A stretch of DNA of 62,106 bases, the filler included. It is 13 parts of 13 records of this genome, joined end to end, with 100 filler letters (N's around TTAATTAATTAA, not from the genome) between each part and the next. Parts side by side here need not be neighbours in the genome. Positions count along the whole stretch, not along the records: positions 4,264 to 13,538 come from SRR15195285_8923; 12 more parts are not named here. The stretch is one strand, 5' to 3'. Positions 1-62,106 of this stretch are shown piece by piece. The position numbers and the translations under genes are program-made. Each line of letters opens with the position of its first letter. Positions within the stretch are counted from its first letter, which is position 1. The notes below the pieces were generated by a model. It did not search any database and was not told where the DNA came from. It was given only the letters and a program-made list of their open reading frames with translations.

Positions 1-54
1 CGGTACCTCAGTGACTTCAGCCAGCTCGGCTGCCCGTCAGTTGTTGGCTGTGCG

Positions 55-2970
55 ATGGCGGCGGTGGCGGACGGCGACGACGAGCTGGAGGGGCTGTGCG
101 TGCGTGCGCAGGGCGGCGACCGTTCGGCGCTGCGGAGGGTGAGCGACGCGGCGTGGGCGAACGAGCCGCACCGCTGCGGGGATGGCGTGGCGCTGTCGCC
201 GCTGTGGGGGTTAGTAGAGGGTGGGACCGAGCGGGAGCTGGTGAAGGTGCTCATGGGCAGGGCGGCGCACGGCGAGGAGGAGTGCCGGGCGCTGGCCGGC
301 CTGATCCGCGGCCAGGCGGTGCGCGCTTCCATTATAGGCAACGACGATGAAGATGGTTTTCAGAGTGCGCTGGTCGAGGTCTTGGAGGGTGGCGACAAAC
401 ATGCCCTGTTTGCCCTGTTCATCCTCGCGGTGTTGGTAATGGACGAGCCGCTCGGTGCCGAGATTTTCTCACCCGCTAGCGTGGTGCAGACTGTGCAGTG
501 GATGATCAGCCTCATTGCTGCAGATGTTGATGGCGATCCAGCTGCAGCTCGCGCCTGTTTTGAGGTTACGAAGCTGCTGACTATGCAGGCTGAGCTGGTG
601 GACGCGATTGAGCGGGACGATGATACTGTGGCCCGGGCCATTGAGCTCATCTGCACCCAAACGTCGCCAGGGGCGGTTGGGATAGTGTACACCCTTGCGA
701 CAGCATCACCAGCGATTGCTCGCAAGCTGGCGATCGCACTCGCGAAGTCAGGCCCCGCTCTCCACAATCTAATCGAGACCATCCGCGGTGGCACTGCCGA
801 GTGGACAGCAGAACGGATGCTGATGCTAGCGATGCGGGCTGACCCAGTGCCGGGAAAGTCACTCCTCAAGGCCCTGCTGGCTGCAGAGGGCGGCATAGCA
901 ATGCTTGCAACGCTGACAGAGCAAGTGTTCCACTGCAGCAGCTCGCAGCGGAGCTCTGGCAATGCCTCACAAGGGCACAGCAGTAATCCACAGCCGTCGT
1001 CGCAACAATACGATGACGGGACGCTTGTACTGACACAGGACCTCCACATTCACAGTCAGACAGATGGAGATGACGAAAGTAGCGACAAAGTGCTCTCATC
1101 AAGCGCCAACGCTGGTGGCGCAAGCGCCGACCTGGTCGCTCACTATGAAGCTGTCCTGTCAGAGGAGCGGAGAAATGCGAGTGAGCTGATGAAATCAATG
1201 GCAAGCACCGCTGCTGCAGAGCGACAGGCTATGCAAGATGAGATAGATGGTTTGCACACGCAGATGAAAGAAAAAAGAGCAAAGCATGAGCTTCGGGTAG
1301 GTAAGCTAACAGAAACTGCAAAACGTGAGCGTGAGCGCAGAGTCGCCATTGAGGGCTCATGCCGCCGTGAGAAGGATGAGGCAGCCACCACGCGCCGGCA
1401 ACTTGCAGCCGCAAAGGACGACCTTGCCCAGGCCCAGACCGAGGCAGAGAAGAAAGAAGTGAGCCTGCGCCGAGACTTCGAAGCACGCTTGGCAGAAGCT
1501 ACCGATCGACTCTCCGCCCAGGAAGCTGAAGCCGAAAAGAGATCCGTGGCGTGGGCCAGTGAGCAACAGGAACTGTGGCGAAAGTTAGTGATTTGTTTAG
1601 ACGGCTACCGTGAGCTAGAAACATCGGTCGAAATCGATGCAAAACGCGCGGAGGCAGAGGCGGCGGAAATGCATCAGTGTCACGCCAAACAACTGGAAGA
1701 CGCTGGTCAGGCGTTGGCTGACTGTGAGCATCGCTGTGCAACTGTCGACCGTGAGCGCCAAGCATTGACCGCTGAGTTGCAAGAAGCACAGGCGCAGCTG
1801 TATCAACTCAAAAAGGTGTCGAGCCTGATGTCAGCACTGATCGACACAACAAATCAGCCACAGTCAGTACCATCGACCGCTCCTACGGAGCAAACACAGC
1901 GCCGTCAACCCTCGAGTGACGGAACGATGGACTCTCCGTCATTGCGCTCGCATTCTCCGTCGGGTTTAAGCTATGGCAGTGGTCGCACCGGATCTGGCTC
2001 TGAGTCGAACTCTGGTTCTGCTGACAGTGGCAGGGAAGTACATGGCAGCGCCAGAGAGCAGCCGCAGGAAGAAGGAGCCATACTTGCACTGTCTCAGACT
2101 GACCAGACACCACATCGGAACGCGAAGGCACATCTACGACAGGCGCGGGAGTACAGCGGGGGTGGCAGCAGGCGACTCAGGCGGTGCGATGCTACCGCGA
2201 GCATTGTCGGTACGAGCGTTCGAACCAGCAGCGCGAGTAGCACAAGCAGCGCCAATAGCGCCTTGAGTGACGCTGTGTCTGCTGTTCATAATGATGTGGG
2301 TGCCCTTGGGCTACAACTGCCGACTTGGTCACAAGCTGCGGCTGACGACAGCACAGGACAGGGAACCGTCTACTATGGCAGCCAGGAGACTGTCCAACCA
2401 GCAGCGTCTGGTACAGCGGCATCATCATCAGCGCGTCCTTTGGCAACAGCACCAACACCAGAGCACAGCCCTGCGTTTGAATGGCAAAAGGAGGATGTCG
2501 CAGCAAACCGCAATCGCCGGCTTGCATTTTTGGCTATGGATCCTCGCGGAGCAGGTGGAAGCGTCATGGCGTCGACCAAGCCCGAAAATCGGCATTCGTC
2601 AGAAAGCGAAGATGACGACGAAGGCATCGATAAACGTAGAGAGGCTAGTTTAGACTCGCTACCACTACGGCGCAGGGATGCAAACGCTGAGCCCAACAGT
2701 GCTGCCGGTCGCGCAAGGAGGCAGCGAGAGAAGCTCACACTGCTGCGCGCAGAGGCAGGGTGCACACAGCCGCCGGCAGATGATGACGATGACACTGAGC
2801 AGGCTAGCTACCACGCGAACGATGGCGCGAATGGCTACCACGAGGAAGGTGGGGTGGAGTCGCCGGGTATCACACCGGTAAAATCCCAGCGGGAGCATTC
2901 ATTTGGGCAATCCAGTGAGCTTGACGACTCGAGCTCGACGTTGGAAGCACAATCACCAGAGCTATTCTGA
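55..2970 (+). CDS. Uncharacterised 971-aa protein: helical ARM/HEAT-like N-terminus, central coiled coil, Ser/Asp-rich disordered C-terminus
   Basis: Uninterrupted ATG-to-TGA ORF; amphipathic helical N-terminal ~290 aa; heptad-rich E/K/A/Q segment at about aa 360-600; several SQ/TQ dipeptides. No family recognised. Confidence 0.75.
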   Translation: MAAVADGDDELEGLCVRAQGGDRSALRRVSDAAWANEPHRCGDGVALSPLWGLVEGGTERELVKVLMGRAAHGEEECRALAGLIRGQAVRASIIGNDDEDGFQSALVEVLEGGDKHALFALFILAVLVMDEPLGAEIFSPASVVQTVQWMISLIAADVDGDPAAARACFEVTKLLTMQAELVDAIERDDDTVARAIELICTQTSPGAVGIVYTLATASPAIARKLAIALAKSGPALHNLIETIRGGTAEWTAERMLMLAMRADPVPGKSLLKALLAAEGGIAMLATLTEQVFHCSSSQRSSGNASQGHSSNPQPSSQQYDDGTLVLTQDLHIHSQTDGDDESSDKVLSSSANAGGASADLVAHYEAVLSEERRNASELMKSMASTAAAERQAMQDEIDGLHTQMKEKRAKHELRVGKLTETAKRERERRVAIEGSCRREKDEAATTRRQLAAAKDDLAQAQTEAEKKEVSLRRDFEARLAEATDRLSAQEAEAEKRSVAWASEQQELWRKLVICLDGYRELETSVEIDAKRAEAEAAEMHQCHAKQLEDAGQALADCEHRCATVDRERQALTAELQEAQAQLYQLKKVSSLMSALIDTTNQPQSVPSTAPTEQTQRRQPSSDGTMDSPSLRSHSPSGLSYGSGRTGSGSESNSGSADSGREVHGSAREQPQEEGAILALSQTDQTPHRNAKAHLRQAREYSGGGSRRLRRCDATASIVGTSVRTSSASSTSSANSALSDAVSAVHNDVGALGLQLPTWSQAAADDSTGQGTVYYGSQETVQPAASGTAASSSARPLATAPTPEHSPAFEWQKEDVAANRNRRLAFLAMDPRGAGGSVMASTKPENRHSSESEDDDEGIDKRREASLDSLPLRRRDANAEPNSAAGRARRQREKLTLLRAEAGCTQPPADDDDDTEQASYHANDGANGYHEEGGVESPGITPVKSQREHSFGQSSELDDSSSTLEAQSPELF

Positions 2971-3083
2971 TTTGAGCATCGCTGCTGGGTTATCAGTCTT
3001 CATCAGCCTGATCGCTAGGAAACTAGTTCGGCAGGGATTAGCAATCGATGTGTAGCTAGTGATTAGCTAGCTGCATTGTAATG

Positions 3084-3986
3084 TTAATCGTGATCGTGGC
3101 CGTCCGTAGCCCTGTCCCACGAGTGCTCGAGCGTGAGCCGCTCGCCTTCGATAGTTAACACTGTCCCTGACAACTCCACTGCACGGGAGTACGCCCGAAA
3201 GCAATCTTCCCACGCCACGGCATTCAGCTGGCCCGACACAGTTGGTGTGTGACACTCGTTCGCGAGCACGGTGGCAAGTCGTATTGCGGTCTGCCAGAGC
3301 TCACCGAGCTCCTCTCTGCTTCGGTGGCCTTCGTCGACGCTCTTGCGGGCGATGCCTTGTATGAACGATGCAACATTATTCGCCTTTCCCGCAACGACTT
3401 CACGCCGCCGCTTGATCTCGAAGTATGCACTCGCGTCGCGCTTCTTCTGTAGCTCTGCCTTGATGCTATCGATGCGCTGCCGTTCGGCCTCGGCCTCAGC
3501 TGCGGCCTTGGACTGCGCAAGCTCTGCGGCAATCTGCTCCTTGCTGAGAGTCCGCTTGCCTTGCAGCTGGGCGTTGTGCGTCTCGCAAGTGTGGAGCTGG
3601 TGACTACGGTGCTTGTTGCAGAGCAACCGCCCACAATCCGCACACCAAAACGAGTCAATGCAGTTTTTGGCGATTAGCGGACCGCCAGCTGCAAACGGCT
3701 TCATGCACGCCACTATTCAGGCCACGCCGTGCAATCACATGAATATTGTGTCAGTGCCGACCCAGCCTGCTCGCTCCATGCAGCTTCTGACTGATGGCAG
3801 GAGGCTTGCCTGCGAGTACTCACCTCCACACTCGGCACATTTTTGCTTGAGGAAGCGCTTCTTAAACTTCTCTTGGGACAGCATCGCCAGCAGCTGTTCC
3901 TTTGTGACTGTCTTCGCTGCTTTTGCTCCTGCTGTGGGCGATGCATCGCCGGGAGCCTCTGTGGGTGCTGCTGCACTACCCTCCAT
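3084..3986 (-). CDS. AN1-like zinc-finger protein with coiled coil (two exons)
   Basis: ATG at 3986; an intron with GTGAGT donor and AATAG acceptor joins KCAECG to VACMKPF...CIDSFWCADCGRLLCNKHRSHQLHTC (CxxC-x4-C-x2-H-x5-HxC pattern). Confidence 0.65.
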
Positions 3987-4163
3987 ATACGTAGATGATA
4001 GACCGTATCTAATCGGTATGTCAGGCTGGGCAGATAGACCCGGCCCGGGCCCCGCCAGCCATGCATCGCACTGTAGATATAGAGGGCGCGCGCGCGGGCG
4101 CCCCGCGCGCCAGCATGCCAGCATGCAACAACGTCCGGCCTACGCATGCATGTGCCCAGGTTG

Positions 4164-4263
4164 NNNNNNNNNNNNNNNNNNNNNNNNNNNNNNNNNNNNN
4201 NNNNNNNTTAATTAATTAANNNNNNNNNNNNNNNNNNNNNNNNNNNNNNNNNNNNNNNNNNNN
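4164..4263. other. Artificial contig-joining linker N44-TTAATTAATTAA-N44 (first of 12)
   Basis: Identical 100-bp spacers at 4164, 13539, 16880, 20013, 25175, 32939, 36217, 41831, 45843, 49056, 53337 and 57256; the core puts stop codons in all six frames. Confidence 0.98.
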
Positions 4264-7200
4264 AGAGGAAGAGGAAGAGGAAGAGGAAGAGGAGGAGGAA
4301 TAAATCATGCCTGGAGTGATCACGACCGTGCAAACCATACACCTGTCGCTCAAGCAGGGCAGACACAGATTACATCGAGGCCTCGACGGTCGACGTGCAA
4401 ACAGGTGAACTATGCAGACGGAGACGGAGACGGTGTGTTTGCGGGCGACAAGAGCCGATACGTGGATAGCAAGGAGATTCGAGACATTTATCCAGGCCGC
4501 TGGTGGCATCTGATTGACTCATCTGAGCCACGACGTGCAGAGGGCTTTGCTGTTCGGCTCGTCGACGATGTAATGGGTATGAGCACGAAGTATGCCAATC
4601 ATGACCACGGGGTTGTGTTGTTTGCTGAGGAGATCCGGCGAGAGTGGACATTCAATGAGGTACCAGACGACAACAGGTGGGATACTTACCATAACGATGA
4701 TGACGTCAATTCGTTGCCAGCAGGGAAAGGTCCAGAAATGGTGGTTGTATTTGTCAAAGGAGAGGAGCGAGAGAATCCCACCCGAGAGGACTTATTGCAG
4801 GCTTACCGAACGTACAGCTCATCTCGGGAGGAGTGGGAGACAGTGGACGAGATCGTAGCGGTGGATGCGTACATGGTGGCACCATATTTACCACCGTCTC
4901 ATGATTCACACGGCACGCGTCGAGGTGAGGAGACGTGCAAGATGTATGGATTCTCTGCTGAAGTGCAGACTAGTGGTTTTTGTGTCCAGTGCACCAAGTG
5001 CAATCAAAATCGTGAGCTTCCGGCAGGAGTCTTTCTACGGTATGGCAGCGCGAAGTGCTGGGAATGCTCCCTGCATCCGGATCTTGCTTGCGTATGCGAA
5101 CCAGTTGGGAGGGACGCGGAGGGCAAAAGCGCTGGTGGAGTTGCTGGCAGCGACGAACCCGCTGAGAGAGCCCGAGAGAACAGCACACCACATCGGGCAT
5201 CCGCGGGTGACGAGCTGAGCGAGCCCAAGGCCAGGGACGACGAGTTGCTGCGAAGTGTTGTCCGGGGAGCGTATGCAGCAGCACAGAAGGGGATGAGCCA
5301 AGACCTCAATCCAGCTGTAGAAGAATTGCTCAACTACCTTCGCACGCCTGAAGGTCTGCATTATCGGGCTGACTTGGTACGGGTTGCGAAAGGAAGGCCT
5401 GACGATGAAGCTGTGATGGCGTGCTACAATTGGCTCCATACCACTGGCGGGCATCTCAGGGATGACAAGGATCATCTACGAAAAACAAAAGCTCTATACC
5501 AACGGATCAATACCGTGTTGAACAAACTTACTTTTAGTTTGACTGGTCGCAAGGTCGCCACTAAACGTGGCAAAGATCAACGTTTCGCCCTCGTGCCGAT
5601 CTCGCCCAAATCCTTCAGCAAACAGATCGACAGGCCAGCAGTGCCCCCGAGAATGGACAGCAACGATCCCCGTTTGCCGTTGTGGAGCGGCTCGACCCAG
5701 CAGCTTGACGCTTGTGAAACTGCCCGCCAGACGCGGGTGGCAAAGGGCTTTGGTAGTCCCATGAAGGCTGCCCTTGATGTCTTGATCCAGTATCTTCATG
5801 AGTGTGACCAACCCTCAGGCGACCCACCCACATTCTCTGAATTGGCACTACGACTGGAAAATATCAAGGGTCTTGGCTTTGGGAAAATTTTGAAACTACT
5901 TGTGCGGCTTGAGTTTCGGCTGCCTGGTATCGATGAATATGTCAAATCGCACAGTCGAGCACTGCAGTCGGTGCGCAACACCTTAACTGACGACTACGCA
6001 CTTCTCTTCCCTCGCGACTTTCTGGCACAGCAGTGCCGTACCGATCCCGGCCCGAATTTTCAAAGGGTCAAACGAGTGCTGGTGCATCAGAAACCATGGT
6101 CTGAGCTGGACGAAAATCAGCGACTGGCGGCACAGGAGCTTAATTATACGGCACAGATTTGGGACGCCAACGAATGGCCACCTGATATGGACAAATGGAG
6201 TCGCCTCTCGCCAGATCAAGTCACCGCTGCACAAATGCTCGAGCACACAAAAAAGTCATGGGATGCAGAGTTTCGCCTAAACAATGTTTTTGAAGACGAT
6301 GCCGCAGATCTGGACATTGGTGAGGACTTATCAGACGTGGACGATGAGGACATATCTGGTAAGACAGACTTCGAAGATTTCAGTGACTTGGAAGAAGACG
6401 ACGAGGCAGAAAACAGTCTTCCTGCTACTCGTGCAGCATCAGTGACCACTTTGTCCAGCGAGTCTACCACTGTGGAGTACCTTAAGCCTGAAGACTTGCA
6501 CTTTAGTTCGTCGAATATGTTGCTGAAGTATCTAGTGCTGGAGTCAGTGAGCTCCCTTCCCACCGGAGAGGCGCTCGAAAACCGAGAGATCAAGCAGTGG
6601 AAAAACAGTGGGAAAATCGATGGATTTGAGCTGACCAAGGGTATGGCTTTGATCAAGGTTGCAGATAGAAATGTTGAGGGCAAGTCACTCGATGAAGTGC
6701 AGCAGCTAATCCGCACCGAGCTTGCTCGGCCATTGACACTCAGTTTCATCCGCGGTGGCATCCAATGGAAGATGCTGACGGCTCGAAATCCGCAAGTTGA
6801 CGCGTATCCTCCCCACGCTTGGAAGACTGAAGATGAAGTCATGCGCACAAAGTTTGCTGAGTGTGTTGGATCTGATGGCCAGCGTGTCAACAGTTCTGAC
6901 AAAATGCTCCAGCTGCTGCGGAGCTTCGGATTGCACGAAGTCCAGCTATACAATGACATGACTGGTGAAATTGAGACGAAGCAACTGTCACCGCAGAGTG
7001 TCTTAAATAATTTTGGCGGGGAAGGCAAGCTGGACTATAGGCAATTCTACAACTTCGTTCGCCGTCGAAAAATCAGCATCCACCCCGCGCAAGAGAAGAA
7101 GGCGCATGCACTGTTCGAAAAGATCGCCGCTGCAATTGAATGGAAGTTCGATCGATATACGGACTTCCAATTTGTGGTGCTAGTGCCCAACCAGAACAAT

Positions 7201-10200
7201 CTGCAGTCGCAGACCGTCGAGCGGTTGCGCGAGTTTTTGGACGAGTTCAAGCACATAGTGCCGTGCCGAGAGCGATTCTTCCAGAAATACTGCACAGACG
7301 ATGACGGAATCGACGGCGATGACAAGCTGCTAGACATGAGACGCAAAGAAGCAGAACAGAGAATTGAGACGGACCTCGTGGGCAAGAAAAATAGCAACCC
7401 GAAATCCGCAGTGGACAAGAAGTGGCGCGAGAAGGTTCGCAGAAGGATCATTGACAACCCGGAAACGCTGTTTCTCATCATTCATGATGAAGCTCACTTC
7501 GAAAACACTCTGAATGGAGCAGCTGACTCGTTTCTCAACGCATCTACTGGCCCGGGTACAGACGAAGACAGGCGGTTGTCAAATCGCGAAAACGTCATCA
7601 TCCTAGACGTCAGCGCGACACCGTTCAATTTGCTTTCTAATCAGTCGCAGATTCCAATCGCAAACGAGGAAATTTGGGACGACGAGGACTCTCCTGGCTA
7701 CTGTGGACAGACAGAGTTCACGCAGAGGTTCAACTCCTGGGAGCGCGGTTCGATCAACGGCGTGGACCCGGCGTTTGACACTGAGGTTAAGAAGCTGCTG
7801 AAGACTGTGTACACGGGCAAATACCCCAAAACGCAGGCGAACAAGAACGGTGAGCACAAAAAGCACCCGAAAGCCGGTGATCCGCACTCCAAATGTGAGG
7901 AGTTTGCTCGCATTCATGCATTGACAAAGCAATATGTCGACGCACTCGAGAAGACACGAAATCACCTTGGCAAATATCCATCAGGTGGAATGCGGACGCA
8001 CACAGAAAGGATGGTTCAAGATCTGGTGAACATACCGTTGGATTCTTCAGATGGTAGTGGCATCATGATTCTCTTGCGGCAGCCGCACAGCACTGGCCAG
8101 ATGGTGGGCAAACGAATTAAAGAGGCTCGTGATCGGCTAGGTCTGCAAAACCGTTTTGCGGTGATTGTGGACCTGAACGAGAAGCAAAATGGCCTGTACG
8201 GAGCATTGAAGGATTGGAATCGAGAGATCTTTGATAGAATGAAGCAAAGGTTGAAGACTGACGATGATGGGATGAAGCGCCAGCTGCGGACATACGAAGA
8301 CTTGGAAGGACTGCCCTGCATTTTGATCCTCTGCGAAAAAGGCAAGATGGGAGACTCGTTTCCTGACTCGTTCCGGTATTACGACCTGCGATTGCGGTAT
8401 CCCAACGATCCAGAGAGTCGGCAAGCGACTGTGCAAGACCTTGGGCGTGCGTTCGGCTACCGCACCCACGAAACACGCCCAGTCATCATTGTCGGGCATG
8501 GCTGCATGAACAAGCTCAAACAGGGAACTTCGGCGGTCAGAAGCACGAAGAGCACCACGCTCAAAGAGCGACCGCAAGGATTGCGGGGGATTGATCCTGA
8601 TTACGGCCACATGAGGTGCACCGGCGATAAGAACGACGCACAGATGTGGCCGAGGTCTGAATTCGACACTGAACCGTATAGAAAGCATTGGGAGGCGGCG
8701 GAACCAAAGGGGACCAGAGCTCTCATCGATTGGCACGGACATCCGAGTAATGACCAAGTGACTGACGGTTGGACGAATAACCCACTACACTTCCTTCTTT
8801 TCGGTCGTCCTCAAATCGGCAAGACTGGCGCGTTCTTGATGCTGATCTACCTTCTGTGGCAAGAGTGCGTTGAGGGCCGTGATGAGCTAGCAGATGGCGA
8901 AGAGGTTGAAAGCGATGACGACGATGAGGCTGACGCTGAGAGCATTCTGCAGAACATGGATCCGTTGCCTAACTACGACTATATGGTACAGCAGCAATTT
9001 GAAGACGCAAAAGTTGAGCACACAGACAACGGTTATACATTTCTGACATGCAAATGCCTGCTTAAAAACGGTTTTAAACCCTTGCCGGTGGGCCATCCGT
9101 CATCGCACAATAAGCTTGGTGGTGGCTGCCAGGCCTCACGTTGTGGCCTTAACTGTGGCAAGTATGGCGATCCAAAAGTGCCAGAGCTGTGGAAATTCTA
9201 TGTCTTGGACGGGGAAAAGCCACCACATCCTCGGGCAAAAGAGTACTCCATGAACAGCAGTAAGAAAACACCTACAAGGGCAGTGCAGACAGCTAGCACT
9301 GCCCCCGCTGCAGCGGCCCAATTGCTGCCAATCGGCCACCATCTAAATGCTCCAAATTCTGCTGTTGACTCTGCATCTGGTGGCAGCGTAAGTGCTAACA
9401 GTGCCTTGGTAGAGTCTACGTCATCGCCGACTTGGGGTGCAGCGCGGCGGTCGAGCGATGGTACAGGCTATAATTATGCATGGGTTGCGCGTGGTTCCGC
9501 CTACGCGCTCAGCCGCAACCCAATGCGGAACCAACGCGAACCCATGGGATACCGAGTGCGCTTTGATGCTCGCGATGGACAACCAGCTTGTGAGGGTCGA
9601 CTGCACATTCCAGACGAGTTGATCAACTGTTCGAGGACTCGGCGCACAGATCCAACATCAAATCCACTGATGTGGTCAGACAGAGACGGCACCTCATACG
9701 TTAATGGCCGTGGCTCTTGTGATGTCAGGCTAATGCTCCCGAGCTCTGATGAGTGCTTCATCGAGTTGGAAACGTGCAACAACAAACGGTGTGAAGCATA
9801 TGGCAAACCTTGTAATGACGAGACACACATGCGAAAGCTGCAGAAAGTGATGCGATTCCCAATTTTCCAACCGTCCTACAATCGGTCAGGATACCGATGT
9901 ATCGACGAATCATGCCGTCACTTTGGCAAGTCAACTTGCCCGGACCGTAAGCACAAACCTGAAGCTGCGCTGGACATTCGGCCTATGATGGGAAATCATT
10001 TGTACGCTCAAATTGTTGCCGTGAAGAAGTCGCAAGTCGAAGACTACAAGCGCCAGTTCCCTCGGATCACATTTTTCGAGCTGCCGGAACATGATGCAAT
10101 GCCTGAGCACTCGATTGGGTATAGCCGTTTCTACATGAAGCAGCTATCTCATATTTTGTGTCGGGATCTTGACGACTTTCCTTTCTGCGCTGTACTTGAC

Positions 10201-11424
10201 GATAATGTCAAGTACTGGAAAGGAGTCACGCTCAAGAACGACCCACTGTGGACAGGTACAGCCCATACCAGGCTACCGAACATAACTGTACCAGCATTGA
10301 TGGGGTTTGAGAAAGCCGACCCAGAGCGTCGCAAAATTTCTGACGTTCAGCAGGTAACTGTGCTGCAGCATTTTCAAACGCATGCGGACACGTTGCGAAA
10401 CTTTGCTGTGATTGGATTTGGCAAATTCAGGCCTAAGGGCGCCAATACAGTGGCGTACAAAAAGTCTCACGTGTACAGTGTGTACATTTTCAATCTGAAA
10501 AAGCTGCGCCATGTCGAGTACGACCCACGGCACTGGGTGATGGAAGACATCGATTTCAATAGACGCGTCGCCCACGCACCAGACCCTGACCAACCAGATC
10601 GTACGCTTGTCATGTGCAAGTGCCAGCGGTGGCAGTTTTTTAAACCAATGCAGCTCGGTGGGTGCGCGGGCGGCGTCGTTGAGGCTCCAGTGCCAAACCT
10701 AGCAGCACCTTCTCCGGTGCTAGTCGACGTCTCGCAATCTGTGCCTGCTGCAGGTCAGAGCATTGCAGAACTGCTCGCCACGCTGGAGCAGCGTACGATG
10801 GGGGGCACCTCGTCCAAGCACAAGCCGCACATCGCACGCTTGCGCGAGCTAGAACAGATGTATGGCATTGATGTGGCTGCTGGAGGGAACCTAATGATTG
10901 CTCGAGTGACTGCGATAGAGCAGGTCGCATCAACCATTGCACAGCGGCTGGATGTGCTTGGACAACAGCACACGGTGGGCGCTCCCTCGGCTGTGGCATA
11001 CGTCGAACGCATTCACGAACTAGAACAGATGTATGGTATTGATGTGACTGCCGGAGGATCCCTTTCTGTGAGAGTGAGTGCGATTGAGCAGGTCGCAGCA
11101 GATGCCCACCGACTTAACGAGTTGGAACGGCGTACGGTAGGGAACACCTCGTCCGGGTCGTTCATCACACGCATCTGTGAGCTAGAGCAGATGTATAGCA
11201 TTTATGTGACTGCCGGAAAGTCTCTTTCTCCCCGCCTGGGTGTGATAGAGCAGATCGTGGCAGATATCGCACAACGGCTTAACGTATTAGAACAGCGTAC
11301 GGTAGGGACCACCTCGACCGAGCCGCACACCCACCGCATCTGTGAGTTGGAAAAGTTGTATGGGCAAGCCACTGGGAAGTCTCTCCCGATGCGAGTTCGA
11401 GACATGGAGGTGTTGTGTGGCTGA
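4264..11424 (+). CDS. GREB1: GREB1-like protein (5'-truncated): CW zinc finger, PDZ-like domain, circularly permuted SF2 helicase/ATPase, TAGT-family glycosyltransferase, C-terminal tandem repeats
   Basis: Frame is open from the contig edge (RGRGRG...RPRRSTCKQVNY). GREB1-type blocks: LPCILILCEKGKMGDSFPDSFRYYDLRL; FLLFGRPQIGKTGAFL (8803-8826); FPIFQPSYNR...YKRQFP...LP...IGYSRFYMKQL...FCAVLDDN; HVYSVYIFN...EDIDFNRRV. DEAH at 7486 and SAT at 7612 precede the Walker A. Confidence 0.85.
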   Translation, partial: RGRGRGRGRGGGINHAWSDHDRANHTPVAQAGQTQITSRPRRSTCKQVNYADGDGDGVFAGDKSRYVDSKEIRDIYPGRWWHLIDSSEPRRAEGFAVRLVDDVMGMSTKYANHDHGVVLFAEEIRREWTFNEVPDDNRWDTYHNDDDVNSLPAGKGPEMVVVFVKGEERENPTREDLLQAYRTYSSSREEWETVDEIVAVDAYMVAPYLPPSHDSHGTRRGEETCKMYGFSAEVQTSGFCVQCTKCNQNRELPAGVFLRYGSAKCWECSLHPDLACVCEPVGRDAEGKSAGGVAGSDEPAERARENSTPHRASAGDELSEPKARDDELLRSVVRGAYAAAQKGMSQDLNPAVEELLNYLRTPEGLHYRADLVRVAKGRPDDEAVMACYNWLHTTGGHLRDDKDHLRKTKALYQRINTVLNKLTFSLTGRKVATKRGKDQRFALVPISPKSFSKQIDRPAVPPRMDSNDPRLPLWSGSTQQLDACETARQTRVAKGFGSPMKAALDVLIQYLHECDQPSGDPPTFSELALRLENIKGLGFGKILKLLVRLEFRLPGIDEYVKSHSRALQSVRNTLTDDYALLFPRDFLAQQCRTDPGPNFQRVKRVLVHQKPWSELDENQRLAAQELNYTAQIWDANEWPPDMDKWSRLSPDQVTAAQMLEHTKKSWDAEFRLNNVFEDDAADLDIGEDLSDVDDEDISGKTDFEDFSDLEEDDEAENSLPATRAASVTTLSSESTTVEYLKPEDLHFSSSNMLLKYLVLESVSSLPTGEALENREIKQWKNSGKIDGFELTKGMALIKVADRNVEGKSLDEVQQLIRTELARPLTLSFIRGGIQWKMLTARNPQVDAYPPHAWKTEDEVMRTKFAECVGSDGQRVNSSDKMLQLLRSFGLHEVQLYNDMTGEIETKQLSPQSVLNNFGGEGKLDYRQFYNFVRRRKISIHPAQEKKAHALFEKIAAAIEWKFDRYTDFQFVVLVPNQNNLQSQTVERLREFLDEFKHIVPCRERFFQKYCTDDDGIDGDDKLLDMRRKEAEQRIETDLVGKKNSNPKSAVDKKWREKVRRRIIDNPETLFLIIHDEAHFENTLNGAADSFLNASTGPGTDEDRRLSNRENVIILDVSATPFNLLSNQSQIPIANEEIWDDEDSPGYCGQTEFTQRFNSWERGSINGVDPAFDTEVKKLLKTVYTGKYPKTQANKNGEHKKHPKAGDPHSKCEEFARIHALTKQYVDALEKTRNHLGKYPSGGMRTHTERMVQDLVNIPLDSSDGSGIMILLRQPHSTGQMVGKRIKEARDRLGLQNRFAVIVDLNEKQNGLYGALKDWNREIFDRMKQRLKTDDDGMKRQLRTYEDLEGLPCILILCEKGKMGDSFPDSFRYYDLRLRYPNDPESRQATVQDLGRAFGYRTHETRPVIIVGHGCMNKLKQGTSAVRSTKSTTLKERPQGLRGIDPDYGHMRCTGDKNDAQMWPRSEFDTEPYRKHWEAAEPKGTRALIDWHGHPSNDQVTDGWTNNPLHFLLFGRPQIGKTGAFLMLIYLLWQECVEGRDELADGEEVESDDDDEADAESILQNMDPLPNYDYMVQQQFEDAKVEHTDNGYTFLTCKCLLKNGFKPLPVGHPSSHNKLGGGCQASRCGLNCGKYGDPKVPELWKFYVLDGEKPPHPRAKEYSMNSSKKTPTRAVQTASTAPAAAAQLLPIGHHLNAPNSAVDSASGGSVSANSALVESTSSPTWGAARRSSDGTGYNYAWVARGSAYALSRNPMRNQREPMGYRVRFDARDGQPACEGRLHIPDELINCSRTRRTDPTSNPLMWSDRDGTSYVNGRGSCDVRLMLPSSDECFIELETCNNKRCEAYGKPCNDETHMRKLQKVMRFPIFQPSYNRSGYRCIDESCRHFGKSTCPDRKHKPEAALDIRPMMGNHLYAQIVAVKKSQVEDYKRQFPRITFFELPEHDAMPEHSIGYSRFYMKQLSHILCRDLDDFPFCAVLDDNVKYWKGVTLKNDPLWTGTAHTRLPNITVPALMGFEKADPERRKISDVQQVTVLQHFQTHADTLRNFAVIGFGKFRPKGANTVAYKKSHVYSVYIFNLKKLRHVEYDPRHWVMEDIDFNRRVAHAPDPDQPDRTLVMCKCQRWQFFKPMQLGGCAGGVVEAPVPNLAAPSPVLVDVSQSVPAAGQSIAELLATLEQRTMGGTSSKHKPHIARLRELEQMYGIDVAAGGNLMIARVTAIEQVASTIAQRLDVLGQQHTVGAPSAVAYVERIHELEQMYGIDVTAGGSLSVRVSAIEQVAADAHRLNELERRTVGNTSSGSFITRICELEQMYSIYVTAGKSLSPRLGVIEQIVADIAQRLNVLEQRTVGTTSTEPHTHRICELEKLYGQATGKSLPMRVRDMEVLCG
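10770..11410 (+). repeat. Four coding tandem repeats of ~55-60 aa (LEQRTxG...RIxELEQMYGIDVxAGxxLxxRVxxIEQ)
   Basis: Visible in protein and DNA (recurrent ctagaacagatgtatgg-like and cgtacggtaggga-like segments). Confidence 0.9.
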
Positions 11425-11586
11425 GAATGGATCCATTAGTATTCCTTGTGGGTGGTCATCGTCACCCACTCCTCGCTGACAGCGGGCATGGCCACCTTCC
11501 ACCCAAAAACCAACCCTCACGCGCCACCGTTTCGGTGGGAACAAACACGTTCCAAAACTAGGGAACTGAGGTGGTTACTTGCTGTC

Positions 11587-11623
11587 GTTCATGGAGTACT
11601 CTTTTGTCCGAGGATGTGGTGGC
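11587..11623 (-). repeat. 37-bp inverted copy of 9219-9255 (36/37 identical)
   Basis: gttcatggagtactcttttgtccgaggatgtggtggc is the reverse complement of 9219-9255 except for one C/T difference. Confidence 0.95.
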
Positions 11624-12077
11624 CAAGTGTTTTGAACAACAGAGTTTGCAAGCAACACACTGTGATACCGGAAATAAGAGGATGTCGGCGGAAGGTTGTG
11701 GCGGACAAGAGGATCCACCACACCACTCAAGGATTTACAGAGAAAGGGCATCGAAGAGGGCGTCGATGATGCGGTAGCCGCCTTCTCTCAACAACGGACG
11801 GCACAGCGTAGAGCTATGTGCACTGTGACTGGCGCCACACTAGCAAGTTCACTTATGAAGTGCGACAGAAAGTCACCTCGACAGTGAACTTGCAAGCTTG
11901 GCTGATCAGCAAGTGCAGAACCTCTTGTGCAGCAGAGGTTAGATCAGATTGGCACTAGACAGCTTTGCGAAATTGCAGCAGGAACTACGTCGAGTCGAAG
12001 CTGGGCGAAGGACTTTGCAGCTGCAACACATTGTCTGAGGTGTGAGTTTTGCGCTCCATTACCGCGTTACTCGCAAA

Positions 12078-12824
12078 CTACAACTCGTTCTTTTTGGCAG
12101 CCCACTCTTCGAGCAATTTCTTTGTCTTGGGGTTGCGAGTCAGCTCGACGGGAGTCTTCCCGTTCTTATCAGGATAATCATGTGGCACACCTGGTGGAAA
12201 TGATTCCGTAAGTCTCCACACGTAGGAGTCTAGTTGGATGAGGCCTAGGCAAACGCACCTGCTTCCAAGAATGCCTTAACAGTGTCCGTGTGGCGCTGCT
12301 CCTGGCCCCAACATGCGCGATGCATGCCAATGAAGCCATCTTTGTGCGTGTCTAGAAGGTCCAGGCCATGCTCCTTGAGGATGGGCACCAAGTCGGCCCG
12401 GCCCTGGAAGCCAACGCCGTGAAACGGCGTATCTGTGGAATCGGCAGAACAGGGTCAGATGGCCACCTGCGACGAGCTGCACCACAGCCAGAGGTACACC
12501 GCAATCACGTCGGGGTTGTGCTTCAGAAGCGCCACCACGTTCTTGGTCTTGCCCTGCAGAACAGCGGCCATGAGCGGTGTCTGTCCACCTTGACCCTTCT
12601 TGTTGATTTCCTGTGCAGCAACACAAAACGCGTTCAGCTGCGAGGCGCTCCGTGGTCAAGCATCGGCCCTGGGCGCGGCTCACCGCGCCCATCTCGATGG
12701 CCTCATCGATGTAGCTGGCACTCTCCCTCATCAGAGCCTGCTCGAGGTGCCTGTCAGCGTCCTTGTTCTTCTTAGCGTCGGTCACACCGGCCACGAGCAG
12801 CAGGATCATGCATACGGAGCGCAT
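12078..12824 (-). CDS. Secretory-pathway ankyrin-repeat protein (spliced) ending in a KDEL-like KNEL
   Basis: Signal peptide MRSVCMILLLVAGVTDA; ankyrin motifs across exons (INKKGQGGQTPLMAAVLQG, PFHGVGFQGR, DGFIGMHRACWG, NGKTPVEL); last exon ends ...WAAKKNEL-stop. Confidence 0.75.
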
Positions 12825-13255
12825 CTCGTGGCTGGAACGAGGGCCGGAGCGACGGAGCAGCCTTAGGCCTGCAGTGACTGACGCTGCGTGGCGCGCGACG
12901 CCGCACCGCCGCCGGTGCCACCGGCGGGCGGCGGCGGTCCACAGTGTCAGTCGACACAGTCTCGACAGTCCACTCGATCCCTCGGCTGGGACACACAGCT
13001 GAAGCTCCACACAACAGCCAATATCGAATATCCTGCCTTCCTCCTGTGTATTCAAATTCATAAACGTGTACTCGATGTACCAGTCACACCGGCCGCGGAT
13101 CGGGGGCCGAAGTGCCGATAAGAGACCCCCGAAAAAGTCACGTCACGTGACTTTTTTGAGGACCGGTGATTCGGCAGGTGACTCTCTGAGCAGTGACTGC
13201 GTGGTGCGGGCGTCGGCGAGAATCAGAGCGGAGATGATGGCGATGGTCGTGCGGG

Positions 13256-13538
13256 ATGGCCGCTAGGTGTGGCCTCGGGGGCTGTCACGGGCTTCGATGC
13301 CCCGAGTGCCCAGCGTGCCCAGCGTGCCCTGAGTGCCCGGCGTGCCCGGACTGCCTGCGGGGGGCAAGGGGGGGCCGTGCTAGCATGGACGTGCGGAGCT
13401 TTGACGCGACGGACTGCGTCTTCGGTGTGGCTCTCGCCTTCCTCGCGCTGAGTGTGCTGTCCGCGCCCTGGGTGCGCCGGCAGATCGGCGCCGCTGCCCA
13501 GGTCTGCACATGTCTATGCCCTGATCCCGGGGCCTCGT
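13256..13538 (+). CDS. Partial gene start with (CPx)n repeat and a hydrophobic segment
   Basis: CPECPACPACPECPACPDC followed by VFGVALAFLALSVL; cut by the contig end; start uncertain. Confidence 0.4.
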
Positions 13539-13638
13539 NNNNNNNNNNNNNNNNNNNNNNNNNNNNNNNNNNNNNNNNNNNNTTAATTAATTAANNNNNN
13601 NNNNNNNNNNNNNNNNNNNNNNNNNNNNNNNNNNNNNN

Positions 13639-16600
13639 CATAACTGACCGACAGAGCGTGGACTGCTGCAGTGAACGCAGACGAAGACTGCAATGATGAG
13701 CTCATGTCAGGGACTGGCACACCACCGCCAGCACTATTCTGGTCGTCAGGGATCTTGGCAACATTACCATTCGGCGGACGGTGCCCAAAAGGTGGCGGCT
13801 TCAACTGTGAGCCAAATTGTGCCAAAGTCTTTTTGTGCGACGACTGTGCACCAGGAACTCCATTTGTGCCACTGATGAAGCTTAAAGACACGTTAAGGGT
13901 CCGACTGATTGCCTCACATAACGACATCTGAATGTTGACTTCTTCGTACTTGATCAGCCAACACGCAAGCAAAGGGAGCAGCGAGGAAGTGGCCTCTGTG
14001 AAGCTGACTGTGAGCATGAAGTCGGGGAGCCAGCTTACCAATCGCGTCACCAGCGAGCGGAGGTACTGAGCACCACGCTTTTGCCCAGCGATGCTTAGCT
14101 GAGCCGGTCGAGGCCCGCCGAGCTCAACCTGCTTCAAGGCTGGCAACGCAGGTGATTCCGGGTGCAACGTCGCCCGCAAGGACGAGATGAGGGCAAGCAC
14201 AGGAACAGCAGCAGCACCACCATCCAGCTGGTGCAGCGCAACTAGCTGTTCGATGACAGCTGAGAGCTGCGCCCCGCACTGGGCCGAATGATTCGCACGT
14301 AGCGGGTGGGTACTGCCGTTCAGTTCCGGCGTCGCCCCCCAGTGAGTATGAATCATCATCAGCACCTCTGCGCCCAAAACGGCAATCCCGTCTTCCACAC
14401 TGCCAGAATGCACGAGCGAATGGATGCGCGAAGCCAAATCTGGTAGCAGAGCGCCCACCCCAGCAATCACGGCCTCAACCCTTGCTCGTGCGCTGCCGTC
14501 TCCACTTTGTCCGCTCAACGCTGGTAGCAGCGAGCGCAATGTCTGGCACTTGCGTAGCGCATGGCGCAGAGCCGTAAGGGAAACTAGCACCAACAGCGTT
14601 GAAGCGGAATGAAGCATTTCTGTCCACAGCTCCTTGATCATTTCAACGTCAAACCAGCACAACACCTCTGTCAACGCTGGCAGTACCTGCGCCGCCATAC
14701 GTCGGACTTCCCAGCGTGTGTCGCCAAAACAAACCACGGTGTGACACAGAATCGCTCGCAGTTGAAGCTTGCACTGCGGTACCGGAGTGGACACCTCACT
14801 CTGCTGCTGTACATCGCTGTCATCGCGCGGTGTTCCACCAGCGCTCCCAACTTCAAACTCTCCAGAGCTCTGTGAGTTTGCAGAGTTCGGAGTGAGCGGA
14901 GTTGGAGAGCTGCCGTCACCTTCTTCTGGTGGTGGAGGAACAAGTTGGTAAGTGCGCGATGGCGAAAACCCACGCGCAACGGGTGAATCCTTTTTGTCCG
15001 TGGCTGGCACAAGCATGCGCAACCGGTCGATAAGCGACGCGGACGCCGCGGACTGAGCCGCAGCGGCACCATCAGAACCTCCGACGGGAGTAGTCCCTTC
15101 AGCAGAAGCTGACCCAGGAGTGGCTGGTGACTGACTGGATCCCACCATACTTTGCGTCGAACGTGGCTGGTGAAGATTGTTGACACCTGGAGAGGCCGGG
15201 GAGTGGAGAAGAATTGGCGATGGCAAAGTCCGCGGGGACAGCGTGCTATGCAGCGTCGGGAAGATTGAAGACGTGTGGTTGTTCAGTAAGCCGTTCAGGA
15301 CCAGCTCGTATGCCAGTAGCCTGCCTTCCTTCCACTCCCACATATGTGCGTCCACATTCGCCGCAGCAAGCGACTCCTCAAACGTTCCCACAGTCACACC
15401 TGTGCCACTGCCTCGCCGAGCTGCGTCTGAGCGAGGAGAGATAGGCACCAGCCAACCTCCTGTGAGATCCTCGATAATCAGCTGAGCCAGGCCCAGATCG
15501 CCTCCATCCTTTGCCATCACGTAGAAGAAGATCCGGCTCGCAGACTGGCGCACAGTGGAAGCCTCATGGCCTAGATACGTCTGCAGAGTTGGGGCGTATG
15601 ATGACCAGTGCGAATACAGCCAATCGACCGTGAGAACCTTCACCAGCACAGCGCAGAGGCTCAAGAGGCCTTCTGCCTCAAATGCTCCGAGCAGCTGCAA
15701 GCTCGCTGGTTTCCCACCACCACGCAGTCTACCAATGACCTCGCCAAATGCTTTCACAGTTTCACGGTGACTTGATCGGCTGAGGTACACCGCGAAGGCT
15801 TTTGTGGCTACTGCTCGCACTGATAGTTGCGGGTCAGCCAGGCTTGCGAACCCGACAACAGCTAGCGTGGTGGAGACATCAACCGGGAGCGCCGGAGCGC
15901 AGAACTCGTCGCCATCCACAGTTAGCACCGCGTCTGGATGCAAGGACCCGCCCGATTGTGTGCGGCGGTGCATCGATTTGCGAGGTGTGAAGGCATCGGA
16001 CGGCTCGCGCATTTCTATGCGAAACCGCCGAACGATCGCCGTGATGCCCATGAGCGCTCCCTCACGCGCTTGCCACGTAATGTCAGAGCGGTGGCAAATC
16101 GCGATGCATGACTTGTAGAGTTGCATCATGTGTGGATGCTTCAGGTTGTGCTCCAGCCCGAGCAGCCGTGCTGCACAAGCCTTGCGAATTGCAGACCAGA
16201 CGTCAGTTAAACCAGCGATGATCACAGCTTCAACTTGGTCGAAATTTTCGGATAGTGCCACCTGAGCTGGAGCTGTCTTGAGCCACTCAAAGAGGCATTT
16301 GAAAGTGCGATCTCGCACAATCGGCTTCGTTTCGGCCGTGAGCTGCGAACATACCAGGTGTTTAGCTGGGGTGCGAAACATTCCAACGCCGTCGAGGGGA
16401 ATGGCGTATGGCTGATACTCATTAGCAAGTTGTGTGAGCTCACCTGCCCTCCCGGAACTTCGAGCATCACGAGGAACTGTGGTAGGCCAAGCCCAGGCGA
16501 CGTCTTCGTGGAGCCCGTCAATGAGGGGACAGCTGGTTTCGCATGAGCCGTGGCCACAGCTGCCACTGGCGCCGCGACAGCCGCGACAGCCATTTTGGGG

Positions 16601-16879
16601 CCGGCGATGGCTGCTGGCGCCACGGCGGTCACTGCGGTCACTGTGGTCACTGCAGCCACCGCGACTGGCGCAGACTGTGCGGCGCGTTTGAAAACAGGCG
16701 CTGCAGTCACCGCCACGGGTGTGGGCTTGAGTCCCACTGGTGCGGCCTTGGCGGTCACCCGTGCCACACCGGGCGCCTTCGTCCCGCCATCGGCGCTAGC
16801 CGCGGGCGCTACCGCTGCAGCGACGACGGAAACGACTGCGCTGGCCGGCTTTGGCTGCTGCTGCTGCTGCTGCTGCTGC
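13639..16879 (-). CDS. HEAT-repeat protein, partial at both ends, with a Q/A/V/T-rich N-terminal exon
   Basis: HEAT-like motifs LTDVWSAIRKACA, TWQAREGALMGI, LADPQLSVRAVA, LGHEASTVRQSAS, FGDTRWEVRRMAAQVL; frame change near 16380-16430 is consistent with an intron. Confidence 0.75.
16854..16879. repeat. (GCT)n microsatellite at contig end (poly-Gln on the minus strand)
   Basis: Direct observation. Confidence 0.9.
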
Positions 16880-17299
16880 NNNNNNNNNNNNNNNNNNNNN
16901 NNNNNNNNNNNNNNNNNNNNNNNTTAATTAATTAANNNNNNNNNNNNNNNNNNNNNNNNNNNNNNNNNNNNNNNNNNNNCCAGCCCGTGCCACTCTGCGC
17001 AGCATAGAAACACTCCGGCGCTTATCGATTGAATCCCCGATTAACGCCGCTGGCGGCGGGGGTGGTACGTACATACGTATACCGGTACATGTATGCGGCG
17101 CCCTCCGTGGCGGGGCCCGGCCGGGGGCATCGCATCGCAGCAAGCCTTCGATTCATGCACAGTATGCACACCATGGCGGGTCTGCCAGACTGTGAGTGCG
17201 TGTGGTGACGGACGGAGAGGGTTGTGCGCTGGCGCTGCGCAGCTGATAGCAGGACACGGCTGAGACGACACCGCTGCGGGCGTTGACGCGACGCGGTGA

Positions 17300-18407
17300 A
17301 TGTCTGACGTGCCCGTCTCTGCAGATGGGGTGGCAGCCGAAGCGGAGCGCCAGCCACAGCCAGAGCCGGAGCAGGAGCCTCAGTCTCAGCAGGCAGCGTT
17401 GCCCCGGTTCCGAGCCGTCGAGCTCTTCGGTGGCGCCATGGGCTCGCAGATTTGCAGCCGGTTCGCCGACGTCGCAACGTTCCGCCAGGTTCCAGACTCA
17501 CAGGAAGTGTTTGTAGATACGGCCAGCCAGGGGAGTCTCACTCTCGAGCTGCTTGAACGACAAGGTGCGCCATGTGATTCCACCGGCTGTTGTTCTCATG
17601 CGCATGTTCGGTCTGCTGACAAGATAACCTGCTGCCCCAGACGGCACGGATGCCGAGGCGATGCTCCTACTCTGGCGTGACGCTGCCGAGCAGAACGACG
17701 TTGATCCGGCGGACCCAGCCTCGCTCGTCCTGCTTGGGACTGGCCCGGTGCACCCTGTGAGCCCAGGCGCCCCGCCGCCGCACGGGATGGGTGCGCACGT
17801 CGCCGCAGTGCATCAAGCCCATGGCTGGATGAGCGCACAAAGCGCCGTCACGCCTGGTGCCGCAGAGGACAAGCAAGCCGAAGCTGGTGTGGCGGTGGCT
17901 ATGGTGCTTCTGCGGCTCGCAGCGTTCGAGACCGACATGCTGATCACGTACAACCTGCCCGCTCCGCGACCCGACAGTCCACATATCGACACTGATCCCG
18001 TTGCGAATATGTGGCAGCAGCAGGCGCAAGAAGGCCCGGGTCAAGCTGCTTCGGTCGTGGCTTGTGTGCCTCGCTCTCATCATGACATCCTAAGCGCATA
18101 CTACGCCACACGTGATCCGTCCAAAACGGCAGAGCAGATCGCGAACATTATTGTGAAACGAAACGATGGCGGGCCGTTTTGGTGGCCAAAACTGTGTGAG
18201 GCTGTGCAGAAAAAGTACGCAGGGGAGCAGGTAACCCTTGAGCTTGCTCTTTTGCGTGCGAGCGGTGATTACGGCGACGATGCCTCAGAGACACAACGCG
18301 CGGCGGGGAAGTTGGTGTGGCGCGAGGCTTCGCAAATTTTGCGCACGTTCGTCGCTAGCTGCAAGCTCCATGACACCGGCCTTTTCGATGCTGGAGGCAC
18401 AGGTTGA
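17300..18407 (+). CDS. MOG1: Ran guanine nucleotide release factor, Mog1/PsbP-like (two exons, intron ~17564-17640)
   Basis: LFGGA...FADVATFRQVPDSQEVFVD...SLTLELLE and LLRLAAFETDMLITYN...DTGLF match the Mog1 consensus. Confidence 0.8.
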
Positions 18408-18683
18408 ATGAATCTACGCCCGTCAGTGTCTGCTCCTGTCTATCGCAATTGCTGATCTGCCACTGGGATGTTCCTCATGTGCACGTATCACCCTATGTCC
18501 GACCGATGCCCACTCAGTCCATGCACCACTGCGTGGGAGCCCAGCATGATTGTGACGAGATGCGCTCAGATACGAGCCTTCGAAAGCCCCTCAGGTTCCT
18601 GCGGATCTGGACGCAGGCTAACAAATTTCAGTGGGAGCCGCGTAGTGGGCAGTTGTGAGTGAAGGATGCGTAAGAACGTGCGA

Positions 18684-19863
18684 TCATGCACAGACCAGTG
18701 CAGGCGTGTGGCGCTCACAGACAGGCTCTTCATTCGTCCCCACGGCATCAAACGCATCCGCAGTCTCCATCAAGTTCGCTTGATCGCCGTAGACTAGCCT
18801 CCCGTACTCGTCCCAGGTACGGAAACTCGCATTGGTTTGGTCCAGCGGCGCAACCCACATCCCACCCATGATCTCATCAAGCTCAGCTGTTGTCCGCACG
18901 CCGTTGATGACGTGGCTCACAGCAGGATGCGTAAGAGCGTAAGAAATGCAGTCGGCGGTGCTGGGTGGCCGGTCGTCCCATTTCCGGTGCCCGGACTGCA
19001 GTGTATTCCAGCGGGTGGTGGTAAAAGCGAGCACCGGGACCGCGGCAGTAAGGCAGGCAGGAAAGGCTTCGCGCTCTGCAGTTTTGTGGGCCATGTTGTA
19101 GCGCAGCATCGCCGCGTCGAGCTTGCCCGACTGAACCAACGGCACGACGGTATCGAAATCGTGGGTCGACATTGCAACGTACCGCACTTCGCCGCGGGTC
19201 TTCAGCTTGCCAAGCGCATCTAGTGCCGCGTGAACGACCGATGGGTCCTGCACGCACACACATAGGCACATGCACTCAGCGTGCATGCCGTCCACCGCGA
19301 CGCTGCAGGCTATCTACGTGGTGAGGCTGCCATCTGCACCGAGCAGCACTGCAATAGTGTGGCGCTGTTTCACAGACCTCGTAGGCCTGAATGTACTGCA
19401 GCACGATGAGATCTATGCGGCTCGTGCCGAGCTCCTGCTTTGCCTCCTCAACATCCGCCATCACGCGCTCCACGCTGCGATGGTCAGCACCTCCCTGGCT
19501 CGGACTGCCACAGTTGGCAATCAGAAAGACCTCGTCGCGGTGGGCTGCAGCAAGCCTTCGCAGGCCATCGCAGAAATCGTCATGTGCAGCCCCTGAATTC
19601 CAGTCTTAGGAGCGAGCAGCGATTGACACGGCGTGGCCATCGAGATGAGCAGGATGCAGGCAGTGCAGTGTTTGGTGATTGACGACGGATGGAGCAGCGT
19701 GATGGACGCCTGCTGCGACAGGGAGGTGGCTCTTACAAAAGGAGTTCACGCCACGCTCAAACGCCTCGCTCACGAAGGCCGTGCCCGACTGAGAGAGGTC
19801 TTCCTTGCCACCGATGATGATGGCCGAAGCAACGCCGCCGGCTGCGGTCGTCAGGGCGACCAT
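18684..19863 (-). CDS. Aldo/keto reductase family protein (multi-exon)
   Basis: AFERGVNSF; ELGTSRIDLIVLQY; LKTRGEVRYVAMSTH; AMLRYNMAH; YALTHPAVSHVINGVRTTAELDE. Confidence 0.8.
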
Positions 19864-20542
19864 CGCGTGCGTGCGTGCTCCGTCGCTGCATGCTTGTGGA
19901 CGTGTGCTCCCGCCACAGACAGCAGCCAACACGTCACTCGAGTCACGCGTGCCGGCTGTGTCGATGAGCCTGCAAGCTCGCGTGCATCAGTGCCCAGGTT
20001 GAGTGGGAGTTANNNNNNNNNNNNNNNNNNNNNNNNNNNNNNNNNNNNNNNNNNNNTTAATTAATTAANNNNNNNNNNNNNNNNNNNNNNNNNNNNNNNN
20101 NNNNNNNNNNNNCAAAATCTGAATGGGTGCCTATGACCAATTAAGCCCGAATGTCCCACTTACAAGAAGTACGCCTGCATGGGAACGTGCGTACGAGCGT
20201 ACTCGACGAGTACTGTACCCACGGAGGTGTACCGTACACATTTCAACATGTAGACTACAGTACGCCGTACATACAGTACATGTATAGTAGTACCATGAAT
20301 AGATCTAGAGTGTATAATACGGACGGGGATCACGCCGGCGCCGCGCGCGCGTCCGTCTGCATGCGCTGTGCGTACGTACCGGCGCGCCGGTCGACGTACG
20401 CTCGCGCGTACGGCCGCCTAGAGCCGACTCCCTACAGCTGTACCAAGTTGGACACGCGCCCATTCGTTTGACAGACACTGCGTGGCACGGAGTACGCCAG
20501 GTCGACTCAATACACACCAATCATCTCGCACCCACGGCACCG

Positions 20543-20602
20543 ACAGCTCTCTGTCAACGCGGTACGCGTGCTATGGGCAGAAGAACAGCAGCAACCGGAC
20601 AG
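20543..20602 (+). repeat. ~60-bp direct copy of coding segment 22859-22919
   Basis: acagctctctgtcaacgc...gtacgcgtgctatggg(c/t)agaagaacagcagcaaccggacag occurs in both places with about 3 differences. Confidence 0.9.
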
Positions 20603-20679
20603 CTCTGTCCCGATAGGCCTCGTTAAGCCGACGAACGAGATGCGACGGACGCTGCAGTGCAGCCTCTAACCACGTCCCA

Positions 20680-23217
20680 ATGCTATCAAGCCTTGAGGAC
20701 ACCAGGGATCCCTTGCTTGCTTGCTCGATGCGGAAGCATCCGGTCACACCGCTGCCGCCGCCGCCGCCGCCACTGTGGCCAACACAGGCGCGCGCAGATG
20801 ATCCCGACTGGTGCAGTAGCCACGCGTGGTTCGGCGCAGCAGTAGGTCCGAGCGACCGCGAAGTCATGCCGTGGCAGCTGGTGGAGCAGTTGCTGCGCGA
20901 TTCTGCGTTTCGTCCAGGTCCACGCCCAGCACAGATCATGCTACCAGCCGGCAGGATGCTGCCGCGGGCCCAGCGGATCTTCAAGTGAGTCCTTGCGAGT
21001 GCTCGCGTATGCTTTCGTGAATTCAGAAGGGCATGCGTTTGTGATGCTTGCAGGGAGCTCCCGGATGGCAAGCGTCGCGTGCGCAGTGTCGATGTGTGGC
21101 ACGCATCAGGCGGGCACGGCCGGCCATACCGTGAGGTCCCGTCGCCAAAAAACCCTGTGCTCCACCGACGCTACGGAACAGTGGAGACCAATCTTTCCCA
21201 AGCCGATGGATCGACAGAACGCGGTGCGGTGTTCAACTACCACGAATATAGACTTCCCAGCTGTCCCGGGACAGGCATCTTGTATCACGTGTTCGTGGTC
21301 AAAGACCGGGCGAAGAAGCGGTCGGGCGGGGCTCCCGACGGCGGTCACAAATTGGCCAAAACCGGCGCATCCGCACCACCGCCAGATCCGCGTAGGATCG
21401 CCCTGCGTGTTGCGCTCGCTGGAGACGTCAAAAACGCGAATTTTTTGGAGTTTATGCACGGTCCAGGCGTTTGCGGGCGCTTGACCGAGTCCGACACCGG
21501 AGGGTTGCAACTCCAGTCTACTGGCGGTGACGTCGCGGAATGGCACGGGCTGGCTGATGGCCAGGCCGACGATTTGAAAGAAGGTGACGTGGTTTCGATT
21601 GTTGACGGTTTGGTGTCTCTGCAATGTTGCCCGGGCGCAATGCTAGCTGTGGTCACAAGGAAAGCTATGGTGGAGGGCTCGATACCCAAAGACACATGGC
21701 GCCACGAAACACTGGCATACGCGGGTAGAGTGCCAGTCCGCGTCCGGGGGCCCGTGTGCTGTGGCGATCGGATCGTACCATCCGGACTCCACGACGGCAC
21801 AGGGATGCGTGCGGCCGGCTCGAGCGGTTGGCAGCCAACTGTCGGTACGGTGCTATCACTTGGAGACGAGCCAGAGTGTATTGGCCAGCCTTGGGTGGTG
21901 GAGATCGCAGTGATACCGCCTGGGTTAACTGTCACCGCTGATACAAGGAGACCATCTCTATGGCTGGTGTCCATGCTGCTGTTGGTTGCGATGACTATTG
22001 CTGGTCTGCTGTACGCACGTACGCCCGACGAAGGCAGTGGTGGTGCCAGCTCAACAGGCACCAACGATCGCATGGAACAGGTAGGCTGCACTCTGGCTCG
22101 CTGGCATACCGTGCTAGCGGTGTGCGAACACGAGCTCTCCACATTTTACAGCGAGTCTGACCCATATGGTGAAGGGGGCATCCTGAACCTGCTCCAAACG
22201 CAGAGGACCGAACTGAATGACTTGAAGCGTTCGGGAGCAGATATGGTCATGGATGGTCTCGATCTGGGCTCGGTTTTAGCCATCGGCACTACCTGCTCTA
22301 GCCGTACTGGTCAGAAATGCGCCGAGTCGCTCCGCGAATACCTAGATGGCTGCCCGCTCGCCCCACTCCGTGTGAAGATCGAGGTACCAGAAGTCCAGGT
22401 CGTTACTGACGTTCCAGGCCGCCATCCTCGTATGGGACCCCACAGTGGAGGCGACAGGAACCAAGCAGCAGGCTCGATGGACGGGATGGCAGATGTAATG
22501 TTTGTTCGCCAGTGTCTGTCTCGACTGTATCCACAGCTGTTGACTCCGAATACACTCGCGGTGCCGATGGTCTCGGCAACTCAGGACGAAACAATGGCGG
22601 CGTCTGCCCACCAGGAAGAGTGCCGAGCACTCGAACAGATTGGCGAAGCCGTGCGGACGAAGTGTGCAGCATGTTCCATTGATGCCGAGTGCAATGAGCC
22701 TCGCTCCGCACGTGCCATCCTCAAGATGTTTTCTAGCTGCCCTATTGTGAAAGATCTACCACCCAATGACTTGCCGCAGCTGCACAACACAACCATCGAC
22801 GGCCGTACACTCGAGTACTTCAGCATCCCCGCGGTCGATGTTGTGGGACAGCGCACCCACAGCTCTCTGTCAACGCTAGTACGCGTGCTATGGGTAGAAG
22901 AACAGCAGCAACCGGACAGATCATGTTTTTCGCAGGGGTCGAGCTGCCGGTGCTACGCACGTGGAACGGAGTGCAACAGTGCGATTGCATCTGCCTTGGC
23001 GAAGCTCGCAGCCACGCCGCATTACTCGCACTGTGCAACTGCTGGAGGGCGCAATGGTACTATTCGACTCCCGCCGTCTGCGCTGGCCACGATGTTGTAT
23101 GCAGCCGAGGGACAGCGGTTTTTCCAAGTTGTGGAGGGCTCCGCTGCATCCGCGGCCAAGTTGTCTCGGATACCGTTTCATGTTGTTGTTGGTGAACCCT
23201 CGCAAGTCAACCACTAG
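20680..23217 (+). CDS. Single-pass membrane protein: NAC/CG-1-like putative DNA-binding domain, peptidase G2-like intramolecular chaperone domain, TM helix, Cys-rich luminal region (intron 20985-21053)
   Basis: The GTGAGT...TTGCAG intron joins the two ORFs in frame (RIFK|ELPDGKRRVRSVDVWHASGG). GGDVAEW...EGDVV...AYAGRVPVRVRGPVCCGDRIVPSGLHDGTG follows; TM segment LWLVSMLLLVAMTIAGLLY at ~21958-22014. Start could be 20680 or 20728. Confidence 0.75.
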
Positions 23218-23459
23218 CTTGCACGGTGATAATTCAAAAATTATGGCATCCTTTGTTTGAAACTACACATATCCACGCTCTGTGATAGTCAGTTTGACAG
23301 CGCTATTGTTGCGCACATGGATGTATCTTCGTGAAGTTGGGCCCCTTTGCACCGAGTCCGTCCATTTTTGCTTCTCGTAAGTTGCGCGCCGATTGCGGCT
23401 CGCACAAGTCTGTCTACGCTAACCATGTTAAGCCACCCGCCTAAAGCCTCCAGGCATGT

Positions 23460-24302
23460 CTACGGTTCGGGGGCCGGGGCCGGCGCGGGTGCAGTGGGCT
23501 TGTGGACCTTGGCCTCGATGTCGGGGTTGAGCTTGCAGAAGGTGGAGCAGCCGAATACGAGCGTATGCATCACCGCAGCGCAAAGCACGATGTAAAAGAC
23601 GATACCGATGATGAAAAGGAAGTTGTAGGTCATCAGGTCGAACTGGTTAAGCAGGTTGAGCGCGACCGCCAAAGCCCAAACCCCGTGCAAAACGAGGTAC
23701 TGTATAGTACGTTCCCGTTGCCAACATGCAGGAGCGGCATTCAGTCTCGCATGCAATAGTCAAGAGAACTCCAGACAGGAACACTCACTACGCCCGTCCA
23801 GTTTCTGTTCCTGGACTCCATCGCCCACCAGCCGACGTACGTCCAGATCGTGCACCAGCCGACTTGAACGATGACCCGCTGGAAATTGTCTCCAAGTGGA
23901 ACGCTTGCCTGCGCCAGCATTTCGTCGTTGGAGATGGACAAGATAAGAGCAACCCATCGGCACGGCCGCGAGGCTAGAGGTACGCACCTCCATGCAAATT
24001 GATCCTTGGCAAACTTCGAGCGGCAGTATCATGAGCAGAATGAAGTATACAAGGCTGGAGGCGAACTGTGCCCAGACCATCAATGTCAGCCAGGAGATGA
24101 AGGCTGAGTGAGCGTTGTCGAGGCTGCCGCATCCCTTGTGTGGTTTGTTCCACCACATAATGCCAGTTTTCTCCTCTTCGGAGATGTGATTGCCGGCGAC
24201 GCAGCTGGTCAGCTGCTTGAAGAACACGGCGAAGCTGGTCGTGCCCGAGCAGAATCCGTTGCAGTTGCATCCGCCTGCCGGCTTGGGTTGCTCGGCTGCC
24301 AT
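23460..24302 (-). CDS. Small multi-pass membrane protein of unknown function (spliced)
   Basis: ATG at 24302; hydrophobic helices in successive ORFs (FISWLTLMVWAQFASSLVYFILLMIL; YLVLHGVWALAVAL; FLFIIGIVFYIVLCAAV). Confidence 0.55.
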
Positions 24303-25274
24303 GGCGACTCCTCGCTGCGGTTAGCCTGTCTTGCTGTTGTTGTTGCTGCTGTCGTTGTCGTTGTGTGTGCCGTCGTTACGACGGGTTGCTGTAGCCAGTC
24401 TACAGTCGAAAGTGGTACATATACCGCGGACCCGCAAGAAACGAAGCGTGCGTACCATGCAGATAGCGTACCTACGCATCCATGTACGCACCTCGTACCT
24501 ACTGGTACGCCTGTACGCACCGCGTACGTAAACACATGCACCGGTACGTACGCACATTCACCGACCGGCGTGGCGCGAGGCGACCATGATGACTTGATAC
24601 CATTAATGATTGCTATGAAGAGTACGGAACCGTGCGTATTACTTGTACAGTACGCCGTACGCACCGGCGGGATGACCACACCGCATGACGGGGCAGTGCG
24701 AGACGCTCGATAGAATGAGTACCGTATTATCTATTAATACCGATACGTACGTACTTCGTTCATCGTACACGCTCGCGCACGCATGCACGCCGCCACGCGC
24801 GCGCTAGACCGTACTATACAGCGCTATACTGTACGTCCTAACGTCTAGTCGTCTACCGGCGATGTACTGTGCGATACTGTACTCGGCGCGCGGCGCGTGC
24901 GTACTCGTCCGTATTATGTACCGCGCGGCCCGAAGGCGTACGCACGCACGCGCGCGGAACGCGTACGCACCGTGGTGATGGGAGAGCTACTATGATAGTA
25001 TGTGCGTATGCGTGTGCGTACACCAATTGCGGACACGGTATCGAATGCTACAGTACATCGCGGAGCGCGAGCGTACCCATCCAGCAGGAAGACGCAAGAA
25101 CTCGAGAGTACGTCTGAACTTGTGACGGTGCCACCGCACCAGCACACCACCACCACCACCAACAACAACAACAANNNNNNNNNNNNNNNNNNNNNNNNNN
25201 NNNNNNNNNNNNNNNNNNTTAATTAATTAANNNNNNNNNNNNNNNNNNNNNNNNNNNNNNNNNNNNNNNNNNNN

Positions 25275-25369
25275 GCCGTCACATGCGGCGAGGCAAGCCC
25301 AGCAGGCTCCGGCTCGAGCCCTCCCGCCGGCTCCGGCGCCTCTCCCGCCGGTGGCGCGCCAAGCTCCAT
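25275..25369 (-). CDS. Possible 5' fragment of a gene running off the contig (MELGAPPAGEAPEPAGGLEPEP...)
   Basis: ATG followed by the EPEP low-complexity sequence typical of coding regions in this window; truncated. Confidence 0.35.
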
Positions 25370-26004
25370 CGGGGAGCCGCTGGGAAAGAGCCGCTGCCTC
25401 CTGTGCGATGAAGCAAGCGCCCGGGGCAGCTCCTGTTCGTGAACTGTTGTTAGAACAACGCACGACGCTCCGTGACAACGTTGTGCCTGCCCGTTCGCTC
25501 CGCACCAGGAGCTCGTATCTCGCATTCAAAGTCGTCTTAATTCGTATGCATATTACTATGAATACAGCTAGATTTTGACGAGTTATAGTACTAGTATTGG
25601 TATTATCCGACTCTGACTCTAATAGTAATACACTTTCTTTACTATTCGAATAGTATTGGTGCAGCAGCACCGGTGACGACTGTCGGCCCCCTCGGACGAT
25701 GGTCTCGCGGGCGGTCAGGAGGTGCACATCGCGAATAGTCAAAAGTGGACCGGATAATCGATTGGTGGCGCTGACCTCGGGGAACACGCCCGGCCTCCGC
25801 GGCGGTGTGCGGATTCGCGACGGATACGATCGCGGAGAGATACGCTGATACGGCGGCGCGGCGGGCGCGCGAGTGGCGCCGCGCGAGTGCTGCCACGCAG
25901 GCGCGCGCCGCGGGAGGAGCTCCCTCGTGCCGTCGCCGCGGGTGGGGCTAGAGGTACGGGCCGCCGCGTAGCTCTCGCCGCGTAGCTCTCGCCTTGAAAC
26001 GTAC

Positions 26005-29000
26005 ATGGGAGCCGCTAGCAAAGCTCTGGTCGTCTGTGCTGCTGTCGGGGCGTACCTTCAGCCCCTTTGCACGCTGTCCAGCCGCCAATTCACGGTATAT
26101 TCAGTCAACCCGTCTGTCACACGCACTGTTGGATCAGCCGCGCCCTACCTAGCGTATCAAGATAACTGACTGGGCGCCATCCATGCACTAGAACCATTCA
26201 TAGAGCACTGCGCTCGTGCAGGAGTCGTAGGCCGCAGTGCGATCCTGCTGCCTCACACTACCCCTGCATAAGATTGAGAGTCTGCTGTTCCGTGTTGCGT
26301 GCATACGTTTGTGCTGAAAGACGCTGGACGACGATGTCAACTTCTTGCACGCGCACGCTCTCAGTGGCGGCAGCACCGCAATAAGTTCCGTGACTGATGG
26401 CCCCAGTACTGCAGCCCAGAATCTCCTCTGGGCTCTCCGGGACGGAGTTGTCCTCGGGGTTTACGAGCCTATGGGCAATGCGGTGAAAATCCTCGTCGTG
26501 GACGGTAGCGCTGCGGTGGCACTCGTGGTGAATGTCGTGCTGCATGTGGGCAACTGTGCGCTGGCGAGGATGCTCGGCGCGCGGTCTCTACAGATGCGAA
26601 TGCAAGGTCTCAGAAACCGAGATGGCTGCACTGGGTTCTCAGCGTTGGCGACCGATCTTGCAGCTGCGCTCTTTGCAGGCCACCCAATCTGCGTAGAGTC
26701 TGTGGCATGGAGTTCCTGCCAGCCAGTGTTGCTTGCCACTTTCTTCTCGGCTGCTGCAATGCATGTGTACTTTCACCCTTCAACTACACCATGGTTGCGC
26801 AGATGGGTGCCGGCATGGCTCCTGCTGTGCGCCTGTCTCTCCAAAGCCACGGCAATCACCGTGCCGATATACATATATATTCTGGACACTGAAGCAGTCG
26901 CAGCTGAACCAGACAGATTACGAGCCAAGTTGCGCGGTTATGTGCAGGCGATTCATCACGCTCCCACACTGCTTGGTGTGACCCTGTTTGGCGCTGGTAA
27001 CCATTCTGACTCTACGTCATCCGTTGCGTATCTACACAGTTGAAACGGGTGTGCGTGGTTGCTGGCTTGTCTGTATGATTTTGTTACCCGTGCCTGCACA
27101 TCGCTTGGGGTGCGAGCAGGGCTCGCGTTCTGGGCTGCAGTGGAAGATCCTGACCCAGGGCGCCGCAATATTGAGGTGCGCAGCCACCGCTGCGAGTGTC
27201 ACGAGTCTGGACAGAGTCAGCTGACTTGGTTTGTAAAAAAACAAATCCACTGTCAACACTACCGCTGCTGAGCAGGTGGAGGAGCGTCTCGTCTCTGCTG
27301 TCGGGGCGCCGTTCTTCTACATCAAGCTGTTCCTAACCCCTCTCGCCACAGATGCTGAGTACAGCGGTCGGTATCTCCGGCCGCTATCGCGCCCATCGCC
27401 ATTGATCGCCAGTGGGACCCAACCGTTTCTACTGATACTAGCGCTATTATTACATCTCGGCGCAGTCTCCGTCGTGTTCCGCGTTTGTGATTTTGGCGCC
27501 AGGCAAGCCACTCTGCGGTGGGTGTCATGCTCGTGGGTGGGATTTGTAGTTCTCCTCTTGCCAACCCTCGGGTTATCAGGGCATCACGCGACCGATCTGT
27601 ATGCTGCCGATCGATATTTCTGTAAGTGCGCATTCTCATCCAACTTCTGGTATTATCATTCGATTCCAACTGAACGGGGACGACTTGCCGCCATCACAGA
27701 CCTACCTGCGGTTGTCTGTGTGATTCCTGGACTTTCAGTCTTGTTCTTCGAAAGTATGTTGCGATTGCGGCAATTTGGTGGACGGGCAGGCTATGTCACG
27801 GCCGTGGGCGTACTTGTTGCTGCAATTACAGCCATCACGATTCAGACCTGTGGCTACGCTGACGTGTGGAGCTCGGACTCTACGTTGTATCCACATCTGA
27901 TTCGTTGCAACCCAGAAGATTTGCTCGCGAGAAACAATTATGCAGCATGGTTTGCTCGGCACAATCGGCATGCAGAGGCCGTTCATGTCTATGACAACCT
28001 GTTGGAAATGTTCCCTCAGCACCCGAAGGCAAATCTGTACCGTGCAGTCTCGCTCTCCCGGGTAGATGTGTCTACGAACACAAATAGCAACACGAACGCA
28101 GAGACTGCTCTCTCCAAATTTGATGACATGCTTTCGGTTGGACAGTCAAGAGATGATGTACGTTACCATCGCGCAGGCGTGCTCACGCGGCTGAAGCGGT
28201 TTGCTGAGGCAGAAGCAGAATACGAGACATTGACTAGAAGTCATCTGGTTAGCCCTAACGGCGCTACTCCTGTGGATAAATGTCAGAACCAAGCATACGA
28301 CGAGCCCGTCGATGCCGAGTTAGGGCTGTTTTGGATGAGTTATGGCAGTCTCCGACAGGAGCAACAGCGATACTCGGAGGCGGAACATTGCTTTCGACAG
28401 GCACTACTGACGACGGGAGCTGGTATGACTCAGACACGTGCCGAGGCCATGATCAGCCTGGCTGCAGTGCTGATGTCATCAGCAGGTAGACAGAAAAACA
28501 ATCAAGTGGTCCTTGAAGAGATTGCGGGATTGCGCGAGAAAGCGAGGCGTATTGCCCCGACTAATCCCTCTGTGTTGATCAATCATGCAAATGGTAAGGC
28601 ATTGATGCAGCAGCGTGTTCGTGTAAGGAAGACATTATATATTGGTGTACTGATTATGTGATGGACCGGGGTGGCTAGGTCTGCAGCGCAGTGGAGAGTA
28701 TCATTCTGCAATCGAGGTATACAAAATTCTTTTGCGCAATTCCCCTGTGCATGCCGTCGGTTGGTTCAACCTGGGTAAGAGACCAATCTGCCCAAGCCTT
28801 TTCAGTTGATCTACATTAATCATAGGCGCAGCAGGAGTTTCATCTGCACACTTTGATCTGCTTTCCATGTTTGTTCATCGATACAGCTAGTATTCATGAC
28901 AGCAGTTGCAATGTGGTGTGGGCTTTCGCGTAGCCTCTGCATATGAATCGCTTGGGCAGCTCGATGATGCAGATCGGAGCTACAGACGCGCGAAGTCTAG

Positions 29001-29376
29001 CGACCCACGACTGGTCGCAGCGTTCGACAACCATGGAAATGTATTGAAACAGCTCGGCGCGGCGCCAGAAGCTCTGCATTCGTTTCGTACCGGCATCAAT
29101 TTGGAGCCAGCACGAGCACAGACGTGGTATAATTACGGCACAGCTTTGCAGGAGATGCAGCGATGGGCAGAGGCACTGGCAGCCTATGACGAAACTATCG
29201 ACATTGAACCCAGCGCATACGGAGACGACCCGTCCATTCTTGCAAATCGTGGACTCTCACTCCTCAATCTCGACCAGGCTAAGGATGGCGAAGAGAGCCT
29301 GCGGCGGGCGGTACAGTTGCAGCCAAACCTCATGGAGCATCCTGCAATCAGAGAAGTATTGCACGATTCCGCCTAA
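26005..29376 (+). CDS. TMTC: TMTC-like protein O-mannosyltransferase (GT-C membrane domain plus TPR repeats), multi-exon
   Basis: LDDDVNF, YEP, FAGHPICVESVAW, CLSKATA, AADRYF, VWSSDSTLY, then TPRs (ARNNYA, AFDNHGNVLKQLG, TWYNYGTALQEMQRWAEALAAYD). Confidence 0.8.
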
Positions 29377-29531
29377 GCTTTGCAGCCGACCGACAGTCAG
29401 TGACGGCGAAATGCCCCATGAAAATAATTAGGTTGTCTCGCAAGAAACTGATTTGCTCATACTATCCTCCAGACAGGTCGTACACACAAGCGGAGCGTGC
29501 ATTTTTGCATTCCACTAGACTGACGAATTGC

Positions 29532-30583
29532 TCAAAGTTTTGGCGCTGCAATAAGCCCAGACCGTTGCGCCCAGCCTAGGAACGCTACAGACATCACACC
29601 GCGATGTTTAGGAAGCGTTTGTGCCAGTCTAATTTGAGTACTGTGCCGAGGCAGTTCCGGCACTTACTTCTGGCGCACAGCGTCGGGCGTTGTGCAACGG
29701 AGCCGTGGCCAGTGTTCTCCAGAATGATCAGCTCCGCACGAGGTAGTCGCGGCTGCAAGCGAGCTACGACATCGTAACTCCCTCCGGGGTCGGCAACCAA
29801 ATTGGGGTCAAACTCTCCGGTGGCGACGAGCACATTCTCTACGCGCAGCTTGTCCAATTCTGCGAGAAAAGAGTCCGGCGCATCATACGGTGCCTTGGAA
29901 GTTGCATGCATTGCCATCCCCGTCAGCTTTCGGTTGGCGTGTTCGGTGAAGGATGGTACTGCAGGCTCGACGATACCGAGCCGCTTCATTTTGTCGGCTG
30001 CCATCACTCGCCCCAGCGTCTGTGCAAGCCTCCATCCTTCGCCTGCAGACACGCCTACGCTCATGTCTTGCATTACCACGCCTGCACATCTCAACGCGTG
30101 CCGGATTCCAAATACCACTGCCGGCCGGGAGCCCCACGCCACTCCCCAGCTGATCGCCGCCTTGATCCCGAGGTGGTCGAGCAGTACAACCGCGTCGTCG
30201 GCATACTGGTCGAAAGTGAACTGCTCGGAGCCGGCCACGTCCTTCGGCGTCGGCTTACTCTTGCCGACGGCGCGGCAGTCGTGTGCGATGCAGCGTACCC
30301 CCGCCTCGACGAGCACTAAAATGGTCGCGCTCCACATTCCTGCCCCGACGAGTACGCACAGCCTTTCAAATCAACAGCAGATGCGAAAACGTCACAAAAT
30401 TGCTCGACTACCGCTCCAGGTATATGAACATGCACATCATGCTCGCACACACATGTACACTACAGTAGTGGACACACCTAAATTGCTGAAGGCCCCGTTG
30501 AAGAGGAGCACAGCAGGGCCGTCCTCAGGGCCATGCACCTCGTAATTGAGCTCCGCGCCATGGCCGAGGCTGCACGTTGGCAT
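29532..30583 (-). CDS. Alpha/beta-hydrolase fold protein (three exons) with Ala at the nucleophile position
   Basis: LNYEVHGPEDGPAVLLFNG; CIAHDCRAVGKS; YADDAVVLLDHLGI; WGVAWGS; VLVATGEFD; LENTGH. Confidence 0.8.
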
Positions 30584-30879
30584 TGCTAGCTAGACTACTG
30601 TAGGAATTCCCGTAGTCCCTACGTAGTCGCACGTTAGCGTGGAGTGCGTACGCCGCGCCGCCGCCGGGCCTTGAGTGCGATGCATCGCGCGCGCCATGCA
30701 GACGCACGCATCAGGTCTATATAACATCTATCATGTGCCCAGGTTGAATGTGTGACGATGCATGCGTGCGCGCGCGGCGCGTTGTAATTGTGCGCGTGCC
30801 GCGCCGGGCAAATGCGTCGCCGCGCGCGATCGTGGCGTCGGTGGGTGCCGCCGCGCCCTGCGGCGTCACGTGCCCTGCG

Positions 30880-32040
30880 TATGCTCTGCAACACATTAGA
30901 ACCGCGTGTGGCCACCAGACGCCGCCGCCTCGCACACATACACACCACGCTGCGCTGCAAGCTACCAGGGCCCAAGGCTGCTGCAAGTGGGAAGAGCATT
31001 GAGCACATCGGCACCACTCATGATTCCACAGACAGCAGCTGCTGCAGCACCACTGCAGCCCCAGCTGGAAGGTCTATCGCTGCTCGCTCGCCAGCCGACA
31101 ACGGCCAACTGAGCGAGCAGCAAGTTGCGCACTTCCACACCTTCGGCTTTCTGAAGTTACCCCAGCTGCTGCGGCCCGACGAGCTGCTGGCGGTGCAGGC
31201 TGAGTTTGCGGCAGGGCTGGTGCGCAAGGACAAGAACGATAGGATCGCCGGGCCCCGATTGCAGCTCAACTGGACCAACCTGGACGCCCACAGCCCGGCG
31301 ATCCAGGCGCTGTTGGAGGACAACCGCTTCTTTGGGGTGGCGCAGCAGCTGCTCGGCGATGACTGCATTGGCTTCGATTCCAACTGCAACTTCTACTCGG
31401 GTGACCGCTCCCCATGGCATCCCGATGTTGGGCCGGATCTGGTTGGCCTCAAGTTCACCATGTATCTAACGGAGGTAGGGGCAAACAGCGGCGCACTGTG
31501 CGTATGCCTGATCTTGCTAGGCGCGAGTATGTTGAGAGCCAACAATCATGCGCCTGGCTCGTTTGGGTTCGTTAATCGTTTTGCAATCGTGTGACAGACG
31601 GTGCATTCCGGGCAGCCACCTCAAAATGTTCAGCAGAGCAATTCATAGCGTGCCACTAAGCGACCGAAACACCTGGTGCGCTAGTCCCAGCCTGCCCACG
31701 CCTGTCACGGCTCCGATTGGCCACAGGAAGCAAGGGTGTGGTACCGACCTTGGGATTGCCTGCCTCAACATCTGGCTTCATGTTGTCATCACTGGTGGTC
31801 AGGGAGGGCGAGCCTGACGAGGGCGGTCTCGCAATCGACCAGGTGCCCTCAACAACGTTAGATTCGAAACCAGGGGACGCGATCGTGTTCGACTTCCGTC
31901 TATGGCATGCGAGCTGGAAAGGAGGCGTGGACCGTCGGATGTTCTCTCTGCAGTACTTTAAGAACCCTAAAGCCTCCACCGAGAGGGCAGCCATGCAGGC
32001 GCATGTCCAAGGAGCAGCCGACCAGGTGCGCTCACTTTGA
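30880..32040 (+). CDS. Phytanoyl-CoA dioxygenase (PhyH) family 2OG-Fe(II) oxygenase, spliced
   Basis: LSEQQVAHFHTFGFLKL; HxD motif WHPD; GAL|RCIPGSH; PGDAIVFDFRLWHAS...RRM. Start uncertain. Confidence 0.82.
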
Positions 32041-32908
32041 AAGAGCAATCATGCACGATTCGACCGATCGGTCGAACCAGCTCGTGTCGGGACTTGTTGT
32101 CTTGGTAGTTGTAGAGCGTCTGGGCTGATTGTTTCTTCGCTCCGTTGGACGCAACAAGCTAAAACAACGAGTGCGTATTGCGAATGATTTTTGATAGCGC
32201 CGAGAGATCAAGCAAAAAGGCTACCAGACAAAAAACAAGGATGGAATTTTCGGTCTTGCTCGTGGCTACCCACAGTATTGGCTGGACAACAAGCCTCACC
32301 ATCCAGAACGAGCCCGATGGGTTGAGTTCTTGCAGGCCTGGGGTCTCGTTGGGGGCAAGCCTGGTGCCCCTACGACGTGGTAACCCAGCACATGGCACTC
32401 GTCTTGTACCGTAATTAGCTATTGGATTTTTACGCTGGACGCAAGAGATGCGACAGCGTGGCGGCAGTGGCAGCTACACAGCATACAGCAGCAAGTGTGC
32501 GCTTGTGTACCATAGATGACTGAACTTGCGGCCCCCAAATGACAGCGCTTCCGTTTTAGATGCTGTGTCAGTACTGGTGCTTGTTTCGCCGCTTCCATTG
32601 CCTTTCCCAACGCTCAGAGACAAGTGACGCCCAAGCTCTACAGCAGTAACACTGGGCCGATTCATGGCTTCGCTGACGCCCGCCATGCCTCGCAGCGAAC
32701 CCGTTTGAAGTTGCCGAAGGCGCCCGGGCAGTAGCAACCATCGTATCGCCAGCGTCACAAAGTGCCGCGGTTGAGTCACTCAGCTTAGGCGGGACAGGCA
32801 CATCGCAATTGGTACCACACGCGCAGCAGCGTCGTCGTTGCACGACATGCTGCAACAATGCTGTTGTCATTCTCACAATCGGTACCTATCTTCTGGAGCA
32901 ACAACCCA

Positions 32909-32938
32909 TGACACCGGGCATAAGGGCCCTTATGCCCG
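32909..32938. repeat. Repeat unit TGACACCGGGCATAAGGG containing a perfect 24-bp palindrome (32915-32938) at a contig end
   Basis: CGGGCATAAGGGCCCTTATGCCCG is its own reverse complement; related copies occur at 56890-57170. Confidence 0.85.
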
Positions 32939-33038
32939 NNNNNNNNNNNNNNNNNNNNNNNNNNNNNNNNNNNNNNNNNNNNTTAATTAATTAANNNNNN
33001 NNNNNNNNNNNNNNNNNNNNNNNNNNNNNNNNNNNNNN

Positions 33039-35803
33039 GAGCTGGAGCCGGAGCCGGAGCCGGAGCCGCTGGACTTAGAGCTGGTGCTGAAGGAACCCAA
33101 GGCGCATCCAGGTCCACCAGAGCCGGCACCAGCACACGAGTCTGCACTTGGAACTAGTACTGGACCTGGATCTCAGTTTGAAGACAGGTCGAGGTCAGTA
33201 GAGCGCAGCCAGCTTGCGGCCTCGCTCGCAGCAGCATCAGCGGCTGCGGCTGCTGCTGCTGCCCATGAAGATCGCACAGATAGGCTCGCGGGACTGCAAC
33301 AAGAGGCAGGACCATCGAGCGAGTGGGATGCTGACCTTGCACTGGCAAAGGCATTGCCATTGGATGGCGAGGAAGCCTCGCCACGAGTACACAAACCGAG
33401 CACAAGCCTCTCGGACTTTCAGGTTTTGCACGTGGTTGGGCGTGGTGGGTTCGGCAAGGTACGAGTTGTTGATCTGAAAGTCGCCCTGCGCCCTTCAGCT
33501 ACCTCCTAAGGCTCTCGATCGTATGTCCAGGTGATGCAGGTACGACACGTCGACTCTGGTGAGATCTTTGCCTTGAAGACCATGCGCAAAAATCACGTTG
33601 TCCAGGTATGGCCTACCGCCGCCCGCCCCCCCTACCACACACACACCGTACATGCAGTGCCATCTAATGCTGCTTTCTGCGGCGTACTTGTAGAAAAATG
33701 ACGTCGTCGGTGTCAGAACGGAACGCAGTGTCCTCACACGTATCCGTCACCCTTTCATCATCAAGCTTAGATGCGCATTTCACACACCAGAGGTTCGATT
33801 GCACCGCATCAGTTTCAGTCGTGTTTGTCTCTTGGATCGTGCACGCTACCAGCTTAATCTGTGATCAGCAGTGAATATTGACGCTGCTCGACTCGGACTG
33901 TCTGTGCGTTCATATGTTGCAGAAGCTGTACCTGGTCATGGAATTCGGTGCGTCTCGACTGGTTCGGCCCTTCTTCGGTCTCTCTCACCTTTCATATCAA
34001 AGACATACTCGCAGTTGCTCCTACCCACGATCGCTTGTTAAACCGGCCACACGATCCAGCGAATCCTTGGCTGAGCGTCTAGCCTTTGCAAACCGTCTGT
34101 GGCACAGTCAATGGTGGAACGCTGTTCTTTTGGATGCGCAAGATGGGTTTGTTCACGGAGCCTCAGGCGCAGTTCTATGCAGCTGAGCTGCTTTTGGCAT
34201 TGGAGCATCTACACTTGCACAACATTGTAAGTAGCACATCTCATTGCCGTGTCTTTTTTGCACACTCACAATCGCTCTCGGCGTGCGCCGGACCAGGTCC
34301 ATAGAGATGTGAAACCTGAGAACGTGCTACTGCAACCGTCTGGGCATCTAATCCTCACAGACTTCGGCTGCGCCAAGGAGTACCGCGAGCTCTGTGCTGA
34401 GGACGAGATGACAGAACAGCGTGAGGCCGTTGCATCGGGAGACACGATGAGAGTGGGAGCTCTGAGTAGGTCTATGGTCGGAACGGTGAGACTGTGCACA
34501 AGTGACGTTACCTGCTGGGGTTCTGTTGAGGCAGGATTCTGTAAGTTTGCTGCATCTTTTGGCTGATATTCAGGAATGCTACATGGCACCGGAAGTGCTC
34601 CAGCGCGCAGATCACGACAAATCCATCGATTTCTGGTCGTACGTGCAATTATCATCAAGACACCCGCAGACTTCTTCGATAGACTGCAAAGCGTCCAGAT
34701 GATTGCATTGATGATCGATTTGAATATTGATGTTGTCCGGGTTTCGCCGCTGCACGCTGTGGTATGAATACTGTGACCTTTCACAGATACGGTGTTCTCC
34801 TTTTCGAGATGCTGACTGGGGACCTGCCATATTATCACAAGAACAAAAAGAAGATGATCGACTCAATTAAAATCGCAAAGAAGCCCAAGTTTCCAAAGTT
34901 CGCACGCTTGGCTATTTGTTTCTCGCTTGCAGCCCAACGCAAAACATTCACTTGCCAGATTCGAATGAAACGCTTAGCTACCACGGCATCTACTGCTTTG
35001 CCAGTCTTGAAGCTGAAGAAATTGCTTGGATGATCGACAGGTACATATCCAGCCATGCGTGTCAGCTGATCAAGGGACTACTCGAGAAGGTCCCTGCAAA
35101 ACGCCCAGATGCCTCTACGATCAAATCTATCGGGTTCTTCAATGGGATTGACTGGGCGAAGCTATTCGACATGGAGGTCAAACCGCCAGTCATGCCAGAG
35201 GTGGCTGGGCCAATGGACATTTCAAACATTCCAGACAAGTATACCAAGGATGAGGCGCCGGTTGACTCGCCTGTGTCACCCAGTTCGCTGTTGTCGCCGA
35301 CCAAGGCAGATATTTTCTCTGGTTTTACGTTCGATGGGGATGATGGTGCGGAGCTGCTCCAGCGCAGCGACAACTTCAGTGGTGGCAGCCCTGAAATTAG
35401 CAGTGCACAGCAGCTAGCAAAATCTCTGGAAGAGCGAATGAGCCAACGCAGCAGTACAAGCATATCTGACGGTCGGATTGAGCGACTCTCGCCGTTGGAA
35501 AAGTCGCATACTGGCTTTGACTCAGATGTAAGTGATGGATGTTGTGCACGCCTGCTTATCTTGTGCGTCGCATGCAGCGTGGGGTAGTGGCTTGGATAAG
35601 CCCTGAAGTGTTTGATCAGGCCACCTGGCATCTGGCTGACACACATCCTTTATTCTGCATTGGTTTGGAACAACTGCTGGCCTCAGGGGCACCGGTTGAG
35701 CTCAACATCAGACGATGGGGCGTTGTTTGACCTATCACCGACTCTAGAGTCGGTGCCGGGCTCTGCAGCTAGTGCAATACCACCTCAGCTGAAGCTGAAT
35801 TGA
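33039..35803 (+). CDS. AGC-family Ser/Thr kinase, ribosomal protein S6 kinase-like (5'-partial, about 9 short introns)
   Basis: DFQVLHVVGRGGFGKV, FALK, HPFIIKL, KLYLVMEF, HRDVKPEN, DFG, YMAPE, turn motif PVDSP, hydrophobic motif FSGFTF; exons join through GT-AG introns. 3' end uncertain. Confidence 0.9.
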
Positions 35804-36316
35804 GCGGCAAGTGGCAAGCATTTCTGCGGAACATCATCACTAGGACGGTGGCTAGTATTCCAAGATGGCCTGATTCATGCTTGTCTTCGTCTTGGAAAGT
35901 GCGCCTCCCACAAATCGCGCGCAAATTTGTGTGCACACAAAATGTATCTGCTGGTGCTTTTGATCGCGTAGTCATCCATTATTTTGCAAGATAGTGTTTA
36001 TCAGCCTAGTTGGGCACGTGCACCCATCGCCCTCCAGCGCCACTTGGATTGCTCTTGGCTGTCGCCCCTGCTTTCGCTTCCGTGTCTTCAGTTGCTCGCT
36101 TGCCCTCATTGGCGTCCACCAAATGGCTTTCGGTATGAAGCATTCACCGTGGACTGCAGACGGCGAACCCGGCCCACTTTTGTACAATAATTCTGTACGA
36201 TGCATTTCAGAAATTCNNNNNNNNNNNNNNNNNNNNNNNNNNNNNNNNNNNNNNNNNNNNTTAATTAATTAANNNNNNNNNNNNNNNNNNNNNNNNNNNN
36301 NNNNNNNNNNNNNNNN

Positions 36317-36343
36317 CTCTCTCTCTCTCTCTCTCTCTCTCTC
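36317..36343. repeat. (CT)n microsatellite at contig start
   Basis: Direct observation. Confidence 0.9.
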
Positions 36344-36407
36344 CCTGCGGCGCTCGCGCGCACGCGTGTGTGTGTTTTCCTTACCCACTCTCTGTATGTG
36401 CCTACAG

Positions 36408-36926
36408 GTGTGGATCCACAACAATGTTGTGCAGCACAGCATCGCCGCAAGCGGAGTGCTGAATTTGACGATCTCAGACAATGTTGTGTCAGGGGGCATC
36501 GTAGCCAATGGTGACTACCAGCTTGTGATCGCCAATAATACTATTGACGCCCCCAGCACAAACTGCCCGGATGGCGGCTGCTGCCCAGGGATGGTGTCCG
36601 TTGGATTCGGCACAGACGTTGTGGTCGCCGCGAATAACCTCACAGCCGGCCAAGGTTGTCACCCGATCGGAGTGAGCATTTGGGGCGGCGTGGAGGGTCG
36701 CAAGAAGACCACGGGCATGCAAGTCGACCACAATGCGTTTGCCGGCAGTTTCACCCCGCTGTTTCGGGGGCAGCCTATCGCTGCCGGTGTGATGATCGAC
36801 GGTGCTAACGGAGTGACCATTCGGTCCAACGTTTTTAGCGATGGCGAAACGACGGCGAAACATTTGTGCGACTGCTGTCAGTACGGGATGATGAGCATGT
36901 GCCAGAACATCACCGTGTCCAATTGA
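36408..36926 (+). CDS. Last exon of a right-handed parallel beta-helix (pectin lyase-like) protein
   Basis: Follows the acceptor cctacag; repeated xxIxxNxx rungs (VWIHNNVV, LTISDNVV, LVIANNTI, VVAANNLT, QVDHNAF, VTIRSNVF). Confidence 0.65.
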   Translation: MWIHNNVVQHSIAASGVLNLTISDNVVSGGIVANGDYQLVIANNTIDAPSTNCPDGGCCPGMVSVGFGTDVVVAANNLTAGQGCHPIGVSIWGGVEGRKKTTGMQVDHNAFAGSFTPLFRGQPIAAGVMIDGANGVTIRSNVFSDGETTAKHLCDCCQYGMMSMCQNITVSN

Positions 36927-37241
36927 AAGATGATTCATTCGTTTGTCCATTTCTGCAATCCTCGTTGATGGTCGCCCCGCATTCAGATCAATCTGGTTCA
37001 GCATGAGAAGAAATTTGTGTTTTTTCACTTGCAGTCACCATTGAATCTGGCACCATAAGGCTCTGCAGCCTCTTTATGTCCTTCTGACTATTTAAATTGA
37101 AATCTTCCTGTTGAGCGGAGCGCAAAAGCAGACAACAGCCGAGTGGGTGTGAGAATCATTTGCGGTTTCGGCTGTCAACAGAAAGCACTTCAGCATTGCT
37201 GGTCTGCAACAAATGAGACGAAGCGCAACCTCGGGCAGTCG

Positions 37242-40200
37242 TCATGCGACGTGCTGCCACGGCAGTATCATGGGCGAGAGGGTGGGAAACGATGGTACCT
37301 GGTCTCCATCTGTATACAAGACGCGATGTTGCGCACAGTCAGGCACGAGCCTTATTTTGCAAGCCATACACCAGTCAGCGCCCCCGCCACATCGTTTTAT
37401 CAATCGTCCTGTGAATAGTTTTGGCATTAATGACTTTCCGACGTTGAAGTTCCTTCGTATATAGATCCCTATTGCGACTCCCTCCGAAAAATTTAGCTCT
37501 TCGCCTGCTTGCGATTCCACCGATGTCGTAGGCGATACGCCCCCGTCACCAATACTTACATCGCTCTCGGTGGAGGCAGCGCTGGTGCTGCTGCTGGTGC
37601 TCAGACGCATCCGCTTCCTTGATTGTGAAGGATTGCACTCCTTGCATGAAGGTATTTGCTCAGCAGTGGATTTCAGGCCTATCGGTTCTGTGCTAGCTGC
37701 ACTGCCGACAAACTTCTTATTCTGATCCACTCCGTCACCTGCGAGGCTGAAGAATGCATCGAGGGTGAGCATCCTGGCTCCCATTGCTCCGGTGGCGTCG
37801 TGCTTGTCTCCGACAAGAAGGTAGTCCGAGGGCCCCATGTGCACCACTGTACCGCCACAAAATTTAATCAGCTTAGACAAAGAGGACATCTTGTGAATGC
37901 TGTCTTCAAACTGCTTCCTGTAGCTCGACTCGAAAAAAAATCTAGCTCCAGCTAGCGTAGCAGCGCTACGTCGCTGACCATGCTCAGTCTCGGCAACTAG
38001 GTCCTCCATTTGTGCGCATGCCTCGATCCAGCTATCACGCAGTAGCCATCGTTGCGTTGCAAGAGCCGCGACGGTTTTGCGGTTCCGCACGCCAGCAGGG
38101 GCGACAACATGCGTCACACGGTGCATTCCCACCAAATCAGAACACGAGGCATCGTCAACCACGCTCACACCTAGTCGCTGCAAGATGTTCCGGTGCGCGT
38201 CCTTTGTGTTAGAGTTACTGTATCCTGTGAGATGGACACACACAGCACCTACCGTATCGATCTCAATCGCTTGGTCGTGCGACAAACCTGTGCTCACTGC
38301 GTTGACACACCCTGTCTCAGAAATGATTTGCACGTCGTTGTCATCAATATTAGACCTGTGTTGCTCATCGCCACACAGTTCTGCATTGCAGTCTCTGACT
38401 GCTAGCGTATCCCGGACGCGCGACTGTAGTTTCCTGTCCTTTTTCTCCGGACTGTTTAACTTTGACCTTTTTCGCTTATTTTTCTTTGGACTGCTGTCTT
38501 GCACGTCTAACATACATGTCTCTAGTATGTCTTCATTTACTAAATCTGAAGCGTTTGACGCGGCCTGATCCTTTGATATTGTCGGGTTTGAGGTATTTTT
38601 CGAGGCTTGACGGCCTCGTGACGGAGCCACTGCCGGCTGCACTTCAGCTTTGCGTAGTGGCACAGCTGCCTCTGGACAATTCATTTCAAACCTGGGCTGA
38701 GACTGGAGGTTTTGTCTGCTACCACAGTTCGAGGCTCGGTGTACAGTCTCTGACTTATCCATGGGCACAGTGGCCGCCAAGATACATTTGCAAGTTTGCA
38801 CCGCGTTCCGCCTGAGAAACACGTTTGTACCAGTCGACCTGTATTCCTTTACCTCATCGATATAACTTTGCAACCAAGAATTTGTGAAACATGCTGTCTC
38901 TGAGTGCGTCGTGCCGTCGCTTTCGTTGCCTGTCCGCCTCGCTTGGCTCATTTCGATCCAGCGCAGGTGCTGGTTCAGCGCTTTTGAAGACGCTCCAGTT
39001 CGGTACCAAACCCACGTGCACACTTTCGCGTCAATGTTGGTGGAACCATTAGTTTCTCTTCCTTCGCCCGCAGCTGGCCTGTTAATGCCTCCAGGTGACC
39101 CTCGCTGCTTCCGTGCTGCTGTGTCTGCACGCACATCCAAGCAATCCGCATCTGCGTGTGCATCGTCAGGTACTAATCTTGGTCGTAGAGACAAGAGCTG
39201 CTGCGGTGCACGCAAGGCCATCGGTTTTTCTGTGTGTTTCTCTGTATCAACCACCTGCTCCTTCGACTCGGTCTGAACTTCCACGTCCACAGATGCTGGA
39301 CGTGGTGATGGTGCTGCTGCTACTGTGGCAGCGCTGGCACCATCTTCGCACTGCGCCGGAGAGTCAATGTGGCTACTGTCGTTCAGCAGCGCGGCGGCGT
39401 CTTTGCCGTGGCTTCCATTGCTGTAGGCGCTAGCCTGCCCGTTCACCGACGGCTGCGGATTGTACTGTGCCAAGAGCTTTTTGGTTCTCTCATCCCTGAC
39501 AGCATTATGAGCCGCAGTTTTCAGCTCTTCCACACGCCGTTCGAGCTCGCGTCGTAGTTTTTGCTCGCGCACCAGAGCCTTATCCACCACTTGCAGCTTC
39601 TGTGACCATTTGTGCTCAGATCGAAAGCACATCCAGTAGTCGTCGCCGTAATCAATCAGAAGTTCAGCACCTTTCTCAACGGGCTCCTCGCCTACTACAT
39701 AGAGGATATGGGGCTTGCCGTCAGCTGTGCTTATCACCTCAACTGGATTGAGGTTTTGCCTCCGCTTGGGCGCATCAGTCGTGTCGCAGTCACCTTGGCG
39801 TGGATCCAGGACATCCTCTCGCCAGTCATTCGCGAGGATCAATTCGTTGGTGCGGTCCGAGGTCCAAATCGTCGCACCTTTGCTCCTCTTTGATCGATTG
39901 GCTGTTTCGTAGATGACCATGCTGTAGTTATCTGTCTTGTTATCCTTCATCATCTGCTGGCGCTCCGCGAGTTCCACGTCCGTCAAGATATCACCAGCGT
40001 ACTCCCCTACGACGGTAAACGCTGGCAGATCGCGCATGGCGTAGAGCAAGAACGCAGAGGCAGTGCCACTATGGCATCTTAACACCGGGTGGTCCTCGTC
40101 AGTGATCCTCCCGATCCCAACATAATCCTCCATTCGATGCCCAGAGGTCGGATCCAACGCACGTTCGATGTCATCCATGTTGACCCCGTTCTTCATGTAC

Positions 40201-41663
40201 GCGCATTTTTCCGAGAGTGCATACACGTACTTCGCATCTGTCTTCGTTCTCAGTTTCTGCTTCGGGAGACCACTCTCCGCTTCCGCGGACCATACTGGCT
40301 GAGTTATGCGCTCCAGTCCACGCTCCGACTCTACTAAAGACCAGCTTACAGGCTCGTACCCACAATCATTATCAACCGGATCCACAGCATCCTGTGCTAG
40401 AGGTGGTGCACGTGCAGAGGCTTGCCACGCAAGATTTGTTCGAACAGCGCCATCATCTGTCAGATCAGCAAGCTGATCGCGGATCCAACACCATGCACTC
40501 GAGCTGCGAAAGCGTGCTGCTGCAGTCACATCAAGTACGGCGGAGTTGGCAAGCGTGTCGAGTGCCAGCACACATAAGTCCGCCGGGAGCACTGGTTTCG
40601 CATCAAGTGTCAGAGCATCAGTGCTCACACCTGACACCACCAGTGAGCGAACTAAAGCTTCCACAGTGTCACGCGGGTGTCTTTTAGTCTGCCGCGCGAC
40701 AAGTCGTAAGAAGTCTGACGCATCGATGAGTGGCTGCGCGCCGGGTATTACGTGCACGTCAATCGTCTTCGGTCTGCCACCTGGAACGCCCCTGAGCGTC
40801 TCCGTTCGCTGAGGCAACTGCACAGTTCGTGGCCTCAGCACCGATGCGCAGTTGATGACCGAGAGCTCAGATGCAATTTCACTGCGGAGCCACTCCGCGT
40901 CGCCAGACTGGCGGTGACGCCGGGCATGCTCCAGTGGCAAGCACCTGATGATACTCCCAAACAAACTCACAGGAAACGCCTGCACAGCCCCGGCATCGAA
41001 CTTGTGCGCACTAAACGTGTCCTTTACCGCCACAGGTGGCGATGGCAGCGTCGTCAACGCGTCGCGCGTGGCGAACCGTACCCAGTCAGAGAGGCACACC
41101 AACAAATCTTCGCCTACCAGCCGCAGTCGTATGGCGCCCTCTTTGCCACCTTCCAGCCGCTGGGTCGTGTCGATCGTCAGGTGCGCACCAGTGGCCAGTC
41201 TCGACGAGGCCTGTAGGCCATCGGCTGCATACCAACCGTCGCCGTAACTCTTTGTGGAGCCATGGATGTGCTCCAGGTAGTACATAACCTGCATGGGACC
41301 ATCCACAGATTCCTGACGGACAGCTCTATCAACCACGCGACCCACGGCAACCTTTGCGCGCTCACTCGTCGGATCATCGTTGTGCCGCACATGCCCCGTT
41401 GGTGGCGTGAGGAACAAACCCTTGAGCGCGTCGATCTCAGCCATGAGGCGGGCGCACCTACTCGACGGCGGCCGAATGCGCTCCGGCGGCACGCAGTCGT
41501 CCCACAGAGTACTCCAGCCGATGTGGTGCACGCGCACACAGCCCTGATTTTGACCACAGTGTTCGCACTCGACGCCGCCGCCGCCGCGGCCCACAATACG
41601 CGCCGGGCAGTCCGGCTCGTTTTCGACCAGCACCATACAGAGCTCGCCCACGCACTGCGCCAT
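37242..41663 (-). CDS. Chromatin protein: Tudor-knot/chromo-barrel, SET domain, coiled coil, tandem BRCT, C-terminal Tudor-like domain
   Basis: VRVHHIGWSTLWDDCVPPERI; LYAMRDLPAFTVVGEYAG...ANDWR...GAELLIDYGDDYW; VHLTGY...VTHVVAPAGVRNRKTVAALATQRWLLRDSWIEAC; HRVLYTDGD. Likely start MAQCVG at 41663; 3' end may be spliced. Confidence 0.8.
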   Translation of the reverse strand: MAQCVGELCMVLVENEPDCPARIVGRGGGGVECEHCGQNQGCVRVHHIGWSTLWDDCVPPERIRPPSSRCARLMAEIDALKGLFLTPPTGHVRHNDDPTSERAKVAVGRVVDRAVRQESVDGPMQVMYYLEHIHGSTKSYGDGWYAADGLQASSRLATGAHLTIDTTQRLEGGKEGAIRLRLVGEDLLVCLSDWVRFATRDALTTLPSPPVAVKDTFSAHKFDAGAVQAFPVSLFGSIIRCLPLEHARRHRQSGDAEWLRSEIASELSVINCASVLRPRTVQLPQRTETLRGVPGGRPKTIDVHVIPGAQPLIDASDFLRLVARQTKRHPRDTVEALVRSLVVSGVSTDALTLDAKPVLPADLCVLALDTLANSAVLDVTAAARFRSSSAWCWIRDQLADLTDDGAVRTNLAWQASARAPPLAQDAVDPVDNDCGYEPVSWSLVESERGLERITQPVWSAEAESGLPKQKLRTKTDAKYVYALSEKCAYMKNGVNMDDIERALDPTSGHRMEDYVGIGRITDEDHPVLRCHSGTASAFLLYAMRDLPAFTVVGEYAGDILTDVELAERQQMMKDNKTDNYSMVIYETANRSKRSKGATIWTSDRTNELILANDWREDVLDPRQGDCDTTDAPKRRQNLNPVEVISTADGKPHILYVVGEEPVEKGAELLIDYGDDYWMCFRSEHKWSQKLQVVDKALVREQKLRRELERRVEELKTAAHNAVRDERTKKLLAQYNPQPSVNGQASAYSNGSHGKDAAALLNDSSHIDSPAQCEDGASAATVAAAPSPRPASVDVEVQTESKEQVVDTEKHTEKPMALRAPQQLLSLRPRLVPDDAHADADCLDVRADTAARKQRGSPGGINRPAAGEGRETNGSTNIDAKVCTWVWYRTGASSKALNQHLRWIEMSQARRTGNESDGTTHSETACFTNSWLQSYIDEVKEYRSTGTNVFLRRNAVQTCKCILAATVPMDKSETVHRASNCGSRQNLQSQPRFEMNCPEAAVPLRKAEVQPAVAPSRGRQASKNTSNPTISKDQAASNASDLVNEDILETCMLDVQDSSPKKNKRKRSKLNSPEKKDRKLQSRVRDTLAVRDCNAELCGDEQHRSNIDDNDVQIISETGCVNAVSTGLSHDQAIEIDTVGAVCVHLTGYSNSNTKDAHRNILQRLGVSVVDDASCSDLVGMHRVTHVVAPAGVRNRKTVAALATQRWLLRDSWIEACAQMEDLVAETEHGQRRSAATLAGARFFFESSYRKQFEDSIHKMSSLSKLIKFCGGTVVHMGPSDYLLVGDKHDATGAMGARMLTLDAFFSLAGDGVDQNKKFVGSAASTEPIGLKSTAEQIPSCKECNPSQSRKRMRLSTSSSTSAASTESDVSIGDGGVSPTTSVESQAGEELNFSEGVAIGIYIRRNFNVGKSLMPKLFTGRLIKRCGGGADWCMACKIRLVPDCAQHRVLYTDGDQVPSFPTLSPMILPWQHVA

Positions 41664-42209
41664 CTCCGCCGTCCCACCAGCGCTCTCTTCGCAGCGCCGC
41701 AGCGCCAAGTAGCCTCTCCCGCAACGGCCACCCCCCCACGTGTGCCGCACTGTCGCACCTGTGTCACAGTGAGCGATCCAGTGTATGGGATGGACGGCCA
41801 CGGGGCGGCACAAGCGCAGCGCAGCAGCACNNNNNNNNNNNNNNNNNNNNNNNNNNNNNNNNNNNNNNNNNNNNTTAATTAATTAANNNNNNNNNNNNNN
41901 NNNNNNNNNNNNNNNNNNNNNNNNNNNNNNTACCATGCGTGATCCGGAATTAAAGATACCGGCTCGGGCGGTCCACACTCCAGTCCAATCGATTCTCAGA
42001 TTCCCCCTGTTGTTGTTTTTTCCGCCGTTGGCCCAATCGCGGGATTGGCGTGGTGTGCTCGCCGTCTGCACAGTGGTGGGCGCTGAGGGCAGTGAGCGAC
42101 CAGACCAGCAGGGCGCTGAGGGGACACACGCATACACATCTTGAAAGCTGATACATAGGGGGGGGTCGCTGGCTGGTGCGCTGCTGGGCACCCAGTGGCG
42201 GTGTGAGGG

Positions 42210-45200
42210 ATGCCGCAACGCAGGCCAAGCGCGCAGGAGATGGACGGAGCCGATGCTGCGAGCCGACCGGAGGGGCGGCATGCCCGGGAGCTGGCAGAGA
42301 CGCTGTCGGACGCGGAGTTTGCGCTGGACGAATTGGAGGCGCTCGATCCGATGGTTTCGAGGGCGCCGCCACCGGTGTCCGCTGCAGTGGCGGCCGAGGC
42401 CACGGGAGACTCGCACGGCTCGCCACCGCAGAGTCCGGAGGTGCGCAGCGACGGACGGACACAGCGCAGCTCACGCAGCCCACGCAGCCCACGCAGCCCA
42501 GCTTCTCCCCAGCGAAGGGCGTGGGAAGCGCCGGCTCCTGACGACACAATTGGAGGTGCGAGGTCGTGCAATGCAAGGGTACGCTCGTTGGAAGAGATGG
42601 ACGAGGCGGTACAGTTTTTGAGGCAGAAATTTCGCGCACGGTCTTACTCTCATGGCGGCCAGGACCCTTCGACCTTGTTCAGGTTCCTCGACCGCGATAA
42701 GAGTGGCAAGCTGGACCTAACGGAGTTTTGCCGCGCGGCCCGCACGATCGGACACATTCGCCCATCACAAATGTCCGACGCAGAGCTTCGTAATATGTTT
42801 GTCCACATCGACACAAACAAGCCGGAGACCCTTAGGGAAGCTGAAACCATGCTCCAGGATGCCAAGGCAGAACTAGCTGCCGTAAGAGACCACGACGTGC
42901 ACACTGCGGAGGAACTCTCTGAAGAATTGGCTCAGAAAAAACTGCGATTTAATCAATTGTATGAGACATGGGAGTCTGAGCAGGCGAATTCAGGCATAGA
43001 TATAGAGGAGCTGACAGCTTTTGTTTGGGGCGACGATTGGAGCCAGCGCAGGGACAGCTCAAAGGTGCGGACGCCAAACGTTGAGCAGCAGCGCGTGAGA
43101 CCCCCAACGAAGGTGGATCCAGAGGCGATTGACAAGCTGAGGAAAAAATTCCGGTCGGTCTCGTACACTTATCTCAAGGGTCAGGATGCGAAAAGGCTGT
43201 TTAAACGCTTTGCCCGAACCGACAGCGACTGGTTGACTCTGGCGGAGTTTCTCCAGGCGTCGCGGAAGGTGGGGCTATGGGAGATGTCGGACGTTGAGCT
43301 GGAACGCGTGTTCAAAGATATTGAAAATGGACAGACCGGTGATCATGGGGAACAACCCAGCATTAGCATTCAGCAGCTGACGACGTTCGTCTGGCCAGGT
43401 GAAGACGAGTCATCAGGCTCAAACGACGAGAAGAAAACCCCGGGCAAGCCCAGGAAAACCCCGCGCATCAACGACCAGGCAAAGTCCTTTTACGACAGAC
43501 AAATCGTGAAGCACGAAAAAACCATTCGTATGGAAGAACAAAAAGAGCAGGAGTTCAAAGCTGCCCACACCTTCAAACCAGATGTGAAGAAGCTCAATAG
43601 AAGCACACTTACTCCGCGTGGCGCGGCTGGTGTGGTTTTGGCGACTGCCCACGAAGGACCTGCGCAAACACCCCTGTACAAGGATGGTCACAACCATCAG
43701 AGCAAGGTCTTCGACAGATTGTACACTGTTTCTCCAGCAATTGAAAGGCACGAACGCCTGAAAAAGAATCAGGAGCATATGACTTTGGCAGAAGCGACCG
43801 AACACCGCAACAACCGGGGGCTCGTGCGGCACGGCGGCAAGCACACCGGTGAATTTCAGCCCATCCGTCACAACCCTGGTGGAGATCAGCCTGGTTTCAA
43901 GAACAGGCAAGCCAGGATGGAGCAGACTAGGATCTCAGCCCTCAAGAAGAAGCTGCGCGCACTGTCGTACACGGTCGATGGCCAGGATCCAAAGGAACTG
44001 TTCCGTCGGATCGATAGCGACCGGAGTGGTTCCGTGTCCCTGCATGAATTCAAAATGGCACTTATCAAAGGGGCCCATGCACACGAAATGTCGGACGACG
44101 AGCAAGAGCACCTATTCCAACTCCTCGACGCTGACGGGGGCGGCAGTCTTAGCGTTGAGGAGCTGACCGCCTTTGTATGGGGAGTCGAGAAGACGAGCTC
44201 AAAGAGCACCGAGCCAGATTCGCCTTATGAGCAGCTACTGCCGTCGCCAGCGAATCAAGTCTCACCGACCCCGCCCCGGGTGTATGGTCTGACAAGAGAC
44301 GATCCCGAAGCAGCTGGGCTGGTTCCGCACGCTCGTCACAAGGACCACGAGGAAAGAGCACCAACAGCAGAACGTTCGATCCGCTCACTCAAGCACGAGC
44401 TGCGAACGCGTGGGCTTGACAGTACCGGTACAAAAATCGAGCTGATGAGGCGCCTGGAGAAGCAGGGCAAGGCCAGTACAGGCAAAAAGCGTGGAGATTA
44501 CTTGAAACCAAAATTGGCGCCTGGCTCCATGCGGTCTGCAGTACGTTCCCTCATGCAAGGCTACATGCAAGGAGAGGTGTCAGCACAACAGCTTGCATCC
44601 CCTGCACATATCGCTAAACGTCGACAAGACGGTCTACAGACAATGTTACTTGAGCTAGACGTTGCCTGTGTGAACGTCGAGTCCGACGCTTCAAGCACTG
44701 CAGCAGTTCGAGTCGTACTGAAGAGTCTGTTTGAGTACGCAGAAGCAGCATTCCAAAGGGGTGAGCGGGAGCATGTCGAGATGCTCCTGCCAAAGCTCGA
44801 GGCTGTGGCTGAGATATTGGCTCGTGTAGAGAATCAAGAGTCGACTATCAGTGAAGGTGCAGGCTCAGGTGCAGAAGTAGATGCGGAGCCAGAGATTGAT
44901 CATGGCAGCGATGAGATACTAAAGGTCAAGCAGAAGATGCAAGCGATGTCGTACACTTCCAGTGGGCAAGATCGCGAGCAACTATTCAAGCATTTTGACA
45001 GGGACAATAGTGGCGGCTTAGGCTTCGACGAGTTTGTGCGTGCGATTCGGAAAGTTGGCCACATCACTGCCGTTCACATGGGCGAGGAGGAGATTGGTAC
45101 TCTTTTCAGGGCTGTGGATGTCAACAACAATGAAGAGATCGACGTGCAAGAGTTGGCGGACTTTGTGTTTGGCAAGATGGAGGAGGATGGCATGCCGGAG

Positions 45201-45842
45201 GATGGTGGTGGCAACACGACGACACAGGCGCAACCTCCAACCAAAGCCGAGCTGCGGCAGCTAGCGTTGGCGGTCAACAAGGCCAAGAGTGACCTTGAGC
45301 ATACTTTGTCCTCGCTGGAAGCAGCAGAGCTTCCGGAGATGCAGGAGACCTTAAGCGGGGTTGTTGCTGCGCACAAAAGGCTGTACCGCCAACTATACAC
45401 ACGTTGGGAAGAGGGGTCAGCGGCTGCTGCTGCAGCAGCAGCCGCGGCAACGGCGGCGGCAAAAACCAACGTGTCTATGCCGAGCACGCCTGAATCGGGA
45501 CGTGTCAATCGGGTCGCGCTTACCAGTGGTGGTTCAAGGATACCACGTCTCTCTCCGCACTCGGGCCTGAACACCCGCAGCCCTTCCATGCCAGAGCCAG
45601 AGCCGCAGCTGGACCTAGATCCAGAGGAAGTCGAGTCCCCTGAGCTTTCGTTGATGGCAGAACAGTTGCATCCAGACGACCGCGGCTTAACGGAGCAGCT
45701 AACCGATAGCATGGAAGATCAAGAGGAGTCGCTTGTCAGCCCTGCTGCTGTTCCAGTTGATGGGCGCCAGGACGCAGCCAAGACTGTCACCAACGTAGCA
45801 GATAGTCTCACTGGGTTGTGGAGCGTCACAGGCCTATGCGAC
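42210..45842 (+). CDS. Multi-EF-hand protein with four repeated modules and a SAP domain (possibly 3'-partial)
   Basis: EF loops DRDKSGKLDLTEF, DSDRSGSVSLHEF, DADGGGSLSVEEL, DRDNSGGLGFDEF, DVNNNEEIDVQEL; SAP-like SIRSLKHELRTRGLDSTGTKIELMRRL at ~44375-44460. Confidence 0.82.
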
Positions 45843-45942
45843 NNNNNNNNNNNNNNNNNNNNNNNNNNNNNNNNNNNNNNNNNNNNTTAATTAATTAANN
45901 NNNNNNNNNNNNNNNNNNNNNNNNNNNNNNNNNNNNNNNNNN

Positions 45943-48348
45943 CCGGAACCGGAGCCGGAGCCGGAGCCGGAGTCAATTGAGGATAGCATGTCAGCACTTC
46001 ACACTGAGCTGGAGGCTTTAAAACGCAAGGCACTTGAGAAACGAGCACGATCAGATGGCGTCAGCGAGGACCTTATCCAGGCAGCATTGGCACAAAAGAA
46101 GAGCGCGAAAGCTGACCTCATTGTCCATATCGTGACACTACATGAGAAAGCAGCCAGGAAAGCAGCACGCAAGAAGGCCAAGCAAGAGGCCAAGGCGGCA
46201 GCAGCAGCGGAGGAAGCGCGGTTGCAAGCAGAGAAACAGGCTGCATTCGCTGCGAAGCGCAAAGCCCAGGAGCAGGCAGAGCGAGCGCGACAGGAGCGTG
46301 AAGCAGCCGTAGAGGCGGCACGAATTGCCGCAGAAGAGGAGGCACGAAGGCTTGCGGAGGAGCAGGCGAAGGAGCGAGCACGGCTAGCAGCGGAAAAAGA
46401 GGCGAATCGTCGCGCCGCCCTGACTGGGCCTCGCGCCACGCTTGATGGGCTCATTGCAGCAACCGGTGCAGACAGATCTGAGCTATTGCAGCTGGACGAG
46501 ATCGATTTCAAGTGGTTGATCCAGACGCAACGTGAGGCGCTGTTAACAATCAGCGCTGCGGACGAACGACGTATCCAGTCAGACCTGCTGCTCTGCAGAG
46601 AGACAGAGGTGTGCGCTGAGGAAGCACGACAAGCTGCGCTGGACGCAGACGCCTGCCGTCAGCGACGCACGTACCGGCAGAAAGCCGACGGTCTGGACTT
46701 CGACCTGAAGATCCTCACAGGGGATACTGCACATTCCGAGAGATTGACAGAAAACTCAAAACCAGCGGATGCTGATGAGGCGAGTCGCCAGCGCGGACGT
46801 AAGGAGGAGGCACTGCGTGCGATGGAGCACGCTCATGCCAAGGCAATTGCCGCGACAGAAACCGACAACCCTCACCGTGACGATTACACGTCGCGATGGG
46901 GGGTGCTAGAAGGTAGTGGAGATGAGACACGCGCGTGGCTCATGGAAAAACACAAGAGAGAGAGGGAGAAATTGCTTGCTAGTTTTGCGGAGCACGTGGA
47001 GGCTACTTCTGTGGCCGACACTGCGGGGCTACGGATAACGTTGATGAAAATGTGCACTGCACGGTCGCTGTCTACATCAGGACAATTGAACGACCTACAA
47101 CAGCGGCTACGTGAGTGGCACTCAGCGCGCGAGGAGCCGATTGCTGATCGACCTGAAGATCAGAGCAAATGGAAGCTCAACGGGCGACGTGAAGACCTGC
47201 TGGGCTCGCTCGTAGCTATTGATGGACGCGCTGCTGCGGTTGAGACAGACTCTGGAGTCGGGGCCGCAGCTAGAACCAATCTGGTGGTTCGGATGTGGCT
47301 TGAGAGCCCAAAATTATTGCTCAGTGCGTACGTCGGAGCAATTGCACAGCATGATGTAGCAGGTGGGCGCATCCGCACCATGGCTGACCTCAAGAGTCTT
47401 GGAGAGCCTGAGGGCGAGGTGCATCTAGACCAGCTGATGTCGGTTGTAGGGATGAAGAAAGCTGAAGGGAAGCGCTTCCGTCGCCAGCTAATGCAGCTCA
47501 GAGCGTTCGACGAGAAGCTCGCGTCACTTGGACTTCCGCTGGGGAGCACTGAGGCTGAAGTGGAAACAATGCTAGAGCAACACAGGCAAGAGAAGGCGGC
47601 AGCTGAGGCGAGGGAGCTTGCCGAGGCAGATTCTGACGTGGCCTCAGTCTACCTGGAGAGGAAAATCGTTCAGGCTTGTCGCGCAGGTGATGTCGTTGCC
47701 GGTCTCAGCGCGCTCAAGGAGATGCTTGAGACTGGGGCGGCCGCCGCGCCAACCGAGGCAGCGATGTCTGCGCTGATCCTTGCCCTCTGCAATATTCCGA
47801 ACGCCAGAGGGCTGAAAAAAGCCTTCAAGCTGCTGCGGTATGCAGCAACCACTCCTGAGGTACCGGCCGAGTCTCTCCCGAACAGTGCGGCTATTGTCTG
47901 CTTCCTCAATACTATGTTGCAGGCAGATCCAGACGAGGGTGCGCTAGACGCAGTGCAGGAGCTGCTGGTGAGCATGCACGAGAAGGGCTGGTCTGGATTG
48001 ACGAAGGAGGTGAAGCAAGGAGTACGAGCCTTAAAGAAACAGCTCGCCGCTGCCACCATCACTCCTATTGCTGAAGAAGTGTCAGCTGTACCAAAGGTGC
48101 CAGATGAGGAGGAGACGAAGCCAAGCTCGGCCAACCCATCGCCACCTTCACCGCCGGCGCCGCCGGCTCCACCGCCGGCGCCGCCGGCTCCACCCGCTCC
48201 GCCGCCACCTGCACCGGTGCACCCAACGCCTTCAGCATCTCCACCAGCTGCTGCTTCTTCCAGTCTAGCACTGGTGGTAACACGATCATACGATGACCAG
48301 TCATCGTCCTCCTCATCGTTCGAGCAAGACTGGTCGGACTCGGACTGA
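45943..48348 (+). CDS. Uncharacterised coiled-coil protein with SAP-like and SAM-like segments, Pro-rich tract and acidic Trp tail (5'-partial)
   Basis: Frame is open from EPEP repeats at the contig edge; E/A/K/R-rich helix; LMKMCTARSLSTSGQLNDLQQRL; ends PPAPPAPPP...FEQDWSDSD. Confidence 0.7.
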   Translation, partial: PEPEPEPEPESIEDSMSALHTELEALKRKALEKRARSDGVSEDLIQAALAQKKSAKADLIVHIVTLHEKAARKAARKKAKQEAKAAAAAEEARLQAEKQAAFAAKRKAQEQAERARQEREAAVEAARIAAEEEARRLAEEQAKERARLAAEKEANRRAALTGPRATLDGLIAATGADRSELLQLDEIDFKWLIQTQREALLTISAADERRIQSDLLLCRETEVCAEEARQAALDADACRQRRTYRQKADGLDFDLKILTGDTAHSERLTENSKPADADEASRQRGRKEEALRAMEHAHAKAIAATETDNPHRDDYTSRWGVLEGSGDETRAWLMEKHKREREKLLASFAEHVEATSVADTAGLRITLMKMCTARSLSTSGQLNDLQQRLREWHSAREEPIADRPEDQSKWKLNGRREDLLGSLVAIDGRAAAVETDSGVGAAARTNLVVRMWLESPKLLLSAYVGAIAQHDVAGGRIRTMADLKSLGEPEGEVHLDQLMSVVGMKKAEGKRFRRQLMQLRAFDEKLASLGLPLGSTEAEVETMLEQHRQEKAAAEARELAEADSDVASVYLERKIVQACRAGDVVAGLSALKEMLETGAAAAPTEAAMSALILALCNIPNARGLKKAFKLLRYAATTPEVPAESLPNSAAIVCFLNTMLQADPDEGALDAVQELLVSMHEKGWSGLTKEVKQGVRALKKQLAAATITPIAEEVSAVPKVPDEEETKPSSANPSPPSPPAPPAPPPAPPAPPAPPPPAPVHPTPSASPPAAASSSLALVVTRSYDDQSSSSSSFEQDWSDSD

Positions 48349-48682
48349 TAAACGGGACTGGCGGCTCGTACCGGACTGTGTTAAAATCACCAGTGTAGTG
48401 CTTGTTAGCATACGTCGAAAGTGTTCAGGGCTTTGACCGATGGCCTGGAGTACACAGCTGGTGCCGAGGTGGTGACAAAAACCGGTGACGTGTTTTACGC
48501 GTAAATGCAGTTGCTCATCCACAGTGCTCCGATAATCAAAAAGCAAACTTTAGCCCACAACGCGTTGATACCGATCACTTGAGGCCTATGTACGCACAGC
48601 AATCACTGCTTGCTCTCAAGCAAAGCCATAACGCTACGCACGCTTCATCTTATGGCGCCGATGCGAAATCCAGGTACACCAA

Positions 48683-49055
48683 TCATGGGCGGGCCTGCTG
48701 TTGCATTGGACGTGGGGACCCCGCCTCAGACGGTGGGAGGCCCTCCTCAGCCTCTCTCAATCCAGAATTCTGTTGAGCGAGGGTTGAGATAGTGGCATTC
48801 TCGGGACGGCTATTAGTGTCTCCACTGCAGTAGGGACTCCGAATGAACGCAACTGCAACTGCCAAAACCAGGATGCCCGCAACAGACACAATCGCAACTA
48901 GTACCGTTGGAACATCTCCCACCTCGGCTGACAGTGTCGATGATATTCCAACGTCCGCGCTAGCAGCCGTGCTAATCGGTATCTTCGCGCAGCACGCGAT
49001 CCTATCACCCACGCCACATGTCTCACCAGCACACAGTGTCGAAGCAGCACTCGAG
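48683..49055 (-). CDS. 3' end of a probable type I membrane protein with Cys-rich ectodomain
   Basis: CAGETCGVGDRIACC, then TM segment VLVAIVSVAGILVLAVAVAFI and a short tail; truncated by the linker. Confidence 0.5.
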
Positions 49056-49155
49056 NNNNNNNNNNNNNNNNNNNNNNNNNNNNNNNNNNNNNNNNNNNNT
49101 TAATTAATTAANNNNNNNNNNNNNNNNNNNNNNNNNNNNNNNNNNNNNNNNNNNN

Positions 49156-51851
49156 GACGAGTTCGAGATTGCCACATCGGAGGCGCTTGCAAACGAGGTG
49201 GATGACACCAAGAAGGCGTGCCTGACCGAGGTGCAGACGGTGGCCGATAGCAACGCCATGCTAAAGCAAACGATCAATGTACTGACAGAGCAGATCAGCC
49301 TGGTCGAGCAAGCACTCAAGGAAGCGACGAGCTCGGCATCGACCCAGCTCAGGTCGAGTGTCGATGAGTTGAGTTCCCGAATTGATTTTATAGAGGTGCA
49401 ACAGCAGGCTGAGTCGCAGAGCGACTCATTCACCGGCGAGAGTGGCGGTGCTGATCAGTCCATGGTGGAAACTCGCAGCGATCCTGCCACCTCCGCGCCT
49501 GTTGAAGTATTGCAACTGAAGCGAGCTCAGACTGACTTGGCGAATTTGGTACAGGCTCAGACTGAGCGCGTCTCAGTAGTGGAGCAGCAGCTGGCGCAGC
49601 AGCTGAGCGACTTCACTGCTCATAGACAGAGCGAACAGGACTCTCGCGTGAAACAGAACGAGGTGTTTGAGGCTCTGGTCGAGATGAAAGCTGACAGCTT
49701 GAAGCAAGAGCTTCTGGGGGCCGCTTTGGAGCAACAAAGAGCGTCAGAGTCTCGGCTGGACGACACCCAGCGCAACTTGCAGGGGACAATGGACGAGCAG
49801 AACAAGCAGACCCGCATCCGTCTTCAGCAGCTTGAAGATGGTCTGGTTCAATCCAAGGAGAAGCGTCGAAAGGAGCTGCAGGAACAGGTCGAGCAACTCA
49901 GCGGCGAAATCGATGAAAAGGTATCAGCAGAGAGGAACCAGACTGTGGCGCGAGAGGCAAAAGCCGCAGAACTCGCCGACGAACGCTCCGCCGCAGTGAG
50001 GGGAGAAATAGAGCAGCTGAAGCAAGGTCAGGCCAAGCAATCCGAGGAGGCCGCGCAGGCGCAGGCTGCAGCCTCGGAGCGTCTGAAGGCATCAACCCTG
50101 GAATTTGCAGCAGTGCGCGAAGAAATGGTGCAGCTGGTACAGGACAAGCTGGGTGCACACAATGAGACCGTGCAGTCACAGCAAGCCGATCGGGAGGAGA
50201 ATCTCAAGGCGGAGCAGACGAAGATCTTCGAAGCCCTTCGCGAACGAGAGGAGGCGGCAGAGATGCTAGGAACGAAGACAGAGGAGCTAACTCGCCATGT
50301 AGCCGAGGCGCTCAGGCGTGCGGATGATTTTGACGAGTCGATTGCAGATCATGCGAAGACACTAGTCCAGGCTTTGGCGGAGAGCGATCAGCGAGTGTCG
50401 ACCCTGCAGGAACGGCTGCAAACTGTGGAGGACGCTCATGCTGCGGCGCAGGCGGCGCTGGAAAGTGCGGCGGTGAAAGATAAGGCAGAGGCAGAGGCAG
50501 AGGCAGCAGCTGCTGAAAGAGTTGCGCAGCTTGAACGAGATGTGTCTGCTTTGAAGGATGTGGTCCAGTCTGGTAATACGGCTGCTACAGCAGCGGCAGC
50601 AGCGGTGCAAGACAGCCTGTCAGAGGTCCAGACGCAGGTAGCGCGGGCGTCCGCAGCTGCCGAATCGGCACAGCAGACAAGCGGGGGCCATCAGACCAAG
50701 TTGGCTGAGATAACGGACACCCAGCAGACGCTGCTAGGAAAAGTGGATAAACAAGAAGAGATAGTGAGGTTATTGGCTACGAAGACCAAGGGAGTTGAGG
50801 ACCTTTCAGCGAAAAAGATTGACAGAATTGAGAAAGAGGTCGGCGAGGCAGTCCGTGCAATGGGAACCAAGGTGGATACGATGGAATCGCAGGTGGTAGA
50901 TTTCACTACGTGCGCACCACCTCTTACAGGCTGCATGCCCTTATCCCTCCTGTTGGCTCGGTTGGCATGCTCTGTATCGCGCACAACGTCTCGCCTGGAT
51001 TAATGCCGCCACCTTCACCGGCGCTTGCTGCTTGTGTATAGGTGGAAGCAAACATTCGAGGCCGAACAGACGGCTAGAAAAGAAGAGCAACAAGCTCGCG
51101 CCGAAGAACCTTTTCGAATGACTGTGTCGCAATGCATTATACGTAACCCAGCCCAAGGGAGGCAATTTGTGTGCTATCAGTTTGATGTCAGCCACGAGGG
51201 GCGTGCCCACTCGTTTTTTCAGCGATGGTGCGTCCGCACCAGCACTGACCGAAGCTGAGCTGAACACAGTGGTGTTGTGCTCGCTGACCATTTTCCGCTG
51301 GTACCAACGGTTTGCAGGTCAGCGATCCAGAAGTTCGTGACCGAAGCTCGCAAGGAGTTGCGCATCCCTCAGGAGATTGCATTTCCTGCCAAGTGGGCAA
51401 ACTCACTAAAACCTGAAGATCTGGAGAAGAGACGACAACAACTGGATACATTTTTCGGTATGTTGTTTGGTAAGTCCCACAGAAAACACAACGCACATCT
51501 TGCTTGAATAGACGACGCATCGACCTCTTATGCCATGCCATCGACTCACTCCCTGCTGGGCGTCGGGTGCGATGCATTGCAGGCTGGGGGCAGCGGAACC
51601 ACATCCCTCTACTGCGCGTACCATGTGTGCAGACATTCCTCTGCCAAGACGGTGACCTGCCAGCTCCGGAACGCAACGTCAGCATTCCGAGGTTGCTGCA
51701 GGAGCACTTGAAGACTGCTGACCTTCGTCCAGCATCTGCTCCCGCCGCACCAGAGACGCCACCAAGGAGCGGCGGAGGGGCGGATGGGCAGGAGACCGCA
51801 GCAAGAGCTGGTGGGAAGGTGTACTCATCCCCACCAGGTGCGGCCTCATAA
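49156..51851 (+). CDS. Long coiled-coil protein with C-terminal PX domain (5'-partial, spliced)
   Basis: About 580 aa of heptads, then exons FVCYQFDV...FFQRW|SAIQKF...FPAKWANSLKPEDLEKRRQQLDTFF, matching the PX consensus. Confidence 0.72.
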
Positions 51852-52560
51852 CTCTTCGCTTCGTGGTTCTGAGGCTGCATGGCTGCATGTACAGAACGTG
51901 AGGCAGTCTGGAAGAGAAGCTCGGTCGATCGTGGCACCCAGTCATAGTGTGAATGCCAGCCATTGATCTGCCCCGATCTATCGGGGTTTTGTCAAGATTC
52001 GTGTCACTGCGGCAGCCGACTGTGTTGCGCTCGTGTGAACGGAGACTTTCCCAGCCACGTTATTTTCCATTCACTGCATTCCTGCGTACGGTAGCTACAT
52101 CTCCTTCGGCTTCTGCTGTGTCTGTGTGTCTCTCTGTGTCTCTCTGTGTGAGCCGGTCAGGGCCACCTCACGGTGCCGTGGACTCAGTCAGGCCGCCACA
52201 GAGCGCGACGGCGACGGCGACACAGAGAGCCACGATGTTCACCAGGCGGTCCACGCGGATGCTCTGCTCTGACTCGGCGCTAACGACAGCTCGACGCGGA
52301 AGCTTGGGAGCAGCACTTCAGCAGAAGTTGAGCGCCGTACGATAAGAAGAGCATACACAAAAGTTCATTTCTTCGCCACCTCCGGAAACACACAGTGTCG
52401 CCTTGTGCGTACGCCTAGCCCCCCCGCCGAACCGCCTGGGGGTGTTGCTTTCAATGCACCACGTTGAAAGCGCCAAGCCTGTCGATCTACACAATACTAC
52501 AAGAGCGCCTGCACGACCACGTCTTCCCTATCTGCTATGTCACACTCGATCGTACGGTGT

Positions 52561-53021
52561 CTAGTTCAGGAAATGGTTGGTGAGTGCAGCCAGAGCGACG
52601 AAGAGCGCCGGTACTGCCTGCGAGGCGCCACCGCAGCCCATCTGCTCGGCACCGAGCTTGTAGCCGGGCTTGACCGCGTCCCAGCCGTCGGCACCGTCAC
52701 AGGCTTCATAGGCGGTGTCGATGAGGGCTTGGCAGCCGGCCGGACAGGCTTGTTTCGTGTCGCCCGACGGCTCTGTAGCGCAGAAGGCCGTTGTTGGATT
52801 TGGGCATGAGCAAGTAGCGGTGTATGTTTGCGCGGTGAATCCAACGGCAGCTGCGGCTGCCTGGCACTCGTCCGCCGAAGCGTTGCCGACTGCAATTTCG
52901 GCGAGGCGAGCAGAGCACAGTTGGTTGTGAGATACGCGTTGCAACGCAACAGCGTGCACTGCTGTGTCGCGAGCGCACCGAGGGCCGCCAGGGCAAAAGT
53001 CTTGGCGATAGTCTTCATCAT
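52561..53021 (-). CDS. Small Cys-rich secreted, probably GPI-anchored protein (two exons)
   Basis: Splicing at GTGCGC...TTGCAG gives the signal peptide MMKTIAKTFALAALVGNASA; 8 Cys in the mature part; C-terminal GGASQAVPALFVALAALTNHFLN resembles a GPI signal. Confidence 0.7.
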
Positions 53022-53436
53022 TGTGCAGTGTCTGCGCGACCAATCCGTGTGAGAACTCTGCGTTGTGTTGTACAACGGCGTACGCGTAGGATGTGGTGGG
53101 TCGGATGGCATTCATGAATGTAGGCACGCAGGGGCGTGCCACATGTCGTAAGGTGCGATGCGCCGCGGGTGTGGATTGTGGACCCCGCTGTGCGCAGCAG
53201 CTGGTGGCGCCTTACAAGCGTGAAGAGCGTCGGCCGTGCAGGCCACAGCACAGGAGCAGAGGCGCAAGGCGGAAAGGCGGGGGGCGAAGAGAGACAGGTT
53301 GACAGGGAGCACGGTATCTGAGAGAGTTTGCACACCNNNNNNNNNNNNNNNNNNNNNNNNNNNNNNNNNNNNNNNNNNNNTTAATTAATTAANNNNNNNN
53401 NNNNNNNNNNNNNNNNNNNNNNNNNNNNNNNNNNNN

Positions 53437-56400
53437 GCGGCGGCGAAGCAGAAGGGCGCGGAGGCTGCCGCGGCGGCGAAGGATCGGGCCAGCACGAAGA
53501 TCGCCGAAGTGCGCGCCTCGAGCAGCTACTCGCTCGCTGAGCAGTCTGCGGCCACGAAGATCCAGGCGATTCAGCGATCCAAGACTGCGCGTGCGGCGAC
53601 CGAGGCGCTCGATAGTGGGCAGCAGGCAGTGCTGGCCAAGGCACGCCAGACGGCCTCGAAGGTCGCAGCTGCGACGGAGACGGACTCAACGATCGATCGG
53701 CGCAACGTCCTGCTGACTAGAAATGACGGTGATGTCAACCGCTCGCTGGGCATGGTCACCAGCAAGGGCCTGCTCACGGAACGGATGCCAGGCCTGGCGG
53801 CGTCCTCACTCCCGTTTGTCGGCGTCGCCTACAACATGATCAACCCGGTGTGGGAGCAGATGCGCGCCGTATGCCTTGTCGCCGCACTGTACGGTCACGA
53901 CGTCGAGAACGACGAGGACATGAAGGCACAGGTGCTGACCTGCGTAATGGGTGATCGAGCAGAGATGAAAGCCAAGGGGAGCAAGAAGGGAATGGGAGAC
54001 AAGGCGGCGAAAGCTGCTATGGACAAGCTGACGGAGAGCATGGGTCGGAAGTTCGCTACCCAGCAGGCGAGCGCGCTCGCAATCTGCAGCGGGCCGATCG
54101 CGCCCGTGCTCGGCGCCATGACTGGCGCCGCTATGAACAAGGCGACAAGCGTGAGCACCGAGTATGCAATCGAGTACTTCCACGCGGGTTCGCGGGTAAT
54201 TCCCGAGGAGGAATGGAAGCTGAATCTGAAAACATCCTTGTCGGCAGTTCAGCGGCTGGACATGAAAATCCATTCAGCCTACGATGCCGCTGACAATAGG
54301 TTTGACATCGGTGGCAAGACTCAGGCAGTCGTGGACGTAGCAGCCGTCCAGGCGAGAGCTGCAGCAGATGTTGTTGACGATAAATTTGCCATTTCGGACA
54401 GAGTTTCTAACGCGCGTCAAGCGGGCAAGGAGAAGTCGACAGAGCTCATGTACAAGGCGCAGGACAGGACAGTTGCTAAGTTTGAGAAGCAAATGGAGCA
54501 GATCGCCGAACATATGTCGGATAACATCGTCAACGCGCTCGCGCTGCCGAAATTCCTGCGCAATATTGTAGACCACGTGATCCGAGACATTGTTGAGGAA
54601 ATACAGCACGAAGGCGTGTATCACATCGAAAGCCTCCTAGACCGCCACGAAAAGGACCGACGGGAAAGTCCTGACCGGCTTCAGGAAATCAACTGCCTTC
54701 AGCGGATGCGTGGATGGATTCTGTACCACTGGATGCCGTATGATCACACAAGCTTTTACAAGCTGTCAGACCCCGCATGGATTTTTCTGAAGATTCTGGC
54801 CGTGCTGCCTTTCGGGGGTCAATTTTTTTTCTATCTGCTGCTCTGGACGCTCATCGACAAATCGGATACATTTCAGCTTGTCAAGTTCATCGTGGACTTC
54901 AAGGGGCTCCAGGCAATATCGCTGGGCATCGGCTGCATTTTCATCGGTGCCTCAAAATACGTGCGCTGTGCTAACCAGGTCCCGTACCCAAATTGCGAGC
55001 AGAAAGGTCCAGGTGCGGGGGACGCCTTCTTCTTCGGCCTTTCTGGCTGGATTGGGTGCGTGCTTCTGGTCTGGACGACGTTCGTGTTTCTGAAATGCAA
55101 AGGAAAAGATGTAAAAACAGGAGAATCTGCTGGGGGCAAGCTGGTTTCGTGGCTATTGTACGACTTGGTCATATTTGCTGTGTGTGCGGGCATGGTCTTT
55201 GTCACCTATCTTGATGTGGGTATGGACTACGAGACGCACGAGATGTTGTTCTGGTGCAAAGGTCTGTACGGTGTGCTGTCGTTCCCCTTTATTGTGTTCA
55301 TGATGCCGCTTGTTAATGTGCTGTTCACCCACGCGCACGTGACCGCGTACACGCCTTCTGGCCGGTGCCGCAAGCCGTTGGTGGTAGGCCCTGAAGATAC
55401 TCTACGCGAGAAGGCCGCGCAGAAGTTGGAGACAAACCAGACATTGAATCAGATCCTCACGGAAATGCTTGACGTAGCTATTAAAGGAGGGCCGCTGCCT
55501 TTGAACGAATGGTCCTCGAAGCTTGCGCCAACCATGGAGCACATGGCGGACACATGGAGCAACCGTGTGGACCGAGTCAAATCGCATGCGGAGGGCAAGG
55601 GTGGCGGCATGAAAGCAATCGCCAGCGGCACTTTCGCTGTCGCGAAAGACGATGGCAGAGCGCAGTCCAAGGTTGCACTGGCTACAGCTGCACACACAAT
55701 TGCACGACAAACCGTCTTCTCGCTTAACGCGAGCCTGGAGCTGCCGAAGTTCCTGAGTAGCGCAGTCGAAGGCATTGTTATGGGTTTCGTGCCAGACATC
55801 ACGGACACACTCAGTGGCGGAGTGGTGAACAAACTTGAAGAGAAAACTGGGATCGATTTGGACGGCGACGGGGACGTTGCGGAACGAGGACAGAAGGTCG
55901 TCGAGGGCCGCGTTGACGGCAGAGCAACAGACGACGGAACCTGCTCGTTGCGAGGCGCCATCCTGCACGCGTGGATGCCATACAACTCGTCTGGGACCGG
56001 GCTGTTCGGCAAGCTGTTGGACTTTCTCGCTGGTTGCCCGCTCGTCGGCACGAACTATGCGATGTGCGTGCTGATGTTCGTGCTGATAGATCGCACTGAG
56101 TACCAGCTCACGCGCTTCTGCCTCTCCTTCAAGGGCATGCAGGCCATCTCTACGGGCTTAGTCTTCACGTTCGTCGGGGTGCTAACGTACATGGAGTGCA
56201 TTGCTGGCTCACCGACCGACACTGGGTCGGGTCTCTTGATCGAGATCGACACCTGCGATGAGAGCATCCTCGCGAGCTTCCCTCTGTTCTGGCCGTTCGT
56301 AGGCTCCTGGTTGATCGCGGTGCTTTGCGTATGGGTTGGATTCCTTCTGCTCATCCATGTCCATACCAAACAGATCAATCACTTGAAGCAGGAGGCTACA

Positions 56401-56835
56401 GATCAATTGAGCGTCGGGGGCGAAGAGGTAGACACAGCAGAGGCTATGACAATCAGCGCAAAAGAAGGACTGCGGAGCCGCACGTGGACTGCACTGTGCT
56501 ACGATATGTTTTGCATGGCGCTGTGCTTTGGGATTATCTTGTACTTCGAGGGAAGCGCGAAACTCGATGACTGGCAGCGTCGCCAGCTGTTCTTCTGGTC
56601 GCATGCACTCTATGGCATTCTATCGCTACCGTTCATTCTGACCATGCTGCCAGTGGCGCACTTGCTCTTTAACGCGGCTCCCGCCACTGGATACGCTCGT
56701 TCGGGCCAGTGCCTTCGCGTGAATCTCGACGGCGAGGCGACGAGCTCACGGGAAAAGGGTTCGCCCAACGATTCCACGCAGTTCGTGAACCCAATGGCGC
56801 AGCAGGATGACGACGACGACGATGGTATCGACTAA
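53437..56835 (+). CDS. Polytopic membrane protein with IQ motif, EcsC-like segment and an internally duplicated TM domain (5'-partial)
   Basis: AATKIQAIQRSKTAR; QMRAVCLVAALYGHD; two homologous halves (RGWILYHWMPY...LIDK...FKGLQAIS...LYGVLSFPFI...YTPSGRC versus RGAILHAWMPY...LIDR...FKGMQAIS...LYGILSLPFI...YARSGQC). Confidence 0.8.
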   Translation, partial: AAAKQKGAEAAAAAKDRASTKIAEVRASSSYSLAEQSAATKIQAIQRSKTARAATEALDSGQQAVLAKARQTASKVAAATETDSTIDRRNVLLTRNDGDVNRSLGMVTSKGLLTERMPGLAASSLPFVGVAYNMINPVWEQMRAVCLVAALYGHDVENDEDMKAQVLTCVMGDRAEMKAKGSKKGMGDKAAKAAMDKLTESMGRKFATQQASALAICSGPIAPVLGAMTGAAMNKATSVSTEYAIEYFHAGSRVIPEEEWKLNLKTSLSAVQRLDMKIHSAYDAADNRFDIGGKTQAVVDVAAVQARAAADVVDDKFAISDRVSNARQAGKEKSTELMYKAQDRTVAKFEKQMEQIAEHMSDNIVNALALPKFLRNIVDHVIRDIVEEIQHEGVYHIESLLDRHEKDRRESPDRLQEINCLQRMRGWILYHWMPYDHTSFYKLSDPAWIFLKILAVLPFGGQFFFYLLLWTLIDKSDTFQLVKFIVDFKGLQAISLGIGCIFIGASKYVRCANQVPYPNCEQKGPGAGDAFFFGLSGWIGCVLLVWTTFVFLKCKGKDVKTGESAGGKLVSWLLYDLVIFAVCAGMVFVTYLDVGMDYETHEMLFWCKGLYGVLSFPFIVFMMPLVNVLFTHAHVTAYTPSGRCRKPLVVGPEDTLREKAAQKLETNQTLNQILTEMLDVAIKGGPLPLNEWSSKLAPTMEHMADTWSNRVDRVKSHAEGKGGGMKAIASGTFAVAKDDGRAQSKVALATAAHTIARQTVFSLNASLELPKFLSSAVEGIVMGFVPDITDTLSGGVVNKLEEKTGIDLDGDGDVAERGQKVVEGRVDGRATDDGTCSLRGAILHAWMPYNSSGTGLFGKLLDFLAGCPLVGTNYAMCVLMFVLIDRTEYQLTRFCLSFKGMQAISTGLVFTFVGVLTYMECIAGSPTDTGSGLLIEIDTCDESILASFPLFWPFVGSWLIAVLCVWVGFLLLIHVHTKQINHLKQEATDQLSVGGEEVDTAEAMTISAKEGLRSRTWTALCYDMFCMALCFGIILYFEGSAKLDDWQRRQLFFWSHALYGILSLPFILTMLPVAHLLFNAAPATGYARSGQCLRVNLDGEATSSREKGSPNDSTQFVNPMAQQDDDDDDGID

Positions 56836-56889
56836 GCGACCCAATCGGCACGACCGTCGACGAATGTTTCAAAGGCAGCTACCCAACAG

Positions 56890-57170
56890 CGGGCATAAGG
56901 GGTCATTATGCCTCGTGTCAATCCTCCCTGCTGCCCGGTGTCAACTAGCCTATGCTATCAGATGAGGCCAGAGTGTTAATTCCATGTACACAACCGCTAT
57001 GGAGTACCGGTATCTAAATCGCGAAATGGGTTCACTCACCATTGATTCTCGCGCGCCTCGTCTGGTCATTTATGTATTTGTCACACGGCATCCTCGACCT
57101 CCACACACATGCGCCTAACACTGTTACTAGTAACACGACGCCGTGACACCTTGCATGAGGGCCACCGGGC
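56890..57170. repeat. Cluster of degenerate copies of the TGACACCGGGCATAAGGG repeat in both orientations
   Basis: cgggcataaggggtcattatgcc (56890-56912), tgcccggtgtca (56932-56943), tgacaccttgcatgagggcc (57144-57163). Confidence 0.7.
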
Positions 57171-57625
57171 AGGAGGCTCTGAGGCGTCGCTCACGCTCTT
57201 TCCGAAGGCGAATATGGTACTGATTCTCAGTGCTCATGAAAACTGGAATTGAGAANNNNNNNNNNNNNNNNNNNNNNNNNNNNNNNNNNNNNNNNNNNNT
57301 TAATTAATTAANNNNNNNNNNNNNNNNNNNNNNNNNNNNNNNNNNNNNNNNNNNNGAAGTGTCGACTCAGATGGAGCGGTGTTGCTTCCGGCGAGGAAAC
57401 AGTTGCGACTCAGCGACTGGGCATGCAGTGCAGGACGGTGGCACGGCGGCGGTTGCTTGTGGGGGTCCGGGTCGAGGTGCCAGGCCACTGTCGGTGAGGT
57501 ATCGTAGCTGCAGCTGCCCGAGGGCTGAGGCGGTGTGGCCGCGCTCTGCCCGCTGTCCGCTGTCCGCTGCCCGCTGCCCTTGCGCGGCTGCGGCTGTGGC
57601 GGCTGTGGCGGCTGGGCGGGCGGCG

Positions 57626-60600
57626 ATGTCCGTTGCTGAGATCGGGACGCGAGCGGCGGAGACGGCCGGGAACAGCATGCTGGCGGCGCAGCTGAGCGGG
57701 GCGCCGTGGGCGAACGAGGTGATGAGCGCAGATACGCTGCGGAGGCAGATTGTGAACCAGGTGATGCACTCGGAGGAAGCTGCGTTCAATGCGCGCAAAG
57801 CAGAGGAGGCTGCCCTGCACAGACAGCAGGTCGCGGCGGCGAAGGCGCACAACGTGATTACACAAAACCTACTGGGCAGTATTGGAGCAGCGCAGACAGC
57901 CGTGGGGGCGAACAAGTTTCTCGGCAAGATGAAGACGGCCCTGGAACACACTCGAGCGCAAGCGGACGGCCGCTCGCCGCCGCGCAGCCCGGCCCCGATG
58001 GAGGGCAAAATTGAACTGCAAGATATCCTTGCGATGCGAGCGCAGGAGCAAGAAGCGGCCCAGGAAAGTGAGAGTGCCACGAGAAGTAAGCAGTGGCGCA
58101 AAGCTAAGAAGGTGAAGGACGTTGCAAGACTGAAAGGTGTGTACGCGAGTCAGTCTGAAGGCTCGCTCGTGGCTAAGAAACATAGACGCAGAAGACGGCC
58201 AAAGATACAGCGGATATTCGATCAGGTCGACGAGGACGGGAGCGGCCACCTAGACCGGGCAGAAGTTGGCAAGCTACTCGTGCGGCTGGGCGTGCGGGAG
58301 AACACTGAGGAATACGTACTCTCGCTCATGGACCTAGACCCGGACAACGACGGAACGGTGACCTATGCGGAGTTCAAACGCTACTGGGATGGCGACACAC
58401 GGAAGGAAAGGCTGTCGCAGTCCAGCGTAGAAGCAGAACGAGCTGCAGCAGCCACCAAGCCCGTCGATCTTGAGCTGACAGTCGCCTGCACGGGGTTGGA
58501 ACCGCACAAGCTTCCTGGCGTGGCTGCTATAATGAACGGTCGCAAGGGGAAGGGTCATCTGTACGAGGCAGAAGAGGTGTATGCTGTGCTATCCGTCCTA
58601 CGCAACAGTGAGTGGTGCTATTATGGAAAGACGGAAAAGGTGCGCTGCGGTGACAGCCCAGAGTTCACCAAGGTTTTCGACTTTCCATACTACCCACAAT
58701 TTGCGGAAGTCGGGAGCTCCGCGTCCTACAACGTAGGGCAGAAAATGGATGATTGGATAATGTGCGGCCAACATTGCCGGGTCGAGCTATTTGCCAAACG
58801 CTTTTCAAAAACACGCGGCGGCGGTCAGCAGCAACTTGGTTCGATGGAATTCACTCTGCATGAGTTGGTTGAAACCCCGGGCAGGTGCAAAGGTCAGCGA
58901 TTGAGCAGTGGCAAAGGTGTTGTTGCGATACGGGCTGTTGTGCCTGCCGAAGCATACCAGCCGCCAGAGCCTCCACCTCCGTCGTCATTGCGGGTGAGCT
59001 CTCCAGGTTTATCGATAGCAGATGATGATGGTACAGCCAACGTGGCTGATTTGTCTGAGCCCGAGCAACCAGATCACGCGCCGAGCACACTGCTAATTCT
59101 ATGTGCTGCTAGCAAGCTCACGAATGTTCCGGAGCCGAAAGTTAACGAGGACAAGCAGTCAGGCTATTTTGTACACTTCCGGCGCCGAATTGGGGTGGGT
59201 GAAGGAGCTCTTTTCGAGAACGAGCTTGTAGCTCGCACTGAGGTGTCCTGGCAAGCGGTCGGTCAGCAAAATCCACGATGGATGGCCTTCGAGATTTCAA
59301 CATCTCGGCTCTGCTACAACAATCGTGAGACCATGGTCCGTGTGGATCTGTACAAGGTGGCGCGGGACGGGTTCCACCTGCATTTATCATCGCTAGACAC
59401 GACTGTAGCAGCTCTTTGCGAACCTGCCCCCGAGCACATGCGCTCCCAGGACGATGGCAACATGCCTCCGGCACCGCGTGAATCCGATCTCGAAGAACCT
59501 TGGATGCAAGCACGATCCCTGCTATCAGTAGACGGCGCTGATACACCGGTAGGAAAGTTGCACGTTGCCGTGCGCGATTCAAAAGATGGCGAGTTTCCGA
59601 AAGGTGAGACATTGACGATTCATGATAGAACCGATGAGAGCTTTTTGACCGAGATGCTCAGCCAGAACGATGTGAAGACAAGCGACCTAAAGGATGACGT
59701 GAAGAACGCTCAGCGGCTGCTGAACGAGCGGAAGAAGTTTGCGTCTGAGTTCTACAGGCGCCGACAGACCCATCAACAGAAGCATGGAAAAGTTGTTGCG
59801 GAGAATCACGACACCATGATCCGTACAGTACTCCCGAACAAGGTGGTGGAGCTGGTCACTATGACGCAGTCAATGCGTGACGAAGAACAGTTTGGTCACC
59901 TTCAGGGCAGTTGGTCGCACGCACAGCGACGAAATCATCACGATCTTAGCTGGACGCGTAATTACAACGTTAGACCTGTCAAACACCAGTGGAACAGCCG
60001 GGCAGTGTCGACTAATCTGACGATGGGTCAAAGCTATGAGCAAAGTCAGCTGATCACCTTACAAACGATCGACGACCGCGCGAGAGAAATGGAAATGGAC
60101 GCACTTGGCATCACAGGTCGACGCACTGCAAGGCGGTCTCTCTCAGCTTCGAAAGCGCAAGCGCGCCGACGCAGACAGCAACGCCAGCGCAATTCGGTAT
60201 CGCGGCCATCGACTGCTCCGGCTTCCCATGATTCAAGCATTCAGGGCGGCGTCAGACAGTCGTGGCGAATCCCTGGATCGTCACAACCCGACGGTGACGC
60301 CGAAAACGACGACCCACAGTCTCAGGCGGAGGATGCACATCACCGTGCACTGAAAATGTCGCACACACAAGCAGTGACAGTCAAACTAACTAAGAGTGAG
60401 AAGGACGAACGTCAGGCAGACAACGTCTTCCGCGTGATTCGGCAGCAAATGAAAAGTGGCAATCGCAAGCTGTACGGTCAGAATCTTTCCAACGCAAAGC
60501 AGGTATTTGAACTGATGGATAGGGATAAGGGCGGCAACCTTTCTGCTGGTGAGTTTGGGATTGCTCTGGATCGCCTAGGGTTGGGCCTTAGTGAGAAGCA

Positions 60601-61183
60601 AAAGGATGAGGTGCTGGCAGTTGTTGACGCCGATGGTAGCGGAACGGTAGACTACAGTGAGTTCATGTATATTCTCAGCGGGGGAGAGTCCGCAGAACAG
60701 GCTGGGGATGGAGCGGCGAATCGAGCGGCGAACGGTGCAGTGCATGATGCGGCTGCGTGGGAGGGCGGTCTCCACCATGGGAGACACGGCAAGGTGGCGC
60801 AGCATGTCAACGCAGAAGACATGGACCTCAGCGTTGATGACGCCCACCTGAACGACGTCAACCAGCTAGAGCACAATCTAATGGCTGAGTTCAGAGATTT
60901 AGGAGTCGAAGATGACATCTCACCTGTGATTCGTGGCGACCTGAGTGACACTGGCGAAGAGTTTACAGGTCACATGACAACAGCCGACCTCGATGTGGAC
61001 TCCGCAGGAGGAGATATGTACTATACGATGCACGCAACCAAGTACAACGTTGCCCACGGGGGCATAGAGAGGAAAAAGGCACATGACGAAGGCTGGTTTA
61101 AGGGCGCCATGGCCACACTGTATGGCGACGCACGCACCGAGGCCGAGGGACCTAACACTACTTTGCATCGCAAGTCAGGGTGA
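57626..61183 (+). CDS. EF-hand plus tandem copine-type C2 domain protein
   Basis: EF loops DEDGSGHLDRAEV, DPDNDGTVTYAEF, DRDKGGNLSAGEF, DADGSGTVDYSEF; C2-like segments LELTVACTGL...GKTEKVRCGDSPEFTKVF and ARTEV...NPRWMAFEISTSRLC. Likely ATG at 57626. Confidence 0.8.
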   Translation: MSVAEIGTRAAETAGNSMLAAQLSGAPWANEVMSADTLRRQIVNQVMHSEEAAFNARKAEEAALHRQQVAAAKAHNVITQNLLGSIGAAQTAVGANKFLGKMKTALEHTRAQADGRSPPRSPAPMEGKIELQDILAMRAQEQEAAQESESATRSKQWRKAKKVKDVARLKGVYASQSEGSLVAKKHRRRRRPKIQRIFDQVDEDGSGHLDRAEVGKLLVRLGVRENTEEYVLSLMDLDPDNDGTVTYAEFKRYWDGDTRKERLSQSSVEAERAAAATKPVDLELTVACTGLEPHKLPGVAAIMNGRKGKGHLYEAEEVYAVLSVLRNSEWCYYGKTEKVRCGDSPEFTKVFDFPYYPQFAEVGSSASYNVGQKMDDWIMCGQHCRVELFAKRFSKTRGGGQQQLGSMEFTLHELVETPGRCKGQRLSSGKGVVAIRAVVPAEAYQPPEPPPPSSLRVSSPGLSIADDDGTANVADLSEPEQPDHAPSTLLILCAASKLTNVPEPKVNEDKQSGYFVHFRRRIGVGEGALFENELVARTEVSWQAVGQQNPRWMAFEISTSRLCYNNRETMVRVDLYKVARDGFHLHLSSLDTTVAALCEPAPEHMRSQDDGNMPPAPRESDLEEPWMQARSLLSVDGADTPVGKLHVAVRDSKDGEFPKGETLTIHDRTDESFLTEMLSQNDVKTSDLKDDVKNAQRLLNERKKFASEFYRRRQTHQQKHGKVVAENHDTMIRTVLPNKVVELVTMTQSMRDEEQFGHLQGSWSHAQRRNHHDLSWTRNYNVRPVKHQWNSRAVSTNLTMGQSYEQSQLITLQTIDDRAREMEMDALGITGRRTARRSLSASKAQARRRRQQRQRNSVSRPSTAPASHDSSIQGGVRQSWRIPGSSQPDGDAENDDPQSQAEDAHHRALKMSHTQAVTVKLTKSEKDERQADNVFRVIRQQMKSGNRKLYGQNLSNAKQVFELMDRDKGGNLSAGEFGIALDRLGLGLSEKQKDEVLAVVDADGSGTVDYSEFMYILSGGESAEQAGDGAANRAANGAVHDAAAWEGGLHHGRHGKVAQHVNAEDMDLSVDDAHLNDVNQLEHNLMAEFRDLGVEDDISPVIRGDLSDTGEEFTGHMTTADLDVDSAGGDMYYTMHATKYNVAHGGIERKKAHDEGWFKGAMATLYGDARTEAEGPNTTLHRKSG

Positions 61184-61202
61184 TGCTACCGTGGTTGTTA
61201 GA

Positions 61203-61242
61203 CAGCTAAGCCGCTGCCGCGGTCAGCTAAGCCGCTGCCGCG
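61203..61242 (+). repeat. Tandem 19-bp direct repeat cagctaagccgctgccgcg (two copies) just after a stop codon
   Basis: Copies at 61203-61221 and 61224-61242. Confidence 0.9.
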
Positions 61243-61403
61243 ATCAAATATAAGTTTTGCTGAATTGAGGCACGCAGTTACAACGCATTAGTACCATCGC
61301 GCCGCTCGCTGCGCTGCGAATATCACCGGCGCAGCTCGTTCGCCATTCGCTGCGCCAGGGCACGGTCTGTAGCAACGATAGGTCGGTATATTAAGGCGAT
61401 GAG

Positions 61404-61913
61404 TTAGCTAGATGCACCATCGATGAGGTGCATGAGACGCTGCAGTGTAGTGGCGGTGGACGTACCAGCCTTCTCGCGCTGCGCATCGTGAAACTTCTGT
61501 TTGGAAATCTCGCGTGCTTGCATGTCCGCTGCGACCTTGGCGCCTTGCTGCGCATTCACTACCGCCGTGCAGTCATCAAACGCCGCCATTGCCTGACCAA
61601 CAGCAGGATTGATCGTGTCAGACTGGTACAACAGACAGCCCCGAGCCGCAAGCCGCAAGCCGCAGGACAAGCCGCACAAAGAAGCCACGCGGCTGAGCCT
61701 CAGCCGAGACGGATGGACGGCTAGATGTAGAGATATTGGAGCCTTTGGCAGTGCTCCGTCTTCTGTCGGGATTCGAGACGGACGGACCTGTTCTCTGGCC
61801 TGGTCTGCAAGCTCCTGCGCCGCCTTCGCCGCCAGCTCCGCGTCCGCGCGCTGCTGCTGCAGAAGCTCCCATGCCCTCGCGTCCTCCTGCGTCACCTCTT
61901 CCACGCTCGCCAT
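61404..61913 (-). CDS. Small Ala/Gln-rich helical protein (spliced), function unknown
   Basis: MASVEEVTQEDARAWELLQQQ...REQ, probable intron, then AMAAFDDC...; 3' end uncertain. Confidence 0.45.
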   Translation of the reverse strand: MASVEEVTQEDARAWELLQQQRADAELAAKAAQELADQAREQVRPSRIPTEDGALPKAPISLHLAVHPSRLRLSRVASLCGLSCGLRLAARGCLLYQSDTINPAVGQAMAAFDDCTAVVNAQQGAKVAADMQAREISKQKFHDAQREKAGTSTATTLQRLMHLIDGASS

Positions 61914-62106
61914 CACGCCAGGGTCAGCCACCGACTGCGGCAGTGAGGCGCTGAGGGCCACGAACGAATGCCGCGGGGACCGGGACACACGTGGACACAG
62001 CGACACCGGCCTGGTGCCAACGGCTCGATTTCATCCAGTCGTACCGGTATTCTACAGCTGTACTGTACAGCTAGTACTAGTAGATCGAGACCGGGGCTCA
62101 CGGCGG

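Follow-up and report, generated by a model that had tools for sequence, protein, structure and literature searches.

The window (the whole stretch of DNA analysed, about 62 kb) consists of 13 contigs joined end to end, separated by 12 artificial linkers made up of N and TTAATTAATTAA. Translation of the window revealed a single open frame of 2386 codons plus a stop codon, and this is a 5′-truncated gene from a marine protist that encodes an enzyme of the GREB1 family (Table 1). Frame 1 contained one stop codon across the length of the ORF, compared with 88 and 146 in the other two forward frames. The frame that the first-pass annotation had assigned to the gene is thus real, but position 4264 is not the start of the gene: it is the first base after a linker (N44-TTAATTAATTAA-N44), i.e. 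the edge of a contig. Since this position adjoins the linker and frame 1 is free of stops through the first 104 codons, where each of the other two frames has four, we concluded that the sequence encoding the GREB1-like protein is truncated at its 5′ end. Short contigs from two metatranscriptome runs aligned to the ORF at 99–100 % identity with no joints inside it, and independent DNA- and RNA-library contigs agreed with it at 99–100 %; stretches of the ORF not covered by these contigs, and the fact that none of them crossed the 5′ edge, were given no evidential weight. The N-terminal ‘RG tract’ of the first-pass annotation turned out to be an AGAGGA microsatellite at the contig edge. The letters RxRR...VNY, also noted there, are present at aa 39–51, but were recognized as a motif by no tool. 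An Rfam search of the window gave no match.

Table 1. Features of the GREB1-like gene and its contig boundary (positions in the window; aa, residues of the predicted protein)
Feature	Residues (aa)	Position (nt)	Strand	Basis or remark
Artificial linker N44-TTAATTAATTAA-N44		4164..4263	.	Contig boundary; 5′ end of gene missing upstream
ORF of GREB1-like protein	2386 aa + stop	4264..11424	+	Open at 5′ contig edge
AGAGGA microsatellite (×6.2)		4264..4300	+	At contig edge; ‘RG tract’ of first-pass annotation
Cys-rich CW-like zinc finger	240–278	4981..5097	+	Sub-threshold zf-CW match
Two Trp-framed motifs of ~23 aa, W..L...Q..AAQ.L......WD	612–634 and 645–667	6097..6264	+	
Pre-helicase region	665–934	6256..7065	+	Common only to relative P0002 (blastp); no Pfam match
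Circularly permuted SF2 helicase module	~935–1545	7066..8898	+	PF20692, conserved columns, AlphaFold/Foldseek
DEAH	1075–1078	7486–7497	+	Helicase motif II
SAT	1117–1119		+	Helicase motif III
QDLGRAFGY	1391–1399		+	Motif VI
GKT	1519–1521	8818–8826	+	Walker A
Linker, Cys-rich in places (15 Cys in 361 aa), with one low-complexity stretch		8899..9975	+	
TAGT (GT-A) glycosyltransferase domain	~1905–2130	9976..10653	+	PF20691, conservation, Foldseek
G-Y-S-R	1952–1955		+	TAGT G.SR motif
LDDN	1978–1981	10195–10206	+	Acidic DD (DxD-like) motif
EDIDFN	2094–2099	10543–10560	+	ED..N motif
C-terminal tail, a 55-aa unit repeated ~3.5 times in tandem		10765..11421	+	Protein-level alignment

In the core of the encoded protein, an SF2 helicase-type NTPase with circular permutation precedes a GT-A glycosyltransferase of the TAGT type; the protein is a new member of the known GREB1 family. 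The Pfam family cpSF2-GREB1 (PF20692) matched with 240.2 bits (E 7.2e-71; curated cut-off 26.2) and TAGT (PF20691) with 43.4 bits (E 4.8e-11; curated cut-off 27.5); both profile searches had been proposed with the first-pass annotation and both exceeded the curated cut-offs. As in the GREB1 family, the TAGT domain lies C-terminal to the helicase in the same uninterrupted polypeptide. The earlier recognition of a GREB1-type ATPase/helicase and a TAGT glycosyltransferase in one protein was confirmed by the Pfam matches, the permuted motifs, the catalytic residues and the AlphaFold/Foldseek results.

The order of the helicase motifs is permuted, with DEAH (aa 1075), SAT (aa 1117) and motif VI (aa 1391) followed by GKT (aa 1519). 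Walker A thus comes only after motif II, motif III and the second RecA lobe, which is the circular permutation of the GREB1 family. The D, E and H of motif II were conserved in 32 of 32 aligned rows and GKT in 38 of 38, the window protein having the consensus residue at each. Walker A (GKT), Walker B (DExH) and motif III (SAT), which are expected of an active SF2 enzyme, were therefore all present and in invariant columns, whereas only the first of the two arginines expected in motif VI (Q..GR..R) was found, with Gly at the position of the second. The column of the second Arg contained R in 32 of the 41 aligned rows and G in nine, and its replacement by Gly in the window protein makes real turnover of ATP uncertain.

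The conserved DD and ED..N motifs of the TAGT family were both present in the glycosyltransferase domain. The window protein agreed with the consensus at D1979 (26 of 26 rows), D1980 (24/26) and R1955 (27/28), and likewise at E2094 (22/25), D2095 (24/25) and N2099 (22/24); the LDDN and EDIDF strings that had been picked out from the C-terminal glycosyltransferase at first reading thus both fall in the most conserved TAGT columns. An AlphaFold model of the core (aa 935–2134) had a mean pLDDT of 75.4, with values below 50 at model residues 731–822, in the linker between helicase and glycosyltransferase. Foldseek searches with this model retrieved SF2 helicases (vaccinia RNA polymerase chain Y, Dicer-2, XPB and MDA5), and matches to the GT-A enzymes RmlT, GnT-I, TarP and B3GNT2 (probability 0.97–1.00 over ~270–300 columns) support a GT-A fold for the predicted glycosyltransferase domain. 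PDB sequence searches with the helicase part and with the TAGT part gave nothing significant, neither core domain was matched in PHROGs, and a family-profile scan of IMG/VR brought up no viral relative.

Database searches identified 41 relatives, nearly all of which possess both cpSF2-GREB1 and TAGT. These relatives (P0002–P0049) include sequences from Capsaspora, Stylophora, Owenia, Palaemon and Phaeothamnion as well as marine sequences. Identity over the core was 22–46 %, and 77 %, with conservative changes, for the fragment P0028. In a FastTree phylogeny, for which only SH-like supports are available and from which six of the 42 rows were left out (fewer than 350 columns covered), the window protein nested in a clade of seven rows with a support of 97. 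The N-terminal modules differed between members of this clade: a CW-like finger in the window protein, no known module in P0002, a bromodomain in P0003 (genuine, at 53.7 bits) and ankyrin in P0004. As relatives within the same clade carry different N-terminal modules, accessory domains appear to swap freely in the GREB1-like family; outside the clade, the modules found in this position were OTU, kinase and ZZ. No reader domain was present upstream of the helicase in any of 10 metagenomic relatives.

In P0002, the nearest full-length relative, the DD motif reads D-C and the ED motif A-D, so that the second D of the former and the E of the latter are gone, which indicates that inactivation does occur in this clade. 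Together with the loss of the second motif VI Arg from the window protein and the shortness of a contig that lacks the 5′ end of the gene, this might suggest that the gene is in decay, encodes a catalytically dead member of the family or is a chimera of the assembly, and plays no enzymatic part. We regard this as highly improbable, since a frame of this length has been kept free of stops, both domains retain all their near-invariant catalytic residues except the second Arg of motif VI, P0028 resembles the window protein closely despite coming from another source, and the independent DNA- and RNA-library contigs follow the ORF without joints.

The regions outside the core had few counterparts. 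Residues 1–665 matched no relative in blastp searches, residues 40–330 had no match among 1.84 billion protein representatives (phmmer), and residues 320–700 had no relatives at E up to 0.01 in a word-index search. A metagenome scan with aa 40–330 returned 61 pattern matches, none of which was a relative, and the ESM Atlas gave no usable match for aa 60–290; the AlphaFold prediction for aa 40–330, made with no alignment, was unusable (mean pLDDT 32.7). The Trp-framed motif occurred nowhere else in the window. For aa 730–960 an EF-hand was suggested by an ESM Atlas cluster (0.92), but the 132 shared features are within the range of chance and the match was kept only as a lead; a suspected PDZ-like segment near aa 780–830 had no Pfam support. 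In the C-terminal tail the 55-aa unit is anchored by [LI].ELE[QK][ML]Y at aa 2193, 2250, 2304 and 2359, and Tandem Repeats Finder (TRF) detected 2.1 copies of a 165-nt period at 11020–11361. This tail was absent from P0028 and from 35 loci.

The CW-type finger of the first-pass annotation was only partly upheld. The string CVQCTKCNQNRELP...WECSLHPDLAC was located at 4981–5091 with its four cysteines in place, and bases 4888–5038 were identical in an independent RNA-library contig. The profile search proposed at the time did find a zf-CW (PF07496) match, with 14.8 bits (E 0.03) for the whole protein and 21.0 bits (E 3.4e-4) for an isolated piece of 76 aa, both below the cut-off of 27.5, and the alignment spanned only model positions 2–35 of 47. 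The candidate zinc ligands are C243, C246, C268 and either C276 or C278 (C-x2-C-x21-C-x7/9-C). Were the finger unrelated to the CW domain, being a Cys-rich zinc knuckle of another kind or resembling CW only by chance, this would account for the sub-threshold scores and the incomplete alignment, and would permit no inference on histone reading in either direction. A search of PDB sequences with the finger at E up to 10 found no solved CW structure, the only match being a chance one to C1r (E 1.1), and the absence of any match among the 1.84 billion representatives points the same way. Six-frame translations of the 35 loci contained three chance occurrences of the loose pattern C..C...W.C...C, which also favours this explanation. 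On the other hand, zf-CW was the sole Pfam family to match the isolated piece, and the cysteines are sharply local (seven in 41 aa at the finger, three in the preceding 240 aa). The four-Cys spacing (2 / 21 / 7–9) and the VQC, R.LP and W.C elements also fit what we take to be the layout of CW domains. On balance we consider a finger of non-CW origin unlikely, and treat it below as a degenerate CW-like finger.

Two of the three CW tryptophans, both of them cage residues, are missing from this finger. The first-pass annotation had noted that the first cage Trp appeared to be replaced by Cys, and this holds (C240 in place of W1, the floor); it had not recorded that W2, the wall, is also lost (N249), so that the Trp pair expected of a zf-CW reader is absent and only W266 is kept. 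F239, a Phe beside C240, might conceivably make up for part of the lost aromatic contact. The gap between C240 and N249 is nine residues, the same as that between Thr496 and Trp505 of MORC2. The MORC2 CW domain, which lacks the floor Trp, is described as not binding H3K4me3 and as contacting its own ATPase module instead, this single loss being sufficient to abolish binding (PMC5811534), whilst a DNA-binding function has been ascribed to the CW domain of MORC4 (PMC7596504). Because its aromatic cage is lost, the finger of the window protein is not expected to read H3K4 methylation. Judging by its sequence, the degenerate finger probably no longer reads histone marks, and by analogy with MORC2 and MORC4 it is more likely to contact the enzyme’s own ATPase module, DNA or another protein. 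The finger was shared by no relative examined by blastp, phmmer, metagenome scan or in the 35 loci. The earlier proposal that a histone-mark reader on this enzyme favours a chromatin or DNA substrate is not supported by a finger that is sub-threshold, has lost both cage Trp residues and is conserved in no relative found. Other reader domains may lie in the part of the N-terminus that is missing.

In the mechanism that we consider most likely, the helicase module would bind ATP and nucleic acid and keep the enzyme on a nucleic-acid-bound complex, whilst the GT-A domain, through its acidic DD motif and a presumed bound metal, would transfer a sugar from a UDP-sugar to the acceptor. The orphan N-terminal extension with its degenerate CW-like finger, the two Trp-framed motifs and the C-terminal 55-aa repeats would act as adaptors for targeting, regulation or oligomerization and would not be catalytic. 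By analogy with human GREB1, the single most likely acceptor would be Ser/Thr of nuclear or chromatin-associated proteins, to which we assign a probability of roughly 0.45, slightly above DNA. A hydroxymethyl-pyrimidine in DNA, as for the kinetoplastid enzyme JGT, is a possible acceptor by a similar analogy, though we hold it to be the less probable of the two; RNA or something else takes up the rest of the odds. Among the points against a protein acceptor, the TAGT family is rooted in DNA-base glycosyltransferases, and the bromodomain of P0003 points to chromatin.

The rival DNA reading, which develops the proposal of the first-pass annotation, would have the enzyme brought to marked chromatin to add a sugar to a hydroxymethylated pyrimidine of the nuclear DNA and so produce a modification like base J, with the helicase opening or tracking the DNA for the transferase. 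It is consistent with membership of the TAGT family, whose characterized protist member is JGT, which converts hmU to base J (PMC8616854, PMC7968844). The intact Walker A, DEAH and SAT motifs fit work on nucleic acid, the bromodomain of the clade-mate P0003 provides a general link to chromatin, and independent fusion to chromatin domains is described as a usual way of recruiting eukaryotic DNA modifiers (PMC4738411). Against this stand the sub-threshold, cage-less finger found in no relative, and the other members of the clade, which carry ankyrin or no known module, with no upstream reader in the 10 metagenomic relatives. No PHROG DNA-glycosyltransferase family matched the TAGT domain. No TET/JBP family was found among the 20 other ORFs of the window that were scanned, which is weak evidence because the window is only 62 kb. 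In addition, the sole characterized protein of the same architecture acts on protein (PMC7968844). We therefore consider a base J-like role of this kind somewhat unlikely, and a glycosyltransferase acting on nuclear or chromatin-associated proteins is the reading we prefer.

GREB1-type helicase-glycosyltransferases are widespread in eukaryotes, and a substrate has been reported for the human enzyme alone, that substrate being a protein. The retention of the ATP-binding motifs, reportedly lost from GREB1, together with the bromodomain relative, makes the seven-row clade a reasonable place to seek an ancestral DNA-directed TAGT activity that may survive in eukaryotic nuclei. It is conceivable, but in our view quite improbable, that the members of this clade (with the bromodomain of P0003 and the CW-derived finger of the window protein) are chromatin-recruited writers of a glycosylated pyrimidine in the nuclear DNA of algae or protists. 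If true, a second base J-like system, independent of the kinetoplastid one and lying outside that group, would use a helicase-coupled transferase. Had the enzyme carried a histone-methyl reader, this would have spoken for DNA glycosylation guided by chromatin; the finger, being degenerate and limited to this one lineage, does not bear that out. The find is thus useful as a catalogue entry and as a candidate for biochemistry rather than evidence of a new DNA modification, and the window protein is a fairly ordinary addition to the known GREB1-like family.

Comparison with known systems, made for animal GREB1 and GREB1L through profiles and their published description, showed that both core domains occur there too, and in identical order (PF20692, PF20691). 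Like the window protein, these animal proteins are large, have a GT-A domain with conserved acidic motifs and possess extra N-terminal parts. Human GREB1, the only characterized fusion of cpSF2 and TAGT, O-GlcNAcylates ER-alpha; a GREB1-type N-terminal Zn-binding region is described for it, and its helicase is described as catalytically inactive (PMC7968844). The window protein, in contrast, has its Walker A, DEAH and SAT motifs intact, so its biology may differ from that of GREB1 and be nearer to nucleic acid. Further differences are the orphan N-terminal extension, the CW-like finger, the Trp motifs and the 55-aa repeats, all of which are lineage-specific. No GREB1 N-terminal Pfam family was detected in the window protein at E up to 10, its true N-terminus being missing. 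The protist and invertebrate GREB1-like relatives have a homologous core with the same permuted motifs, but the CW-like finger and the C-terminal repeats were found in none of them.

The wider TAGT family is described as rooted in DNA-base glycosyltransferases, namely the phage TAGTs and kinetoplastid JGT (PMC7968844, PMC8616854). These share the Pfam TAGT family with the window protein and are described as GT-A enzymes that sugar-coat hydroxymethyl-pyrimidines in DNA; a TET/JBP hydroxylase is the partner that defines them. No GREB1-type fusions are described in PMC8195603. The window protein joins its TAGT domain to a helicase in one chain. JGT and the phage TAGTs are not known to be fused to a cpSF2 helicase. 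MORC2 and MORC1 resemble the window protein in a different respect, as they too combine an NTPase with a CW-type finger whose aromatic cage is broken. The MORC2 CW domain lacks the floor Trp only, whereas floor and wall are both non-aromatic in the window protein, where the CW assignment itself is sub-threshold, and the NTPase is of the GHKL type in MORC proteins and of the SF2 type here.

The GREB1-like protein under study (P0001), searched as a whole, exceeded the curated cut-offs of two Pfam families, the circularly permuted SF2 helicase family cpSF2-GREB1 (240.2 bits, E 7.2e-71) and the TET/JBP-associated glycosyltransferase family TAGT (43.4 bits, E 4.8e-11), for both of which Pfam holds dedicated models. 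The GREB1-like ATPase and TAGT core proposed by the first-pass annotation was thus borne out. Relatives numbered 19 in one database search and 22 in another, and nearly all had both domains; they include sequences from Capsaspora, a coral (Stylophora), an annelid (Owenia), a shrimp (Palaemon) and an ochrophyte alga (Phaeothamnion). The top full-length matches were marine sequences with 34–48 % identity, and a 444 aa fragment (P0028) was 77 % identical across the TAGT domain.

In the 42-row alignment of the family (A1), the helicase motifs followed a permuted order, with Walker A last, after DEAH, SAT and motif VI, and the motif columns showed next to no variation (motif II D, E and H in 32/32 rows, GKT in 38/38, and motif VI Q, G and R in 41/41). 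The sole departure from the helicase motif consensus was the second arginine of motif VI (aa 1398 in P0001), which was replaced by glycine in nine of 41 rows (P0001, P0002, P0003, P0004, P0029, P0030, P0034, P0044 and P0045), all in or near the P0001 clade; this clade-level loss may weaken ATP hydrolysis. P0001 also carried the TAGT consensus elements G-Y-S-R (R in 27/28 rows), L-D-D-N (D's in 26/26 and 24/26) and E-D-I-D-F-N (E in 22/25, D in 24/25 and N in 22/24), so that the LDDN and EDIDF motifs picked out earlier were found to lie in conserved columns. An AlphaFold model of aa 935–2134, built on A1, had a mean pLDDT of 75.4, with 487 residues scoring at least 90. Foldseek comparison with the PDB gave SF2 helicases over approximately 530–640 columns (vaccinia RNA polymerase complex chain Y, Dicer-2, XPB, MDA5 and DDM1) and GT-A glycosyltransferases over approximately 270–300 columns (RmlT, GnT-I, TarP and B3GNT2), the domain matched by each set being assigned from these alignment lengths as the output gives no aligned ranges. 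Membership of P0001 in the GREB1 family is well founded, given the Pfam matches, the permuted motifs, the conserved TAGT residues and the structural matches. Non-animal GREB1-like proteins and their relationship to the kinetoplastid base J glucosyltransferase (JGT) and phage TAGTs have reportedly been described since Iyer et al. 2013; judged by its sequence, the present gene is a new member of the family with its own lineage-specific additions.

Features of the GREB1-like gene and its surroundings
Feature	Amino acids	Nucleotides	Strand	Remark
Linkers 1–6		4164–4263, 13539–13638, 16880–16979, 20013–20112, 25175–25274, 32939–33038		N44-TTAATTAATTAA-N44
Linkers 7–12		36217–36316, 41831–41930, 45843–45942, 49056–49155, 53337–53436, 57256–57355		N44-TTAATTAATTAA-N44
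GREB1-like ORF		4264–11424	+	Single frame, 2386 codons and stop
CW-like finger	240–276	4981–5091	+	Letters cited by the first-pass annotation
Two 23 aa Trp-framed motifs	612–667			Lineage-specific
DEAH (motif II)	1075–1078			A1, 42 rows
SAT	1117–1119			A1, 42 rows
Motif VI	1391–1399			A1, 42 rows
Walker A, GKT	1519–1521			A1, 42 rows
Cys-rich linker				Between helicase and transferase; lineage-specific
About 3.5 tandem 55 aa repeats				C-terminus; lineage-specific
Downstream gene		12100–13061	−	Seemingly interrupted by short introns (inspection of sequence)

Across the ORF, frame 1 had one stop, whereas the remaining forward frames had 88 and 146. Position 4264 is not the start of the gene but a contig edge, being the first base past a linker. 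Because of this position, the lack of stops from the first 104 codons of frame 1 (each other frame has four) and the occurrence of the earliest in-frame Met at residue 104, the protein is predicted almost certainly to extend upstream beyond the contig edge, its N-terminus being missing. The ‘RG tract’ claimed there corresponds to an AGAGGA ×6.2 microsatellite at the edge, the kind of repeat where assemblies break, and, like the apparent start, is an artefact of that edge. Independent data agreed with the sequence: short contigs of two DNA runs and two metatranscriptome runs, the latter marine, matched the ORF at 99–100 % identity, with no joints reported inside it, and one was identical over 4888–5038, spanning the C240 and N249 codons; the presence of such contigs in an RNA library is no proof of transcription.

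The 62 kb window comprised 13 pieces cut by 12 linkers, which ruled out a single chromosome stretch; because separate contigs were strung together, gene adjacency across linkers is artificial and gene context unusable. Several long ORFs ran open into contig edges. On reading of its sequence, piece 4264–13538, which carries the GREB1-like gene, appears to be genomic rather than a transcript (a poly(A) end was absent). Part of the downstream minus-strand gene, ORF 12276–13061, is on record as a protein, and no Pfam family match was found for it. Between 12944 and 13253 the summed contig depth was far above that over the GREB1-like gene (X2, 22.5; X5, 10.1; X1, 5.6), and at 13084 and 13138 contigs of three runs diverged into unlike sequence; the region is suggestive of a short element that is repeated or shared widely. 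Other contigs carried Pfam-matched ORFs of 1523 aa with an RTT107-type BRCT domain (37242–41813, minus strand), 1226 aa with EF-hands and a SAP domain (42210–45890, plus strand) and 1274 aa with EF-hands (57359–61183, plus strand). The 20 other window ORFs scanned gave no match to a TET/JBP-type family, which says little as only 62 kb were covered.

A FastTree phylogeny of 36 of the 42 A1 rows (six with coverage below 350 columns were dropped; supports are SH-like only) grouped P0001 with the relatives P0002 and P0031 (support 97), joined next by P0029 and P0030 (99) and then by the pair P0003 and P0004 (97). N-terminal modules within this clade comprised the CW-like finger of P0001, no recognised module in P0002, a true bromodomain in P0003 (53.7 bits; cut-off, 21.7 bits) and a long ankyrin array in P0004; outside it, an OTU peptidase domain (P0006), a protein kinase (P0008) and ZZ fingers (P0010 and P0011) were found. 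Coral-type ankyrin GREB1-like forms clustered in large numbers, P0013 representing 255 member sequences, and 10 metagenomic loci in which 100–430 residues precede the helicase gave no Pfam domain besides the helicase itself. Because N-terminal modules differ both inside the clade and further out, the family exchanges such adaptors freely; by predicted domain content, one close relative (P0003) points to chromatin via an acetyl-lysine reader, whereas most do not. The TAGT domain of P0002, the nearest full-length relative, had D-C for D-D and A-D for E-D in A1, with helicase motifs retained, and its transferase is probably inactive.

As judged from its motifs, P0001 joins in one polypeptide a permuted SF2 NTPase, its ATP-binding motifs intact, and a GT-A transferase whose acidic motif is likewise intact. 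The motor module would keep the enzyme on nucleic acid or a nucleic-acid-bound complex, where the transferase would use a UDP-sugar to glycosylate an acceptor, and the orphan N- and C-terminal parts would guide or regulate it. A protein acceptor is tentatively favoured (probability roughly 0.45), because human GREB1, the only characterised enzyme of such architecture, O-GlcNAcylates ER-alpha (PMC7968844). DNA is a more doubtful acceptor, in keeping with which the TAGT family takes in phage DNA glycosyltransferases and JGT, which converts hmU to base J (PMC7968844 and PMC8616854), and P0001 retains its ATP-binding motifs, unlike human GREB1, whose helicase is called inactive in PMC7968844. The bromodomain of clade-mate P0003 likewise speaks for DNA, as does the common recruitment of eukaryotic DNA modifiers by chromatin-domain fusions (PMC4738411, in its Box 2). 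RNA or another acceptor accounts for the remainder. The boldest reading still tenable, in which enzymes of the P0001 clade create a glycosylated base in the nuclear DNA of protists, is improbable.

Sequence outside the core was searched for relatives. By blastp against 19 near-length relatives, aa 1–665 gave no match and aa 665–935 were common to P0002 only. No relative was found by phmmer with aa 40–330 against 1.84 billion representatives (0 matches at E ≤0.001), by a metagenome scan with the same segment or by a search with aa 320–700, and tblastn of aa 1–940 and aa 2135–2386 against 35 metagenomic family loci gave no match. Among the family proteins examined, a loose CW pattern occurred in P0001 alone, and the C-terminal 55 aa repeats were absent from the P0028 fragment. 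By these comparisons, both the finger and the sequence around it are lineage-specific. In the literature searched, which did not include Iyer et al. 2013 or any supplements, no GREB1-like protein was described as carrying a CW-type finger. For the pre-helicase segment aa 730–960 (6451–7143), no Pfam match was found and the nearest ESM Atlas entry was an EF-hand cluster (0.92, with only 132 shared features); the region around aa 917–931 looked loop-like by eye.

The letters cited for a CW finger were present, and zf-CW was the only Pfam family to match the isolated 76 aa piece (21.0 bits, E 3.4e-4); however, this score and that on the whole protein (14.8 bits, E 0.03) were below the cut-off of 27.5 bits, with only model positions 2–35 of 47 aligned. 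Cysteines were sharply clustered (seven in 41 residues of the finger versus three in the 240 residues before), and C243, C246, C268 and C276 or C278 are candidate ligands fitting the CW layout, of which the V-Q-C, R-x-L-P and W-x-C elements were also seen. The finger is probably a CW derivative. In the CW consensus, the first tryptophan (in W-V-Q-C) and the second (in K-W-R) form the methyl-lysine cage. Both were replaced in P0001, by C240 and, nine residues further, by N249, leaving W266 as the sole remaining (third) CW tryptophan; the substitution of the first by cysteine had been recognized correctly, but the loss was understated. Because floor and wall tryptophans are both missing, reading of H3K4 methylation is unlikely, and a CW-derived finger would more likely have a structural or regulatory role or serve as a contact with DNA or protein. 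The first-pass observation is partly confirmed and its interpretation partly supported, the GREB1-like identity holding and the histone-mark guidance not. There are parallels in the MORC proteins: the MORC4 CW is credited with a DNA-binding function in PMC7596504, and, according to PMC5811534, the degenerate MORC2 CW is well folded, docks onto MORC2's own ATPase module and does not bind H3K4me3, its ‘floor’ tryptophan being missing (Thr496). MORC2 has a ‘right wall’ tryptophan (Trp505) nine residues past that position (PMC5811534), whereas the P0001 finger is without both floor and wall.
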